From assembly GCF_006345805.1 (NCBI RefSeq), contig NC_043006.1, positions 5,580,001-5,644,000 on the forward strand: a stretch of DNA of 64,000 bases, in the 5' to 3' direction. The position numbers were made by a program, and so were the translations under genes. This document shows positions 1-64,000 of this stretch, one piece after another (position 1 is the stretch's first letter; each line of letters begins with the position of its first letter). Source of the DNA: Octopus sinensis (Eukaryota). The notes below the pieces were generated by a model that saw only the letters and a list, made by a program, of their open reading frames with translations, was not told the origin of the DNA and searched no databases.

Positions 1-405
1 CCTCCGTAATTTCTTTTACTCAACACCAGGGACTTTTACTATATTTACATTGATTATATCTTTATGTATTTACTACTATAGTATTTTTTTTATTATTAGT
101 TCTGTTACATCACCAGGGATTCCATCTATGGATTCATTTGCAATGAATTCTAACTTCTAATTTCCTGGTAATGAATTCTATCTTAAGATATTCCTGTAAA
201 CATCGTTTCCTTTATTCATCCTTTTTCGTGTTATCATCTAAAAAAAGATATTATAAACTTATGTCACAGTACATAGAGCAGCATAATACAGAATTAGTAT
301 TCAAAGTTTAGGAAATGAAGATTACATCTGTGACCTTTGAAGAGCAATATGTGGGTGATAAACGTGCATGAAATGAGCTGGAGTCATACCCGTAGATGTA
401 GTTTT

Positions 406-779
406 GGATCTTTTCACTTTGACCGGCAGATTTTAAAAATAATTTTTTGTAACCAAACACTTTTAAACTTTGTATACTGGTAGAATGTGTCACATAAAAT
501 ATCTTTTTCTCTTGGCGTTCTTGAGAAAATTCTGTAGTTTGTAAACTATTTGTTGTTAAATTTCAGCAGTAATTGTATTCACCTCAATAGACGTCATTGA
601 TTGATTGAAATTGCCGAAATACGAGAAATTTAACAACAAATAGTTTACAAACTACAGAATTTTCCCAAGAACGCTAAGAGAAAAAGATGTTTTATGTGAT
701 TCATTCTACCAGTATACGAAGTTTTAAAATGTTTAGTTACAAAAAATTATTTTTAAAATCTGCCGGTCAAAGTGGATCC
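406..779. mobile_element. MITE with long terminal inverted repeats (Merlin-like), family copy 1
   Basis: Starts GGATCTTTTC and ends GGATCC; ~170-bp arms are reverse complements; flanked by gtagtttt / atagtttt (8-bp TSD, 7/8). Same family at 51847 and 52857. Confidence 0.8.
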
Positions 780-1936
780 ATAGTTTTCCTAGGACACCTG
801 CAGACGATACGAAAAATATTATATACAGCTTCAAAATCTCATGGAAATCTTCAATGCAACATACAGGATGAAAAAACTTTTGGAGTAAATACCATATTAG
901 GACCTTCATACACAGAAACCTAGTCGGAGATCAAGTTAAGTAAATGAGGCATCGTTTTATGATCACACTGGTAGCCGGCCACACTGTACATACAACTGGT
1001 GAGATGGGTTTTTTTGAACAGCACTAACAAACCTGCCTATTCATCAAATATCAATGTTGATCATGGCCCTCTAGCATGGCTGCAGCCCATTCACAGAAAC
1101 ACGCAAAAGCATAACGGAAGAATATATATATAAGAACTTACACCGTCCCAGGCAGAATTCGGTATGTTTATGTCAATTATTTTGGTATCTGCAAAAGTCG
1201 TCACAATACAACACAAACTCAACCACAGAAAAACGATGCTGATCACCATTGTTAGAGTCGGTAATTCTACTGATATTTTTGATTGCGCCAAATATTATGT
1301 ATGTATTTATATATATATATATATCGGTCGGTCAAAATATTTCAAATTAAACCGCAAAATAATATAAGGCGTGTTCACGTTATTAAGCTGCGTAGATATA
1401 ATACTTGCTTACTTTTGATCAAATTACCGGTTATTTAAACGAATTAAATGCCTCCTTCAGACATTCCTTTGTCACCTTATGCTGTTAAGCCTGAGATCGA
1501 GGTTTTGTCAATATCTTTATTAAACACGTCCTAATACAAAGACAGACTTTTCTTTAAATCATATCTTCGTTTTATTTTTTATCTAAATGTGCTTTATGTA
1601 ACGTTGAATAAATAGTTATGAACGTACACAAATAAAGAATTAAAATAACCATTCAAATCCATAACAAAGCCTTATGTATGTAAAGCATGTCCCAGCCATT
1701 ATATTTCACCATCATTACATTTGGTTTCTAGTTTTCAAATTACTTGGTATTGCAAATATGTTTACTCTAAAAATGTTTTATTTAAAAAGCAGAGAATGGC
1801 TTATTTTTCCGATTTTCTTCTATTCAAATTTCTTAATTTTATTTACCAATATCTTTGTAGTTAAACTAGTTTATTTTTCAGATTCTTTTAGTTAAGTGTC
1901 ATCATCATCATTATTATCATTAACTGAAGCAGTTTA

Positions 1937-2650
1937 AGGCGGCGAGCTGGCAGAACCGTTAGCACGCCGGGCGAAATGCTTAGCCGTATTTCGTCTGTCG
2001 TTACGTTCTGAGTTCAAATTCCGCTGAGGTCGACTTTGCCTTTCATCCTTTCGGGGTCGATAAATTAAGTACCAGTTATGCACTGGGGTCGATATAATCA
2101 ACTTAATCCGTTTGTCTGTCCTTGTTTGTCCTCTCTGTGTTTAGCCCCTTGTAGGTAGTGAAGAAATAGGCATTTCGTCTCCCGTTACGTTCTGAGTTCA
2201 AATTCCGCCGAGGTCGACTTTGCCTTTCATCCTTTCAGGGTCAATAAATTAAGTACCAGTTACGCACTGGGGTCGATGTAATCGACTCAATCCGTTTGTC
2301 TGTCCTTGTTTATCCCCTCTGTGTTTAGCCCCTTGTGGGTAGTAAAGAAATAGGCATTTCTTAACGTTTTGAGCCCAAATTCCGCCGAGATTGATTTTGC
2401 CTTCCATTCTTTCGGGGTCGATAAAATAAATTTCAAGCCTCGTGTCTATAGTAGAAAGGATCATTAATTAAAGCGGCAAAGATGGTGAGCTGGAAGAATC
2501 GTTACGGCACCATACAACATGCTTAAAGTCATTTCTTCCGGTTCTTTATCTTCTGAGTTGAAGTTTCACTGAGGTTGACTTTTCCTTTCATCCTTTCGGG
2601 TTCGAAAACCTAAGCAGCAGATGAACACTGGGGTAGAAGCAATCCACAGC
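1937..2650 (+). mobile_element. tRNA-derived SINE (family B) with tandemly re-duplicated body units and a further degenerate copy
   Basis: Head GGCGGCGAGCTGGCAGAACCGTTAGC, B-box-like GAGTTCAAATTCC, body CCTTTCATCCTTTCGGGGTCGATAAATTAAGTACCAG repeated at ~187-bp spacing. Confidence 0.85.
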
Positions 2651-4769
2651 ACCACTCTCTTAAATTTGAAATCATTACTACCATTAATTATATTGTCATT
2701 TTAATCCTCGTCGATGTGGCATATAGCAATTTTACATAGCATCATTTAAGTTTCCTGGTTCGCATCTTTTTTATTCTGTTCAAATCCTACTGTAGCTGAA
2801 CGCAAAATCTGTGATCAGTAAATTCGTGTGTAAACCATACATTTAAAATAATTTTGAAAAAAAAAAGGGACTTATTTTGAAGTTCTAATTGTCTTGCTGT
2901 TGCTGTTGATCGAACAGTTTTCGTCACAGAGCTCGCAAGATGGGAGAAATCCGAAACGTGGTCCTTTGCTATTTGTAAGACCCGCAGAAGAGAAAGCTTC
3001 TGCTAAGCCTGAAAGCAATGAAGTCATAAAAGAATCATCCATAACTTGCAGTAAGCAACATTTATTAAAATAAAAGTATTCAGAACACAGAATAACATGT
3101 AACAAAAGCAATTTGCAAACATATTTACATTTCCATATAACAGTTAAGAACATCACCAGTATTGTACTACGGATGCGCGGAAGTGTTTGTTCGACTATGT
3201 GCTACTAGCTTAATTACACACGACTCAAGTTAGAGAGGAGGTGCGTATTATACACAAGGTTTAGATTTTTCCGATGTACAGCCCCCTAAAAATCCCCTGC
3301 GTATTATACTCAAGGGTGGACTATACTCGAGGATTTACTATACACATACTGACATATGATCAACGTTGAACCCTTTATTCGCATAATCACCGAACCTGGA
3401 ACTTAACTACGGTCTATCTATAGCACTTATTCAGTATTACCTGACACATTTGGGTCTCAGTGACACCATTACCTATATATATATATATATACTTGCAGAG
3501 ATACCTGGCGTTGCCCATGTTACATTCAATTGAAGAATTAGACTTTTCTGTTATATTTTCTGTAATGAACTGGAATATTTATGTTTGAAATTTCATCAAA
3601 ATTGCAGATAAGGGTTATTTCCCTCTTTACACACCCTAAAAAGAATTGTAACCGTGCCACATGTATCCCATACTACTGATTTTTATGCGCATATTCCAAA
3701 ATTCCAGTCTTATTGAACCTGAAAAATGAAGGTCATGGAGCTCTAAAATGTGAGAGTTAACGCCTCTATTGGGGGTGGGCATCTTAGTGTCAACCAGGGA
3801 AGTTGAATTGTTGAGAATCTCTTTAACTTGGGTCTTATATCTATTGTTTGAATTTCTTTGAAATAGGAAATATATGCTCACTGGGTTTGTAAAAGAGAGC
3901 AAAGCTACAAGAAACCAAGAGGCGAATGATCACAATAAGCAGCCAGCTACCCTACACTAGTCGTTACCACTCCCAATGTAGGAATCCTCACCATCCAGGT
4001 GACAGGCACAGCCGTAAGATGCATTACGAATCTATAGCAATTAGAAGGGCGTGACCCAACTTAAATAAACATTAACAACTGTGTGACGCGAGGGCTAAAG
4101 AGAAATGAAAGTTGGAGTTTGCAAATGACCACTATACTGATACATAACTGGATAGAATAAATATACAATCTATAAATGTCTTTGAATAACCAGTCACTCA
4201 TCTGGGAAGGCCTTCAAATCAATGTTACCATCTGGGGACTATGTGTGACCCAGTGATAATAAAAAGACTAAAAGGAGGTCTGCAATCAAATAACTTTACC
4301 CAACACTTTGCAACTGAATCAGTCGAGGCAAAGATGCCTTTCATTTACTTGACATTTTATGCAGCACATTGCAGAAATCACGATCTAAGTCTATGTCAAA
4401 GCAAACTCTTTCACTGTTGTACCATTGAATTACAAATAATGCTCATCTTTTATGCTCGCGTAATCCTACAGCTTCCAAGAGTACAACTGTATTCGTCTTT
4501 GCTTAGATAAAATGACAACATTGTGAGAGTTACGTCCCCATGGAGGGGTCTTTCTAACTTGTAAGAAGATAAAATTTTATAAATATTACTTCATTTGTGT
4601 CTAATATCTGTGATTAATATTTCATCAACAGTAGAAATATATGAATTGTCATGGGGGTTATGGCCCATATGCACAGAATATAATTTCCCCAAAAGATCCA
4701 TTCAGTACTTTTGACCTAGTTTTGGATCATAAAAGAAATGACTAAAATAGATATAGATATAGATATATA

Positions 4770-5043
4770 CACACACATACAAAGATAAATTGATAGATAC
4801 AACTGAGTGGGCAAACAAAAATATGAGACACAGCCTAGTGCTTTTTTTATTTTGATAAGCCTGGTACTTATTCTATTAGTTTCTCCTTGTGAAACCAGTA
4901 AGGTATGTGGATGTAAATAAATGAACAGCAGTTGTGAAGCAGTGATGAGGGCTAAACAGAGAGACAAAGACACACACAAACACTTATATACATACATATA
5001 TATATATACGATATTGATTTGTTTCAGTTCCTGTGTACGAAAT

Positions 5044-5086
<43 letters not shown>

Positions 5087-5348
5087 AAGATAAATTGATA
5101 GATACAACTGAGTGGGCAAACAAAAATATGAGACACAGCCTAGTGCTTTTTTTATTTTGATAAGCCTGGTACTTATTCTATTAGTTTCTCCTTGTGAAAC
5201 CAGTAAGGTATGTGGATGTAAATAAATGAACAGCAGTTGTGAAGCAGTGATGAGGGCTAAACAGAGAGACAAAGACACACACAAACACTTATATACATAC
5301 ATATATATATATACGATATTGATTTGTTTCAGTTCCTGTGTACGAAAT

Positions 5349-5389
<41 letters not shown>

Positions 5390-5596
5390 AAGATAAATTG
5401 ATAGATACAACTGAGTGGGCAAACAAAAATATGAGACACTGCCTAGTGGGTTTTTTTTAATTTTGATAAGCCTGGTACTTATTCTATCAGTTTCTTCTTG
5501 TGAAACCAGTAAGTTATGGGGATGTAAATAAGCGAACACCAGTTGTGAAGCAGTGATGAGGGAGAAACACAAAGACACACACATAGACTTACATAT

Positions 5597-5640
<44 letters not shown>
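4770..5640. repeat. Three tandem ~304-bp units built from a decayed SINE 3' half plus (TA)n
   Basis: AAAGATAAATTGATAGATACAACTGAGTGGG recurs at 4781, 5086 and 5389; reverse strand resembles the family A SINE tail (ATAGAATAAGTACCAGGCTT). Confidence 0.85.
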
Positions 5641-5654
<14 letters not shown>

Positions 5655-5662
<8 letters not shown>

Positions 5663-5825
5663 ACTGATTTCGTTCAGTTTCTGCCTACAAAATCCAGTGA
5701 CAAGGCTTTGGTTGGTCTGAGGCTATAGCAGAAGACACATGACAAGTTACCACACAGTGGGACTGAACTCAGGTCCATATGTTTTGGAACCAAGTTTGTA
5801 ACCACACGGTCACACCTGCACCTAT
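5655..5825 (-). mobile_element. Partial family A tRNA-SINE (5' half)
   Basis: Reverse complement of the head/body: CAAGGCTTTGGTTGG...GTGGGACTGAACTCAGG...CCACAC. Confidence 0.7.
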
Positions 5826-6085
5826 GTATGTGTGTGTGTGTGTATGTGTGCATGGGTGTATATATGTATGCATGTATATATGTGTATAGATATGTGTACA
5901 TATTACATGTACATCTATATATATAAACATCTACACATACATGTATATATATGCATCTATATCTATAGAAATTCATCTATACATATACATGTATACATAT
6001 ACAGCTATACATATACATGTATACATATACATCTATATATTTATACATGTATATATATACATTCATATATATACATGTGTATATG

Positions 6086-6149
<64 letters not shown>

Positions 6150-6230
6150 TGTCTGTGTGTGTGTCTGTGTGTGTGTCTGTGTGTGTGTGTGTACATCTAT
6201 ATGTATACACCTATATATATATATATATTA
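5826..6230. repeat. Compound (TA)n/(TG)n microsatellite
   Basis: Direct inspection; it accounts for the low-complexity ORFs at 5832-6250. Confidence 0.95.
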
Positions 6231-6309
6231 TAATAAATATTAGGGAATAAATCCAAACTAACAGGGAAAAATCAGATTTAGGATTGAATCCAATTTTATA
6301 GTAAAATAT

Positions 6310-7700
6310 TATATTATATTAAATTAGAGACAAAACCACTATTAGGCAAATCAAACAATGAAAAACTTAAGCCAATACATAAGCTTATTTAATTTATATT
6401 ATTTAAATATATAACAAAATTATTAAAAAAATATAATTAATATCACACTACGATCGTTTCATGCCTGCTAACTTCTTCAAATTTTTGAGTCGCAGTCATT
6501 CATCAGGTGGTTTAAATATCTAAAATATAATCAATATTTTTAAGATATAAATAATATATATAATATAATAATTTTACCTATAATAAACTCTATTATTAAA
6601 TATGATTATATCGAAATCGACTATAATGTTAAATATTAACTTTAATTTATAAGGTAGAAAACTCATAATCTAATATCAATATTAGTCTATATCTAATTAC
6701 ATAAATATTTAAAATGACTAATATATATATATTATCAATGAAAATATATATAAATATTATAATCAAGATCTAAAATAATCTCTATAAATAATTGTATATA
6801 ATGAAAACCTAATAAATTTAATTTTTCATATTTAAAGATGAAATAGCTAATTTCAAAATACAAATAAACTAACTTAAACGGACTTTCAAAATCTTATGTA
6901 AAATACTTATAGAAATATTCAATTCTTAGTAATATAGTATCAAATAAATACTATAAGTACTATAAATATAATTATGAATGGGAATAATTATCTAATTTAA
7001 TAGCATAATTTATATTAGATAGTTGTTCCCATTCATAATTATATTTATAGTACTTCTAGTATTTATTTGATACTATATTACTAAGAATTGAATATTTCTA
7101 TAAGTATTTTACATAAGATTTTGAAAGTCCGTTTAAGTTAGTTTATTTGTATTTTGAAATTAGCTATTTCATCTTTAAATATGAAAAATTAAATTTATTA
7201 GGTTTTCATTATATACAATTATTTATAGAGATTATTTTAGATCTTGATTATAATATTTATATATATATTCATTGAAAATTTATATATATTAGTCATTTTA
7301 AATATTTATGTAATTAGATATAGACTAATATTGATATTAGATTATGAGTTTTCTACCTTATAAATTAAAGTTAATATTTAACATTATAGTCGATTTCGAT
7401 ATAATCATATTTAATAATAGAGTTTATTATAGGTAAAATTATTATATTATATATATTATTTATATCTTAAAAATATTGATTATATTTTAGACATTTAAAC
7501 CACCTGATGAATGACTGCGACTCAAAAATTTGAAGAAGTTAGCAGGCATGAAACGATCGTAGTGTGATATTAATTATATTTTTTTTATAATTTTGTTATA
7601 TATTTAAATAATATAAATTAAATAAGCTTATGTATTGGCTTAAGTTTTTCATTGTTTGATTTGCCTAATAGTGGTTTTGTCTCTAATTTAATATAATATA
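6310..7700. repeat. ~1.4-kb near-perfect foldback palindrome (arms ~690 bp, loop <=17 nt)
   Basis: Left arm 6310-6996 is the reverse complement of 7014-7700 with only scattered mismatches; centre ...GGGAATAATTATCTAAT / ATTAGATAGTTGTTCCC... Confidence 0.95.
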
Positions 7701-7724
7701 TATATATACATGTAAATTTTAATT

Positions 7725-8138
7725 TAAAATAATAAGGGTGAAAAATTGAATATAAATTTGAATATTATGAATTTAAAACCAGTGGTGTAGCATATAAGAC
7801 CATAGCGGATCTTCTTCTAGCAGAATGGATGTCCAGTTACAGTTCATCCCTGTTATATAATAGCTTCACTTTAATAGTTTCAGTATTAAAGTGAAAGTAT
7901 CTGACATTACGATAGAGAGATGTTTTTCTTTCACTTTTGACACGTAATACTGAAATAGTGAAGATATGATATTGCTGTGGGCTCTCCCTAGGCAAGAAGT
8001 TAAAAATTGTTTTGCCCATGACACTACATCGACCCTAAGTAAGGCATGTGTAAACTTTAAATGAAATTGGTTGTGTAGTTCTCAAGCTTTAGGGATTCAC
8101 ACAGACAGACATACATTCTCAGTTTTATATATATAGAT
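7725..8138 (-). mobile_element. Non-autonomous Helitron, 5' part
   Basis: Minus strand begins A|TCTATATATATAAAACTGAGAATGTATGTCTGTCTG; homologous to 25040-25487 and (inverted) to 17590-17700. Confidence 0.65.
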
Positions 8139-8711
8139 ATTAATGATACGAGGGTAAAATTAATTAATTAATCAATTAATTAATAATTTTACCAAGTAGA
8201 TCGGTACGTTACAATAACCTTTATAGGTAAAATTATACAAATATTCTATAATTATAAACATAATTATAATTAGGAGTCGGCTAATTGGTTCAACACATAC
8301 CGAATTTAGAAATAGAAGTTAAAAATCCCTTTTCTACTACCGTAAGAATCTCCCAGGCAGTAACACACTTTTTTATGTAGGCAAATAGAAAAACAATGAA
8401 TCAACACGACTCCGATTAGCCACAGACGCGTTTCGAGATTAAAGTGTTTAATTACTTATTTATCATCATCAGTGTAGCATTTCCAATATAAAATTTGAAA
8501 GTGCCTAGGGTTAAATATGCACACGATCGAGCGACATCGTGCAACGCATATCCAACCAACACTTCCAAACTTTACATAACCGAATGAGAATACATATCTA
8601 TCCCTTGTAACCACAGGTATGTTACCAGCAGTACCGCAGAAAACTGCAGTCTTCGATCAGGGAGTAAATTATAATTACAAATTAATAATAAAAGGGTCTA
8701 TTTATGACAGT

Positions 8712-9102
8712 TACTCTTTACTCTTTTACTTGTTTCAGTCATTTTACTGTGGCCATGCTGGAGCACCGCCTTTAGCCGAGCAAATCGACTCCAGGACTTA
8801 TTCTTATTCTATCGGTCTATTTTGCCGAACCGCTAAGTTACGGGGACGTAAATACACCAGCATCGGTTGTCATATGTTTGGGGGGGACAACTACAGACAC
8901 ACAAACACACACACACATATATATATATATACAAAATATACGACGGGCTTCTTTCAGTTTCCGTCTACCAAATCCACTCACAAGGCTTTGGTCGGCCCGA
9001 GGATATAGTAGAAGACACTTGCCCAAGGTGCCACGCAGTGGGACTGAACCCGGAACCATGTGGTTGGTAAGCAAGCTACTTACCACACAGCCACTCCTGT
9101 GC
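8712..9102 (-). mobile_element. Family A tRNA-derived SINE, full length
   Basis: Minus strand: GGAGTGGCTGTGTGGTAAG...GGTTCAGTCCC head, internal (TA)/(TG) tract, 3' end GCATGGCCACAGTAAAATGACTGAAACAAGTAAAAGAGTAAAAGAG. Confidence 0.9.
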
Positions 9103-9984
9103 CTACCAGTTATTACCAAGTTTTATATAACTTTTCTACTATGGGTTCTAAGATGACTACACAGAACTACTTGGTTTTCGAAATTGTATAATGACTAACT
9201 GTGGTGAACGAAATTTGTTCGCTGACCTAATCAGAAGAGACTGCACATTCGTGCAACCACTCAAAATAGATTTTCAAACCGGCGGTGGATGTGCAGACCT
9301 TTGTACATAAAGGGCAATAGTGTTACAGGAGGCCTTCGGAACTACATGCATATTAATGGTGTGCAATATGTTCTCAATAATGAATGTTAATATTCAGAAC
9401 CAGCTTTTGCTTGAAGCATCAGGAAATCCTGAGGGCCACTACTAAAAACTCCTTTGTCATAAAATAATTGTTTCTCAAGCCTGAAATGTGGGCTCTAACA
9501 ATACCATTCCAACTCACTTCATATTCAATAAAGCGACTTTTATCTTGAGGCAGACCAGTCTTTCCAGCATTCCTCTTTCAAGTCTCAATGATTTCCTGCT
9601 AATGTCTTCAGCATTTCGTGGAAAGCTTCAAGTCTTTGTCTGACAAGAGCCATTTCTTGATTATTTCAAATAATCTTTCTTCACGGCTTTTTTTACCTGC
9701 ATTTATTATTGGTAGAATAAAAGTGTTAAAAGCGAAATGAACTTGTAGAGGCGCCGTTGCATTTTTGCCAAAAATCTATATTTACTTAAACATTCTTGAG
9801 AGTTTACGCTCAGAAAATTTCATAAAATGAGACATTTTGAAATCTCAATGAAATATTTCAGCTTTAATACGGTCGCCATATCAGTAGATTTTTCCAACTA
9901 TTGGGTTCCAGGCTCATAGAGAATTTTTGAACGAAAATAATACAATCAATTGCATCAACACAAGTAAAAATATATAAATATTTC

Positions 9985-10212
9985 TTTATTGCCCACAAGG
10001 GGCTAAACATAGAAAGGACAAACAAGGACAGACAAAGGGAAAAAGTCGATTACATTGACCCCAGTGCGTAACTGGTACTTAATTTATTGACCCCGAAAGG
10101 ATGAAAGGTAAAGTCGACCTCAACGGAATTTGAACTCAGAACCTAACGGCAGACGAAATATGGCTACGCATTTCGCACGGCGTGCTACCGTTTCTGCCAG
10201 GTCGCCGCCTTC
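9985..10212 (-). mobile_element. Family B SINE (duplicated at ~18948-19180)
   Basis: Reverse complement of the family B head/body (GACCCCAGTGCGTAACTGGTACTTAATTT...GAATTTGAACTC). Confidence 0.85.
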
Positions 10213-10280
10213 ATGATTATATTAATAAAATCTATCTTCGTCGCAAGTAGACTTTGAACTCAGAATGAGACTGACACTCT

Positions 10281-10470
10281 GTATATATGCTTAGCTAAAA
10301 TTTTGAACAATGGCAATTTAAAACTGGCACTATGTATATATGCTTTGCTAAAATTTAGAACAATGGCAGTTTAAAACTGGCACTATGTATATATGCTTAG
10401 CTAAAATTTTGAACAATGGCAATTTAAAACTGGCACTATGTATATATGCTTTGCTAAAATTTTGAACAAA
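10281..10470. repeat. 53-bp tandem repeat (~3.6 units) upstream of the copy A promoter
   Basis: GTATATATGCTT(A/T)GCTAAAATTT...AAAACTGGCACTAT starts at 10281, 10334, 10387 and 10440; copy B has only ~1.5 units. Confidence 0.9.
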
Positions 10471-10760
10471 GCAGTATCGTAAAATACTAACTCAGTATTT
10501 TCTCCGTTACATTGACATGAATTGATTTTGTGGTGAGAGCTTTTCATATCGAAAATAATAATGTAAGCAATTACATTTTTCAGGAGTCAAATTTTGACAT
10601 TGCCCTCCCTCCCCAGGATAGTGTCCTTTAGCTCCGTCTTTGTCACCCTTGTCCCGAACATTCAAGATACTATACATTAACCCTTCTTTTGTTATTCCTG
10701 TCCCGCCTCTTTCAGATATACGTTAGGCGCTTTGTCCGCCATTTTATGCCTGAAATCAGC

Positions 10761-10790
10761 TATATAAGTGAGTAAGTCCGCTTATCAGTC
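10761..10790 (+). promoter_or_regulatory. TATA box + initiator, predicted core promoter of precursor gene copy A
   Basis: TATATAAG at 10761; TCAGTC Inr at 10785-10790 puts the +1 A at 10787, 26 nt from the TATA start; ~540 nt upstream of the signal-peptide ATG. Confidence 0.7.
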
Positions 10791-10859
10791 AGACTGTAAA
10801 GTGTCGAAATTTTACTTCAATTCTCGAACCTTCCATTTCGCCGATTTTCTTCAGACAAG
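10787..10859 (+). other. Putative non-coding first exon (5' UTR); possible 20-nt micro-exon at 11117-11136
   Basis: Donor-like AAG|GTAGAA at 10860; acceptor TTTCTTGTATTTTCAG| at 11116 with G|GTTAGT at 11137; all retained in copy B. Exon usage is unverified. Confidence 0.4.
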
Positions 10860-11322
10860 GTAGAAAAGTTGTTTTCTCTATTTCCAGATCATAGTTTTCC
10901 ACTTCAGCAATGTTTTCTACTGTTATTCTGAAGGTTGCCTCGCATTTCTATCATTATAATGAATACTTGTCTTTATATGTTGCACTTCAATTTTTACATC
11001 TATTGCATAAGGTGGGATGTCTTCGTGAAAGAAGCATTTACACTACAAAATATTCTAAAATAGCATTCGCTCCGTTTTAGCAATCGTGTCACTGAGCTCA
11101 TTTCTTGTATTTTCAGCTATAGATTCGACAGCCTCGGTTAGTAACCTGTTAAAGAATTTTCTTTCTAATAATATTGTCAAGTTGTAAAAATAAATTGCTA
11201 ATCGAAATACATGAACATTTTCTACCGTCTATTCATTATATATTGGCCCTAAATGCATGATCATACAGTTCAAAAGTAATTCCCTTTGTCTATAGAAGTA
11301 TATTTCTTGATTGCAGGTAAAG

Positions 11323-11368
11323 ATGCAGAAGTATTTGATTCTAGCCTGCTGCTTCCTCATTTTCAATG
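11323..11368 (+). CDS. Secreted peptide precursor copy A, coding exon 1 (signal peptide MQKYLILACCFLIFN + phase-1 G)
   Basis: Acceptor TTTCTTGATTGCAG| at 11316; ATG 11323; basic n-region and hydrophobic core; perfect donor G|GTGAGT at 11369; phase matches the 14081 acceptor; identical in copy B. Confidence 0.88.
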
Positions 11369-11447
11369 GTGAGTTAAGATCTTTATCCAAATATGATGAA
11401 AATTCATTCTTTAATATTTTTCTCGTTAGATTAGCACATATATAATA

Positions 11448-13050
11448 CTAGCATTATGACCCGTCGATGTCGGGTCATAGTGCTGGTGCATGTATATATG
11501 TGTATATATATACGTGTACATATTACATGTACCTCTATATATATACATCTACACATGAAATACAAAATACAAAGTTATATCTATATATCGCTAGTGATAA
11601 CGATACTCAAAATATATAAGAGACTGGAAATGTAGGCCCGTCTCTTGCAATTTTAATCAATTGTATCTTGTCCTCCCTCTTGTATAGAAGTGTGGCTACA
11701 ATCCAGCCTACCTCTACTTCTGGGGGAACATTTTAAATTTTTTTCCGGGACGTCCTACGTCTCAGATATAAACGTAAAAATAAAATATTTCCACTTTGCA
11801 AGGTTCGAGTCGAGTACTCCCTTGCACGCTCCGTTGACTCTAACCTTGCTTCTATCGTGGCGAATTTACCGCCCTTGGTTAGATATCTTTCATAGTTACA
11901 CCAAGACACTTTACGATGGTGCTTTCCTCCAGGTGTTCAAATATTTTTTTTCTCTACATTGTATACTTTATAGACAATAGTCTTTTCTTTAATTTTTTTT
12001 TATATTTCGTTTGATGGTGTTTTCCTAGGTTCACCGACTCTGTCGATGATCGATCCGAAATAGGTTTGTATTTCTTCCATTTTAATTTTAATGAGTTTGG
12101 ACTTTCTTCTATCGAAGGCATTTTAACAAAAATGCTTCCGTATAAACGGTGAAAATATTGTCAATTTCCCCAAACAGGGACACAATTCAATTTTTAAGCA
12201 ATAACCAAAGTTCCTTCTCCCAAAGGGGGAGGGTTACGGTTTACAATTATTTAAAAAATACAACGCAACAACGTTTCCCTTACGAGGAACCAACAAACGT
12301 GATAACAATAGTTAAACAGTAATAATAATAACAACAAACCTTACGGTGAATCAAAAGGCAGTACGCAGTTGAAGCTATAGTCATTTATGCGTAAGAAATA
12401 AACCAACAGCAGTACTCAGTAGAAACGGCTGTTCGAGAAAACAGACATTACATACAGCCAAACTTCATATAGATACTTAATGCTAAGCTAATTAGCAGAT
12501 AATCTAATGTAAAAGCCGTGGTAAATGGTGTGTGCTCAGCTCCATCTGGACTATTCCATTTCTGCACACTAATTTTATTTTTAATTTATTTCCATTCATG
12601 TGAAACCACTTATTCAAGTTCGAGTCATTGATGCAATTTTATACCAATTGCTATTTTTACTTTTAATTGTTATGTTACGATTTAATTTAGTTTGATTTTA
12701 ATTATTACTTACTACATATCATTCAATTGTCATTATTATCTCTAATTTTTATTGTTAAAGTGAAAGTATCTTTATATATATATAAAACTGAGAATGTGTC
12801 TGTCTGTCTGTTTCCCTAAAACTTGAGAACTACACAACCAATTTCATTCAAATTTTACACATGACTTACTTAGGGTCCATGTAGTTTCATGGGCAGAAAA
12901 ATGTTCAACTTCTTGTCTAGAGAGAGCCCATAGCAATATCATATCTTCTCCACTATTTCAGTATTACGTGTTAAAAGTGAAACAAAAATATTTCTCTATT
13001 TTATGTCAAATGCTATGATATTGCTGTGGGCTCGCCCTAGGCAAAAAGTT
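11448..13050 (-). mobile_element. Non-autonomous Helitron in the intron of copy A, 5' end locally inverted
   Basis: 3' signature on minus strand: hairpin ATGACCCG-n7-CGGGTCAT then CTAG|T at 11448. The 5' part (TCTTTATATATATAAAACTGAGAATG) appears flipped at ~12770-13010 relative to copy B. Confidence 0.7.
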
Positions 13051-13404
13051 TTTAGAATAATTGGAACAAGGCTTTTCACTTCAGCTTCCTCTATACATCC
13101 TTCACAATTTACATCCATCCTGCTTAATTAGTAAGGTTTGCTGGCTGTCAACCCAGTTTCAGAAAGTGTAAATATTGAGGAATATGTTAGTTCCCAGATA
13201 CGAACGATAACCTAATGTTAATATTGCACACTGAAAGATTTCAGGTAAAACACTACAACTATTATACTACACTCATTAAGCGCTGAGGTAGGCCTCATTG
13301 TCTCAATTCAAAACTGGGTAGACTTACGTATTTAATGGTCACAAACTCTCATAACGGTGCTGTTGATGAGACGCGAACAATAAATTTGCCATCTAGCATT
13401 CTTT

Positions 13405-13865
13405 TATTCTTCTATTTGTTTCAGTCATTTGACTGCAGCCATGCTGGAGCACAACCTTTTAGTCGAAGAAATCGACTTATTCTTTGTAAGCCTGGTATTT
13501 ATTCTGTCGTGTTTCTTTGCCGAACCGCTATGTAATTGGGACGTAAACACATCAACATCGGTTGTCAAGCGATGGTGTGTGTGTGTTGGGGGCACAAACA
13601 CACACACACAAACACACACACACAAACACAAACACACGCACACAAACACACACACACAAACACACTCATATATATAAGGAAGGTCGTATATATATATATA
13701 TATATACGACATTCTTTCGTTTTCCGTCTTCCAAATCCATTGACAAGGCTTTGGTCGGCCGGGGGCTATAGTAGAAGACATTTTCTCAAGGTGACACGCA
13801 GTGGGTTTGAACCCGGAACCATGTGGTTGGGAATCAAGATTCTTACAACACAGCCCCAACCGTGC
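13405..13865 (-). mobile_element. Family A SINE, intronic (duplicated at ~25885-26345)
   Basis: Full family A head/body/tail on the minus strand. Confidence 0.9.
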
Positions 13866-14080
13866 CATATCAAATTTTATGAAAATAGATTTTTCACGGT
13901 GGGATTGATTAGGAATTCAGAATTGCTTGGGAATTTTTTATGACTAAAATTTCAAGAGACTTGTAGTGGTATTGTATAATCCATTATTCTATTTATTTAC
14001 AGTGCGTAAAATATATAAATTTTAATCTTCCTATCCATTTTATATATCTTAACTGGTATTTATTATTTTTTTTCTTATAG

Positions 14081-14751
14081 CAGGAAGATCTCAAGCAAGG
14101 TCGATCAAATATGACAGGATTCGCGATTATATGAGTACGATGCCGCGGGATATAATAGGCAAAAATATGGCGATGATACCCGATTATCCGACTATGCCAG
14201 CAGAAGACATCTATAAAAAGTCAATGATGGATATAATAGGCAAGAATATGGCCATGATACCCGATTATGCGACCATACCTGCAGATGCCTACAATAAAAG
14301 ATCAATTAAAAGCAAGAAAAGTGCGATGATAGCCGATTATGCGACAATACCTGCAGATGCTTACAATAAAAGATCAATGAAAGGCAAGAAAAGTGCGATG
14401 ATAGCCGATTATGCGACTATACCTGCAGATGCTTCCATTATGCAATCAAGGCCAATGGCGGACCATTATATCCAGGAAATACGCATGGGAATGAAAGACA
14501 TTGACTTTCGTCCAGTCACAGCCATTCCTCCAAACATTGCCTTACGTCCAATTGAGACGATAGGCAAGAAAAGTGCGATAGCCGATTATGCGGCTATACC
14601 TGCAGAAGACATCTATAAAAAATCAATGATAGATAAGATAGGCAAGAATATGGCCATGATACCCGATTATGCGGCTATACCTGCAGATGCCTACAGTATG
14701 AGATCAATGATGAACTACATGCCGACAGAATATATCTATGAAATAGAATGA
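14081..14751 (+). CDS. Secreted multi-copy peptide precursor copy A, coding exon 2 (repeat peptides with KK/KR/GK sites)
   Basis: Polypyrimidine tract + TAG|CAG| acceptor at 14080/14083; frame open upstream of the annotated Met (GRSQARSIKYDRIRDY-M14131); six DYxxxPA(D/E) repeats; stop TGA 14749-14751. Non-random, non-TE protein. Confidence 0.9.
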
Positions 14752-15247
14752 AAACGAATGCCATTCACAATTCGTCCAAAATATTTAGATAATGCCAGCA
14801 GAAAAATCTCAAATCCTGATGATAATGTCTATTGATACGAGGCATGCATCATTGTGAATGATACTCCATGTCTACTATCAGTGCATCTTCCTATAGATTT
14901 CCGTCAATAACAACAGATTAGTGCATACAATATAACAAACAAATCATTTGTTCAAAAATAACCAAAATAAACTTTTTCTTTTTTATTAATTTGCTAAAAT
15001 ATCTCTGCATAGCAATCAAGTATTTTTTCAACCTTGTTGGTTTCTCACATTATCACAAAATCTACAAATGATGAGAAGAGAAGGAAATAGTGTATGTTTC
15101 TTCCAACCAAGATTAAATATCTGATTACCTGGAGATTATATCAATATATATCAATATGCTAACAAAAATCTATTCAAACATTTGATTTTATGTGATTTCT
15201 TGAAATATTCTTATACAAAAATCTGTTTATAGTGGATATATTTGATT

Positions 15248-15253
15248 AATAAA
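15248..15253 (+). terminator. Candidate polyadenylation signal of copy A (copy B equivalent 27728-27733)
   Basis: AATAAA ~500 nt after the stop, followed by T/GT-rich sequence; conserved in both copies. AT-rich context makes chance hits common. Confidence 0.4.
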
Positions 15254-15647
15254 ACACTTCTTTAATGCGCTTTTAATGTCGAGTTGTTCTTCATTTGCCT
15301 GTTTGTACTTTTTATGAAGTCAAATAATATTAGAATGGTTTAGCTATCATGTTCAGGGGTACACATTCTTAAGATCTATATCCCGACATCGCATTCGTCA
15401 AAAAGGTGTCTTTGTAAACAATATCTGAAATATCATAAAATTGCTGTTGACGCGATATATTTTAGTAAGGGACTTGCTTCCTAAGAAAAAAGACATCTCT
15501 CAGCTTATTAAGAAACGATTTCTCAAATTATGGCAGTATTAGAAATGAGTATTATTTTCTAGCAGGAGCAGACGAAATGAGTTCTGGTGATAGACTTGAT
15601 GTAATTGTATCACCTGCAACGATACCTCACCAAAAAATATGTAGAGT

Positions 15648-16065
15648 TACTCTCTTTTACTCTTTACTCTTTTACTTGTTTCAGTCATTTGACTGCGGCC
15701 ATGCTGGAGCACCGCCTTTAGTCGAGCAAATTGACCCCGGGACTTATTCTTTGTAAGCCCAGTACTTATTCATCGGTCTCTTTTGCCGAACCGCTAAGTG
15801 ACGGGGACATAAACACACCAGCATCGGTTGTCAAGCAATGCTAGGGGACAAACACAGACACAAACACACACACTTATATATATATATATATATACATATA
15901 TACGATAGGCTTCTTTCAGTTTCCGTCTACCAAATCCACTCACAAGGCATTGGTCGGCCCGGGGCTATAGCAGAAGACACTTGCCCAAGATGCCACGCAG
16001 TGGGACTGAAACTGGAACCATGTGGTTGGTTAGCAAACTACTTACCACACAGCCACTCCTGCGCC
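15648..16065 (-). mobile_element. Family A SINE (duplicated at ~28128-28522, which has a small internal deletion)
   Basis: Full family A structure on the minus strand. Confidence 0.9.
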
Positions 16066-16689
16066 TAGTGTTGAGTCAAGTTTCAAAATCTTTATTATTG
16101 TTTGTAATGATGATGCTGATACTTCTTGTTATAGACAAGAAGCAACTGCATTAACTTTCTTTATTATCTTATGGTATTCATGGAGGTATCAGGAATCTTT
16201 TTTAAACCATTTGTTTTCTATTGAATTAATATAGTAAGAAGACAAACGGGACAACGAAACATAACCCTCTCAAAGAGTACATAATTGAAATTCTGCCTCG
16301 TTTTCTTTTAGCATAAAGCTCCTATATTTATAAAAGGGACAATAATAAAGCGGGTAAGAAGGAGTGAGTTACAATTTCCACGCCATTCTCTCTGGGAAGT
16401 AACTACCACTAGTAACAAAATAACAGCCCCAACAGATCTCTTCATGAGCTTAATTCATGATTTAGGTAGAATGCAGTTAGCATTACTTTGCTAGAAAGAA
16501 AAAAAAAACAATCATCGAAATAATTCTACATAATTTTATGTAATTTCTTTAAAATTTTTAAAATCTTTTTTTTTCAGAGCTATATATATTAGTAAATATA
16601 AGTAAAATTAATGAACACATTTGAAGAAACAGTTTCTTACAATTAATTACTTGAGTGGGGTTTTCATTCCGATCTGCATCTCATGTGTA

Positions 16690-16945
16690 CCTCACCTCCC
16701 AAAACGCTGACTTTCCCTTCAATTGTCCAAAGACCACAATTCATCTCATGCCACCCCATACACACCAGAATGAATATCCCCTTCAGGCTAGCAAAAAGGA
16801 TTTGTACTACTTTTCTAATGCAAGCACCAGGGACACACGATTACATGAACTAAAGGATACACTCATCACCAAGAACCACCCACCTTCACTAATTGACATA
16901 TGCCTTCAACGTGTCCTACAACTCAACATCCACGAACTGGACGAT
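16690..16945 (+). pseudogene. Penelope-like retroelement RT C-terminal fragment, frameshifted (duplicated at ~29160-29415)
   Basis: Joined frames read SCHPIHTRMNIPFRLAKRICT...RDTRLHELKDTLITKNHPPSLID, matching the PLE thumb pattern SxHPxHxKxxIP...RIC...RL.EL...LI. Confidence 0.75.
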
Positions 16946-17569
16946 GTTACTGTTTTTTAACTCCAAGAGACATCGTTTCTAGCTGGCTATACGACATAAT
17001 ATTTTGTCCTTATATTCTAACCGGGCAATAACCCAGAAACTAGTCCACAGATGTTGTTTTGCGCTAGATGGGAGTACTGAACTCCCTGGTCCAAAATATA
17101 AGGACACAGGTTTTGTGTCGTATAGCCAGCTAGAAACGATGTTTCTTGAGGCTAAACAACAGTAACCTCGCCCCTTCCAGGACAGCCATATTATGTTGTC
17201 AAATAGCCTTTACTTTAAAGAACTTTACTAAATGTCTCTCTCTGAGGGCTTTAGAAATAATAACATTTATATATCTCTTATCTTATGATAAAAGGCAGAT
17301 TTTCTCTGCCTCCCAATCCGTTCGTTTTTTATACAATTCTACAATATAGAATTTCTTCAAGTGGAATTTACCTATCATTTTTACAAGTAGATTCCATCGG
17401 GTCGTGGCATGTAAATTTTTTTCAATTTCACCCCCAATTAAGCAAAAATTCGAGAAAAGTAAATATTTTACGATTTCCCTCTTTCATTTCAAATGCTTCA
17501 CTCCTACCATTACCACTACACTTTCTCCTCCTTTCTCTTTGCAAGTGTGCAAAACTTAAAGTGAAAGTA

Positions 17570-18290
17570 TTTATATAAAAGGGATGAGCAATTAATACTG
17601 GTCATCCTTTTTGCTAGAAGATCCGCTGTGGTCTCATATGCTACACCACTGGTTTTCAGTTCATATTAATCAAATTAATATTCAATTTTTCACCCTTATT
17701 ATGTGTGTGTGTATTAGCAATTCGTATAAAATTGCATCTATGACTTGAACTTGAATAAGTGGTTTCACATAAATGGGGATACATTAAAAAGGTTTGTTGT
17801 TATTATTATTACTGTTTAACTATTGTTATCACGTTTGTTGGTTCCTCGTCAGGGAAACGTTGTTGTGTTGCATTTGTTAAATAATTGTAAACCGTAACCC
17901 TCTCCCTTTGGGAGAAGGAGCTTTAGTTATTGTTTAAAAATTGAATTGTGTCCCTGTTTGGGGAAATTGACAATATTTTCACAGTTTATACGGAAGCATT
18001 TTTGTTAAAATGCCTTCGATAGAAGAAAGTCCAAAAATGAATTTCGCTGCAGCCGTACACTTCTATACAAGAGGGAGGACAAGATCCAATTGATCGAAAT
18101 TGCAAGAGACGGGCCTACAATTCCAGTCTGTTATATATTTTGAGTATTGTTATCACTAGCGATATCAAGATATAACTTTCTATTTTGTATTTTATGTGTA
18201 GATGTATATATATATATAGATGTACATGTAATATGTACATATATATATATATATACACATATATACATGCATAATATATCTACCCATGCA
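17570..18290 (+). mobile_element. Non-autonomous Helitron, same family as the intronic ones, opposite orientation
   Basis: 17710-18290 is the reverse complement (with deletions) of ~11500-12650; 17590-17700 matches 7730-7830 inverted. Confidence 0.7.
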
Positions 18291-18383
18291 CACACACGTA
18301 CACACACATACACACACACACACACATACATAGGGGCAGGTGTGGCTGTGTGGTAAACTACGTTCGAAGATACTGTACTTGAT

Positions 18384-18657
18384 ATGGGCGGTAGTGCCTT
18401 GCCGGTCTATGGCCTACCTTCAACAAACCGGGAAGGCACATACACTCTGTCTTCACATTTGCTGCGTGAGACATGTTTTAATGTTGACGAGCTTGCCGAG
18501 TACGTAACCGACAATGAGCCAAAGCTCTTTCCAGAACAGAAGTTCGCTTACAACTCCGTTGTTAATTCAGTCCGGGCCAAAGCTGGGGAGATATTTTTCC
18601 TGGACGCTCCTGGAACACTGGGAAAACTTTTCTCAACAAATTAATATTGGCTGAGAT
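18384..18657 (+). pseudogene. Helitron RepHel PIF1-type helicase fragment
   Basis: MGG..LPVYGLP...LLRET...NEPKL.PEQK.AYN.V..SV....G.IFFLDAPG; a frameshift restores (G)TGKTFLNKLILAEI, the Walker A motif of Helitron helicases. Confidence 0.85.
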
Positions 18658-19610
18658 ACCTGTATTTATTATTGGTAGAATAAAAGTGTTAAAAAGCGAA
18701 ATGAACTTGTACAGGCGCCGGTGCATTTTTGCCAAAAATCTATATTTACCTTTATCACATTCTTGAGAGTTTACGCTCAGGAAATTTCATAAGATAACAC
18801 ATTTTGAAATCTCAATGAAATATTTCAGATTTAATACGGTCGCCATATCAGTAGATTTTTCCAACTATTGGTTTCCAGGCTCATAGAGAATTTTTGAACG
18901 AAAATAATACAATCAATTGCATCAACACAAGTAAAAAAAAATATATATTTCTTTACTACCCACAAGGGGCTAAACATAGAGAGGACAAACAAGGACGGAC
19001 AAAGGGATTATGCCGATTACATTGACCCCAGTGCGTAACTGGTACTTAATTTATCGACCCCGAAAGGATGAAAGGTAATGTCGACCTCGGCGGAATTTGA
19101 ACTCAGAACGTAACGGCAGACGAAATATGGCTACGTATTTCGCACGGAGTGCTAACGTTTCTGCCAGGTCGCCGCCTTCATCAATATATTAATAAAATCT
19201 ATCTTCGTCGCTAGTAGACTTTGAACTCAGAATGAGACTGACACTATGTACACATGGTTATCTAAAATTTTGAACAATGGCAGTTTAAAACTGGCACTAT
19301 GTAAATATACTTTGCTAATGGCAGTATTATATAATACTGACTCAGTATTTTATCCGTTACATTGACATGAATTGATTTTGTGGTGAGAGCTTTTCATATC
19401 GAAAATAATAATGTAAGCAATTACATTTTTCAGGAGTCAAATTTTGACATTGCCCACCCTCCCCAGGATAGTGTCCATTAGCTCCGTCTTTGTCACCCTT
19501 GTCCCGAACATTCAAGATACTATACATTAATCCTTCTTTTGTTATTCCTGTTCCGCCTCTTTGAGATATACGTTAGGCGCTTTGTCCGCCATTTTATGCC
19601 TGAAATCATC

Positions 19611-19640
19611 TATATAAGTGAGTAAGTCCGCTTATCGGTC
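19611..19640 (+). promoter_or_regulatory. Core promoter of copy B (TATA intact, Inr TCAGTC changed to TCGGTC)
   Basis: TATATAAG at 19611; G at 19637 where copy A has the predicted +1 A. Confidence 0.65.
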
Positions 19641-20169
19641 AGACTGTAAAGTGTCGAAATTTGACTTCAATTCTCGAACCTTCCATTTCGCCGATTTTCT
19701 TCAGACAAGGTAGAAAAGTTGTTTTCTCTATTTCCAGATCATAGTTTTCCACTTCAGCAAAGTTTTCCTACTGTTATTCTGAAGATTGCCACACATTTCT
19801 AACATTATAATGAATACTTGTCTTTATATGTTGCACTTCAATTTTTATATCTATTGCATAAGGTGGGATGTCTTCGTGAAAGAAGCATTTACACTACAAA
19901 ATATTCTAAAATAGCATTCGCTCCGTTTTAGCAATCGTGTCACTGAGCTCATTTCTTGTATTTTCAGCTATAGATTCAACAGCCTCGGTTAGTAACCTGC
20001 TAAAGAATTTTCTTTCTAATAATATAAGTTGTAAAAATAAATTGCTAATCGAAATACATGAACATTTTCTAACGTCTATTCATTATATATTGGCCCTAAA
20101 TGCATGATCATACAGTTCAAAAGTAATTCCCTTTGTCTATAGACGTACATTTCTTGATTGCAGGTAAAG

Positions 20170-20215
20170 ATGCAGAAGTATTTGATTCTAGCCTGCTGCT
20201 TCCTCATTTTCAATG
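20170..20215 (+). CDS. Secreted peptide precursor copy B, coding exon 1 (signal peptide)
   Basis: Identical to 11323-11368; acceptor TTGCAG| at 20163; donor G|GTGAGT at 20216. Confidence 0.87.
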
Positions 20216-20376
20216 GTGAGTTAAGATCTTTATCCAAATATGATGAAAATTCATTCTTTAATATTTTTCTCGTTAGATTAGCACATATATAATACTAGCA
20301 TTATGACCCGTCGTTGTCGGTCATAGTGCTAGTGCATGTACATATGTGTATATATATACGTGTACATATTACATGT

Positions 20377-23300
20377 TAGTTAGTTAGTTAATTTGGCTCA
20401 AAAGCAAATAGCAAGGCCATGTAGGGGGACATAGAGTTAAGTACAGGGTGGTGTTCATGTAAAGAGTTCCGGCCACTTGAGGTCCAGGGAGGCTTTGAAC
20501 AAAGCGGTCGTCGGCATCTTCACCATCTCGTCTGGCAGCTTGTTCCACGGATCCGCAACCCGGACGGAGAAAGCTCCTCTCCTTCGATTGAGATGAAATC
20601 GTCGCAGGTAGAGCTTTTCGGAATGACCCCGCAGCCGACGCTCTGGAGCAGGAGTGAAGAACAGCTCTTTCGAGAGGTTACACTTTCCGCTTATGATGTT
20701 GTGGGCGAGAATGAATCACCACGGCGGCGGCGTTTTTCAAGAGAATAAAGGTCGAGCATCCTCAGCCTTTCTTCGTAGGACAAAGTTTTGAGACCATGAA
20801 CCATGCGGGTAGCCAGCTTCTGGACTCTTTCGAGATGCTGTATGTCTTTGAGGAGATAAGGAGAAGAGGCTTGAATCCCATACTCCAATATGGGTCTCAC
20901 CAGCGTGACATAGAGTGGTAGGAATATGGCTGCTGTGAGCATTCCGAATGACCGTCGAATCAAGAACAGAATTCCGCGTGCTTTGTTGGCAGCATGGACG
21001 CACTGGGCTGAAGGCGAAAAGGAGGAATCCACCAAGATACCCAGGTCCTTTACCTGATCGGTCCTCTCCAGCAGCAGACGACCCGGCTCGAAATCAAGTT
21101 GAGTTGCAGGAGTAGAGCCGACAGGCAGATGACAGCACTTTGACACGTTCAGACACAGGTCCCAATCGTTAGACCACTTCCAAATTTGGTGGAGGCATCG
21201 ACGAAGATCCTCTATATCACCGCGAGGAGCGACCAGTTTGATATCGTCGGCAAATAGAAGGGTGTGTTGCGTGAGGTCGTCGGGCAAGTCATTTATGAAG
21301 ACTAAGAACAACAAGGGCCCAAGCACTGAACCTTGAGGCACGCCACTGATCGCACTGGAGACGTCGGACCGCGAACCATTAACTTGGACTTGGAAGGAGC
21401 GATCTGAGAGGAAGGCACCAACCCATCGTACAATATCCGGATGGAAACTATATGCTTGAAGCTTGACAAGTAATAGGCGGTGGTTTACCGAGTCAAAAGC
21501 TTTGGCAAAGTCCAATAAAACGATGTCAACAGCATCACTATCACCGAGGATGCGCGTCACCAATTCTTCCATTACTAGTAAGTTGGTCAAGCATGATCTC
21601 TTCGGCACGAAGCCGTGTTGGGAATCAGAGATAGAGGCTGTGTTTAGGAGGTGGAGCATCATACTTTTCTTAAGGATGGTTTCGAACATCTTGCTGATTA
21701 TTGATGTAAGGGAAACCGGTCGGTAGTTAAGCGGGTCTTCGCGGCTCCCTTTCTTGAAAATTGGGCAGATTATCGCTGTTCTCCAGTCTGCAGGTATAAC
21801 ACCCGTCGCCAATGACATATTGAATAGTCGTGTTAAGGGCTCGCAGATGACCGGAGCCAACGCTTTGATAACCCGTGGGTGTATGCCGTCAGGGCCGTGA
21901 CCCTTGTTGACATCGAGGCCTTGAATAACACGTTTGACTTCGTCCCGCGTGATGACCAATCGAAGCATTGGAGGTACCGATCTAACAAATGGAGGGGGTT
22001 CACGACCATCATCTTGCTTGAAAATAGTTGAAAAATCCTCGGCAAATAATTGACTCTGTTGATAAGGGTCCTCAATCGATACGCCTGTTGAGTCTACCAA
22101 CGTTGTAATATGGTTGTTCAAGCGGAAATTCCGCTGGACATGGGCAAAGAAGGTTTTTGGATTGCTACTGGCATTTGCCGCGATTTTGTATTCATAACTG
22201 CAGCGTTCTTTCTTTTCAATTTTCACGGCTCGGTCTCGTTGAGTTTTGTACACCTCAAAAGCTGCAGTCGAATCCAGATTTTTGAATTCAGCCCAAGCAA
22301 TATCTCTGAGTCGACGTTCTCGTTTAACCTTCTTCGTCACCCAGGGCTTGTGTTTCTTCCTCTTGGGAAGCCCAACGGGAACTGCCTGGTCAGTCAAACA
22401 GATTACATATGCTTTGAGGGATGACCATAGTTCGTCAACTGAGGACAACGTCATCAGAGATCGCCAGTCCAGAAGCGCGGAAGCCTCGGTTAGAATTTCA
22501 AGATTAATTGCAGAGAAGACTCTACGTGGCAGCGAAGTAGTCGTGGGCGTAGAAAAAGTTGTGTGCATGACGAACTTCAGGACCGCATGATCACTCTTGG
22601 CAAGAGGGGCGCACACAGATACGTCTGACACTGATCTTGGATAGCGGGAGAATACCAGATCTAGCATAGATGGCTGCTGCCCAGACCGATGCCTTGTCGG
22701 ATATTCAACATGTTGCGATAGAAAACAATCTTCAGCCACGTCAAGAAAGGCCTGGCCGAACCGGGAAGATGTTGTACAAATTGATGCGGGCCAATCGATC
22801 GTGGGAGCGTTGAAGTCTCCTAGTACCAAACAGTCATGCGAAGCTGAAACGAATCTTATCGCCTCGAGTAAATGAGCATCGTCCTGGGGGTCGGCAAGAG
22901 GCGGCCTGTAGACAGCCAACACGGGCAGGCAAAACTCAGATAGGCTCAGCTTGCAATAGACGGCATCGAATTTTGTTGTAGGTTGAGCGTTAGTGGGTAG
23001 AATACCGCTGGACGGTTTGTGCTCAGACTTAACATACACAGCAACACCTCCACCTCGCCTTTTTCCTCTGTCACATCTGAAAAGGACGTAGCCCTGCAGG
23101 TGGATTTCTGAGTCCTTTACTGCTGGAGTCAGCCAAGTCTCGGTGATAGCTATCACATCAGGGGAGTCACGTATGGCCAGTGTAAATAGTTCACTGAACT
23201 TTGGGAATAAAGAGCACGAGTTGGTGTAGACGATGTTGAGCTGTGAAGTCTGAGGGGCGGGAGTTGGGGAACAAGCAGAATAAGGGGTATCAGAGATAGC

Positions 23301-23773
23301 ATCGTTGACGGGGGTATCAACTTCACTTCGATTTGCCCTCACATCACTTTCCCTGTCAGCACTACAGCATGGGACCAGAGGTAGGACTTGATTATCTGTC
23401 CATCTTGGATTCGTAAACCCTTCTCTCCCATTTGTTTCCTCATCTTTAGCTCGGATATTAGATTTCTCCGGCGAATTCTCTCTCTTAGTGAGTACTCCTC
23501 GCGAAAACCCATATTGGGGTCCTCCCAGGCATGCGTCTGAGCTCTGTTCAGAAAGACTGAAGCCTCCCGATCGGAGGAAAAGATTACCTTTATTGGCGTG
23601 GTCTAGTATCTGAGGTTGGGTTCGCTTGGAATCTTCCTAGCCGAGCGACCTTATGGACACTGACATTTTCGTTCACAGCGAACAATTCTCCAACTAAAAT
23701 GGAAACAAAATTAATGTCATCTTTTAGGCGGTTTATGCCTGTATCACAGGTGGATTCAGCTTTACCGTAAATT
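20377..23773 (-). mobile_element. CR1-clade non-LTR retrotransposon, 5'-truncated in ORF1, near-intact ORF2
   Basis: (TAAC)n tail; ATGT duplicated at 20373-76 and 23774-77 at a site that is empty in copy A; ORF1 C-terminal remnant (RLG...RPIKVIF...ELKMRKQMGEKGLRI) at ~23345-23773. Confidence 0.92.
20455..23342 (-). pseudogene. LINE ORF2: APE endonuclease + reverse transcriptase, one frameshift near the C-terminus
   Basis: APE motifs (YTN, AITETWL, GDFN, SDH) and RT motifs (GPDGI, YRPVSLTS, QHGF, DFAKAFD, GVPQGSVLGP, FADD) in an 883-aa ORF. A shift near 20715 restores the CR1 tail ...RGHS...FSVRVADPWNKLP...ELFT*. Confidence 0.92.
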
Positions 23774-25431
23774 ATGTACATCTATATATACATCTACACA
23801 TGAAATACAAAATACAAAGTTATATCTATATATCGCTAGTGATAACAATACTCAAAATATATAAGAGACTGGAATTGTAGGCCCGTCTCTTGCAATTTTA
23901 ATCAATTGTATCTTGTCCTCCCTCTTGTATAGAAGTATAGCAACAATCCAGCCTACCTCTACTTCTGGGGGGACATTTTTAATTTTTATCCGGGATGTCC
24001 TACGTCTCAGATATAAAGGTAAAAATAAAATATTTCCACTTTGCAAAGTTCGAGTCGAGTACTCCCTTGCACGCTCGAACCTTGCTTCTATTGTTGTGAA
24101 TTTTCCGCCTCTGATTTGATATCTTTCATAGTCGCACCAAGACACATTTCGATGGTGCTTTCCTCCAGGTGTTCAAATCTTTTTTTTTCTCTACATTGTA
24201 TACTTTATAGACAATAGTCTTTTCTTTAATTTTATTTTTTATTTCGTTTGGTGGTGTTATCCTAGATTCACCGTCTTTGTCGATGATCAATCCGAAGGAG
24301 GTTTGTATTTCTTCCATTTTAATTTTAATGAGTTCGCACCCGCCGACGGTGCAGCGATATTCATTTTTGGACTTTCTTCTATCGACGGCATTTTAACAAA
24401 AATGCTTCCGTATAAACGGTGAAAATATTGTCAATTTCCCCAAACAGGGACACAATTCAATTTTTAAACAATAACCAAAGCTCCTTCTCCCAAAGGGGGA
24501 GGGTTACGGTTTACAATTATTTAACAAATGCAACACAACAACGTTTCCCTTACGAGGAACCAACAAACGTGATAACAATAGTTAAACAGTAATAATAATA
24601 ACAACAAACCTTACGGTGAATCAAAAAGCAGTACGCAGTTGAAACTATAGTCATTTATGCATAAGAAATAAACCAACAGCAGTACTCAGTAGAAACGGCT
24701 GTTCGAGAAAACAGACATTACATACAGCCGAACTTCATATTGATACTTAATGCTAGCTAATTAGCAGATAATCTAATGTAAAAGCCGTGGTAACGGGTAT
24801 GTGCTCAGCTCCATATGGACTGTTCCATTTCTGCACACTAATTTTATTTTTAATTTATTCCCATTCATGTGAAACCACTTATTCAAGTTCGAGTCATTGA
24901 TGCAATTTTATACCAATTGCTTTTTTTTACTTTTAATTGTTATGTTACGATTTAATTTAGTTTGATTTTAATCATTACTTACTACATATAATTCAATTGT
25001 TATTATTATCTCTAATTTTTATTGTTAAAGTGAAAGTATCTGACATAAAATAGAGAAATATTTTTGTTTCACTTTTAACACGTAATACTGAAATAGTGGA
25101 GAAGATATGATATTGCTATGGGCTCGCCCTAGGCAAGAAGTAGAACATCTTTTTTTTGCCCATGAAACTACATGGACCCTAAGTAAAGCATGTGCAAAAT
25201 TTGAAAGAAATTGGTTGTGTAGTTCTCAAGGTTTAGGGAATCATAGTGGAGAAGATATGATATTGCCGTGGGCTTGCCCTAGGCAAAAAGCTGAAAAAAT
25301 TTTAACGATGACACTCCCCGGACCCTAAGTAAAGCATGTGTAAAATTTGATTGCAATTGGTTGCGTAGTTCTCAAGGTTTAGGGAAACACACAGACAGAC
25401 AGATAGACAGAGAGACAAACGGACAGACAGA

Positions 25432-25464
<33 letters not shown>

Positions 25465-26561
25465 TCTCAGTTGTATATATATAGAGATAGTGAAAGTAAG
25501 TGGCGTGTTGAATTATTGCTAGTTATGAAATTCTTAGAATAATTGGAACAAGGCTTTTCACTTCAGCTTCCTCTATACATCCTTCACAATTTACATCCAT
25601 CCTGCTTAATTAGTAAGGTTTGCTGGCTGTCAACCCAGTTTCAGAAAGTGTAAATATTGAGGAATATGTTAGTTCCCAGATACGAACGATAACCTAATGT
25701 TAATATTGCACACTGAAAGATTTCAGGTAAAACACTACAACTATTATACTACACTCATTAAGCGCTGAGGTAGGCCTCATTGTCTCAATTCAAAACTGGG
25801 TAGACTTACGTATTTAATGGTCACAAACTCTCATAACGGTGCTGTTGATGAGACGCGAACAATAAATTTGCCATCTAGCATTCTTTTATTCTTCTATTTG
25901 TTTCAGTCATTTGACTGCAGCCATGCTGGAGCACAACCTTTTAGTCGAAGAAATCGACTTATTCTTTGTAAGCCTGGTATTTATTCTGTCGTGTTTCTTT
26001 GCCGAACCGCTATGTAATTGGGACGTAAACACATCAACATCGGTTGTCAAGCGATGGTGTGTGTGTGTTGGGGGCACAAACACACACACACACAAACACA
26101 CACACAAACACAAACACACGCACACAAACACACACACACAAACACACTCATATATATAAGGAAGGTCGTATATATATATATATATACGACATTCTTTCGT
26201 TTTCCGTCTTCCAAATCCATTGACAAGGCTTTGGTCGGCCGGGGGCTATAGTAGAAGACATTTTCTCAAGGTGACACGCAGTGGGTTTGAACCCGGAACC
26301 ATGTGGTTGGGAATCAAGATTCTTACAACACAGCCCCAACCGTGCCATATCAAATTTTATGAAAATAGATTTTTCACGGTGGGATTGATTAGGAATTCAG
26401 AATTGCTTGGGAATTTTTTATGACTAAAATTTCAAGAGACTTGTAGTGGTATTGTATAATCCATTATTCTATTTATTTACAGTGCGTAAAATATATAAAT
26501 TTTAATCTTCCTATCCATTTTATATATCTTAACTGGTATTTATTATTTTTTTTCTTTATAG

Positions 26562-27232
26562 CAGGAAGATCTCAAGCAAGGTCGATCAAATATGACAGGA
26601 TTCGCGATTATATGAGTACGATGCCGCGGGATATAATAGGCAAAAATATGGCGATGATACCCGATTATCCGACTATGCCAGCAGAAGACATCTATAAAAA
26701 GTCAATGATGGATATAATAGGCAAGAATATGGCCATGATACCCGATTATGCGACCATACCTGCAGATGCCTACAATAAAAGATCAATTAAAAGCAAGAAA
26801 AGTGCGATGATAGCCGATTATGCGACAATACCTGCAGATGCTTACAATAAAAGATCAATGAAAGGCAAGAAAAGTGCGATGATAGCCGATTATGCGACTA
26901 TACCTGCAGATGCTTCCATTATGCAATCAAGGCCAATGGCGGACCATTATATCCAGGAAATACGCATGGGAATGAAAGACATTGACTTTCGTCCAGTCAC
27001 AGCCATTCCTCCAAACATTGCCTTACGTCCAATTGAGACGATAGGCAAGAAAAGTGCGATAGCCGATTATGCGGCTATACCTGCAGAAGACATCTATAAA
27101 AAATCAATGATAGATAAGATAGGCAAGAATATGGCCATGATACCCGATTATGCGGCTATACCTGCAGATGCCTACAGTATGAGATCAATGATGAACTACA
27201 TGCCGACAGAATATATCTATGAAATAGAATGA
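26562..27232 (+). CDS. Secreted multi-copy peptide precursor copy B, coding exon 2
   Basis: Same TAG|CAG| acceptor (26561/26564); ORF-track protein identical to 14131-14751. Confidence 0.9.
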
Positions 27233-28325
27233 AAACGAATGCCATTCACAATTCGTCCAAAAATTTAGATAATGCCAGCAGTAAAATCTCAAGTCCTGAT
27301 GATAATGTCTATTGATACGAGGCATGCATCATTGTGAATGATACTCCATGTCTACTATCAGTGCATCTTCCTATAGATTTCCGTCAATAACAACAGATTA
27401 GTGCATACAATATAACAAACAAATCATTTGTTCAAAAATAACCAAAGTAAGCTTTTTCTTTTTTATTAATTTGCTAAACTATCTCTGCATAGCAATCAAG
27501 TATTTTTTCAACCTTGTTGGTTTCTCACATTATCACAAAATCTACAAATGATGAGAAGAAAAGGAAATAGTGTATGTTTCTTCCAACCAAGATTAAATAT
27601 CTGATTACCTGGAGATTATGTCTATATATATCAATATGCTAACAAAAATCTATTCAAACATTTGATTTTATGAGATTTCTTGAAATATTCTTATACAAAA
27701 ATCTGTTTATAGTGGATATATTTGATTAATAAAACACTTCTTTAATGCGCTTTTAATGTCGAGTTGTTCTTCATTTGCCTGTTTGTACTTTTTATGAAGT
27801 CAAATAATATTAGAATGGTTTAGCTATCATGTTCAGGGGTACACATTCTTAAGATCTATATCCCGACATCGCATTCGTCAAAAAGGTGTCTTTGTAAACA
27901 ATATCTGAAATATCATAAAATTGCTGTTGACGCGATATATTTTAGTAAGGGACTTGCTTCCTAAGAAAAAAGACATCTCTCAGCTTATTAAGAAACGATT
28001 TCTCAAATTATGGCAGTATTAGAAATGAGTATTATTTTCTAGCAGGAGCAGACGAAATGAGTTCTGGTGATAGACTTGATGTAATTGTATCACCTGCAAC
28101 GATACCTCACCAAAAAATATGTAGAGTTACTCTCTTTTACTCTTTACTCTTTTACTTGTTTCAGTCATTTGACTGCGGCCATGCTGGAGCACCGCCTTTA
28201 GTCGAGCAAATAAGCCCAGTACTTATTCATCGGTCTTTTTTGCCGATCCGCAAAGTGACGGGGACATAAACACACCAGCATCGGTTGTCAAGCAATGCTA
28301 GGGGACAAACACAAACACACAAACA

Positions 28326-28357
<32 letters not shown>

Positions 28358-29759
28358 CACGATAGGCTTCTTTCAGTTTCCGTCTACCAAATCCACTCAC
28401 AAGGCATTGGTCGGCCCGGGGCTATAGCAGAAGACACTTGCCCAAGATGCCACGCAGTGGGACTGAACTTGGAACCATGTGGTTGGTTAGCAAACTACTT
28501 ACCACACAGCCACTCCTGCGCCTAGTGTTGAGTCAAGTTTCAAAATCTTTATTATTGTTTGTAATGATGATGCTGTTACTTCTTGTTATAGACAAGAAGC
28601 AACTGCATTAACTTTCTTTATTATCTTATGGTATTCATGGAGGTATCAGGAATCTTTTTTAAACCATTTGTTTTCTATTGAATGAATATAGTAAGAAGAC
28701 AAACGGGACAACGAAACATAACCCTCTCAAAGAGTACATAATTGAAATTCTGCCTCGTTTTCTTTTAGCATAAAGCTCTTATATTTATATAAGGGACAAT
28801 AATAAAGCGGGTAAGAAGGAGTGAGTTATAATTTCCACGCCATTCTCGTTGATAGTTACATCGTCTGGGAAGTAACTACCACTAGTATCAAAATAACAGC
28901 CCCAACAGATCTCTTCATGAGCTTAATTCATGATTTAGGTAGAATGCGGTTAGAAAGAAAAACCAATCATCGAAATAATTCTACATAATTTTATGCGTCA
29001 ACGAGCTAAATATTTTCTTTAAAATATTTAAAATCTATTTTTTTTCAAAGCTATATATATTAGTAAATATAAGTAAAATTAATGAACACATTTGAAGAAA
29101 CAGTTTCTTACAATTAATTACTTGAGTGGGGTTTTCATTCCGATCTGCATCTCATGTGTACCTCACCTCCCAAAACGCTGACTTTCCCTTCAATTGTCCA
29201 AAGACCACCGTTCATCTCATGCCACCCCATACACACCAGAATGAATATCCCCTTCAGGCTAGCAAAAAGGATTTGTACTACTTTTCTAATGCAAGCACCA
29301 GGGACACACTATTACATGAACTAAAGGATACACTCATCACCAAGAACCACCCACCTTCACTAATTGACATATGCCTTCAACGTGCGCTACAACTCAACAT
29401 CCACGAACTGGACGATGTTACTGTTTTTTAACTCCAAGAAACATCGTTTCTAGCTGGCTATACGACATAATATTTGTGTCCTTATATTCTAACCGGGCAA
29501 TAACCCAGAAACTAGTCCACAAATGTTGTTTTCTGCTAGATGGGAGTACTGGACTCCCTGTTCCAAAATATAAGGACACAGGTTTTGTGTCGTATAGCCA
29601 GCTAGAAACGATGTTTCTTGAGGCTAAACAACCGTAACCTCGCCCCTTCCAGGACAGCCATATTATGTTGTCAAATAGCCTTCACTTTAAAGAACTTTAC
29701 TTACTAAGTGTCTCTCTCTGAGAGATTTAGAAATAATAACATTTATATATGTATATATA

Positions 29760-30292
29760 CTAGCAGTATCGCCCGGCGTTGCTCGGGTTTGTAAGGGAAA
29801 TAACTATATAGGCATTTTTAGAGAGTTATAGCAAAAAAATGCATTAAAAATGGAATAAAAAATGATGGTAATTTTTTTTAAATCGTTGACTCAGTGTCTT
29901 CAAGCCATGAAGTCGTTGTTCTAAAAGAACGCTGGTCTCCTTGACAACGCTTTACGACGTTGATTTCCTTACACTCCCTTCCCCACAGCTTCACGAGGGA
30001 GGGAAGAAGGGGGAGAAGCAACACAGGTGCAGGTGTGACCATGGACGCCAACTCCGCCGCCATCGACACACGAAAAAATATGCATCAAAATGGAATAAAA
30101 AAATGATGTTAAATTATTTTTTAAATCGTAGACTCATCGTAGACGCGCGCTAATACCCAGACGGGCTCGATATGAATCACGACTATAAGATACCCGAATT
30201 TGGTTAAACTGCACCGCAAAATGTGGGAGTAGTTAGGAATCTAAATCGAAGGGGACAGACACTCACACAACTACAGTTTTATATATATATAT
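29760..30292 (-). mobile_element. Non-autonomous Helitron at the right breakpoint of copy B
   Basis: ACTAGCAGTATCGCCCGGCGTTGCTCGGG is the reverse complement of a hairpin + CTAG 3' end; the other end CAGACACTCACACAACTACAGTTTTATATATA resembles the 5' ends of related copies. Confidence 0.7.
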
Positions 30293-30296
30293 ATAA

Positions 30297-30538
30297 CTTA
30301 TAAATAAGGGCTAAAAAAATTATTTCTATGCCAATATGCTGATAACAGACTTTTAAATGGTCAATTTACACATATTATTTACTCGCTACAGAAAACACGT
30401 AGAGCTGAAAACGCGGAGAGGCAGCCAATAGAATTTTTTACGTGTTTTCTGTAGCGAGTAAATAATATGTGGAAATTTAAAAGTCTGTTATCAGCATATT
30501 GGCATAGAAATAATTTTCTTTAGCCCTTATTTATAAGT
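30297..30538. mobile_element. MITE-like inverted repeat (~100-bp arms)
   Basis: CTTATAAATAAGGGCT...CTACAGAAAACACGTA / TACGTGTTTTCTGTAG...AGCCCTTATTTATAAG. Confidence 0.75.
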
Positions 30539-30608
30539 TGTTTATAATTTTAACCTTAAAGGTATTTTAATATGCTGCCACATTTTTTCTGTAAAACACT
30601 TCATCCTA

Positions 30609-30648
<40 letters not shown>

Positions 30649-30689
30649 TAGTAGTAGTAGTAGTAGTAGTAGTAGTTGTAGTAGTAGTA

Positions 30690-30723
<34 letters not shown>

Positions 30724-30740
30724 ATATCTATATATATACT
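30609..30740. repeat. (TAG)n + (TA)n microsatellite
   Basis: Direct inspection. Confidence 0.95.
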
Positions 30741-31964
30741 TCGATTATAGATTGTGTTAACCTCTAAGAAGTCAAAAAGCTAGTCAACATTTCAACCAAT
30801 TTATTCGATTGGAAGAAGTAAGCCAGTCCGTGGTGCATACATATGTCAAAATTGAGATACAAAGTTTGAATTACCTACGAACAAACCAACTCATGCTAAG
30901 GGCAAAGGGTTACATTCACCTTCAAATTGTCGCGACTTCTAGCGAGTAACTCGAGAAATATTGACCAGTCTGTTAAATTGTCGAAAAGCTCTACATAGGA
31001 ATCTGGTTTACGTCAGAAAAATTAACTGACCGAACCACTTCATTCCATCCACTTGTAACTAGAAATAGAGAGGAATCTTCGATGAACTTTACGACATCAG
31101 AAAACAAAGAATCGACGTAGTCTCAAACTCCGGAAGATCCATGAGAAGCAAAACAAAAAAAGACACCTCTGACTTAAATGACAGAAGATTCCTCGGTGGG
31201 CTCCGTGTGTGAATGACGATTATTGAATGGTAAAAAAGAATTCCTCATTTTAACACAACGACTTAAGACCAGGAGGTGCAGACAAGATCTTTCAAGATGT
31301 GCTGCCTGATATGAATGACCATCCAGAATTGTTTGAAACCAAGAACATTCAATACACTCATGGTCAATGAGGGGTCATCAGTCCTGCCTCACCCTCCATA
31401 CAAGGTTTTTAAAATGTACCAAAAAGTATCCAAGAGTCTTTCTTCGAGTAATTCAGACCGACAGTGCTGGACGGTGTACATCTTTACCGTAGTTTTACGC
31501 CTGGAGTCAGCGGCAGGACAAACCTGACGGTTAAAGGTTAGAAAGTAAATTTGCGCAATCGGTTGGTAATGGCACAGAACAAGTTGTGAAATCCTTTGAA
31601 ACCCTGCGTCAGTATTGACTACTACGGCTCCAAAAAAGGAATTCTATGTTACAAAGTATCTCAATAAGATAATTGGCATGACTTCATTTACAAATGGCAA
31701 AGAGCTCGATGACGGTATCAGACAAACCGCGACATCTTCAGCAATGAAATAACCAGGAGAGTCTGAAGAATCGTATCCACCAACACCACCTAAAGAAAAG
31801 CCGTCTTGAGAATAGGAAGAGAGACCATAGCTCATCATTTGACACAAACATAAGTCGCCGTTAATCTGACTGATCTCTCTATATCTCGGTTAGTAAGAGG
31901 AATAAACTGTTGGTGTGTTCACAGCAGAAAGTATGGTTCCAAATGATTGGTGCAATCAAGCAAC

Positions 31965-32090
31965 TGACTTGACTTGACTTGAGACAGCATTCACCCGGGG
32001 TGGGTTGAGCAGGCTTCATTCATCCTCAATGCTGCATCTCTCACAAACGCCTACCAGACCTGGCGATTTGAGGCTAACGACCGCGTGATC
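31965..32090 (-). mobile_element. RTE-like LINE extreme 3' end with (CAAGT)n tail
   Basis: GACTTGACTTGACTTGA on plus; minus strand reads like an ORF2 end (RQVW.AFVRDAALRM...). Confidence 0.5.
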
Positions 32091-33284
32091 TCAAAAATCA
32101 AGAAACTCTTGCAATGAAAAATGTTACTATGAGAGAAATCAAGAGAAACCTACTGGATATTGATAATCAGAAAGAAAAGATATAAATGAATAGACACAAT
32201 CTCTTAGTGAAACCAACCTATAGAAGCTTGAATTATCTTTTCGAGATCGATAAAATAAGTACCAGTCGACTAGCCCTCTCCCCTGCCCCCCGAAATTGCT
32301 GGCTTTGTGCAAAAATTTGAAATCAATATTACTGAAACCAGCGGGTTCAAAATTTTAAGACTTTAAACCAAGTCAGAAAGAGACGTAGAAGAAGGCGGTT
32401 GTTATCTTTTGGCCGCAACAAGCGACAAATACAGTTTGCAAGATAATCGATTGTACAGGGGTGTTTTTTTGGGGTGGGGGGGGAACTGAATCTGAAGGAT
32501 GAAGTAAAGAGAAAGTTGTGTTGCTGAAAACAGAGTGATATGATTGGTACAAGGAAGAATTTCGGGGCAAGCTCAATAGTGGCGATAAAAGGATACAGTT
32601 TACATCAGGAATTGTTGAAAAGGCAGCAAAGTTAAGGTCTGAAAAGAAGGACCACCAGCAAAAGTGGTGAACATAACCTAGTAACACCCGATATGATTCT
32701 TGTGTCAAGAATAGCATGCCTTGTGGTCATCGTGGAGTTAATTGTGACCAGTCTTTAGTTAACAATACAATTGAAAGTTAAAGAAACAAAGGAAGGGGCT
32801 TCATGCTTTGATATAGAAACACTGAAATTAAAGTTGAATTTGTAACTGAATCACAAGGATAAACGTTAAGAATTCTTTCTAATTTTGGCACAAGGCCAGC
32901 AATTATAGAAGAGGGCTAAATTTATAATATTGTGTCCCCTGCTGGACTGGTACCTTATTTTTATTGGCTTGTGAGGAATGAAAGACAAACTTAACCTCGA
33001 CGGAATTTGAACTTAAAGCATAATATGTTGGGACAAATGCTACCTAGCATTTTGTCCAACGCACAGACGATTCTATTTTACTCTAGGCACAGGGCCCAAA
33101 CTTTTGGGTAAGTCAATTAGATCGACCCCAGTACGTAACTGGTTCTTAATTTATCGACCCCGAAAGGATGAAAGGCAAAGTTGACCTCTGCGGAATTTGA
33201 ACTCAGAACGTAGATAAATATTAATAATGAGCTTCCTTAGGGGTAAAGAAGAAAAGAGATTTTTTAAAGAATATTCTTTTTTTC

Positions 33285-33695
33285 CTTTTTCTTTTACTTG
33301 TTTCAGTCATTTGACTGCGGCCATGCTGGAGCACCGCCTTTAGTCGAGCAAATCGACCCTGAGACTTATTCTTTGTAAGCCTTATTCTTATTTGTGAGTA
33401 CTTATTCTATCGGTCTCATTTTGCCGATCCGCTAAGTGACGGGGACGTAAACACACCAGCATCGGTTGCTAGGGGGACAAACACAGACACACAAACACAC
33501 ACGCATACATATATATATATATACATATATACGACAGGCTTCTTTCAGTTTCCGTCTACCAAATCCACTCACAAGGCATTGGTCGGCCCGGGGCTATAGC
33601 AGTAGACACTTGCCCAAGGTGCCACGCAGTGGGACTGAACCCGGAACCATGTGGTTGGTTAGCAAGCGACTTACCACACAGCCACTCCTGCGCCT
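33285..33695 (-). mobile_element. Family A SINE, left member of an inverted pair
   Basis: Full family A on the minus strand; head ends at ~33694. Confidence 0.9.
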
Positions 33696-33733
33696 ACTCA
33701 TTCTTTAAAAAAAAATAAAATTATAACAATATA

Positions 33734-33901
33734 GGTGCAGGAGTGGCTGTGTGGTAAGTAGCTTGTCTACAAACCGCATGGTTCCGGGTTCAGTCCCACT
33801 GCGTGGCATCTTGGGCAAGTGTCTTCTATAGCCCCGGGCCGACCAATGCCTTGTGAGTGGATTTGGTAGACGGAAACTGAAAGAAGCCTGTCGTATATAT
33901 G

Positions 33902-33932
<31 letters not shown>

Positions 33933-34140
33933 TTGTGTGTCTGTGTTTGTCCCCCTAGCATTGCTTGACAACCGATGCTGGTGTGTTTATGTCCCCGTCA
34001 CTTAGCGGTTCGGCAAAAGAGACCGATAGAATAAGTACTGGGATTACAAAAGAATAAGTCCCGGGATCGAGTTGCTCGATTAAAGGCGGTGCTCCAGCAT
34101 GGCCGCAGTCAAATGACTGAAACAAGTAAAAAGAGAAAAA
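33734..34140 (+). mobile_element. Family A SINE, right member of an inverted pair
   Basis: GGTGCAGGAGTGGCTGTGTGGTAAG head ~40 bp from the head of the minus copy. Confidence 0.9.
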
Positions 34141-34399
34141 GAGAAAGAGAAATCTGAATCGAAAATAGTAAAGTGCGATATTCCCTGGAGTTCGTTTGCT
34201 TTTAAGGAATCAACAGGCGTTTCTGACAATTCGGTGTTGCTACAACTTGTTTGTGGTATTAATGCTTCATTATTTACATTATTTACATTTGACGGATATT
34301 TGTCCTCATCTTGTTTGTTGTTAACGCAACGTTTCGGCTGATAAAGCATGCAGCCTTCATCAAGTATCTTGGGGAAATTTCGAACCTGGGTTTTCATTC

Positions 34400-34658
34400 T
34401 TAAGAGCATTCCCAAGATTCCGAGTTCGATTCCAGGCAGTGAACTGAAGAAGAAGAAGAAAAGAAGAAGAAGAAAGAAAAAGAAGAAGAAGAAGAAGAAG
34501 AAGAAGAAGAAGAAGAAGAAAGAAGAAGAAAGAAGAAGAAGAAGAAGAATAATAATAATAATAGTAATAGTAATAGTAATAATAATAATAAAATAATAAT
34601 AATAATAATATAATAATAATAATAATAATATAATAATATAATAGTAATAGTAATAGTA

Positions 34659-34689
<31 letters not shown>

Positions 34690-34715
34690 TATAATAATAA
34701 TAATAATAATAATAA
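34400..34715 (+). repeat. Short tRNA-like SINE head (B box GTTCGATTCC) followed by (AAG)n/(AAT)n microsatellite
   Basis: TAAGAGC...CCCAAGATTCCGAGTTCGATTCCAGGCAGTGAACTG, then trinucleotide tracts. Confidence 0.65.
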
Positions 34716-36421
34716 TGTTACGGCAAAACGATCAGCCACCTTTTATATATGGATGACCTAAAACTATACGCTGCAAATGACAAACAGCTGGAAACACTAT
34801 TAAAGACAGTTCATGGATTTACCAAAGAAATAGATATGAAATTTGGATTAGAAAAATGCGCCAAAGTAACCATGAAAAGAAGAAAACAAGTTAAGAGTAG
34901 CAACATCACACTAGATAAAACCAATGAATTAAAAGAATTAGACCAAAGACGAACTTACAAATACTTAGGAATCCATGAACTAGATAAGACACAACACACA
35001 CAAATGAAAGAGAAAATAAAAAAAGAATATTATAGACGAGTTAGATAAATACTAAAAACAGAGCTCAATGCTAAAAACAAGATAATAGGTATTAACACTT
35101 TAGCTGTCCCAGTTATAAGTTACAGCTACAATATCCTTAACTGGACACGAAATGACCTGACCAAAATAGATAGGAAAACAAGAAAAATAATGACAGGATC
35201 TAGGATGCATCACCCAAAATCTGACATAGAAAGACTATATATACAACATATAGAAGGTGGTAGAGACCTTATACAGCTGGAAAACTACTATAAAATAACC
35301 ACCATAGGACTGCAAAAATATCTACTTCAGAAGGAAGGAAAACTGATACAAATAGCGGCAAAACACGAGCAAAACAAAAAACTGTTCTCAGTATTTAAGG
35401 AAGCTGACAAATACAAACAAGAAATCATACCACCTAATAAATATGAAAAAGAAGAAGAAGAAGATGAAGAAACAACAAAAGCTATAAAACAAATGAAATC
35501 CAAACTAAAAATAGAACAGCAACGAACCATGATAAAACGATGGCAAGAAAATCCCCTTCATGGTAAATACTGCACTAAACTAAACGCAAAAGAAATGGAC
35601 AAAGAAAAATCCCAGCAATGGTTGAGAAGCTCAGGATTCAAAGCAGAAACAGAGGGATTTTTAATTGCAGCACAAGACCAAATCCTCCCCATTAGAAATT
35701 ACCAAAAACATGTAATGAAAAGAAATATTACAAGTAACTGCAGAATATGTGGAGATGGACAAGAAACAATAAATCATATTATCTCTAGCTGCCCAGTCCT
35801 GGCTAAGAAGGAATATATTCACAGACATGACAGAGTTGGAACCTACATACATTGGAAGCTATGCCAACATTATGGAATAACAACAGAAAAAAGATGGTAT
35901 AGGCACACACCAGAAAAGGTCACAGAAAACGAGAAAGCAACCATACTCTGGGATATGCCGATACACACAGATAGAGAAATTAAGGCCAACAGACCAGATA
36001 TAGTTGTCAGAGATCATGAAGAAAAAAAATGCTTTCTAATTGATGTATCAATACCGGCAGATGACAACGTGTCTCTAAAAGAAATGGAGAAACTCTCAAA
36101 ATACAAAGACCTGGAAATAGAGGTAACTAGAATGTGGAATCTGAAAACAGAAACAATTCCTATCATAGTAGGTGCATTAGGCATGATAAAAAAATATTCA
36201 GACAAATACATAACAAAAACACCAGGACTTACAAACACATATAACATACAGAAAATTGCACTACTAGGCACTGCACACATCCTACGCAGAACACTTTCCA
36301 TACAATAACCATCAGAGCATCACAACAAATCACAGCACATACCCAAGGCACACAGAGCTGCGCTCGGTAGTGAAGTGAAAGCACGCTATAAAAATAAAAC
36401 TACTGAATAATAATAATAATA

Positions 36422-36492
<71 letters not shown>

Positions 36493-36530
36493 TAAATAAT
36501 AAATAATAATAATAATAATAATAAAAATAA
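34716..36530 (+). mobile_element. R4/Dong-like (REL-endonuclease) non-LTR retrotransposon, 5'-truncated copy
   Basis: Starts just before YMDDLKLYA; CCHC knuckle CRICGDGQETINHIISSC; RHD, PDIVV, IDVSIP and KLSKY REL motifs; premature TAA at 35046-48; ends in (AAT)n. Confidence 0.9.
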
Positions 36531-39500
36531 AATACAGAGCTCCGAAATCTATCCACAAACATCGAAAACAAGGACATCCTATGGAGCCATAGATTTACTA
36601 ACAAAGAATTGGACTATATCCGAGTAAGTAATACGAATTGAAATTTATTACTATTTTCGAAACGAAATGATGTATTTTGACTCGATATTATCTCCACCTC
36701 TAACACAACACATGTAAACATGCGTGGAACAACACGATCATCCCCGACCTCAAACACCATGTACAAAGGAACTACGAAGAAATTAAATGCCACCGATACT
36801 ATTCAACCCAAGAATAACAATCGAGCGGTACGTACATTAAACCTACAACAAAAAATGTACGAAAAACTACACGTGCGAAATAATGTGACAACAGAAATAA
36901 ACGGACCGGTACCCTACGAAAATGACGACCGTCAAAATAATGGGCCGGACGTTGTACCTCATGTCCCGCAATTAAAACCCAAAAGACGTAAATGGACACG
37001 TGAGGAATACATTTCTATCTTACACGCATACTTCACAGCAATGCTCTACCCACAAAATGAAAATACAACAACACATACATATAAAATATGGAAGGAAAAT
37101 AATAGAGATATAGACTTGGATACAGCAATGAACCCTAATAAATTAGCTAACGTACGAAGATACATTCTCAAAGCCAAAAAAATATCAGAAATAGAAATAG
37201 AACATTTAAAAGAAAAAATACACCAGGAAAATGTAGATAGAAGCCACACAACAATGCCCAATAATATAAACACTGAAACTGTAAAACACGAAGACAAACG
37301 CAACATTCCCAACAAACACGATGTAAACAACGAAGGGGAGCCTAATGATTATGATAATATAAAAAATAAAATAATCAAAGAACTAAAAACCACAGAGCTC
37401 AAAATGGACCACCGACCATACCTCCCAAGAATAAAAATAAACGCAATAACAACACCAATTATAAACAACATAAACCTAGCCGTCACTGAACTAGCCACTG
37501 AAACAAAAAAAAAGTGATATCACTGAACTAAATGACTTGATATACGCAGCAGCCACTGCAGCCACAAAAGAAGCTGGATACTCACCCAAACCCGCCCAAA
37601 CAGGAGTACCACCACCCAAACAAACCCTGTGGATAAATAACATCCAAAACAAAATAAAAAAAAATTAGAAAAGACCTGTCGATTCTTAATGAAATCAGCA
37701 AACAAGCAACGCTACTGAGCAACAAAAAGAGAACAAAAATGCTCCGCAAATATAACATCACAGAAAAAGATTTGCCGGAGATAAAAGAAAAGCTGAAGCA
37801 AGATATCCTTGCCAAAGCTCAAAGGATCCGCCGGTACGAGAAACGCCAACGCTTCTTTGAACAGAACAAAAAGTTCAACTCCGACCCCAAAAAGTTCTAC
37901 CAAGAACTGGGCAAAAATAAAATAGAAGTCACTGCAGCACCAACGGCAGAAGAATTGGAAGAATTCTGGAAAGAAATATGGTCGGCGAACGAACAGCCAA
38001 ATAAAAGGAGTATGAAAATAACAAACTCGGCATCTGAACAACTTTGGACCCCCATAACAACTGAAGAGGTCACCCAGGCACTGCAAAAACTAAGCAACTG
38101 GAAGGCACCTGGGCATGACAAGATCCCCAACTTCTGGTTGAAATATCTAACAGGAATGCACAAAAAGCTGGCTGAAAACTTTAACAGCATACTAGCAGAG
38201 CCAGAGACAATACCTGAATGGCTCACGAAGGGGAAAACCATCTTAATTCCCAAATCAAATGAAACAACAAAACCAGAAAACTACAGACCAATAACCTGCC
38301 TCCCTACTATTTTCAAGGCATTTACTGCAGTGATATCGCAAAGGCTGAACAAGCACCTGGACGAAAACAAACTGTTCCCAGAAGAGCAGAAAGGATGCCG
38401 CAAGGGCTCATATGGCTGTAAAGATCAACTAATGATTAATAAAGCCGTAACTGAAGACAGCCAGAGAAAGAAGAAAGGCCTCAGTATGGCCTGGATTGAC
38501 TACAAAAAGGCGTTTGATAGCATCCCCCACACATGGATCCTCGAAACACTAGCCATTAACAAAGTAGCACCAACAATCATAAAATTCATAGAGCACTCTA
38601 TGAATAAATGGCAAACAGTCCTACACCTCCAAACAAAAGAGGGACTCATGAAAACCAAAGACATCCCATTAGAAGAGGAATATTCCAGGGAGACACGCTC
38701 TCTCCACTCCTTTTCTGCTTGGCACTGTCACCTCTATCTGATATGCTAAATAGAACTGATGCGGATATAAATGTTACGGCAAAACGATCAGCCACCTTTT
38801 ATATATGGATGACCTAAAACTATACGCTGCAAATGACAAACAGCTGGAAACACTATTAAAGACAGTTCATGGATTTACCAAAGAAATAGATATGAAATTT
38901 TGGATTAGAAAAATGCGCCAAAGTAACCATGAAAAGAGGAAAACTAGTTAAGAGTAACACCATCACACTAGATAAAAACCAATGAAATAAAAGAATTAGA
39001 CCAAAGCCAAACTTACAAATACTTAGGAATTCATGAACTAGATAAGACACAACACACACAAATGAAAGAGAAAATAAAAAAAGAATATTATAGACGAGTT
39101 AGATCAATACTAAAACAGAGCTCAATGCTAAAAACAAGATAATAGGTATCAACACTTTAACTGTCCCAGTTATAAGTTACAGCTACAATATCCTTAACTG
39201 GACACGAAATGAACTGTCCAAAATAGATAGGAAAACAAGAAAAATACTGACAGGATCTAGGATGCATCACCCAAAATCTGACATAGAAAGACTATATATA
39301 CAACGTATTGAAGGTGGTAGGCCTTATACAGCTGGAAAACTACTATAAAATAACCACCATAGGACTGCAAAAATACCTACTTCAGAAGGAAGGAAAACTG
39401 ATCCAGATAGCAGCAAAACACGAGCAAAACAAAAAACTGTTCTCAGTATTTAAGGAAGCTGACAAATACAAACAAGAAATCATACCACCTAATAAACACA

Positions 39501-40454
39501 AAGAAAGAAGAAGAAGATGGTGAAGAAACAACAAAAGCTATAAAACAAATGAAATCCAAACTAAAAATAGAACAGTAACGAGCCATGATAAAACGATGGC
39601 AAGAAAACCCCTTCATGGTAAATACTGCACTAAACTAAACGCAAAAGAATAGACAAAGAAAAATCCCAGCAATGGTGAGAAGCTCAGGACTCAAAGCAGA
39701 AACAGAGGGATTTTTAATTGCAGCACAAGACCAAAGCCTCCCCACCAGAAATTACCAAAACATGTAATGAAAAGAAATATTACAAGTAACTGCAGAATAT
39801 GTGGAGATGGACAAGAAACAATAAATCATATTATCTCTAGCTGCCCAGTCCTGGCTAAGAAGGAATATATTCACAGACATGACAGAGTTGGAACCTACAT
39901 ACATTGGAAGCTATGCCAACATTATGGAATAACAACAGAAAAAAGATGGTATAGGCACACACCAGAAAAGGTCACAGAAAACGAGAAAGCAACCATACTC
40001 TGGGATATGCCGATACACACAGATAGAGAAATTAAGGCCAACAGACCAGATATAGTTGTCAGAGATCATGAAGAAAAAAAATGCTTTCTAATTGATGTAT
40101 CAATACCGGCAGATGACAACGTGTCTCTAAAAGAAATGGAGAAACTCTCAAAATACAAAGACCTGGAAATAGAGGTAACTAGAATGTGGAACCTGAAAAC
40201 AGAAACAATTCCTATCATAGTAGGTGCATTAGGCATGATAAAAAAATATTCAGACAAACACATAAGAAAAACACCAGGACTTATAAACACATATAACATA
40301 CAGAAAATTGCACTACTAGGCACTGCACACATCCTACGCAGAACACTTTCCATAAAATAACCATCAGAGCATCACAACAAATCACAGCACATACCCAAGG
40401 CACACAGAGCTGCGCTCGGTAGTGAAGTGAAAGCACGCTATAAAAATAAAACTA

Positions 40455-40487
<33 letters not shown>

Positions 40488-40510
40488 CATAATAATAATA
40501 ATAATAATAA
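36531..40510 (+). mobile_element. R4/Dong-like non-LTR retrotransposon, near full-length, multiple frameshifts
   Basis: N-terminus RRKWTREE...LANVRRYI (36720-37517); RT motifs KAPGHD, NYRPITCL, EQKGCR, WIDYKKAFDS, GIFQGDTLSPLLF; C-terminal CCHC + REL (39767-40360); (AAT)n tail. Confidence 0.9.
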
Positions 40511-40852
40511 CATTGAAAAATATCTTAGGAATGTACATAATTCCTCATCTCTTAAATATAGATCTGTATTAATGCTTACTTTGATGTGACGGAAGAACAA
40601 GCATGACTTCAGTGAACAGCATAGAAGAACTGCTAGGAAAGATATTTTCAAAAAGGTAGAGAAAATATTGACTCAATATAATTTGGCTTGGAAACGTCTA
40701 AAGTATATGACACGTGATGGAGTAAAATTTATATGTTGGCGTAGGAAAAGATTTTCTTGGATATGTCTGCTGGTTGCTTAAGAAGCTCGCTTTACAGTCA
40801 TGTGGGTCCAGGTTCAGGCACCTCAGGCAAGTATCTTCTACTTTTTGAGAGC

Positions 40853-41222
40853 ACTCCGTCGGTTACGACGACGAGGGTTCCGGTTGATCCGAATCAACGG
40901 AACAGCCTGCTCGTGAAATTAACGTGTAAGTGGCCGAGCACTCCACAGACACGTGCACCCTTAACGCAGTTCTCGGGGATATTCAGCGTGACACAGAGAG
41001 TGACAAGGCCGGCCCTTTGAAATACAGGTACAACAGAAACAGGAAGTAAGAGTGAGAGAAAGTTGTGGTGAAAGAGTACAGCAGGGATCACCACCATCCC
41101 CTGCCGGAGCCTCGTGGAGCTTTAGGTGTTTTCGCTCAATAAACACTCACAACACCCGGTCTGGGAATCGAAACCACAATCCTATGACCGCGAGTCCGCT
41201 GCCCTAACCACTGGGCCATTGC
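40853..41222 (-). mobile_element. tRNA-derived SINE (third family), second copy at ~51243-51620
   Basis: Minus strand GCAATGGCCCAGTGGTTAGGGCAGCGGACTCGCGG...GGTTTCGATTCCC (A/B boxes); 3' end GGAACCCTCGTCGTCGTAACCGACGGAG; near-identical second copy. Confidence 0.88.
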
Positions 41223-41609
41223 TCAAGGAACTGTGTCCGTGTGATTTTGAGTTTGGGTTTGTCTACCCACTGTGATTTTTAGAACTGAGTCTGAAGGATG
41301 GAGTAAAGAGAAAGCTGGGTTGCTGAAAACGGGGTGATATGACTGGTACATGGAGGAATTTAGGGACAGGCTCAATAGTGGCGACAAAGGGACACGGTTT
41401 ACATAAGAAGTTATTGAGTTAACTGTGCGACAAAAGTGATGTATAGTAGAAGCAACCGGCTTTAAAAAAAGTAAGTATTGGGGTCGATTAATTTGGCTGA
41501 ACTCTTAAAGTCGTACCCAGCATGGCCGCAGTCCAATGACTAAAACAAGTTTAAAGATTTTTTTGAAAAAAAATGAAGAGATTTCTTAGCTACTTTGTAG
41601 GAAAAAGAT

Positions 41610-43250
41610 TTGTCTTAAGATAAATCCAGTCGCATCAACAGGCTATTGAGTGTGGATGTTGCTCCTGCGGTCGACTGGGAGGGGTCAAAGGCAACTTTGA
41701 CCCTGTGGACCCCGGTGGCCGTGGGAGATATGACATTCCCAGACTTCCTAAAAATGGCCGGGTACAGGTACCCGGTGATACTTGATGGACGCCCCCTCCC
41801 AAGTGTCACCTGTGCCTGGAGCCTGGCCATATCAGGAAGAACTGTTCAAAGGGCCGTGGTAGGGCTCTGGAACATGAGAAAGAGAAGGTGCCCGCTGCCC
41901 CCTCATTGGAGGGGAGGACGGTGGAAGTCGTGGAGGGAGTTGCCTCCGCGAAAAGAAAAAGAAAGGTGAGCAACAATGGTTGCTCACCAAAGAATGTTCA
42001 GGCGACGGAGGAGGGTCGCGACCCCCCGCGTCTGTCGACGCAGCCCCCTGCTCGAGCAGCCTCAAAAGGAAAGAGGAAAAAGAGGAGCAGAGGACGGTCG
42101 GCGGATGTTCCTGGGCCGCCGACGGAGTCGCAGGTGGGATGTGTGCCACCTGCGGATAGGGCTCCGTCAGTGGGAAGTGTGCCACTGACGGAGCAGTTTG
42201 AGGTCCCTTCCCGTGAAGAGGAGGAGTTTGTCCTCCTTTATCACGAGGGAGGGACTGTGAGTAAATTTTTGGACGGCTTGGATGACCGAGACCGTGAGTA
42301 CTCGGTCAGCTCAAGTAGTCCGATATGGCCTCCGCCGGTGGCTGCGGAGGTAGTAACTGATAAAATTTTGTCAAAGGTCACAGCGACCTTTGACAAGGAA
42401 GAATTTGCCTTCCTCTTTGCAGGCCCCGACTTGTCGATGCAGAGTTGTCTGCAGGGGGCAAGTCACTTTGTTTGGGGGCCCTGACAAGGAGGATCGTTTT
42501 AATTGATAATTTTAAAAAGAAACTTTGTATTCGAGCTTTTGTACGGTCGGTGGGCGCCGACATCCCTCTCATCTGTATCATTTTGTTTCATCTCATCTTG
42601 TCCATGTCCAGCCTACAAGCTTCTTCTGTGTAAGGCCTTAAATATGGTTTCTGATTACAAATATCTTGGGTCATACATATCATCATCTGGAAAAGATTTT
42701 CTAACTAGAAAGGGTATGGCCTGGTCAGCCTGTAATGACATGCATAAGATCTGGTCATCAAATCTAAGTAGAGACTTCAAACTTGAAATCTTCAAAGCCA
42801 CGGTCGAACCAATTCTACTATATGGCTCAGAAACCTGGACGTTATCAAAGAAGCTTGAGAGGCGGTTGGATGGAACTTACACTCGCCTCCTTATGAGAGC
42901 TCAAAATCTCTCATGGAAGCGTCATCCAACCAAAGTACAAATATATGGGAAATTACCACCTGTGTCATCTCTTGTGAAAGGTAGAAGAGTCCAGTTTGCT
43001 GGACATTGTTGTAGAGCTGAAAAAGAGGCAATTTCTACTCTCCTCCTCTGGAAGCCATCTACTCGCAATGCTAGAGGGCGCACACTCTCCTACCCTGATG
43101 TAATCTCCAGGGATACAGGCATCCAGCAACAGGACCTCCGTAATGCCATGATGGACGGTGAAGTCTGGCGTAGCATGGTAAATTCCTTTGTCTCGACCAC
43201 GGCGGAACAATGATGATGATGTAAGGCCTATATGGCCAATTTTATGAAAT
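41610..43250 (+). mobile_element. Internally deleted Tx1/L1-like LINE (ORF1 zinc-knuckle fragment joined to 3' UTR)
   Basis: GC-rich; KCHLCLEPGHIRKNC (CX2CX4HX4C) at ~41795-41845 after a frameshift; 3' UTR ends ...TTTTATGAAATAAAG after the nested RTE. Confidence 0.65.
42639..43219 (+). mobile_element. 5'-truncated RTE-clade LINE nested in the Tx1-like element
   Basis: YKYLGS...ILLYGSETW...RRVQFAGHC...W C-terminal ORF2 motifs, open to the stop at 43213; (TGA)n tail; 10-bp TSD TGTAAGGCCT at 42629-38 and 43220-29. Confidence 0.88.
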
Positions 43251-43254
43251 AAAG

Positions 43255-43615
43255 AAGCTTGTTTCCTAACCACATGGTTCCGGGTTCAGTCCCACTGCGT
43301 GACACCTTGGGCAGGTGTCTTTTACTATAGTCTCAGGCTGATAAAACCTTGTGAATGAATTTGGTGGACGAAAACTAAAAGAAGGACACACACATATAGA
43401 TATTTGTGTGTGTGTCCGTGTGTCCGACTACCACCACTGCTGGTTGACAACCAGTGGTGGCGTGTTTCTAAGCAGTTCGGCGAAAGTGACGGATAGAGTA
43501 AGTAACAGGCTTTTAAAAAAATAAATGCTGGGGTCGATATTTTCGACTAAAACTTCTTGAAGACGATGCCCCAGCATGACCGTAGTCTAATGACTCTGAA
43601 ACAAGTGGAAGATAA
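43255..43615 (+). mobile_element. Family A-related SINE, head truncated
   Basis: AACCACATGGTTCCGGGTTCAGTCCCACTG...CCCAGCATGACCGTAGTC. Confidence 0.75.
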
Positions 43616-43954
43616 AATATTCGTTGGCGTCCTGATTATTAAAAGAATATTTATGAGAGTTATAAACAAATTATTTTGAATTAAGGGAGATAATTTAATG
43701 TTACTATAAGAGTTATTTCCCTTGAATCCAGACGCATTTTTATCTCATTATATTTGTAATATATGAATAACAAGTTTCTGAAATCTGATCCATATTTAAA
43801 AGCATGGAACTATTGCGGGGGTTCTCTCTTTCTTTTTCCTGATTTTTTTTTTTAATTTATGCCTTTCTTAAGTAAATAAGTGTTGTAAGATAACTAGATA
43901 ACCCATCTAACACCCGTGGACATATTTACAAAGTAAGAAAACAGCACAGCTCCC

Positions 43955-44240
43955 ATGACTTCAGGAAACATTTTTTCACGCTGAGAGTTGCTGAAGCATG
44001 GAACAAACTGCCGGCATCGGTTGTTAGTTGTCGGAGCACTGCATCCTTCAAAACTTCCATGCTTCCTGAGATTTGCCAACACTACACTTGATTTTCTCCC
44101 CTCCATACACACACAAGCATGTATCTGACTCATACATTGTTCACTTTCCAGACATTTCTACATTACTGCATGTACTTTATATGCACTTTCTGACAAGTTG
44201 TGGTGCACCTGAACACTGTATACAATAATTTCATTATTAT
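43955..44240 (+). mobile_element. CR1-clade LINE 3' fragment
   Basis: Translates to RKHFFTLRVAEAWNKLPASVV...SFKTS, the conserved CR1 ORF2 end; followed by 3' UTR and (ATT)n-like tail. Confidence 0.75.
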
Positions 44241-44596
44241 TCATTATTATTTATTTAGAATAATTTCATCTGCGTCTGAAATTGTTTTATGGTTACGTCG
44301 ATGGAGCAGTATTAATAATTTTTTGAATAGACATACAAATAATTTTATAACGATTCCAGCCATCTGAGTTTCCGCCACCATATTACATTGAAAGCTTTTG
44401 AATTTAGAAAATGAAAAGACATCCCCACCCAACGTCTTTTTAAAGATATTGATCAAATTTCATAGGATGCTAATTGATACCAATTGCGTCTTTGAGTGCT
44501 GCTATTTTCGACCGAAGTTTTTGCATTAAAACATTTAGCTTTAATAATTAAACCTGAGGTTTAAATATTGCCAAAATACATCTAAAAAAAATATGT

Positions 44597-44967
44597 TCGT
44601 GTGGTAAGTAGCTTGCTAACCAACCACATGGTTCCGGGTTCAGTCCCACTGCGTGGCATCTTGGGCAAGTGTCTTCTGCTATAGCCCCGGGCCGACCAAT
44701 GCCTTGTGAGTGGATTTGGTAGACGGAAACTGAAAGAAGTCTGTCGTATGTATGTATGTATATATGTGTGTGTGTGGGGGGGTGTCTGTGTTTGTCCCCC
44801 TAGCATTGCTTGACAACCGATGCTGGTGTGTTTACGTCCCCGTCACTTAGCGGTTCGGCAAAAGAGACCGATAGACTAAGTACTGGGCTTACAAAGAATA
44901 AGTACCGGGGTCGATTTGATCGACTAAAGGCGGTGCTCCAGCATGGCCGCAGTCAAATGACTGAAAC
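44597..44967 (+). mobile_element. Family A SINE
   Basis: Head GTGTGGTAAGTAGCTTGC through GACTGAAACAAGTAAAAG. Confidence 0.9.
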
Positions 44968-45495
44968 AAGTAAAAGAGTAAAAGAGAGTAAAAGAGAGTA
45001 AAAGAGAGTAAAAGAGTAAAAGAGAGTAAAAGAGAGTAAAAGAGAGTAAAAGAGTAAAAGAGAGTAAAAGAGAGTAAAAGAGAGTAAAAGAGTAAAAGAG
45101 AGTAAAAGAGAGTAAAAGAGTAAAAGAGAGTAAAAGAGAGTAAAAGAGAGTAAAAGAGTAAAAGAGAGTAAAAGAGAGTAAAAGAGAGTAAAAGAGTAAA
45201 AGAGAGTAAAAGAGAGTAAAAGAGAGTAAAAGAGAGTAAAAGAGTAAAAGAGAGTAAAAGAGAGTAAAAGAGTAAAAGAGAGTAAAAGAGAGTAAAAGAG
45301 AGTAAAAGAGTAAAAGAGAGTAAAAGAGAGTAAAAGAGTAAAAGAGAGTAAAAGAGAGTAAAAGAGTAAAAGAGTAAAAGAGTAAAAGAGTAAAAGAGTA
45401 AAAGAGAGTAAAAGAGAGTAAAAGAGAGTAAAAGAGTAAAAGAGAGTAAAAGAGTAAAAGAGAGTAAAAGAGAGTAAAAGAGAGTAAAAGAGAGA
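44968..45495 (+). repeat. Expanded SINE tail: GTAAAAGA / GTAAAAGAGA mixed 8- and 10-bp repeats
   Basis: ~530 bp contiguous with the SINE 3' end. Confidence 0.95.
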
Positions 45496-45784
45496 TATCT
45501 TTGTGTTTAATTCAAAAAAATTGACGGAACGAACATGTTCATAGTTTAGAAATTATTATAATCGGCTGCTTCTTTGAAAATGTTAAAATTGAATACTATT
45601 TCCTCCTCTTCGAATTTTTAAACTTATTAAATTTTAAGTTGCAAATTAAGCAGTGCAAGACGACACTTTTTTTTTTTTTTCGCTGCGATTGCTATTGCAG
45701 GGATTGTTGCTAAGCATAACTCTTGATGTTTATGGGCGGTTGGTATTAGAGATTTACCGGCCGGGAAGATAATACTAATACATA

Positions 45785-46010
45785 TTTCTTTATTACCCAC
45801 AAGGGGCTAAACACAGAGGGGACAAACAAGGACAGACATAGGTATTAAGTCGATTACATCGACCCCAGTGCGTAACTGGTACTTAATTTATCGACCCCGA
45901 AAGGATGAAAGACAAAGTCGACCTCGGCGGAATTTGAACACACAACGTAACGCAGACGAAATACCGCTAAGAATTTCGCCCGGCGTGCTAACGTTTCTGG
46001 TCACGAAGCT
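45785..46010 (-). mobile_element. Family B SINE
   Basis: Reverse complement of the family B body/head. Confidence 0.85.
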
Positions 46011-46229
46011 GTACTTAACGGTTAATCTGAGCTATTCATCGTTTAGATCTCGCGAAATAGGATTGGGTTCAGGATGTGGCTACAAACGAAATTATTGCGT
46101 TGGAACGAAAGTTCTGTCGTATTTTGGACATGATCATTTTGGGTATTGTTTTTCAATACGTACAGTAAAGAATAAGCATTCGTTTTTACTTTCTAATCTT
46201 TTTTTCTTTGCAAATTATTTTACACCTTA

Positions 46230-47197
46230 AGAGCAAATTCGTATCGATTTTACTCTTTTAAAATGAGTTTAAATCAGATCGTATCAGACCCCATATAAAT
46301 TCAAAAAGAGGCTCTTGAGCAAGGGAATCCACGAGAACTGTTCGTTCTGAATGTAAAAATGAAGCTTTAAGTCTGGTAATGTCAGTTGGGGAATTTTTCT
46401 CTTGTAGGCCTAGTTTACCATCGGTCTAGGCGGCCGAATTATTGAGCTTCTGAAAACTGCAGTTGAGAAAAATCCAAAAGAAGCTGAGAGAATTATAAAA
46501 ACAACTCAATTCAAGTCACATTTCGATCCTGCAACATTTTCATGAATTAGGAAAAGTGTCTGAACTTGATCATTGGACCCTTCACCATATGATTGCTTCT
46601 CGACTTGATTAAAGAGTCGCTCTCTGCTCGCCATTGACCAGCAGACTTGCCACCGAATCTATTATGAGTAGAATCATCATAAATTATGAAAAGGGAATCC
46701 AACGAAAACAATAATGGTTAGCATCCAATAAGAAAAGAGTATCCATTTCCAAAACCTGACTATTCTTGGAAAAAGTTATGCTGTGTTTGGTCATATGAAG
46801 GTTGTCGTCTATCCGGAAGTGTTAGACCAAAACGAAACAGTGAATGCGTAGAGGTGTTGTAGTCAATTGGAAGCTTTGCGAAAAAAAACAAAAACAGAAA
46901 AAAAAAACACCATTAGTCAAGAAGGAAAAGGTTATCGTTCTCAATAAAGAGGTTTTGCCTTATAGTCTTTTCTTGGAGTCTTTTTTCCTTCCTAACCTTG
47001 CTCCATCTCATCAGCATCTTTTCAGATCATTGCAAGATTACATGCGATGGAGACGTAAAGCAGTTTCTTAAGTCTGAAGAGGTTAACGGATATTGAGTGT
47101 TTCTTTGTCTCAAAACCCTGAAGAGTTTTACACCCAAGCGACCAACAATTTACCAGATAGCTGAGCTCGTGATATCAATAATGAGAAATACTTTTTT

Positions 47198-47200
<3 letters not shown>
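46230..47200 (+). pseudogene. Heavily decayed mariner (Mos1-like) transposase
   Basis: Fragments read GKVSxLDxWxxH, KKVMLC(V)W, ETVNA, LAPSxxHLFRSLQ, FFxSKP.EFY across stops and shifts. Confidence 0.7.
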
Positions 47201-47284
<84 letters not shown>

Positions 47285-47519
47285 AGTCTAGATTGAATTA
47301 TATATATATAAGAGTCTAGATTGAATTGATATATCGGTTCCATTCTAGCAAAAACTGTCTGATGAACGGCAACGAGAAACTCAGAGTAACAGATTTTGTT
47401 GAATTTTCTGCTGCTTAAAATAAAGTATATATATATATATATATATATATATTAAGACCAAAGAGGCATTTATTCCTTTCTCATCTTAAAATACTACATA
47501 ATATAATAGAATTCAACTA

Positions 47520-47712
47520 AGGCACAGGAATGGCTGTGCGGAGGCGCAGGGCGCAGGAGTGGTTGTGTAGTAGGTAGCTTGCTTACCAACCACATGGTTC
47601 TGGGTTGAGTCCCACTGCGTGGCACCTAGGGCAAGTGTCTTCTACTATAGCCTCTGACCGACCAAAGCTTTGTGAATGGATTTGGTAGACGGAAACTGAA
47701 AGAAGCTCGTCG

Positions 47713-47748
<36 letters not shown>

Positions 47749-48045
47749 TGTATGTATGTATGTACGTATGTATTAATGTATGTATGTATGTAGGTAGGTA
47801 TATGTGTGTGTGTATGTATGTATGTATGTATGTACATACATTTGTGTATGTATGTTTCCTCACCATCGCTTGACAACCAATGCTGGTGTGTATACGTCCC
47901 CGTAAGTTAGCGGTTCGCCAAAGAGAGACCGATAGAATAAGTACTAGGCTTACAAAGAATAAGTCCTGGGATCGATTTGCTCGACTAAAAGGGGTGCTCC
48001 AGCATGGCCGCAGTCAAATGACTGAAACTTAGTAAAAGAATAAAG
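47520..48045 (+). mobile_element. Family A SINE with internal (TATG)n
   Basis: Duplicated head at ~47520/47552; full body and tail. Confidence 0.88.
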
Positions 48046-48358
48046 AATAAGGGAGAGAACTGCAATGTATCTGTTCTTGTTTAGCCTTAAAGTTAGCACA
48101 GATCAAGTGAACCTAGGAACAAAGGCGTTCTACCCATGGCCGTCCCATCTTTTGTTCAAACGGAGTGTATTAGGACTGCATTGTCTTCTAATTAGTTGTG
48201 ACCTTCCTTTTAATAAGATGTTAAGAGTTATTTAATGGAAAATTACCAATTATTTCTTGGACGTTGAGTGACTACTTACGAGTTGCTCGTTACCTTGAAA
48301 CTCCGTAACTGATAAGCACATCGCATTACAAAATTATAGGATATAATAGTAATATATT

Positions 48359-48915
48359 TCTTTACTACCCACAAGGGGCTAAACACAGAGGGAACAAACA
48401 AGGACAGACAAAGGGATTTAGTCGATTACATCGACCCCAGTGCGTAACTGGTACTTAATTTATCGACCCCGAAAGGATGAAAGGCAAAGTCGACCTCGGC
48501 GGAATTTGAACTCAGAACGTAGCGGCAGACGAAATACCTATTTCTTTACTACCCACAAGGGGCTAAACACAGAGGGAACAAACAAGGACAGACAAAGGGA
48601 TTTAGTCGATTACATCGACCCCAGTGCGTAACTGGTACTTAATTTATCGACCCCGAAAGGATGAAAGGCAAAGTCGACCTCGGCGGAATTTGAACTCAGA
48701 ACGTAGCGGCAGACGAAATACCTATTTCTTTACTACCCACAAGGGGCTAAACACAGAGGGAACAAACAAGGACAGACAAAGGGATTTAGTCGATTACATC
48801 GACCCCAGTGCGTAACTGGTACTTAATTTATCGACCCCGAAAGGATGAAAGGCAAAGTCGACCTCAGCGGAATTTGACGAAATACGGCTTCGCATTTTGC
48901 CCGGCGTGCCAACGT
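48359..48915 (-). mobile_element. Family B SINE with three near-identical tandem 184-bp units
   Basis: Identical 63-aa spurious ORFs at 48440 and 48624 (period 184); third unit runs into the head at ~48880-48915. Confidence 0.9.
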
Positions 48916-50206
48916 TTCAGCCAGCTCGCCGCCTTCAGGTTATAATAGTAATAGGAAGTGGTGTAGCGTGAGTTGTGGCTGCCCTGCGCAGTAGTCAAAT
49001 TGACCGCACCCATCCCTCGACAACAGCAAACACACGTATATACACGAACTGACTGCCCAGTACAGTTCGCACATAACATGCTACATCACTAACAGTAGGT
49101 TTTGGTTAAAAATAACACAGGTTTATCAATATCTATAAAGTTGAAATGCGAAAAAGTTGTTTGATTTCTTGGGTATTTGTCTCATTTTGGGGTGGGAACG
49201 GTTTAAGGGGCGGTAGATGGGGTCGGATTGGCACCAAAAGCTACACTGACGGGTAAAATGGGGTGGACAATGGTGTGAAGAGAGATGCAAGTCGCTCGGG
49301 GCTACCGTTTGGTTGCCATGGTGAGGAATATGGGAAAGGCAAAGAAGACGAACAAAAGAAGAAAGGGAAAAGGAGACAACACGCACAGAACAACACCAGC
49401 ACCAAAACCCGAGCGAAGCACGGGTCAAAATAGCTGGTCTCTATGTAAAAAAGTGAAATGGCCGAAAGTTGTATGTTTGCGCGTCTCATTTAGTGGTTAT
49501 GCAGGATTCAATGGTAGTAGGCGTGCTCGGATTGCGGCGAAAATTTATAGGGACATGTAAAATGAGGTATGGAAGCGACTGGACTAGGTTAGAAATAGCT
49601 ATCTCAAAATTTGTAGTTACTAGGGCAACAAAACCCATTTTCTATCGATTCTGCAAGCTGTGGAGGTCGTGTTTTGTGGGCGATTTTAATAAAAAGCCCA
49701 CTTGCATAATCTACAGGCTCTTTTGTTTAACAGTTCGTCAGTTTTTTGTGGAAATTGTTGTTTAAAAGAAAAGATTTTACGAAGTGAAAGAAAGTTACAT
49801 TTTTAGTTATTTTACCGTTTGATTTTTTTGCTGCTTGCATTTTTGATTTATTCTGCATAAAAATTATACCACCCTGTAGGATTTGATGAGAAATATTTTT
49901 GGGGGACTTTGATTCGTTCGAAAATTCCGCCGATAAGTACAAAAATAATCAAGTTTACGGTTATTTTTTCATTTTATTTTCTCGATTTAGTGGCAGGAGA
50001 CGATAGGCGTGATTTTTTCGCGTTTCGCTGAGAAGGCTTATCGATTTTTTTAATTAATAACGCGTCAGTAGTATCCCACAATACAATACTATTACATTTT
50101 TACTTTATCCTTACTTGCATGGATAGATTGGTTCATTATTAAAGCTGAATTACTTTTATTCCATTGCTACTTAGACATCTTAATTCAACGGTCACAGAAA
50201 TAAACA

Positions 50207-50440
50207 AGGCGGTGAGCTGGCAGAAACGTTAGCACGCCGGGCGAAATGCTTTGTGGTATTTCATCTGCGTTACGTTGTGAGTTCAAATTCCGCCGAGGTC
50301 GACTTTGCCTTTCATCCTTTCGGGGTCGATAAATTAAGTACCAGTTACGCACTGGTGGTCAATGTAATCGACTTAATACCTATGTCTGTCCTTGTTTGTT
50401 CCCTCTATGTTTAGCCCCTTGTGGGTAATAAAGAAATAGG
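50207..50440 (+). mobile_element. Family B SINE with apparent target-site duplication
   Basis: GGCGGTGAGCTGGCAGAAACG head; GGTCACAGAAATAAAC occurs both before (~50190) and after (~50439). Confidence 0.85.
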
Positions 50441-51846
50441 TCACAGAAATAAACGCCTCTCTCTTCACCGGTTGTCTATGCGCCACCCTCCCGTTAGCCC
50501 GTGTAAGTCTTCCATTAAATTTTACCTTTCACATTTTTCCAAACCATTCCGTTTGCATTTTGTCTTTTAGAACTGGAAAAAGCGAGAGGGCTGGTGTCAA
50601 AAGGACTGGCATGTGTAACCTGATCACTTCTGATGCAAATTTCAAAACTTTTCAAGTTGAAGATATCTTGGCCTCATGGGAGACCTTAGAATATTGATTC
50701 TTTTTCCACCCATGAAAAGGTTCATATTTCAAAGGTTAATTACTCCAAAATGAAGGGAGATAGAGCAATTCTGATAGCAGATTCTGACAGGCTGGGTTCA
50801 GATTACCCGGAGTAGCCAATTCCAGTCAAATACTATGATTAGATTTAAAGATACTCAGCACCAAAATCTGTTACCCTCACGCTCCACGAGGGGCGTGGAC
50901 TTCAAATTTTGGCGGGGCATATCTTTGGACCCTAAAATTATGCATGTCTTCCTTATGCATATAGAGGTATTACCAAAAGATCTGGGCCAATTCTGAGTTG
51001 GTCACGTGTACAGCTCTAGTTTAGTTCATCTGGAATGACCCAATCCTTAAGATGGCAGAAAAACTGCTTGATATTTTTATATTTTCATCCTTTTACGCTT
51101 TGGGTTCAAAACCCACTTACGTTCACTTTGCTTACAATCAACCTTTCGGGGTGATAAAATAACTTCTGGGGTCGATGGAAGTCGATGTAATCGACTATAT
51201 ACCAGGTGTTGATTCCTGCATAGCCATTTTTTTTTTCTTTCACTCCGTCGGTTACGACGATGAGGGTTCCGGTTGATCCGAATCAACGGAACAGCCTGCT
51301 CGTGAAATTAACGTGTAAGTGGCTGAGCACTCCACAGACACGTGTACCCTTAACGTAGTTCTCGGGGATATTCAGCGTGACACATAGAGTGACAAGGCCG
51401 GCCCTTTGAAATACAGGTACAACAGAAACAGGAAGTAAGAGTGAGAGAAAGTTGTGGTGAAAGAGTACAGCAGGGATCACCACCATCCCCTGCCGGAGCC
51501 TCGTGGAGCTTTAGGTGTTTTCGCTCAATAAACACTCACAACGCCCGGTCTGGGAATCGAAACTACGATCCTATGACCGCGAGTCCGCTGCCCTAACCAC
51601 TGGGCCATTGCGCCTCCACACCTGCATAGCCATAGTCATATAACATAAACCAATTAAAAAAAAAAGAAAGAATATTAATTATAAAGAGGTCTTGTATCCA
51701 GATGGAATTGCAATAGCGTGGAATATTTTTGAATTCGATTATAGTATTCCTAACATTTATTCGTTTGTCTGCTTTATAGTTCTGTCACTTAGAAAACCTG
51801 AAACTGACATAAACAAATTGACAGAGATGTTATATAAAACGTGTTT

Positions 51847-52256
51847 GGATCTTTTCGGTTTGAACGGCAGTTTTTTAAAATAATTTCCACGTAACTAAAC
51901 ACTTTTAAACTTCGTATACTGATAGAATGTGTTTATAAAACATCTTTTCCTCTTGGTTTTATTGAGAAAATTCTATAGTTTGCAAGATATTTGTTGTTGT
52001 TTTTTCTTCAATTTCTGCAATTTCAACCAATCAATGACGTCTATTGAGGTGAAAACATTCTGTGTCGTATGAATATATCCCTCGTTTAAGAAACAGATTG
52101 GGTTTATTTACATTTCTGAAAAAAAAAGATACCCTTCCCCCCACCCCTAACCCTAAAACAGATTAAAATGCAATAGATCGATACTAGGGTCATAATTACG
52201 GGTGACAATTTCATATGACACCGCTAGAAAAACTGCCGTTCAAACCGAAAAGATCC
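51847..52256. mobile_element. Merlin-like MITE, copy 2
   Basis: TIR GGATCTTTTCGGTTTGAACGGCAG ... CTGCCGTTCAAACCGAAAAGATCC; TSD acgtgttt / gcgtgttt. Confidence 0.8.
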
Positions 52257-52523
52257 GCGTGTTTTACAAAACTCAAGAGAAATGTTCACGCCCTGGAAGC
52301 CATATGATGAGCATTCTCCTTAGAACCACGTCAAGAGATTTTTTCCTCCAAATTTTCTGTTTACGAAAATGGGTAGGCTGTCCTGTTGCCACTTTATATC
52401 TTTAGAAAGTGTCTGATAATATGACATTTAACAATACAAAACTTCTATTGTTATATACTTAAAATAGAGGTGTCTCATTTATTTTCAAAATTTTCATCTT
52501 TAAGTAGATATTTTCATTGTTGT

Positions 52524-54561
52524 TGTAGGGAATTAATAATAATAATGGTACACCCTTCCTATGTGACGAATAGTATAACCTTGTCACTATAAGTAAAGAG
52601 AAGTACGTGAAGTGCGGGAGTACGTAGGAAGCAGTCAGAGATAGTCGTGCCTTTACTGGTTTTACTAAGTATACTGTGTACTGAAGTGACCGTTACAACA
52701 ATCTAACATTGTAAGGATATAACAGTAACGACGAGAGTCACGGAATTAATAAACTTGGCGATGATTTTAACAACTCACGAGAAGTTAGCAAACTCACAAA
52801 GCTTTGTTGTGTGAATTTTACGAAAAATAAATCGTAAAAATTATGGAAAATTTTGTGGATCTTTTCCTTTTGAACGGCAGACAATTTCTAGTTAACTAAA
52901 CACTTTTAAACTTCGTATACTGGTAGAATGCGTCAAAATAAAACATTTTTTTCTCTTGGCTTTCTTGAGAAAATTGTAATTTGTTTGTTTAACGTAGTTT
53001 AATTTTTCGAATTTTAACCAATCCTATGCTCTTTTTGAGCTAAAATCATTTGCTGCGTCTAAAACTGAGACAACATCCTGTCACTAACCCTTTTTCTTAA
53101 TTGTTAAATTAATTTAATTGTTACGCGTGTAAAAATACCGGAAAGCGTGTGTATAAAATTATAGAATTATTTTGTTTGTTAATTGTTTAAATCACTTTCC
53201 ATTGCTTTCGGGGTTTTTTTACACGCGTCACAATTAAATTAATTTAACAATTAAGAAAAAAAGTTAGGGTTAGGGGGAGGTTTAGGGTTAGTTACAGGAT
53301 GTTGTCTCAGTTTTAGACGCAGCAAATGATTTTAGTTGAATGGAGGTAATCGATTGGTTAAAATTGCCGAAATGCTCGGATTTTCAGACGAAATATCTTA
53401 CAAACTATAGAATTTTCTCAATAAAGCCAAGAAAAAATGATGTTTTATAAACATTCTACCAGTATACGAAGTTTAAAAGTGTTTAGTTACCAAGAAATTG
53501 TGTTGACATCTGCCGTTCAAAAGGAAAAGATCCAATTTTGTTTGCTCAAGTTGCAAAAACAGCAACAACAACAATTACTGTTATAACAATAAATACTGCA
53601 ATTAATGAAGTCGTCAGGAAAATCAGAACAAGTGTTCTAGCCAGACTATGTAGCGAACTCCATAGCAGAGTTCGAATACGAATCTGACGAAGGATTTTAC
53701 CTTCGAAGCATACTACAGAAGAGCGCTTTGTCGATACCTTCAAAAGAGCCCTTAGAAAATCGAATAAGGAAGTCACGGTTGAGGTAGCTTTACAACAATT
53801 TTTAAGAGTGTACCGTGTGACACCAAATCTGAATACACCAGCAGGTAGATCACCAGCGGAGCTGATGTTAACAAGGAAAGTAAAATCAGTCTTTGATAAA
53901 TTGCTGTCTGTCAAGAAAAGAAGGAAGTGCCAAGGAAGACATAGCAAGATTCTTTAAAGTTGGTGAAAAGTTGTATATGAGGGCATAAAAGAATGGAAAG
54001 CAGAGTGGGGAAGATGGCGTAATTACTAAATGCATAGGTAAAATGATGTATCGGGTAAAAAGTAGAAAAGGTATACAAAAGAGACACAGGAACCAACTGA
54101 AAAGCGAACCTAAGAAAGCGAACCTAAGAAGCTGGAGGAACCGATACGTTCCAATGGTTGTACGATAAGTACCAATGCCACTGCAAGTGATTGAACCCAG
54201 GCATACAAGTAAGAGGAAGAAAAAACATACAGAGTTCCTGAAAATAGAGCCCAAGCGCAAAAAATATTAAATTGTACGAAAAGAAAAGAAAATAACTCAA
54301 AAAAGAGAGGTGGGGGTAAATAAAAAAAAATATTGCTAAATAAAATGGACACTTTCTAAGAAAAACTTAAAGGGAAGATGTAGGGAATTAGTAATAATGG
54401 CAAACCCATTCCACGTGACGAATGAAATATCCTAGAGAAGTACGTGAAGTACCGGAGTACATAGTAGGCGATCAGAGATAGTCGTGTCTTTACTGGTTTT
54501 ACTAAGTATACTGTATACCGAAGTGACCGTTATAACAAACCAACATTTTAAGAATATAACA
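52524..54561 (+). mobile_element. Internally deleted Gypsy-type LTR retrotransposon
   Basis: LTRs 52524-52724 and 54378-54561 (TGTAGGGAATT...ATAACA); degenerate PBS-like GTAACGACGAG; PPT AAAGGGAAGA; integrase remnant ERFVDTFKRAL...YRVTPN...SPAELM at ~53720-53910. Confidence 0.82.
52857..53533. mobile_element. Merlin-like MITE, copy 3 (almost entirely palindromic), nested in the LTR element
   Basis: GGATCTTTTCC...GGAAAAGATCC with perfect 8-bp TSD AATTTTGT (52849-56, 53534-41). Confidence 0.85.
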
Positions 54562-54944
54562 ACTGTAGATAATAAGGTTACTCTTCCCAGCAAACCGTCT
54601 TGGAAATCGTGTTTCTTTGGCATTGTAAAATGCGCACCAAGTGTTACGCCTCGGTAACTGTACGATTTTGAATCAGAGATAATGAACCTCAATGCCACAT
54701 GATCTGGTGTAACTGATCAATGAAACAAAGGTGTATCCATTGTGTTTGATTCTCCGTTTAGTTTAATATTTGTGTGAGCAAAGACATTGAACGGGAAATT
54801 CTGATTAACGATACAATGAATGTTACTGAGTACTAGAGGTACCCGAAGAAGGCAGAAACGTTACGACCATAATAACCAAGATGAGGGCAAATTGTCTGAA
54901 TGTATCATTGTACAATAATGACAATTCCTCGTTTCAGAAATTTA

Positions 54945-55150
54945 CTCTTTTACTTGTTTCAGTCGCTTGAGTGTGGCCATGCTGGAGCACCGCCTATAGT
55001 CGACCAAATCGACCCCAGGACTGATTCTTTGTAAGCCTAGTACTTATTCTATCGGTCTCTTTTGCTGAAACGCTAAGTTACGGGGACGTAAACGCAACAG
55101 CATCGATTGTCAAGCGATGTTGGGGGGGACAAACATAGACATACAAACAT

Positions 55151-55200
<50 letters not shown>

Positions 55201-55365
55201 GACGGGCTTCTTTCAGTTTCCGTCTACCAAATCCACTCACAAGGTTTTGGTCGGCCCGAGGTTGTAGTAGAAGACACTTGCCCAAGGTGCCACGCAGTGG
55301 GACTGAACCCGGAACCATGTGGTTCGTTAGCAATCTACTTACCACACATCCACTCCCACGCCTTT
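54945..55365 (-). mobile_element. Family A SINE
   Basis: Full family A on the minus strand. Confidence 0.9.
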
Positions 55366-56298
55366 AGTTAAAAATTAGTGATACCTATTTGAAAATTTGT
55401 AGTAAGTGCTAAAAAGATATAACTATGTTTGTGTTTGTGTGAGTCAATTTGGCTCAAATAATTTGACTCCTTCAACTAGAATCAAAGAAAAGTAAATCCA
55501 GCTCATCGAACAATTATATGCAACTCAGAAAATTAAGGGAAATCTTACAGAGATAAACAATAGATCTTCAGTAAACAACTTTAAAGAAAATAGGTGTTGC
55601 AAAATGCATATGTAGTTGGAATACGACCAACCAAATACTAAAATGTTGGTAACATCGTCCATATCGCCAACCTTTGCTAACAATGAACGTAAAAGTTTGT
55701 AAATGGAGTTCAACCAATTCGCATCAATGTAAATAACAACACGGTTTCACTGTTGAATATGACTAAAATATTTTAAAACCTTCATTTTCCTACTGTAAAA
55801 CTATTAGTATGCTACAAAACTAGAAGTAACTTTTACCTATTGACTAAACAAAAATAATAAAAGAAGAATTAAAGAAGAACACAAATTAAATAATGTTGAA
55901 GAGACCAGATTTACTTTCTTGGATGCATGGAAAATGTTTTGCACCACTTACTGTATTGTTTCCCTTTCATTTTATTTGAGATGGAATTTGTTCTAAGTCT
56001 GTCAAAGAATGAGGAACAAACCTTAAATTAAGGTGTTTTCTCATTTCATTTATGACCCAAACCTCATCAGGTCCTGTAATTATCTTCCGAAACTTTGACT
56101 CTAAAAACGTGTATAGAATTTCTGTCAGAAGGGATCTTCTCAAGAAACATAAGTATTTTGGATATCAACTTAAAACGTGCGGTGAAGCAAGTTAAAAAGT
56201 TTCGCGACATTCTAGTGTTTCTTTGGAACAACTTATGTAACCGGGACATAGAGTTTTCATTGACCGAGATGGAGGTTTCATCTTTTGGAAGCAGTATA

Positions 56299-56568
56299 TT
56301 CTGTCGTGTCTGGGGAGAGTGATTTTCTTTTTGTGCCTTATAATTTAACACACTCACCGGTAACATTTCCACTTATTTCTTATTTTTATTTTCCTAAAAT
56401 TTTCGTTGCGTTTTGCAACCTTTTCAAGAGTCAAGACTATTGAAAAGGTTACTAGACGCAACGAAAATTTTAGGAAAGTAAAAATAAGAAATAAGTGGAA
56501 ATTTTACCGGTGAGTGTGTTATATTATAAGGCACAAAAAGAAAATGACTCTCCCCAGACACGACAGAA
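56299..56568. repeat. 270-bp palindrome (arms ~129 bp, 12-nt spacer)
   Basis: TTCTGTCGTGTCTGGGGAGAG...AACCTTTTCAA / TTGAAAAGGTT...CTCTCCCCAGACACGACAGAA. Confidence 0.9.
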
Positions 56569-57881
56569 CTCATATAAAGAATCTTGCAAACCAAATTCAA
56601 AAACGAAGCAGTATATGTTTGTCAGAAAATATAAGTAGCAATATGTTCAATTTGATTCTCTCAAAAGTGTGTTATTCCAAGAGATTCTTGGAATGTACAG
56701 TAACGAAACTTTTCGTTTCATTTCTGTACCGTTGCAGAACAGTTTCAAGTTAATATTATTTACTCTATTAGTCAACAAAATGTTGCATTTCTTCAACCAC
56801 CTGACCATCACGAATGAAGGAAATGCTAAAATGTTATAACGACCAAGTAGAGTTTCTTGTCTCGGAGAATAAATGCAGCGATTTTCAGGATGTTGAAGAC
56901 TGACGTAGCAGTAGAATTATAACATCGAAAAGTTACAAATACATCAAGTTTACAAGAAGCGCAGCCTCATAAAAGCGCAGCTGGTTTTATCACAAGTGGG
57001 ATGGCTTTACAAAAAGCGCAGCTGATCCTGCAATAGTCACAGCCGACGTCTCTTCTAAGAGCAGCTGGTTCCTACCTCAAGCGCAGCTCAACGAATGAGT
57101 TGACTTCAACAAGTATGAGCGGGATTCATTACATTACCATCCCAACTTTTTAACAGCTAATATCAAAAAAGATTAATTTTTCTTGTTTTATTCTTGTTTG
57201 TTTTCCCATATCAATACTACACAGTAACACTGAGAAGTCGATCACAATAAGGATACGGAAAAACACACCGGGGAATGTTAAGAACTGTTACTTCCTTTCC
57301 AGATGTAGTAACGTCTTAAATTGAAAACTGGCTGACACCCATTTGTAATATGGCGTACACTCTTTTGCTTGGTCATTTCGAAGTTGAACGTTTTAACTGA
57401 ATAAAGCGAGCCCTTTCAGTTATTGCTTCTCGTTACGACAGACCCAATAATCTCATACCCCCCCCCCACCAACACATTTTGATGTGAAGCTAATCATCAC
57501 ACTTCACAACACGGTGCAAGTTCTAAGTGCATAAAACTTTTTTTTAAAACTAAGACCAATTGTTCGATTTATGTCATTTTCGCATTCCGTTACTCTCTAC
57601 GCTAGAAATAGCAAGAAGCAATTTTGAATCAAGACTGACACCATAAGAAAAAGTAACTGATGCTAATCCGTTTTCAAAATCGAATTTGTATTCAAAAGTC
57701 GTGCTCTGGCATTAGTATCGCTCAAGATCAGTTCAGATAAGGTTTAGTTATCTCAAAGTAATTTAGATTAGATGCGTTCCTTGCTGTGCAAATAAGGCCT
57801 GCATTTCTGCCATGTAACTGGAGCAGACCCGTAGGCAGACTATCATTCTTTGAGACCTTAATTAACCTTACAAAGAACCCA

Positions 57882-58619
57882 TCTTATATATAAATGGCAA
57901 TTTCTGTCTAAACTAGCGAACCAATATTCATGAAACTTTGCAGATATGTTACACTAACATCCAGTTCAATAATAATCTAATTGGATTTCAATAAAAATCT
58001 ATAATGTGCCCCCACCCACCCACCAGGGGCATTCGGGGAACTGTATGATAAAATGAGAAGGTTGTAAAAAGTATTAGTCAGGGGAAAAGGTAGTAGCAGA
58101 GTGAGGATGACTTATATTTGTGAGAGCGAGAACAGCGATGACAATGGGATGTTAACGTTGATGCAGCTTTTATATACACGCAACGCTGCATACATACTTT
58201 CGTAAATACACACACACACAGAGTAAGGTGGGTGTGAGGAATACATAACTTTAAGGAGAGAGGGGTATGTAGATTTTATGCTGTCCATCGCAAAGAAACA
58301 CTCACACACACACACACACACATACATACATGCATATATATACATTCATATGTCTACTATACATCCTTTTAAACTCGTGATTACCTATGTCTATGTTTGT
58401 AAATTTGTGTGTGTGTGTGTGTGTGTGTGTGTGACGTCTTATAACTGTCTGTCTCTCTACTTTTGTAGGGTTTTTCCCTATTGCTGTCATATTGTGTGAT
58501 TATAAATTACGTAAACATTTTCAAATTTGGTATATTGAAATAATTTTCCACGTTAAATCCGATTTACTTGTTCCTAACATCCGGGTGAATTATATCCGAA
58601 TTGGATATAATTATACTAG
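57882..58619 (+). mobile_element. Non-autonomous Helitron with both termini
   Basis: A|TCTTATATATAAATGG start; 3' hairpin AATTATATCC-GAATT-GGATATAATT then CTAG|T. Confidence 0.75.
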
Positions 58620-59249
58620 TACATTACATAATCCTTAAGCTTAATGTCAGTAACCATCCCCTAGTTTAGGGAAAAAATACAAAATTCCTTGTATAGAACT
58701 GTGCGCTTCACAGTTCCAGCGACGCGGTGTTTGGTTGTTGTGTTCATGTTCACATGTCCGAGATAGGAAGCCTCACGCTAGTGGGAGACATCACTATTGT
58801 TCACGCGGTGCCGGTTAAAGGTAGTATTTCTTTTTGACTCCGCGTGTGATGTGCTTTAAAAACGTGTTTATATTCTTGAATGTGATAAAGTGTAGAATTA
58901 GATTATTATCCTGCTTCCAGCTTCAGTGTTGCTGCCAGGATTTGAAAAGTAGAGCAGATTTTTCCACTTATTTTGTGATTTAGATTGAAAAACAAGGGGG
59001 AATTTGCGGCGGTGTTCAGTGAACAAATTAAACACATTAACCGGCAGTGGCTAAAACGCGAACCGATCGAGTTTACGTATAAATATTCTTTTTTTATGAG
59101 TTTGTTTCCTGTTACACAATATTAAAACAATGGCTAAAAGTTTTGTGAAGCAGCACCCCCACTAATTTTATCTACGTGGCGCCATTTTATTTTGGAGTAA
59201 TTTGGACGAGTTACAATTTTAATTAAGGTAAAACTAGAAATAAGTTTAA

Positions 59250-59510
59250 GAACTAGTTACCTATATGTATTGTCTCTATAGAGACCGGCTACATGGCCTA
59301 TGTCTGAAGTGATTGTCTACATGTTTTACGTTAAAAATTCTATATAGAGAGTGTCTGCATGTTATGTGTTTATAGAGATTGTCTACATGTTCTGCCTTTA
59401 TAGTGTATCTCTACATGCCACTATAGAGACTATCTCTATACTATGTGTCTGTAGAGACTAATCACGTGTGATGTCTCCAAAGGGACTGTCTACATGTTAT
59501 GTTTTATATG
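59250..59510. repeat. Degenerate minisatellite (CTATAGAGA...GTCTACATGTT-like units)
   Basis: Recurrent TATAGAGA and GTCTACATG motifs about every 30 bp. Confidence 0.6.
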
Positions 59511-60310
59511 TCGCTTACAGTCAACATCAAAAGCTTTTGCAAATGATGCCTCAATAATTATTTTAAAAAGTGATATATCTCATTATTATATCTTAACTAT
59601 TATGTATTTCAATTTAAACCGCTACAAAAATACCCAAGTCTGCAGCCTATGAAGGTTATTGGAGTAGAACAAACTCCCAAATTTTTGGAGAATATCAAGA
59701 CTGACACAAAATAAAGAAAAGCCGCCAAAATGTATAATCTTTCTATGTATTTACCTCGAAATTTGGGACAGCTTTACAAGTTGCCTACAGAAGTGCAGCC
59801 AAATATTGAAAAGGAAATAGCTTTTATTATCACCACAACGAGACCCTTCTCTTCTGCAGACACTCGAAAACAATCAGTCTTCCACATTTAAGTGGAGCAG
59901 CCAAAAATGGAACTGTACACGTCTAATTCCATAGAATTTTTTTGCTCTGAAAATTCAAGGAGAAAGCATAGATATACTGGGCACGATTGGGTTCTGATTA
60001 CCTTTAATGTATGTCAGAACTAGAGTTGGAATAAAGATCTAGATAAATGACAATTGACGAACTGAACTTGTGGTAGATTCGAGACGTGATATTTGTCTCG
60101 TGGTCTCATGTATAAAGCTTTGTGTGCGAGATTCTATTAACAGGGCTGGAGAAAATAAATGTTAGGCTGTTCCCCAGAAAATTATCTGTTCTATCAATAT
60201 GTTTGCTTACAATGAGGTTGTTAAATACTCTGTATATCTAAAAATATCCGCATTTAAAGAGTATAAAGTAACAAAATCTATGCCAAAATGTTGCTAAAGA
60301 GTTCAGTCTG

Positions 60311-63300
60311 GCATATGACGTACTTCAACAGATGCTATATGACGTACTTCAACAATTGCTATATGACGTACTTCAACAGATGCTATATGACGTACTTCAA
60401 CAGATGCTATATGACGTACTTCAGCAGATGCTATATGACGTACTTCAACAGATGCTATATGACATACTTCAACAGATGCTATATGACATACTTTAGCAGA
60501 TGCTATATGACGTACTTCAACAGATGCTATATGACGTACTTCAACAGATGCTATATGACGTACTTCAGCAGATGCTATATGACATACTTCAGCAGATGCT
60601 ATAAGACGTACTTCAACAGATGCTATATGACGTACTTCAACAGATGCTATATGACATACTTAAGCAGATGCTATATGACATACTTCAGCAGATGCTATAT
60701 GACGTACTTCAGCAGATGCTATATGACGTACTTCAAGAGATGCTATATGACGTACTTCAGCAGATGCTATATGACATACTTCAGCAGATGCTATATGACG
60801 TACTTCAACAGATGCTATATGACGTACTTCAACAGTTGCTATATGATGTACTTCAACAGTTGCTATATGACGTACTTCAACAGATGCTATATGACGTACT
60901 TCAACAGATGCTATATGACATACTTCAGCAGATGCTATATGACGTACTTCAGCAGATGCTATATGACGTACTTCAACAGATGCTATATGACGTACTTCAG
61001 CAGATGCTATATGACGTACTTCAGCAGATGCTATATGACGTACTTCAGCAGATGCTATATGGCGTACTTCAACAGATGCTATATGACGTACTTCAACAGA
61101 TGCTATATGACATACTTCAGCAGATGCTATATGACGTACTTCAACAGATGCTATATGACGTACTTCAACAGATGCTATATGACATACTTCAGCAGATGCT
61201 ATATGACGTACTTCAACAGATGCTATGACGTACTTCAACAGATGCTATATGACGTACTTCAACAGATGCTATATGACATACTTCAGCAGATGCTATATGA
61301 CGTACTTCAACAGATGCTATATGACGTACTTCAACAGATGCTATATGACATACTTCAGCAGATGCTATATGACGTACTTCAACAGATGCTATATGACGTA
61401 CTTCAGCAGATGCTATATGACATACTTCAGCAGATGCTATATGACGTACTTCAACAGATGCTATATGACGTACTTCAACAGATGCTATATGACATACTTC
61501 AGCAGATGCTATATGACGTACTTCAACAGATGCTATATGACGTACTTCAACAGATGCTATATGACATACTTCAGCAGATGCTATATGACGTACTTCAACA
61601 GATGCTATATGACGTACTTCAACAGATGCTATATGACATACTTCGGCAGATGCTATATGACGTACTTCAACAGATGCTATATGACGTACTTCAGCAGATG
61701 CTATATGACATACTTCAGCAGATGCTATATGACGTACTTCAGCAGATGCTATATGACATACTTCAGCAGATGCTATATGACGTACTTCAACAGATGCTAT
61801 ATGACGTACTTCAACAGATGCTATATGACATACTTCAGCAGATGCTATATGACGTACTTCAGCAGATGCTATATGACATACTTCAGCAGATGCTATATGA
61901 CGTACTTCAACAGATGCTATATGACGTACTTCAACAGATGCTATATGACGTACTTCAACATATGCTATATGACATACTTCAGCAGATGCTATATGACGTA
62001 CTTCAACAGATGCTATATGACGTACTTCAGCAGATGCTATATGACGTACTTCAACAGATGCTATATGACATACTTCAACAGATGCTATATGACATACTTC
62101 AGCAGATGCTATATGACATACTTCAGCAGATGCTACATGACGTACTTCAACAGATGCTATATGACGTACTTCAGCAGATGCTATATGACGTACTTCAACA
62201 GATGCTATATGACATACTTCAGCACATGCTATATGACGTACTTCAGCAGATGCTATATGACGTACTTCAGCAGATGCTATATTACGTACTTCAACAGATG
62301 CTATATGACATACTTCAGCAGATGCTATATGACGTACTTCAACAGATGCTATATGACGTACTTCAACAGATGCTATATGACATACTTCAGCAGATGCTAT
62401 ATGACATACTTCAGCAGATGCTATATGACGTACTTCAACAGATGCTATATGACATACTTCAGCAGATGCTATATGACGTACTTCAACAGATGCTATATGA
62501 CGTACTTCAACAGATGCTATATGACATACTTCAACAGATGCTATATGACGTACTTCAACAGATGCTATATGACGTACTTCAGCAGATGCTATATGACGTA
62601 CTTCAACAGATGCTATATGACATACTTCAGCAGATGCTATATGACGTACTTCAACAGATGCTATATGACATACTTCAGCAGATGCTATATGACGTACTTC
62701 AGCAGATGCTATATGACGTACTTCAACAGATGCTATATGACATACTTCAGCAGATGCTATATGACATACTTCAGCAGATGCTATATGACATACTTCAGCA
62801 GATGCTATATGACGTACTTCAGCAGATGCTATATGACGTACTTCAACAGATGCTATATGACATACTTCAGCAGATGCTATATGACGTACTTCAGCAGATG
62901 CTATATGACGTACTTCAACAGATGCTATATGACATACTTCAGCAGATGCTATATGACGTACTTCAGCAGATGCTATATGACGTACTTCAACAGATGCTAT
63001 ATGACGTACTTCAACAGATGCTATATGACATACTTCAGCAGATGCTATATGACATACTTCAACAGTTGCTATATGACGTACTTCAGCAGATGCTATATGA
63101 CGTACTTCAACAGATGCTATATGACGTACTTCAGCAGATGCTATATGACGTACTTCAACAGATGCTATATGACATACTTCTGCACATGCTATATGACGTA
63201 CTTCAACAGATGCTATATGACGTACTTCAGCAGATGCTATATGACATACTTCAGCAGATGCTATATGACATACTTCAACAGTTGCTATATGACATACTTC

Positions 63301-63700
63301 AGCAGATGCTATATGACGTACTTCAACAGATGCTATATGACATACTTCAGCAGATGCTATATGACGTACTTCAACAGATGCTATATGACGTACTTCAGCA
63401 GATGCTATATGACATACTTCAGCAGATGCTATATGACATACTTCAACAGATGCTATATGACATACTTCAGCAGATGCTATATGACGTACTTCAACAGATG
63501 CTATATGACATACTTCAGCAGATGCTATATGACGTACTTCAACAGATGCTATATGACGTACTTCAACAGATGCTATATGACATACTTCAGCAGATGCTAT
63601 ATGACGTACTTCAACAGATGCTATATGACATACTTCAGCAGATGCTATATGACATACTTCAGCAGATGCTATATGACGTACTTCAACAATAGCTGTATGA
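60311..63700. repeat. 24-bp tandem satellite, ~140 units: ATGCTATATGAC(G/A)TACTTCA(A/G)CAG
   Basis: Direct inspection; two dimorphic positions, rare point variants, one 2-bp deletion near 61225; explains the 1134/844/202/192-aa ORFs. Confidence 0.97.
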
Positions 63701-64000
63701 CGTGCTTTAATAGTCGATATATGATGTACTTCAGTAGCATATCATATTGCAATGTTTAATCATATACCAGTACATTATACACCAGCGAAACGTTCCTAGC
63801 TGGACACTCGATGATATTCGAAGTGCAACAAAGTATTTCTTTAGAACATATAACGGCGTCCGTTGTGGTGTAGAATCCATCTCCGACCACAACTGATTTC
63901 ATAGGATCTTTACTGGAACTTGAGCCTTATGACAGTTTACATGTTAGAAATTTGTCCAAAAAGTGAATTGGCTGCCATAGGAAAAGAGTCGAAAGACCAA

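Follow-up and report, generated by a model that had tools for sequence, protein, structure and literature searches.

The locus considered here raises the question of whether a small spliced gene of Octopus sinensis encodes a secreted precursor from which several peptides are released, and what kind of precursor this might be. Cephalopods are models for complex behaviour, while their lineage-specific signalling molecules are poorly known and surveys find mainly peptide families conserved across molluscs. We analysed a stretch of 64,000 bp of contig NC_043006.1 (assembly GCF_006345805.1, positions 5,580,001 to 5,644,000), referred to as the window, to which all positions given below refer. Based on what was observed of the gene structure and its conservation, the organisation of the repeats, the narrow distribution and the absence of a domain or a confident fold, we consider it probable, as one joint assessment, that a genuine protein-coding gene is present here as two identical copies in tandem and that the product is a secreted, convertase-processed and partly amidated multi-peptide precursor. 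The first-pass annotation of this DNA, which had proposed a hidden gene for a secreted multi-peptide precursor, was partly supported.

The gene consists of a 46-nt exon for the signal peptide and a single large coding exon, possibly preceded by a non-coding 5' exon (Table 1). In copy 1, exon 1 (ATGCAGAAGTATTTGATTCTAGCCTGCTGCTTCCTCATTTTCAATG, followed by GTGAGT) is joined to the acceptor ttttcttatag/CAGGAAG at 14081, resulting in a spliced CDS of 717 nt with a TGA at 14749-14751 and a product of 238 aa, or 237 aa if the in-frame NAGNAG alternative at 14084 were used. As the second AG is missing in O. bimaculoides, 14081 is the conserved acceptor. Both exons and the phase-1 junction had been predicted exactly to the base, and the deduced protein revealed 100% full-length identity to the RefSeq entries XP_029641963.1/XP_029641964.1 ("uncharacterized protein LOC115216621/LOC115216622", Octopus sinensis), with annotated gene ranges of 11323-14751 for copy 1 and 20170-27232 for copy 2. 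Since the same 238-aa product, signal peptide included, is already present in RefSeq, the gene is not hidden, and the expectation that it would be annotated as non-secreted was not borne out, as the RefSeq, O. vulgaris and O. bimaculoides annotations all use the signal exon. Likewise, the same junction was found in all three annotations, derived from the NCBI pipeline (two species) and an EVM/PASA pipeline (O. vulgaris). Overlooked at first were this existing annotation, the identical second copy and the 72-nt coding tandem array. The O. vulgaris annotation contains two isoforms, and isoforms in that pipeline come from PASA transcript assemblies; for one isoform, whose N-terminus is extended by 11 residues, the exact junctions could not be rebuilt from canonical splice sites. 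A six-frame cross-species comparison for exon finding gave no useful signal, as even the non-coding DNA is about 85-97% identical between the species.

Table 1. Features of the precursor locus and of its duplicate (positions in the window)
Feature	Position	Strand	Remarks
Candidate 5' exon of copy 1	10746..10767	+	GTGAGT donor; counterpart of the first exon of O. vulgaris isoform CAI9728454; exact junctions unplaced
Copy 1 coding exon 1	11323..11368	+	Encodes MQKYLILACCFLIFN and base 1 of codon 16; signal-peptide exon; donor G/GTGAGT at 11369
Copy 1 phase-1 intron	11369..14080	+	2712 nt, GT...AG; polypyrimidine tract and TATAG acceptor kept in three species
SINE-like/microsatellite repeat inside copy 1 intron	about 13398-13855
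Copy 1 coding exon 2	14081..14751	+	Residues 16-238 and stop; entire secreted, repetitive precursor body
N-terminal propeptide RSIKYDRIRDYMSTMPRDII-G, then K	14098..14160	+	Predicted end ...DII-amide; PRDIIGK kept in O. vulgaris
Coding tandem array	14148..14434	+	Period 72 nt (24 codons), 3.8 copies, 84-91% matches; yields peptide repeats 1-4
Acidic peptide repeat 1 NMAMIPDYPTMPAEDIY	14164..14214	+	Between GK and KK
Spacer peptide SMMDII-G	14221..14241	+	Between KK and K; predicted product SMMDII-amide
Acidic peptide repeat 2 NMAMIPDYATIPADAYN	14245..14295	+	Between GK and KR
Acidic peptide repeat 3 SAMIADYATIPADAYN	14320..14367	+	Between KK and KR
Acidic peptide repeat 4 SAMIADYATIPADAS	14392..14436	+	GKK before; no basic site after, continues into central linker
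Central non-repeated linker SIMQSRPMADHYIQEIRMGMKDIDFRPVTAIPPNIALRPIETI-G, then KK	14434..14565	+	Related to YIQ...IPPNIPIRP in the 234-nt repeat unit of O. vulgaris
Acidic peptide repeat 5 SAIADYAAIPAEDIY	14572..14616	+	Between GKK and KK
Spacer peptide SMIDKI-G	14623..14643	+	Between KK and K; predicted product SMIDKI-amide
Acidic peptide repeat 6 NMAMIPDYAAIPADAYS	14647..14697	+	GK before; MR, then C-terminal tail SMMNYMPTEYIYEIE after
Copy 2 coding exon 1	20170..20215	+	Identical to copy 1 exon 1
Copy 2 coding exon 2	26562..27232	+	671 nt, 0 differences from copy 1; encodes identical 238-aa protein
Coding tandem array in copy 2	26629-26915		Same array as in copy 1
Duplicated block, copy 1	9694..17274	.	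Collinear with 18657-29750
Duplicated block, copy 2	18657..29750	.	Collinear with 9694-17274
Non-LTR retrotransposon ORF	20691..23342	-	883 aa, endonuclease and reverse transcriptase; inserted in copy 2 intron

The N-terminus of the product resembles a signal peptide, with an n-region MQK (K3), an 11-residue hydrophobic core YLILACCFLIF (maximum 9-residue Kyte-Doolittle mean of 3.33) and a polar c-region NAGRSQA, and no second hydrophobic segment was detected in the mature part (maximum 19-residue mean of 0.53). With S-Q-A at positions -3 to -1, the -3/-1 rule fits a cut between A21 and R22 in O. sinensis and does so less clearly in O. bimaculoides. The mature region is free of cysteines, as had been noted, and all six repeats listed in the first-pass annotation are present, at positions from 14164 to 14697. 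The central linker is related to a YIQ...IPPNIPIRP segment that forms part of the O. vulgaris repeat unit. Structure prediction with AlphaFold2 resulted in a mean pLDDT of 40 and a pTM of 0.13 with a helix at residues 3-22, though the alignment comprised 3 sequences only, so that this low confidence is weak evidence of disorder.

Comparison of the three Octopus species strengthened the prohormone-like reading. Exon 1 including its donor is 100% identical in four sequences, i.e., both O. sinensis copies, O. vulgaris and O. bimaculoides, while O. bimaculoides departs by about 7-13% in the flanks; acceptor and intron phase are conserved as well. The amplified in-frame repeat unit differs by species, with 72 nt in O. 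sinensis, 234 nt (nested 18 nt) in O. vulgaris and 78 nt in O. bimaculoides, all of them multiples of 3, and the exon-2 frame is open for 222, 288 and 170 codons, respectively. A core I-P-(A/P)-D-A-Y-N-K-R-S is kept in every repeat unit of all species, the core peptide being present in six copies in O. sinensis and in four copies each in O. vulgaris and O. bimaculoides. The layout in O. bimaculoides is fully canonical, with RR-SDIANIPADAYN-KR occurring three times and SSEINGIDM-G-RR in between.

The core peptides are always preceded by G-K, G-RR or KK and mostly followed by KR or KK. The signal-peptide-like N-terminus, the repetitive body and the basic sites between repeats were as proposed in the first-pass annotation; two of the six O. 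sinensis repeats have no downstream dibasic site. Glycine directly before a basic residue, which is an amidation signal, was found in 5/6, 4/6 and 4/8 cases across the three species (shuffle p=0.0004, 0.004 and 0.02), values that overstate the evidence since repeat copies are not independent observations. Dibasic pairs were enriched in O. bimaculoides (9 observed vs 3.9 expected, shuffle p=0.006) and not significantly so in O. sinensis (7 vs 4.3, p=0.11) and O. vulgaris (p=0.20). Five of the seven dibasic sites in O. sinensis are KK, accompanied by four monobasic G-K sites, and both types are used less reliably by convertases than KR or RR.

Since the product has no confidently predicted fold and no cysteines in its mature part, we propose that it is cut by convertases. 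The 238-aa protein would enter the secretory pathway via a cleavable signal peptide, with a predicted cut near A16 or A21, and subtilisin-like proprotein convertases would cleave at KR, KK and RR and at the monobasic G-K sites. A carboxypeptidase would then remove the basic residues, and exposed C-terminal glycines would be converted to amides by peptidylglycine alpha-amidating enzymes. The predicted output in O. sinensis would be up to six acidic, Tyr-containing peptides of 15-17 residues, e.g., SAMIADYATIPADAYN, of the type x-(A/M)-(M/I)-I-(P/A)-D-Y-(A/P)-(A/T)-(I/M)-P-A-(D/E)-(A/D)-(Y/I)-(N/Y), whose D-Y motifs might be sulfated, together with the short amidated products SMMDII-NH2, SMIDKI-NH2, ...RDII-NH2 and ...IETI-NH2. 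These peptides would act outside the cell, either as a neuro/endocrine messenger or as an exocrine product, be it a pheromone, saliva, or a secretion used in reproduction or defence.

The same features could also be read as those of a protein that is secreted and stays uncut, namely an intact, disordered and repetitive polypeptide of mucus, egg coat, cement, adhesive or matrix, in which the basic pairs are incidental and Lys, Tyr and Asp would serve for cross-linking or ion binding. We regard this as unlikely on the whole. It is favoured by the mature part, which is repetitive, has no predicted fold and is rich in Ile/Ala/Met/Lys/Asp/Tyr/Pro (Y 7.8%, K 9.2%), by the non-significant dibasic enrichment in two of the species, and by a repeat number and unit that change quickly from one sister species to the next, which is also seen in many structural repeat proteins. 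However, glycine is nearly confined to the pre-basic position in all three species despite differing spacers, and in every species almost no copy of the core motif lacks the K-R that follows it. The form in O. bimaculoides has a textbook RR...KR layout. Furthermore, 238 aa is small for a structural protein, and the accession is absent from the supplements of the O. vulgaris skin-mucus proteome, a weak negative.

A further alternative draws on differences in the rate of divergence. The first 44 codons of exon 2 revealed 15% base differences between O. sinensis and O. vulgaris, compared with 7% in the adjoining intron and 4.7% in the 3' flank (Fisher p=0.008 and 1e-4), next to an invariant signal exon, and pN was 0.163 vs a pS of 0.108, an excess that is not significant (p=0.57). 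A host-defence or prey-directed (salivary) precursor, in which the conserved signal peptide and the acidic repeats are pro-pieces and the short variable spacers the active products, would be in line with this pattern as well as with the lineage-restricted distribution and a recent tandem duplication. Precursors of amphibian skin and cone-snail venom peptides have conserved signal/pro regions and hypervariable mature peptides; they share with the octopus gene the invariant signal peptide, the faster-than-flank divergence of the rest and the recent tandem duplication, but the octopus mature region keeps a short core motif repeated within one precursor, and no sequence relationship was found. As the acidic peptide and not the spacers is the most conserved element, the spacers are very short and form no amphipathic cationic helices, and the motif did not turn up in supplements to a study on O. 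vulgaris posterior-salivary-gland peptides (a weak negative), we consider such a function very unlikely. With regard to the preferred convertase-processed precursor, the faster divergence of exon 2 would fit either a neuropeptide or a secretion that evolves fast, and the combination of fast repeat-array turnover with a conserved signal peptide and a conserved core appears to favour the latter by a small margin.

Outside O. sinensis, a word-indexed search against 5.8 billion proteins and a profile search against 1.84 billion representatives turned up relatives in O. vulgaris and O. bimaculoides only; as far as databases show, the gene is restricted to the genus Octopus. Four weak extra profile matches were polyubiquitin chains matching through repetition and were rejected as spurious. 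The first-pass annotation could not assign the motif to a known molluscan neuropeptide family, and the searches likewise linked the protein to none of the described peptide families, nor to a Pfam domain or a transposable-element protein: no Pfam family was above threshold, with chance matches only (DUF4908 at 14 bits, where the cut-off is 25, and a nitrous-oxide reductase repeat), and no domain of a reverse transcriptase, endonuclease, transposase or gag protein was found in the product. Apart from the two members of the tandem duplication, no copies, dispersed ones included, were detected in the window, and its transposable-element ORFs are separate from this gene. Rfam and tRNA scans of the window were likewise negative. 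No relevant paper in the searched literature was found with gene, protein and UniProt identifiers or peptide motifs; there was also no match in the supplements of an O. vulgaris paralarval brain cell atlas and an O. sinensis gonad transcriptome (weak negatives), and the peptide motif is absent from those of a molluscan prohormone survey (PMC6425005), which is a weak negative as well, since these supplements may be incomplete.

As to known systems, generic multi-copy neuropeptide precursors such as molluscan FMRFamide, myomodulin and buccalin share with the octopus gene a small signal-peptide exon, the lack of a fold and of cysteines, tandem copies of short peptides between KR/KK/RR, glycine before basic sites and a species-variable copy number. 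In contrast, the octopus motif ..DYATIPADAYN matches no catalogued molluscan family, and the peptide that the octopus precursor mainly repeats is an acidic, non-amidated one. According to the molluscan survey (PMC6425005), the classical families of neuropeptides are shared throughout the phylum, whereas the octopus precursor occurs in one genus only and its repeat unit changes between sister species.

The sex-pheromone precursors SP-alpha and SP-beta of Sepia officinalis (Enault et al. 2012, PMC3484142) are also cephalopod-restricted and secreted, with 248-252 aa compared to 238 aa in octopus. They give rise to five or six peptides, of which a part carry a C-terminal amide, the alpha and alpha' forms are 98.4% identical, and they were 'unknown' by homology (PMC3484142); several peptides including amidated ones (in octopus, predicted) and near-identical paralogues are common to both. 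Unlike the predicted octopus peptides, which have no cysteines, those of Sepia are larger (2.3-6.9 kDa) with multiple putative disulfide bonds, no sequence similarity was found in any search, and oviduct-gland expression and products of the Sepia genes are proven. Orcokinin/pedal-peptide (FLGamide) precursors, including Sepia So-orcokinin B, have in common with it multiple copies of acidic peptides of ~12-17 residues, many of them non-amidated, with amidated ones (in octopus, predicted) on the same precursor. However, their motif F-D-S/T-L-G-G-G..., as in VFDTLGGGHVPYY and FDSLGGGSFLG-amide (PMC9410093), or more generally F-D-x-(I/L)-G-G-G, is absent from all octopus repeats, and no search indicated homology to orcokinin.

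It is possible, though we put it forward tentatively, that the gene represents an undescribed, Octopus-specific family of extracellular signalling peptides, consisting of acidic and possibly Tyr-sulfated ..IPADAYN peptides and short ..DII/..IDM-amides, with the array re-amplified in each species. If true, such independent re-amplification is what one would predict for a cue in species recognition, reproduction or chemotactile sensing. Since the gene is already in the databases, the value of the analysis lies in interpretation and not in gene discovery, and the practical gain is modest for now. Nevertheless, a genus-restricted precursor with a clean prohormone layout offers concrete synthetic peptides for receptor, behaviour, muscle and chromatophore assays, and the gene illustrates in compact form how a coding minisatellite can preserve a peptide core along with the processing sites as the remaining array is turned over from one sister species to the next.

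The second copy follows 8.8 kb downstream of the first, and the two coding sequences are identical. Around exon 2 (2.6 kb compared), the copies differ by ~0.65%, and otherwise mainly by the retrotransposon insertion, which makes up most of the extra length of the copy 2 intron. Gene conversion as the cause of the identical CDS was dropped because of this low surrounding divergence, at which only about 4 differences in exon 2 would be expected. Whether the duplication is real is a question separate from whether the gene is. A reading in which no functional protein exists, the transcript being that of a minisatellite or the model over-predicted, and copy 2 a haplotype misassembled in tandem, could draw on several points: two alleles could also be described by these copy differences, O. 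vulgaris and O. bimaculoides have a single copy each, tandem repeats abound in the window and give long meaningless ORFs (e.g., 1134 aa in a 24-nt array at 60313-63733), and the searched collections hold no transcript-derived protein, although octopus runs are probably outside their coverage and even the 206-aa genomic ORF is absent from them. This reading is hardly probable given a frame kept open in three species with three different repeat units, all multiples of 3, the conserved signal exon, splice sites and intron phase, the junction shared by three annotations, and an inter-copy junction (17789-18271) that consists of rearranged, partly inverted intron fragments and not of a gap, the window being free of Ns.

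Apart from that, none of the coding exons of a neighbouring copper monooxygenase gene were recognised in the window by motif search, ORF listing and reading of the minus-strand frames. The precursor gene sits head-to-head with this neighbour, which is of the peptide-amidating type, and the two might share their regulation.

In Octopus sinensis chromosome CM016868.1 (bases 5580001–5644000), the first-pass annotation had described a hidden spliced gene for an unassigned secreted multi-peptide precursor, and the exon, donor, acceptor, and stop positions it gave were all recovered from the bases of the window. Joining the two exons of copy 1 gives a CDS of 717 nt encoding 238 aa, in which all six of the repeats noticed earlier are present and the body is free of Cys, while the ORF listing alone offered just a 206-aa piece beginning MSTMP. 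From end to end, this protein is identical to UniRef100_A0A6P7SUP4 and to the RefSeq entries XP_029641963.1 and XP_029641964.1, the two accessions corresponding to two separate genes. Because RefSeq already annotates the identical protein over the same range as had been proposed, the gene cannot be called hidden. The remaining part of the claim, a putative secreted multi-peptide precursor of unassigned family, stands and is strengthened by the comparative evidence; altogether, the observation was confirmed and its interpretation only partly supported.

Table. Positions of the copies of the putative precursor gene, open reading frames, and repeats in the window.
Feature	Position	Remarks
Copy 1 exon 1	11323–11368	ATG at 11323; 46 nt; ends ...TTCAATG, followed by donor GTGAGT
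Copy 1 exon 2	14081–14751	acceptor ttttcttatag/CAGGAAG at 14081; in-frame NAGNAG alternative at 14084; stop codon 14749–14751
Copy 2 exon 1	20170–20215	
Copy 2 exon 2	26562–27232	
Tandem duplication	9694–17274 vs 18657–29750	each part with one gene copy
Counterparts of O. vulgaris upstream exon	10746–10767, 19596–19617	GTGAGT donor
Non-LTR retrotransposon ORF	20691–23342	minus strand; 883 aa, uninterrupted, apparently intact; inside copy 2 intron
1.7-kb segment pair	34714–36458, 38770–40510	97% identity; fragments of a further reverse-transcriptase element lie in this region
Reverse-transcriptase element ORFs	34749–35048, 35190–36308, 37739–38749, 39767–40360	RVT_1 and zf-RVT matches
Other unannotated ORFs	36720–37517, 41888–43213	
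SINE-like dispersed repeat	8711–9105, 13398–13855, 15647–16067, 28137–28524, 33275–33696, 33732–34150, 44599–45001, 47550–48048, 54941–55363	about 400 nt, with TG/CA microsatellite; at least 9 copies, both orientations
184-nt unit, tandem	1988–2429, 48355–48877	2.4 copies in the first array, 2.8 in the second (99% identical)
184-nt unit, single dispersed copies	9979–10211, 18946–19178, 45777–45999, 50206–50440	
Purine-rich array AGAGTAAAAG	44969–45494	10-nt period, about 55 copies; adjoins SINE-like copy
24-nt minisatellite	60313–63733	142.6 copies, 93% matches

Comparison with the loci of O. vulgaris and O. bimaculoides revealed no base change in exon 1 or its GTGAGT donor among the four sequences, including that of O. 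bimaculoides, whose non-coding DNA near the gene is only 87–93% identical. Conservation across species extends to the pyrimidine tract and the TATAG acceptor, and since the acceptor of O. bimaculoides reads TATAG/CAC, the 14081-type acceptor alone exists there. No two of the three species share a repeat unit: its length is 72 nt in O. sinensis and 78 nt in O. bimaculoides, and in O. vulgaris it measures 234 nt and contains a smaller unit of 18 nt. Yet each is a multiple of three and keeps the frame. In contrast, several frames of the 24-nt minisatellite are open by chance and therefore yield meaningless ORFs, the longest of 1134 aa. When exon 2 of O. vulgaris (positions 13808–14676 of locus L004) is read from the locus itself, its frame runs uninterrupted through 288 codons and takes in about four 234-nt units. 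Part of this array is missing from the annotated model of 150 aa, and both this model and the one of 161 aa seem to fall short of the full gene. Another unit, frame-shifted, lies beyond the stop codon. The O. vulgaris annotation contains two isoforms, and alternative forms in that pipeline come from PASA transcript assemblies, from which we infer transcript support for the gene. For the extra upstream exon of O. vulgaris, counterparts are present in the window, and an attempted reconstruction of its exact junctions gave none.

After the initial M-Q-K, the product continues with a hydrophobic segment, YLILACCFLIF, and then a polar one, NAGRSQA, and no other stretch of the 238 aa is hydrophobic enough for a membrane span. 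AlphaFold2 predicted an N-terminal helix alone (mean pLDDT 40, pTM 0.13). In the body, two kinds of elements alternate, namely type A, acidic Tyr-containing peptides of 15–17 residues with the core I-P-(A/P)-D-A-Y-N, and type B, short spacers whose final Gly directly precedes a basic residue (..RDII-G-K, SMMDII-G-K, SMK-G-KK, ..IETI-G-KK, and SMIDKI-G-K). The most canonical form of the same plan was found in O. bimaculoides, where RR-SDIANIPADAYN-KR occurs three times in alternation with SSEINGIDM-G-RR, and O. vulgaris harbors ..PRDII-G-K-NIAKIPDYATIPPDAYN-KR four times. Gly directly before K/R was counted in 5/6 cases in O. sinensis (shuffle p 0.0004), 4/6 in O. vulgaris (p 0.004), and 4/8 in O. 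bimaculoides (p 0.02), and dibasic pairs numbered 7 against a shuffled mean of 4.29 (p 0.11), 7 against 4.95 (p 0.20), and 9 against 3.94 (p 0.006), respectively, all of these p-values being inflated because the repeat copies are non-independent. The agreement across species despite different spacers is the stronger argument.

Following the established secretory-peptide pathway, from which all processing steps are taken, the signal peptide would be removed first, proprotein convertases would cleave at KR, RR, and KK as well as some monobasic sites, the basic residues would be trimmed by a carboxypeptidase, and an amide would be formed from the C-terminal Gly, while Tyr beside Asp might be sulfated. 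Predicted products include SAMIADYATIPADAYN, NMAMIPDYATIPADAYN, and SMMDII-NH2. Convertase use is less reliable at KK and G-K than at KR or RR. Since the downstream basic pair is missing after two type A copies, the real peptides may be fewer or longer.

The layout of the precursor appears to be that of a multi-copy prohormone outside every described family with which it was compared. It lacks the motif of the orcokinin/pedal-peptide family, and the molluscan prohormone catalogue gave no match. With respect to size, peptide number, and paralogy, its closest analogue is found in the Sepia SP-alpha/beta pheromone precursors, but they bear cysteines that are absent here. Among 5.8 billion protein clusters, related proteins came from only two other species, O. 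vulgaris (CAI9728454/CAI9728455, 161 and 150 aa) and O. bimaculoides (XP_052826669.1, 186 aa). A profile built from the three Octopus proteins and scored against 1.84 billion representatives without a word filter revealed no further relatives; polyubiquitin chains (E=1e-7 to 6e-4) were matched in that search through repetition, not kinship. No Pfam family reached the threshold for the 238-aa protein, and identifiers and motifs were not found in the searchable literature or supplements of relevant cephalopod and mollusc studies. From these protein, profile, Pfam, and literature results, the family appears to be undescribed and, on present data for the annotated proteins searched, confined to Octopus.

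Base differences between O. sinensis and O. vulgaris number 20/132 over the first 44 exon 2 codons, compared with 28/400 in the intron next to it, 28/598 (aligned bases) in the 3' flank, and 8/346 around exon 1. The start of exon 2 diverges more (Fisher p 0.008 vs the intron and 1e-4 vs the 3' flank), with pN 0.163 and pS 0.108 in these codons, a non-significant difference, and the remaining repeat array allowed no blastn alignment between the two species. The combination of a constant predicted signal peptide, a short kept core, otherwise rapid turnover, and a recent tandem duplication is characteristic of secretions that serve as pheromones or have a reproductive, defensive, or salivary role. 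Because fast evolution of the spacers is also known from true neuropeptide precursors, either a neuro/endocrine or an exocrine role is plausible, and we lean slightly towards a fast-evolving extracellular cue.

The two gene copies revealed 0 differences across 717 coding bases. Their identical exon 2 needs no special explanation, because its flanks differ at just 17 of about 2600 positions. At the collinear position, a single copy is present in O. vulgaris and likewise in O. bimaculoides. Either the O. sinensis pair arose by a recent duplication in this species alone, or the assembly has placed two haplotypes one after the other. The window contains 0 Ns and the junction between the copies is occupied by rearranged intron fragments, which favors a real duplication without proving it. 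The intron of copy 2 is longer than that of copy 1 and holds the 883-aa retrotransposon ORF (endonuclease/exonuclease/phosphatase and RVT_1 domains), which may be a young insertion, as it is missing from copy 1.

The closest gene upstream in O. vulgaris (L004 1–8037, minus strand) is oriented head-to-head with the precursor gene, about 2 kb away. Its 338-aa product contains both copper type II ascorbate-dependent monooxygenase domains (PF01082 and PF03712), with no DOMON domain listed; this domain set is that of the peptide-amidating enzyme PHM. The corresponding O. bimaculoides model (314 aa; positions 1–21935 of its locus L003, minus strand) spans the whole locus with the precursor gene inside. 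This placement corresponds to the window upstream of about 8470, and no coding exon of the monooxygenase gene was recognised within the window. An amidating-type enzyme beside a precursor rich in Gly-basic sites may reflect coincidence or shared regulation. tRNA and Rfam scans of the window gave no match, and each precursor gene copy harbors one of the SINE-like repeats in its intron.
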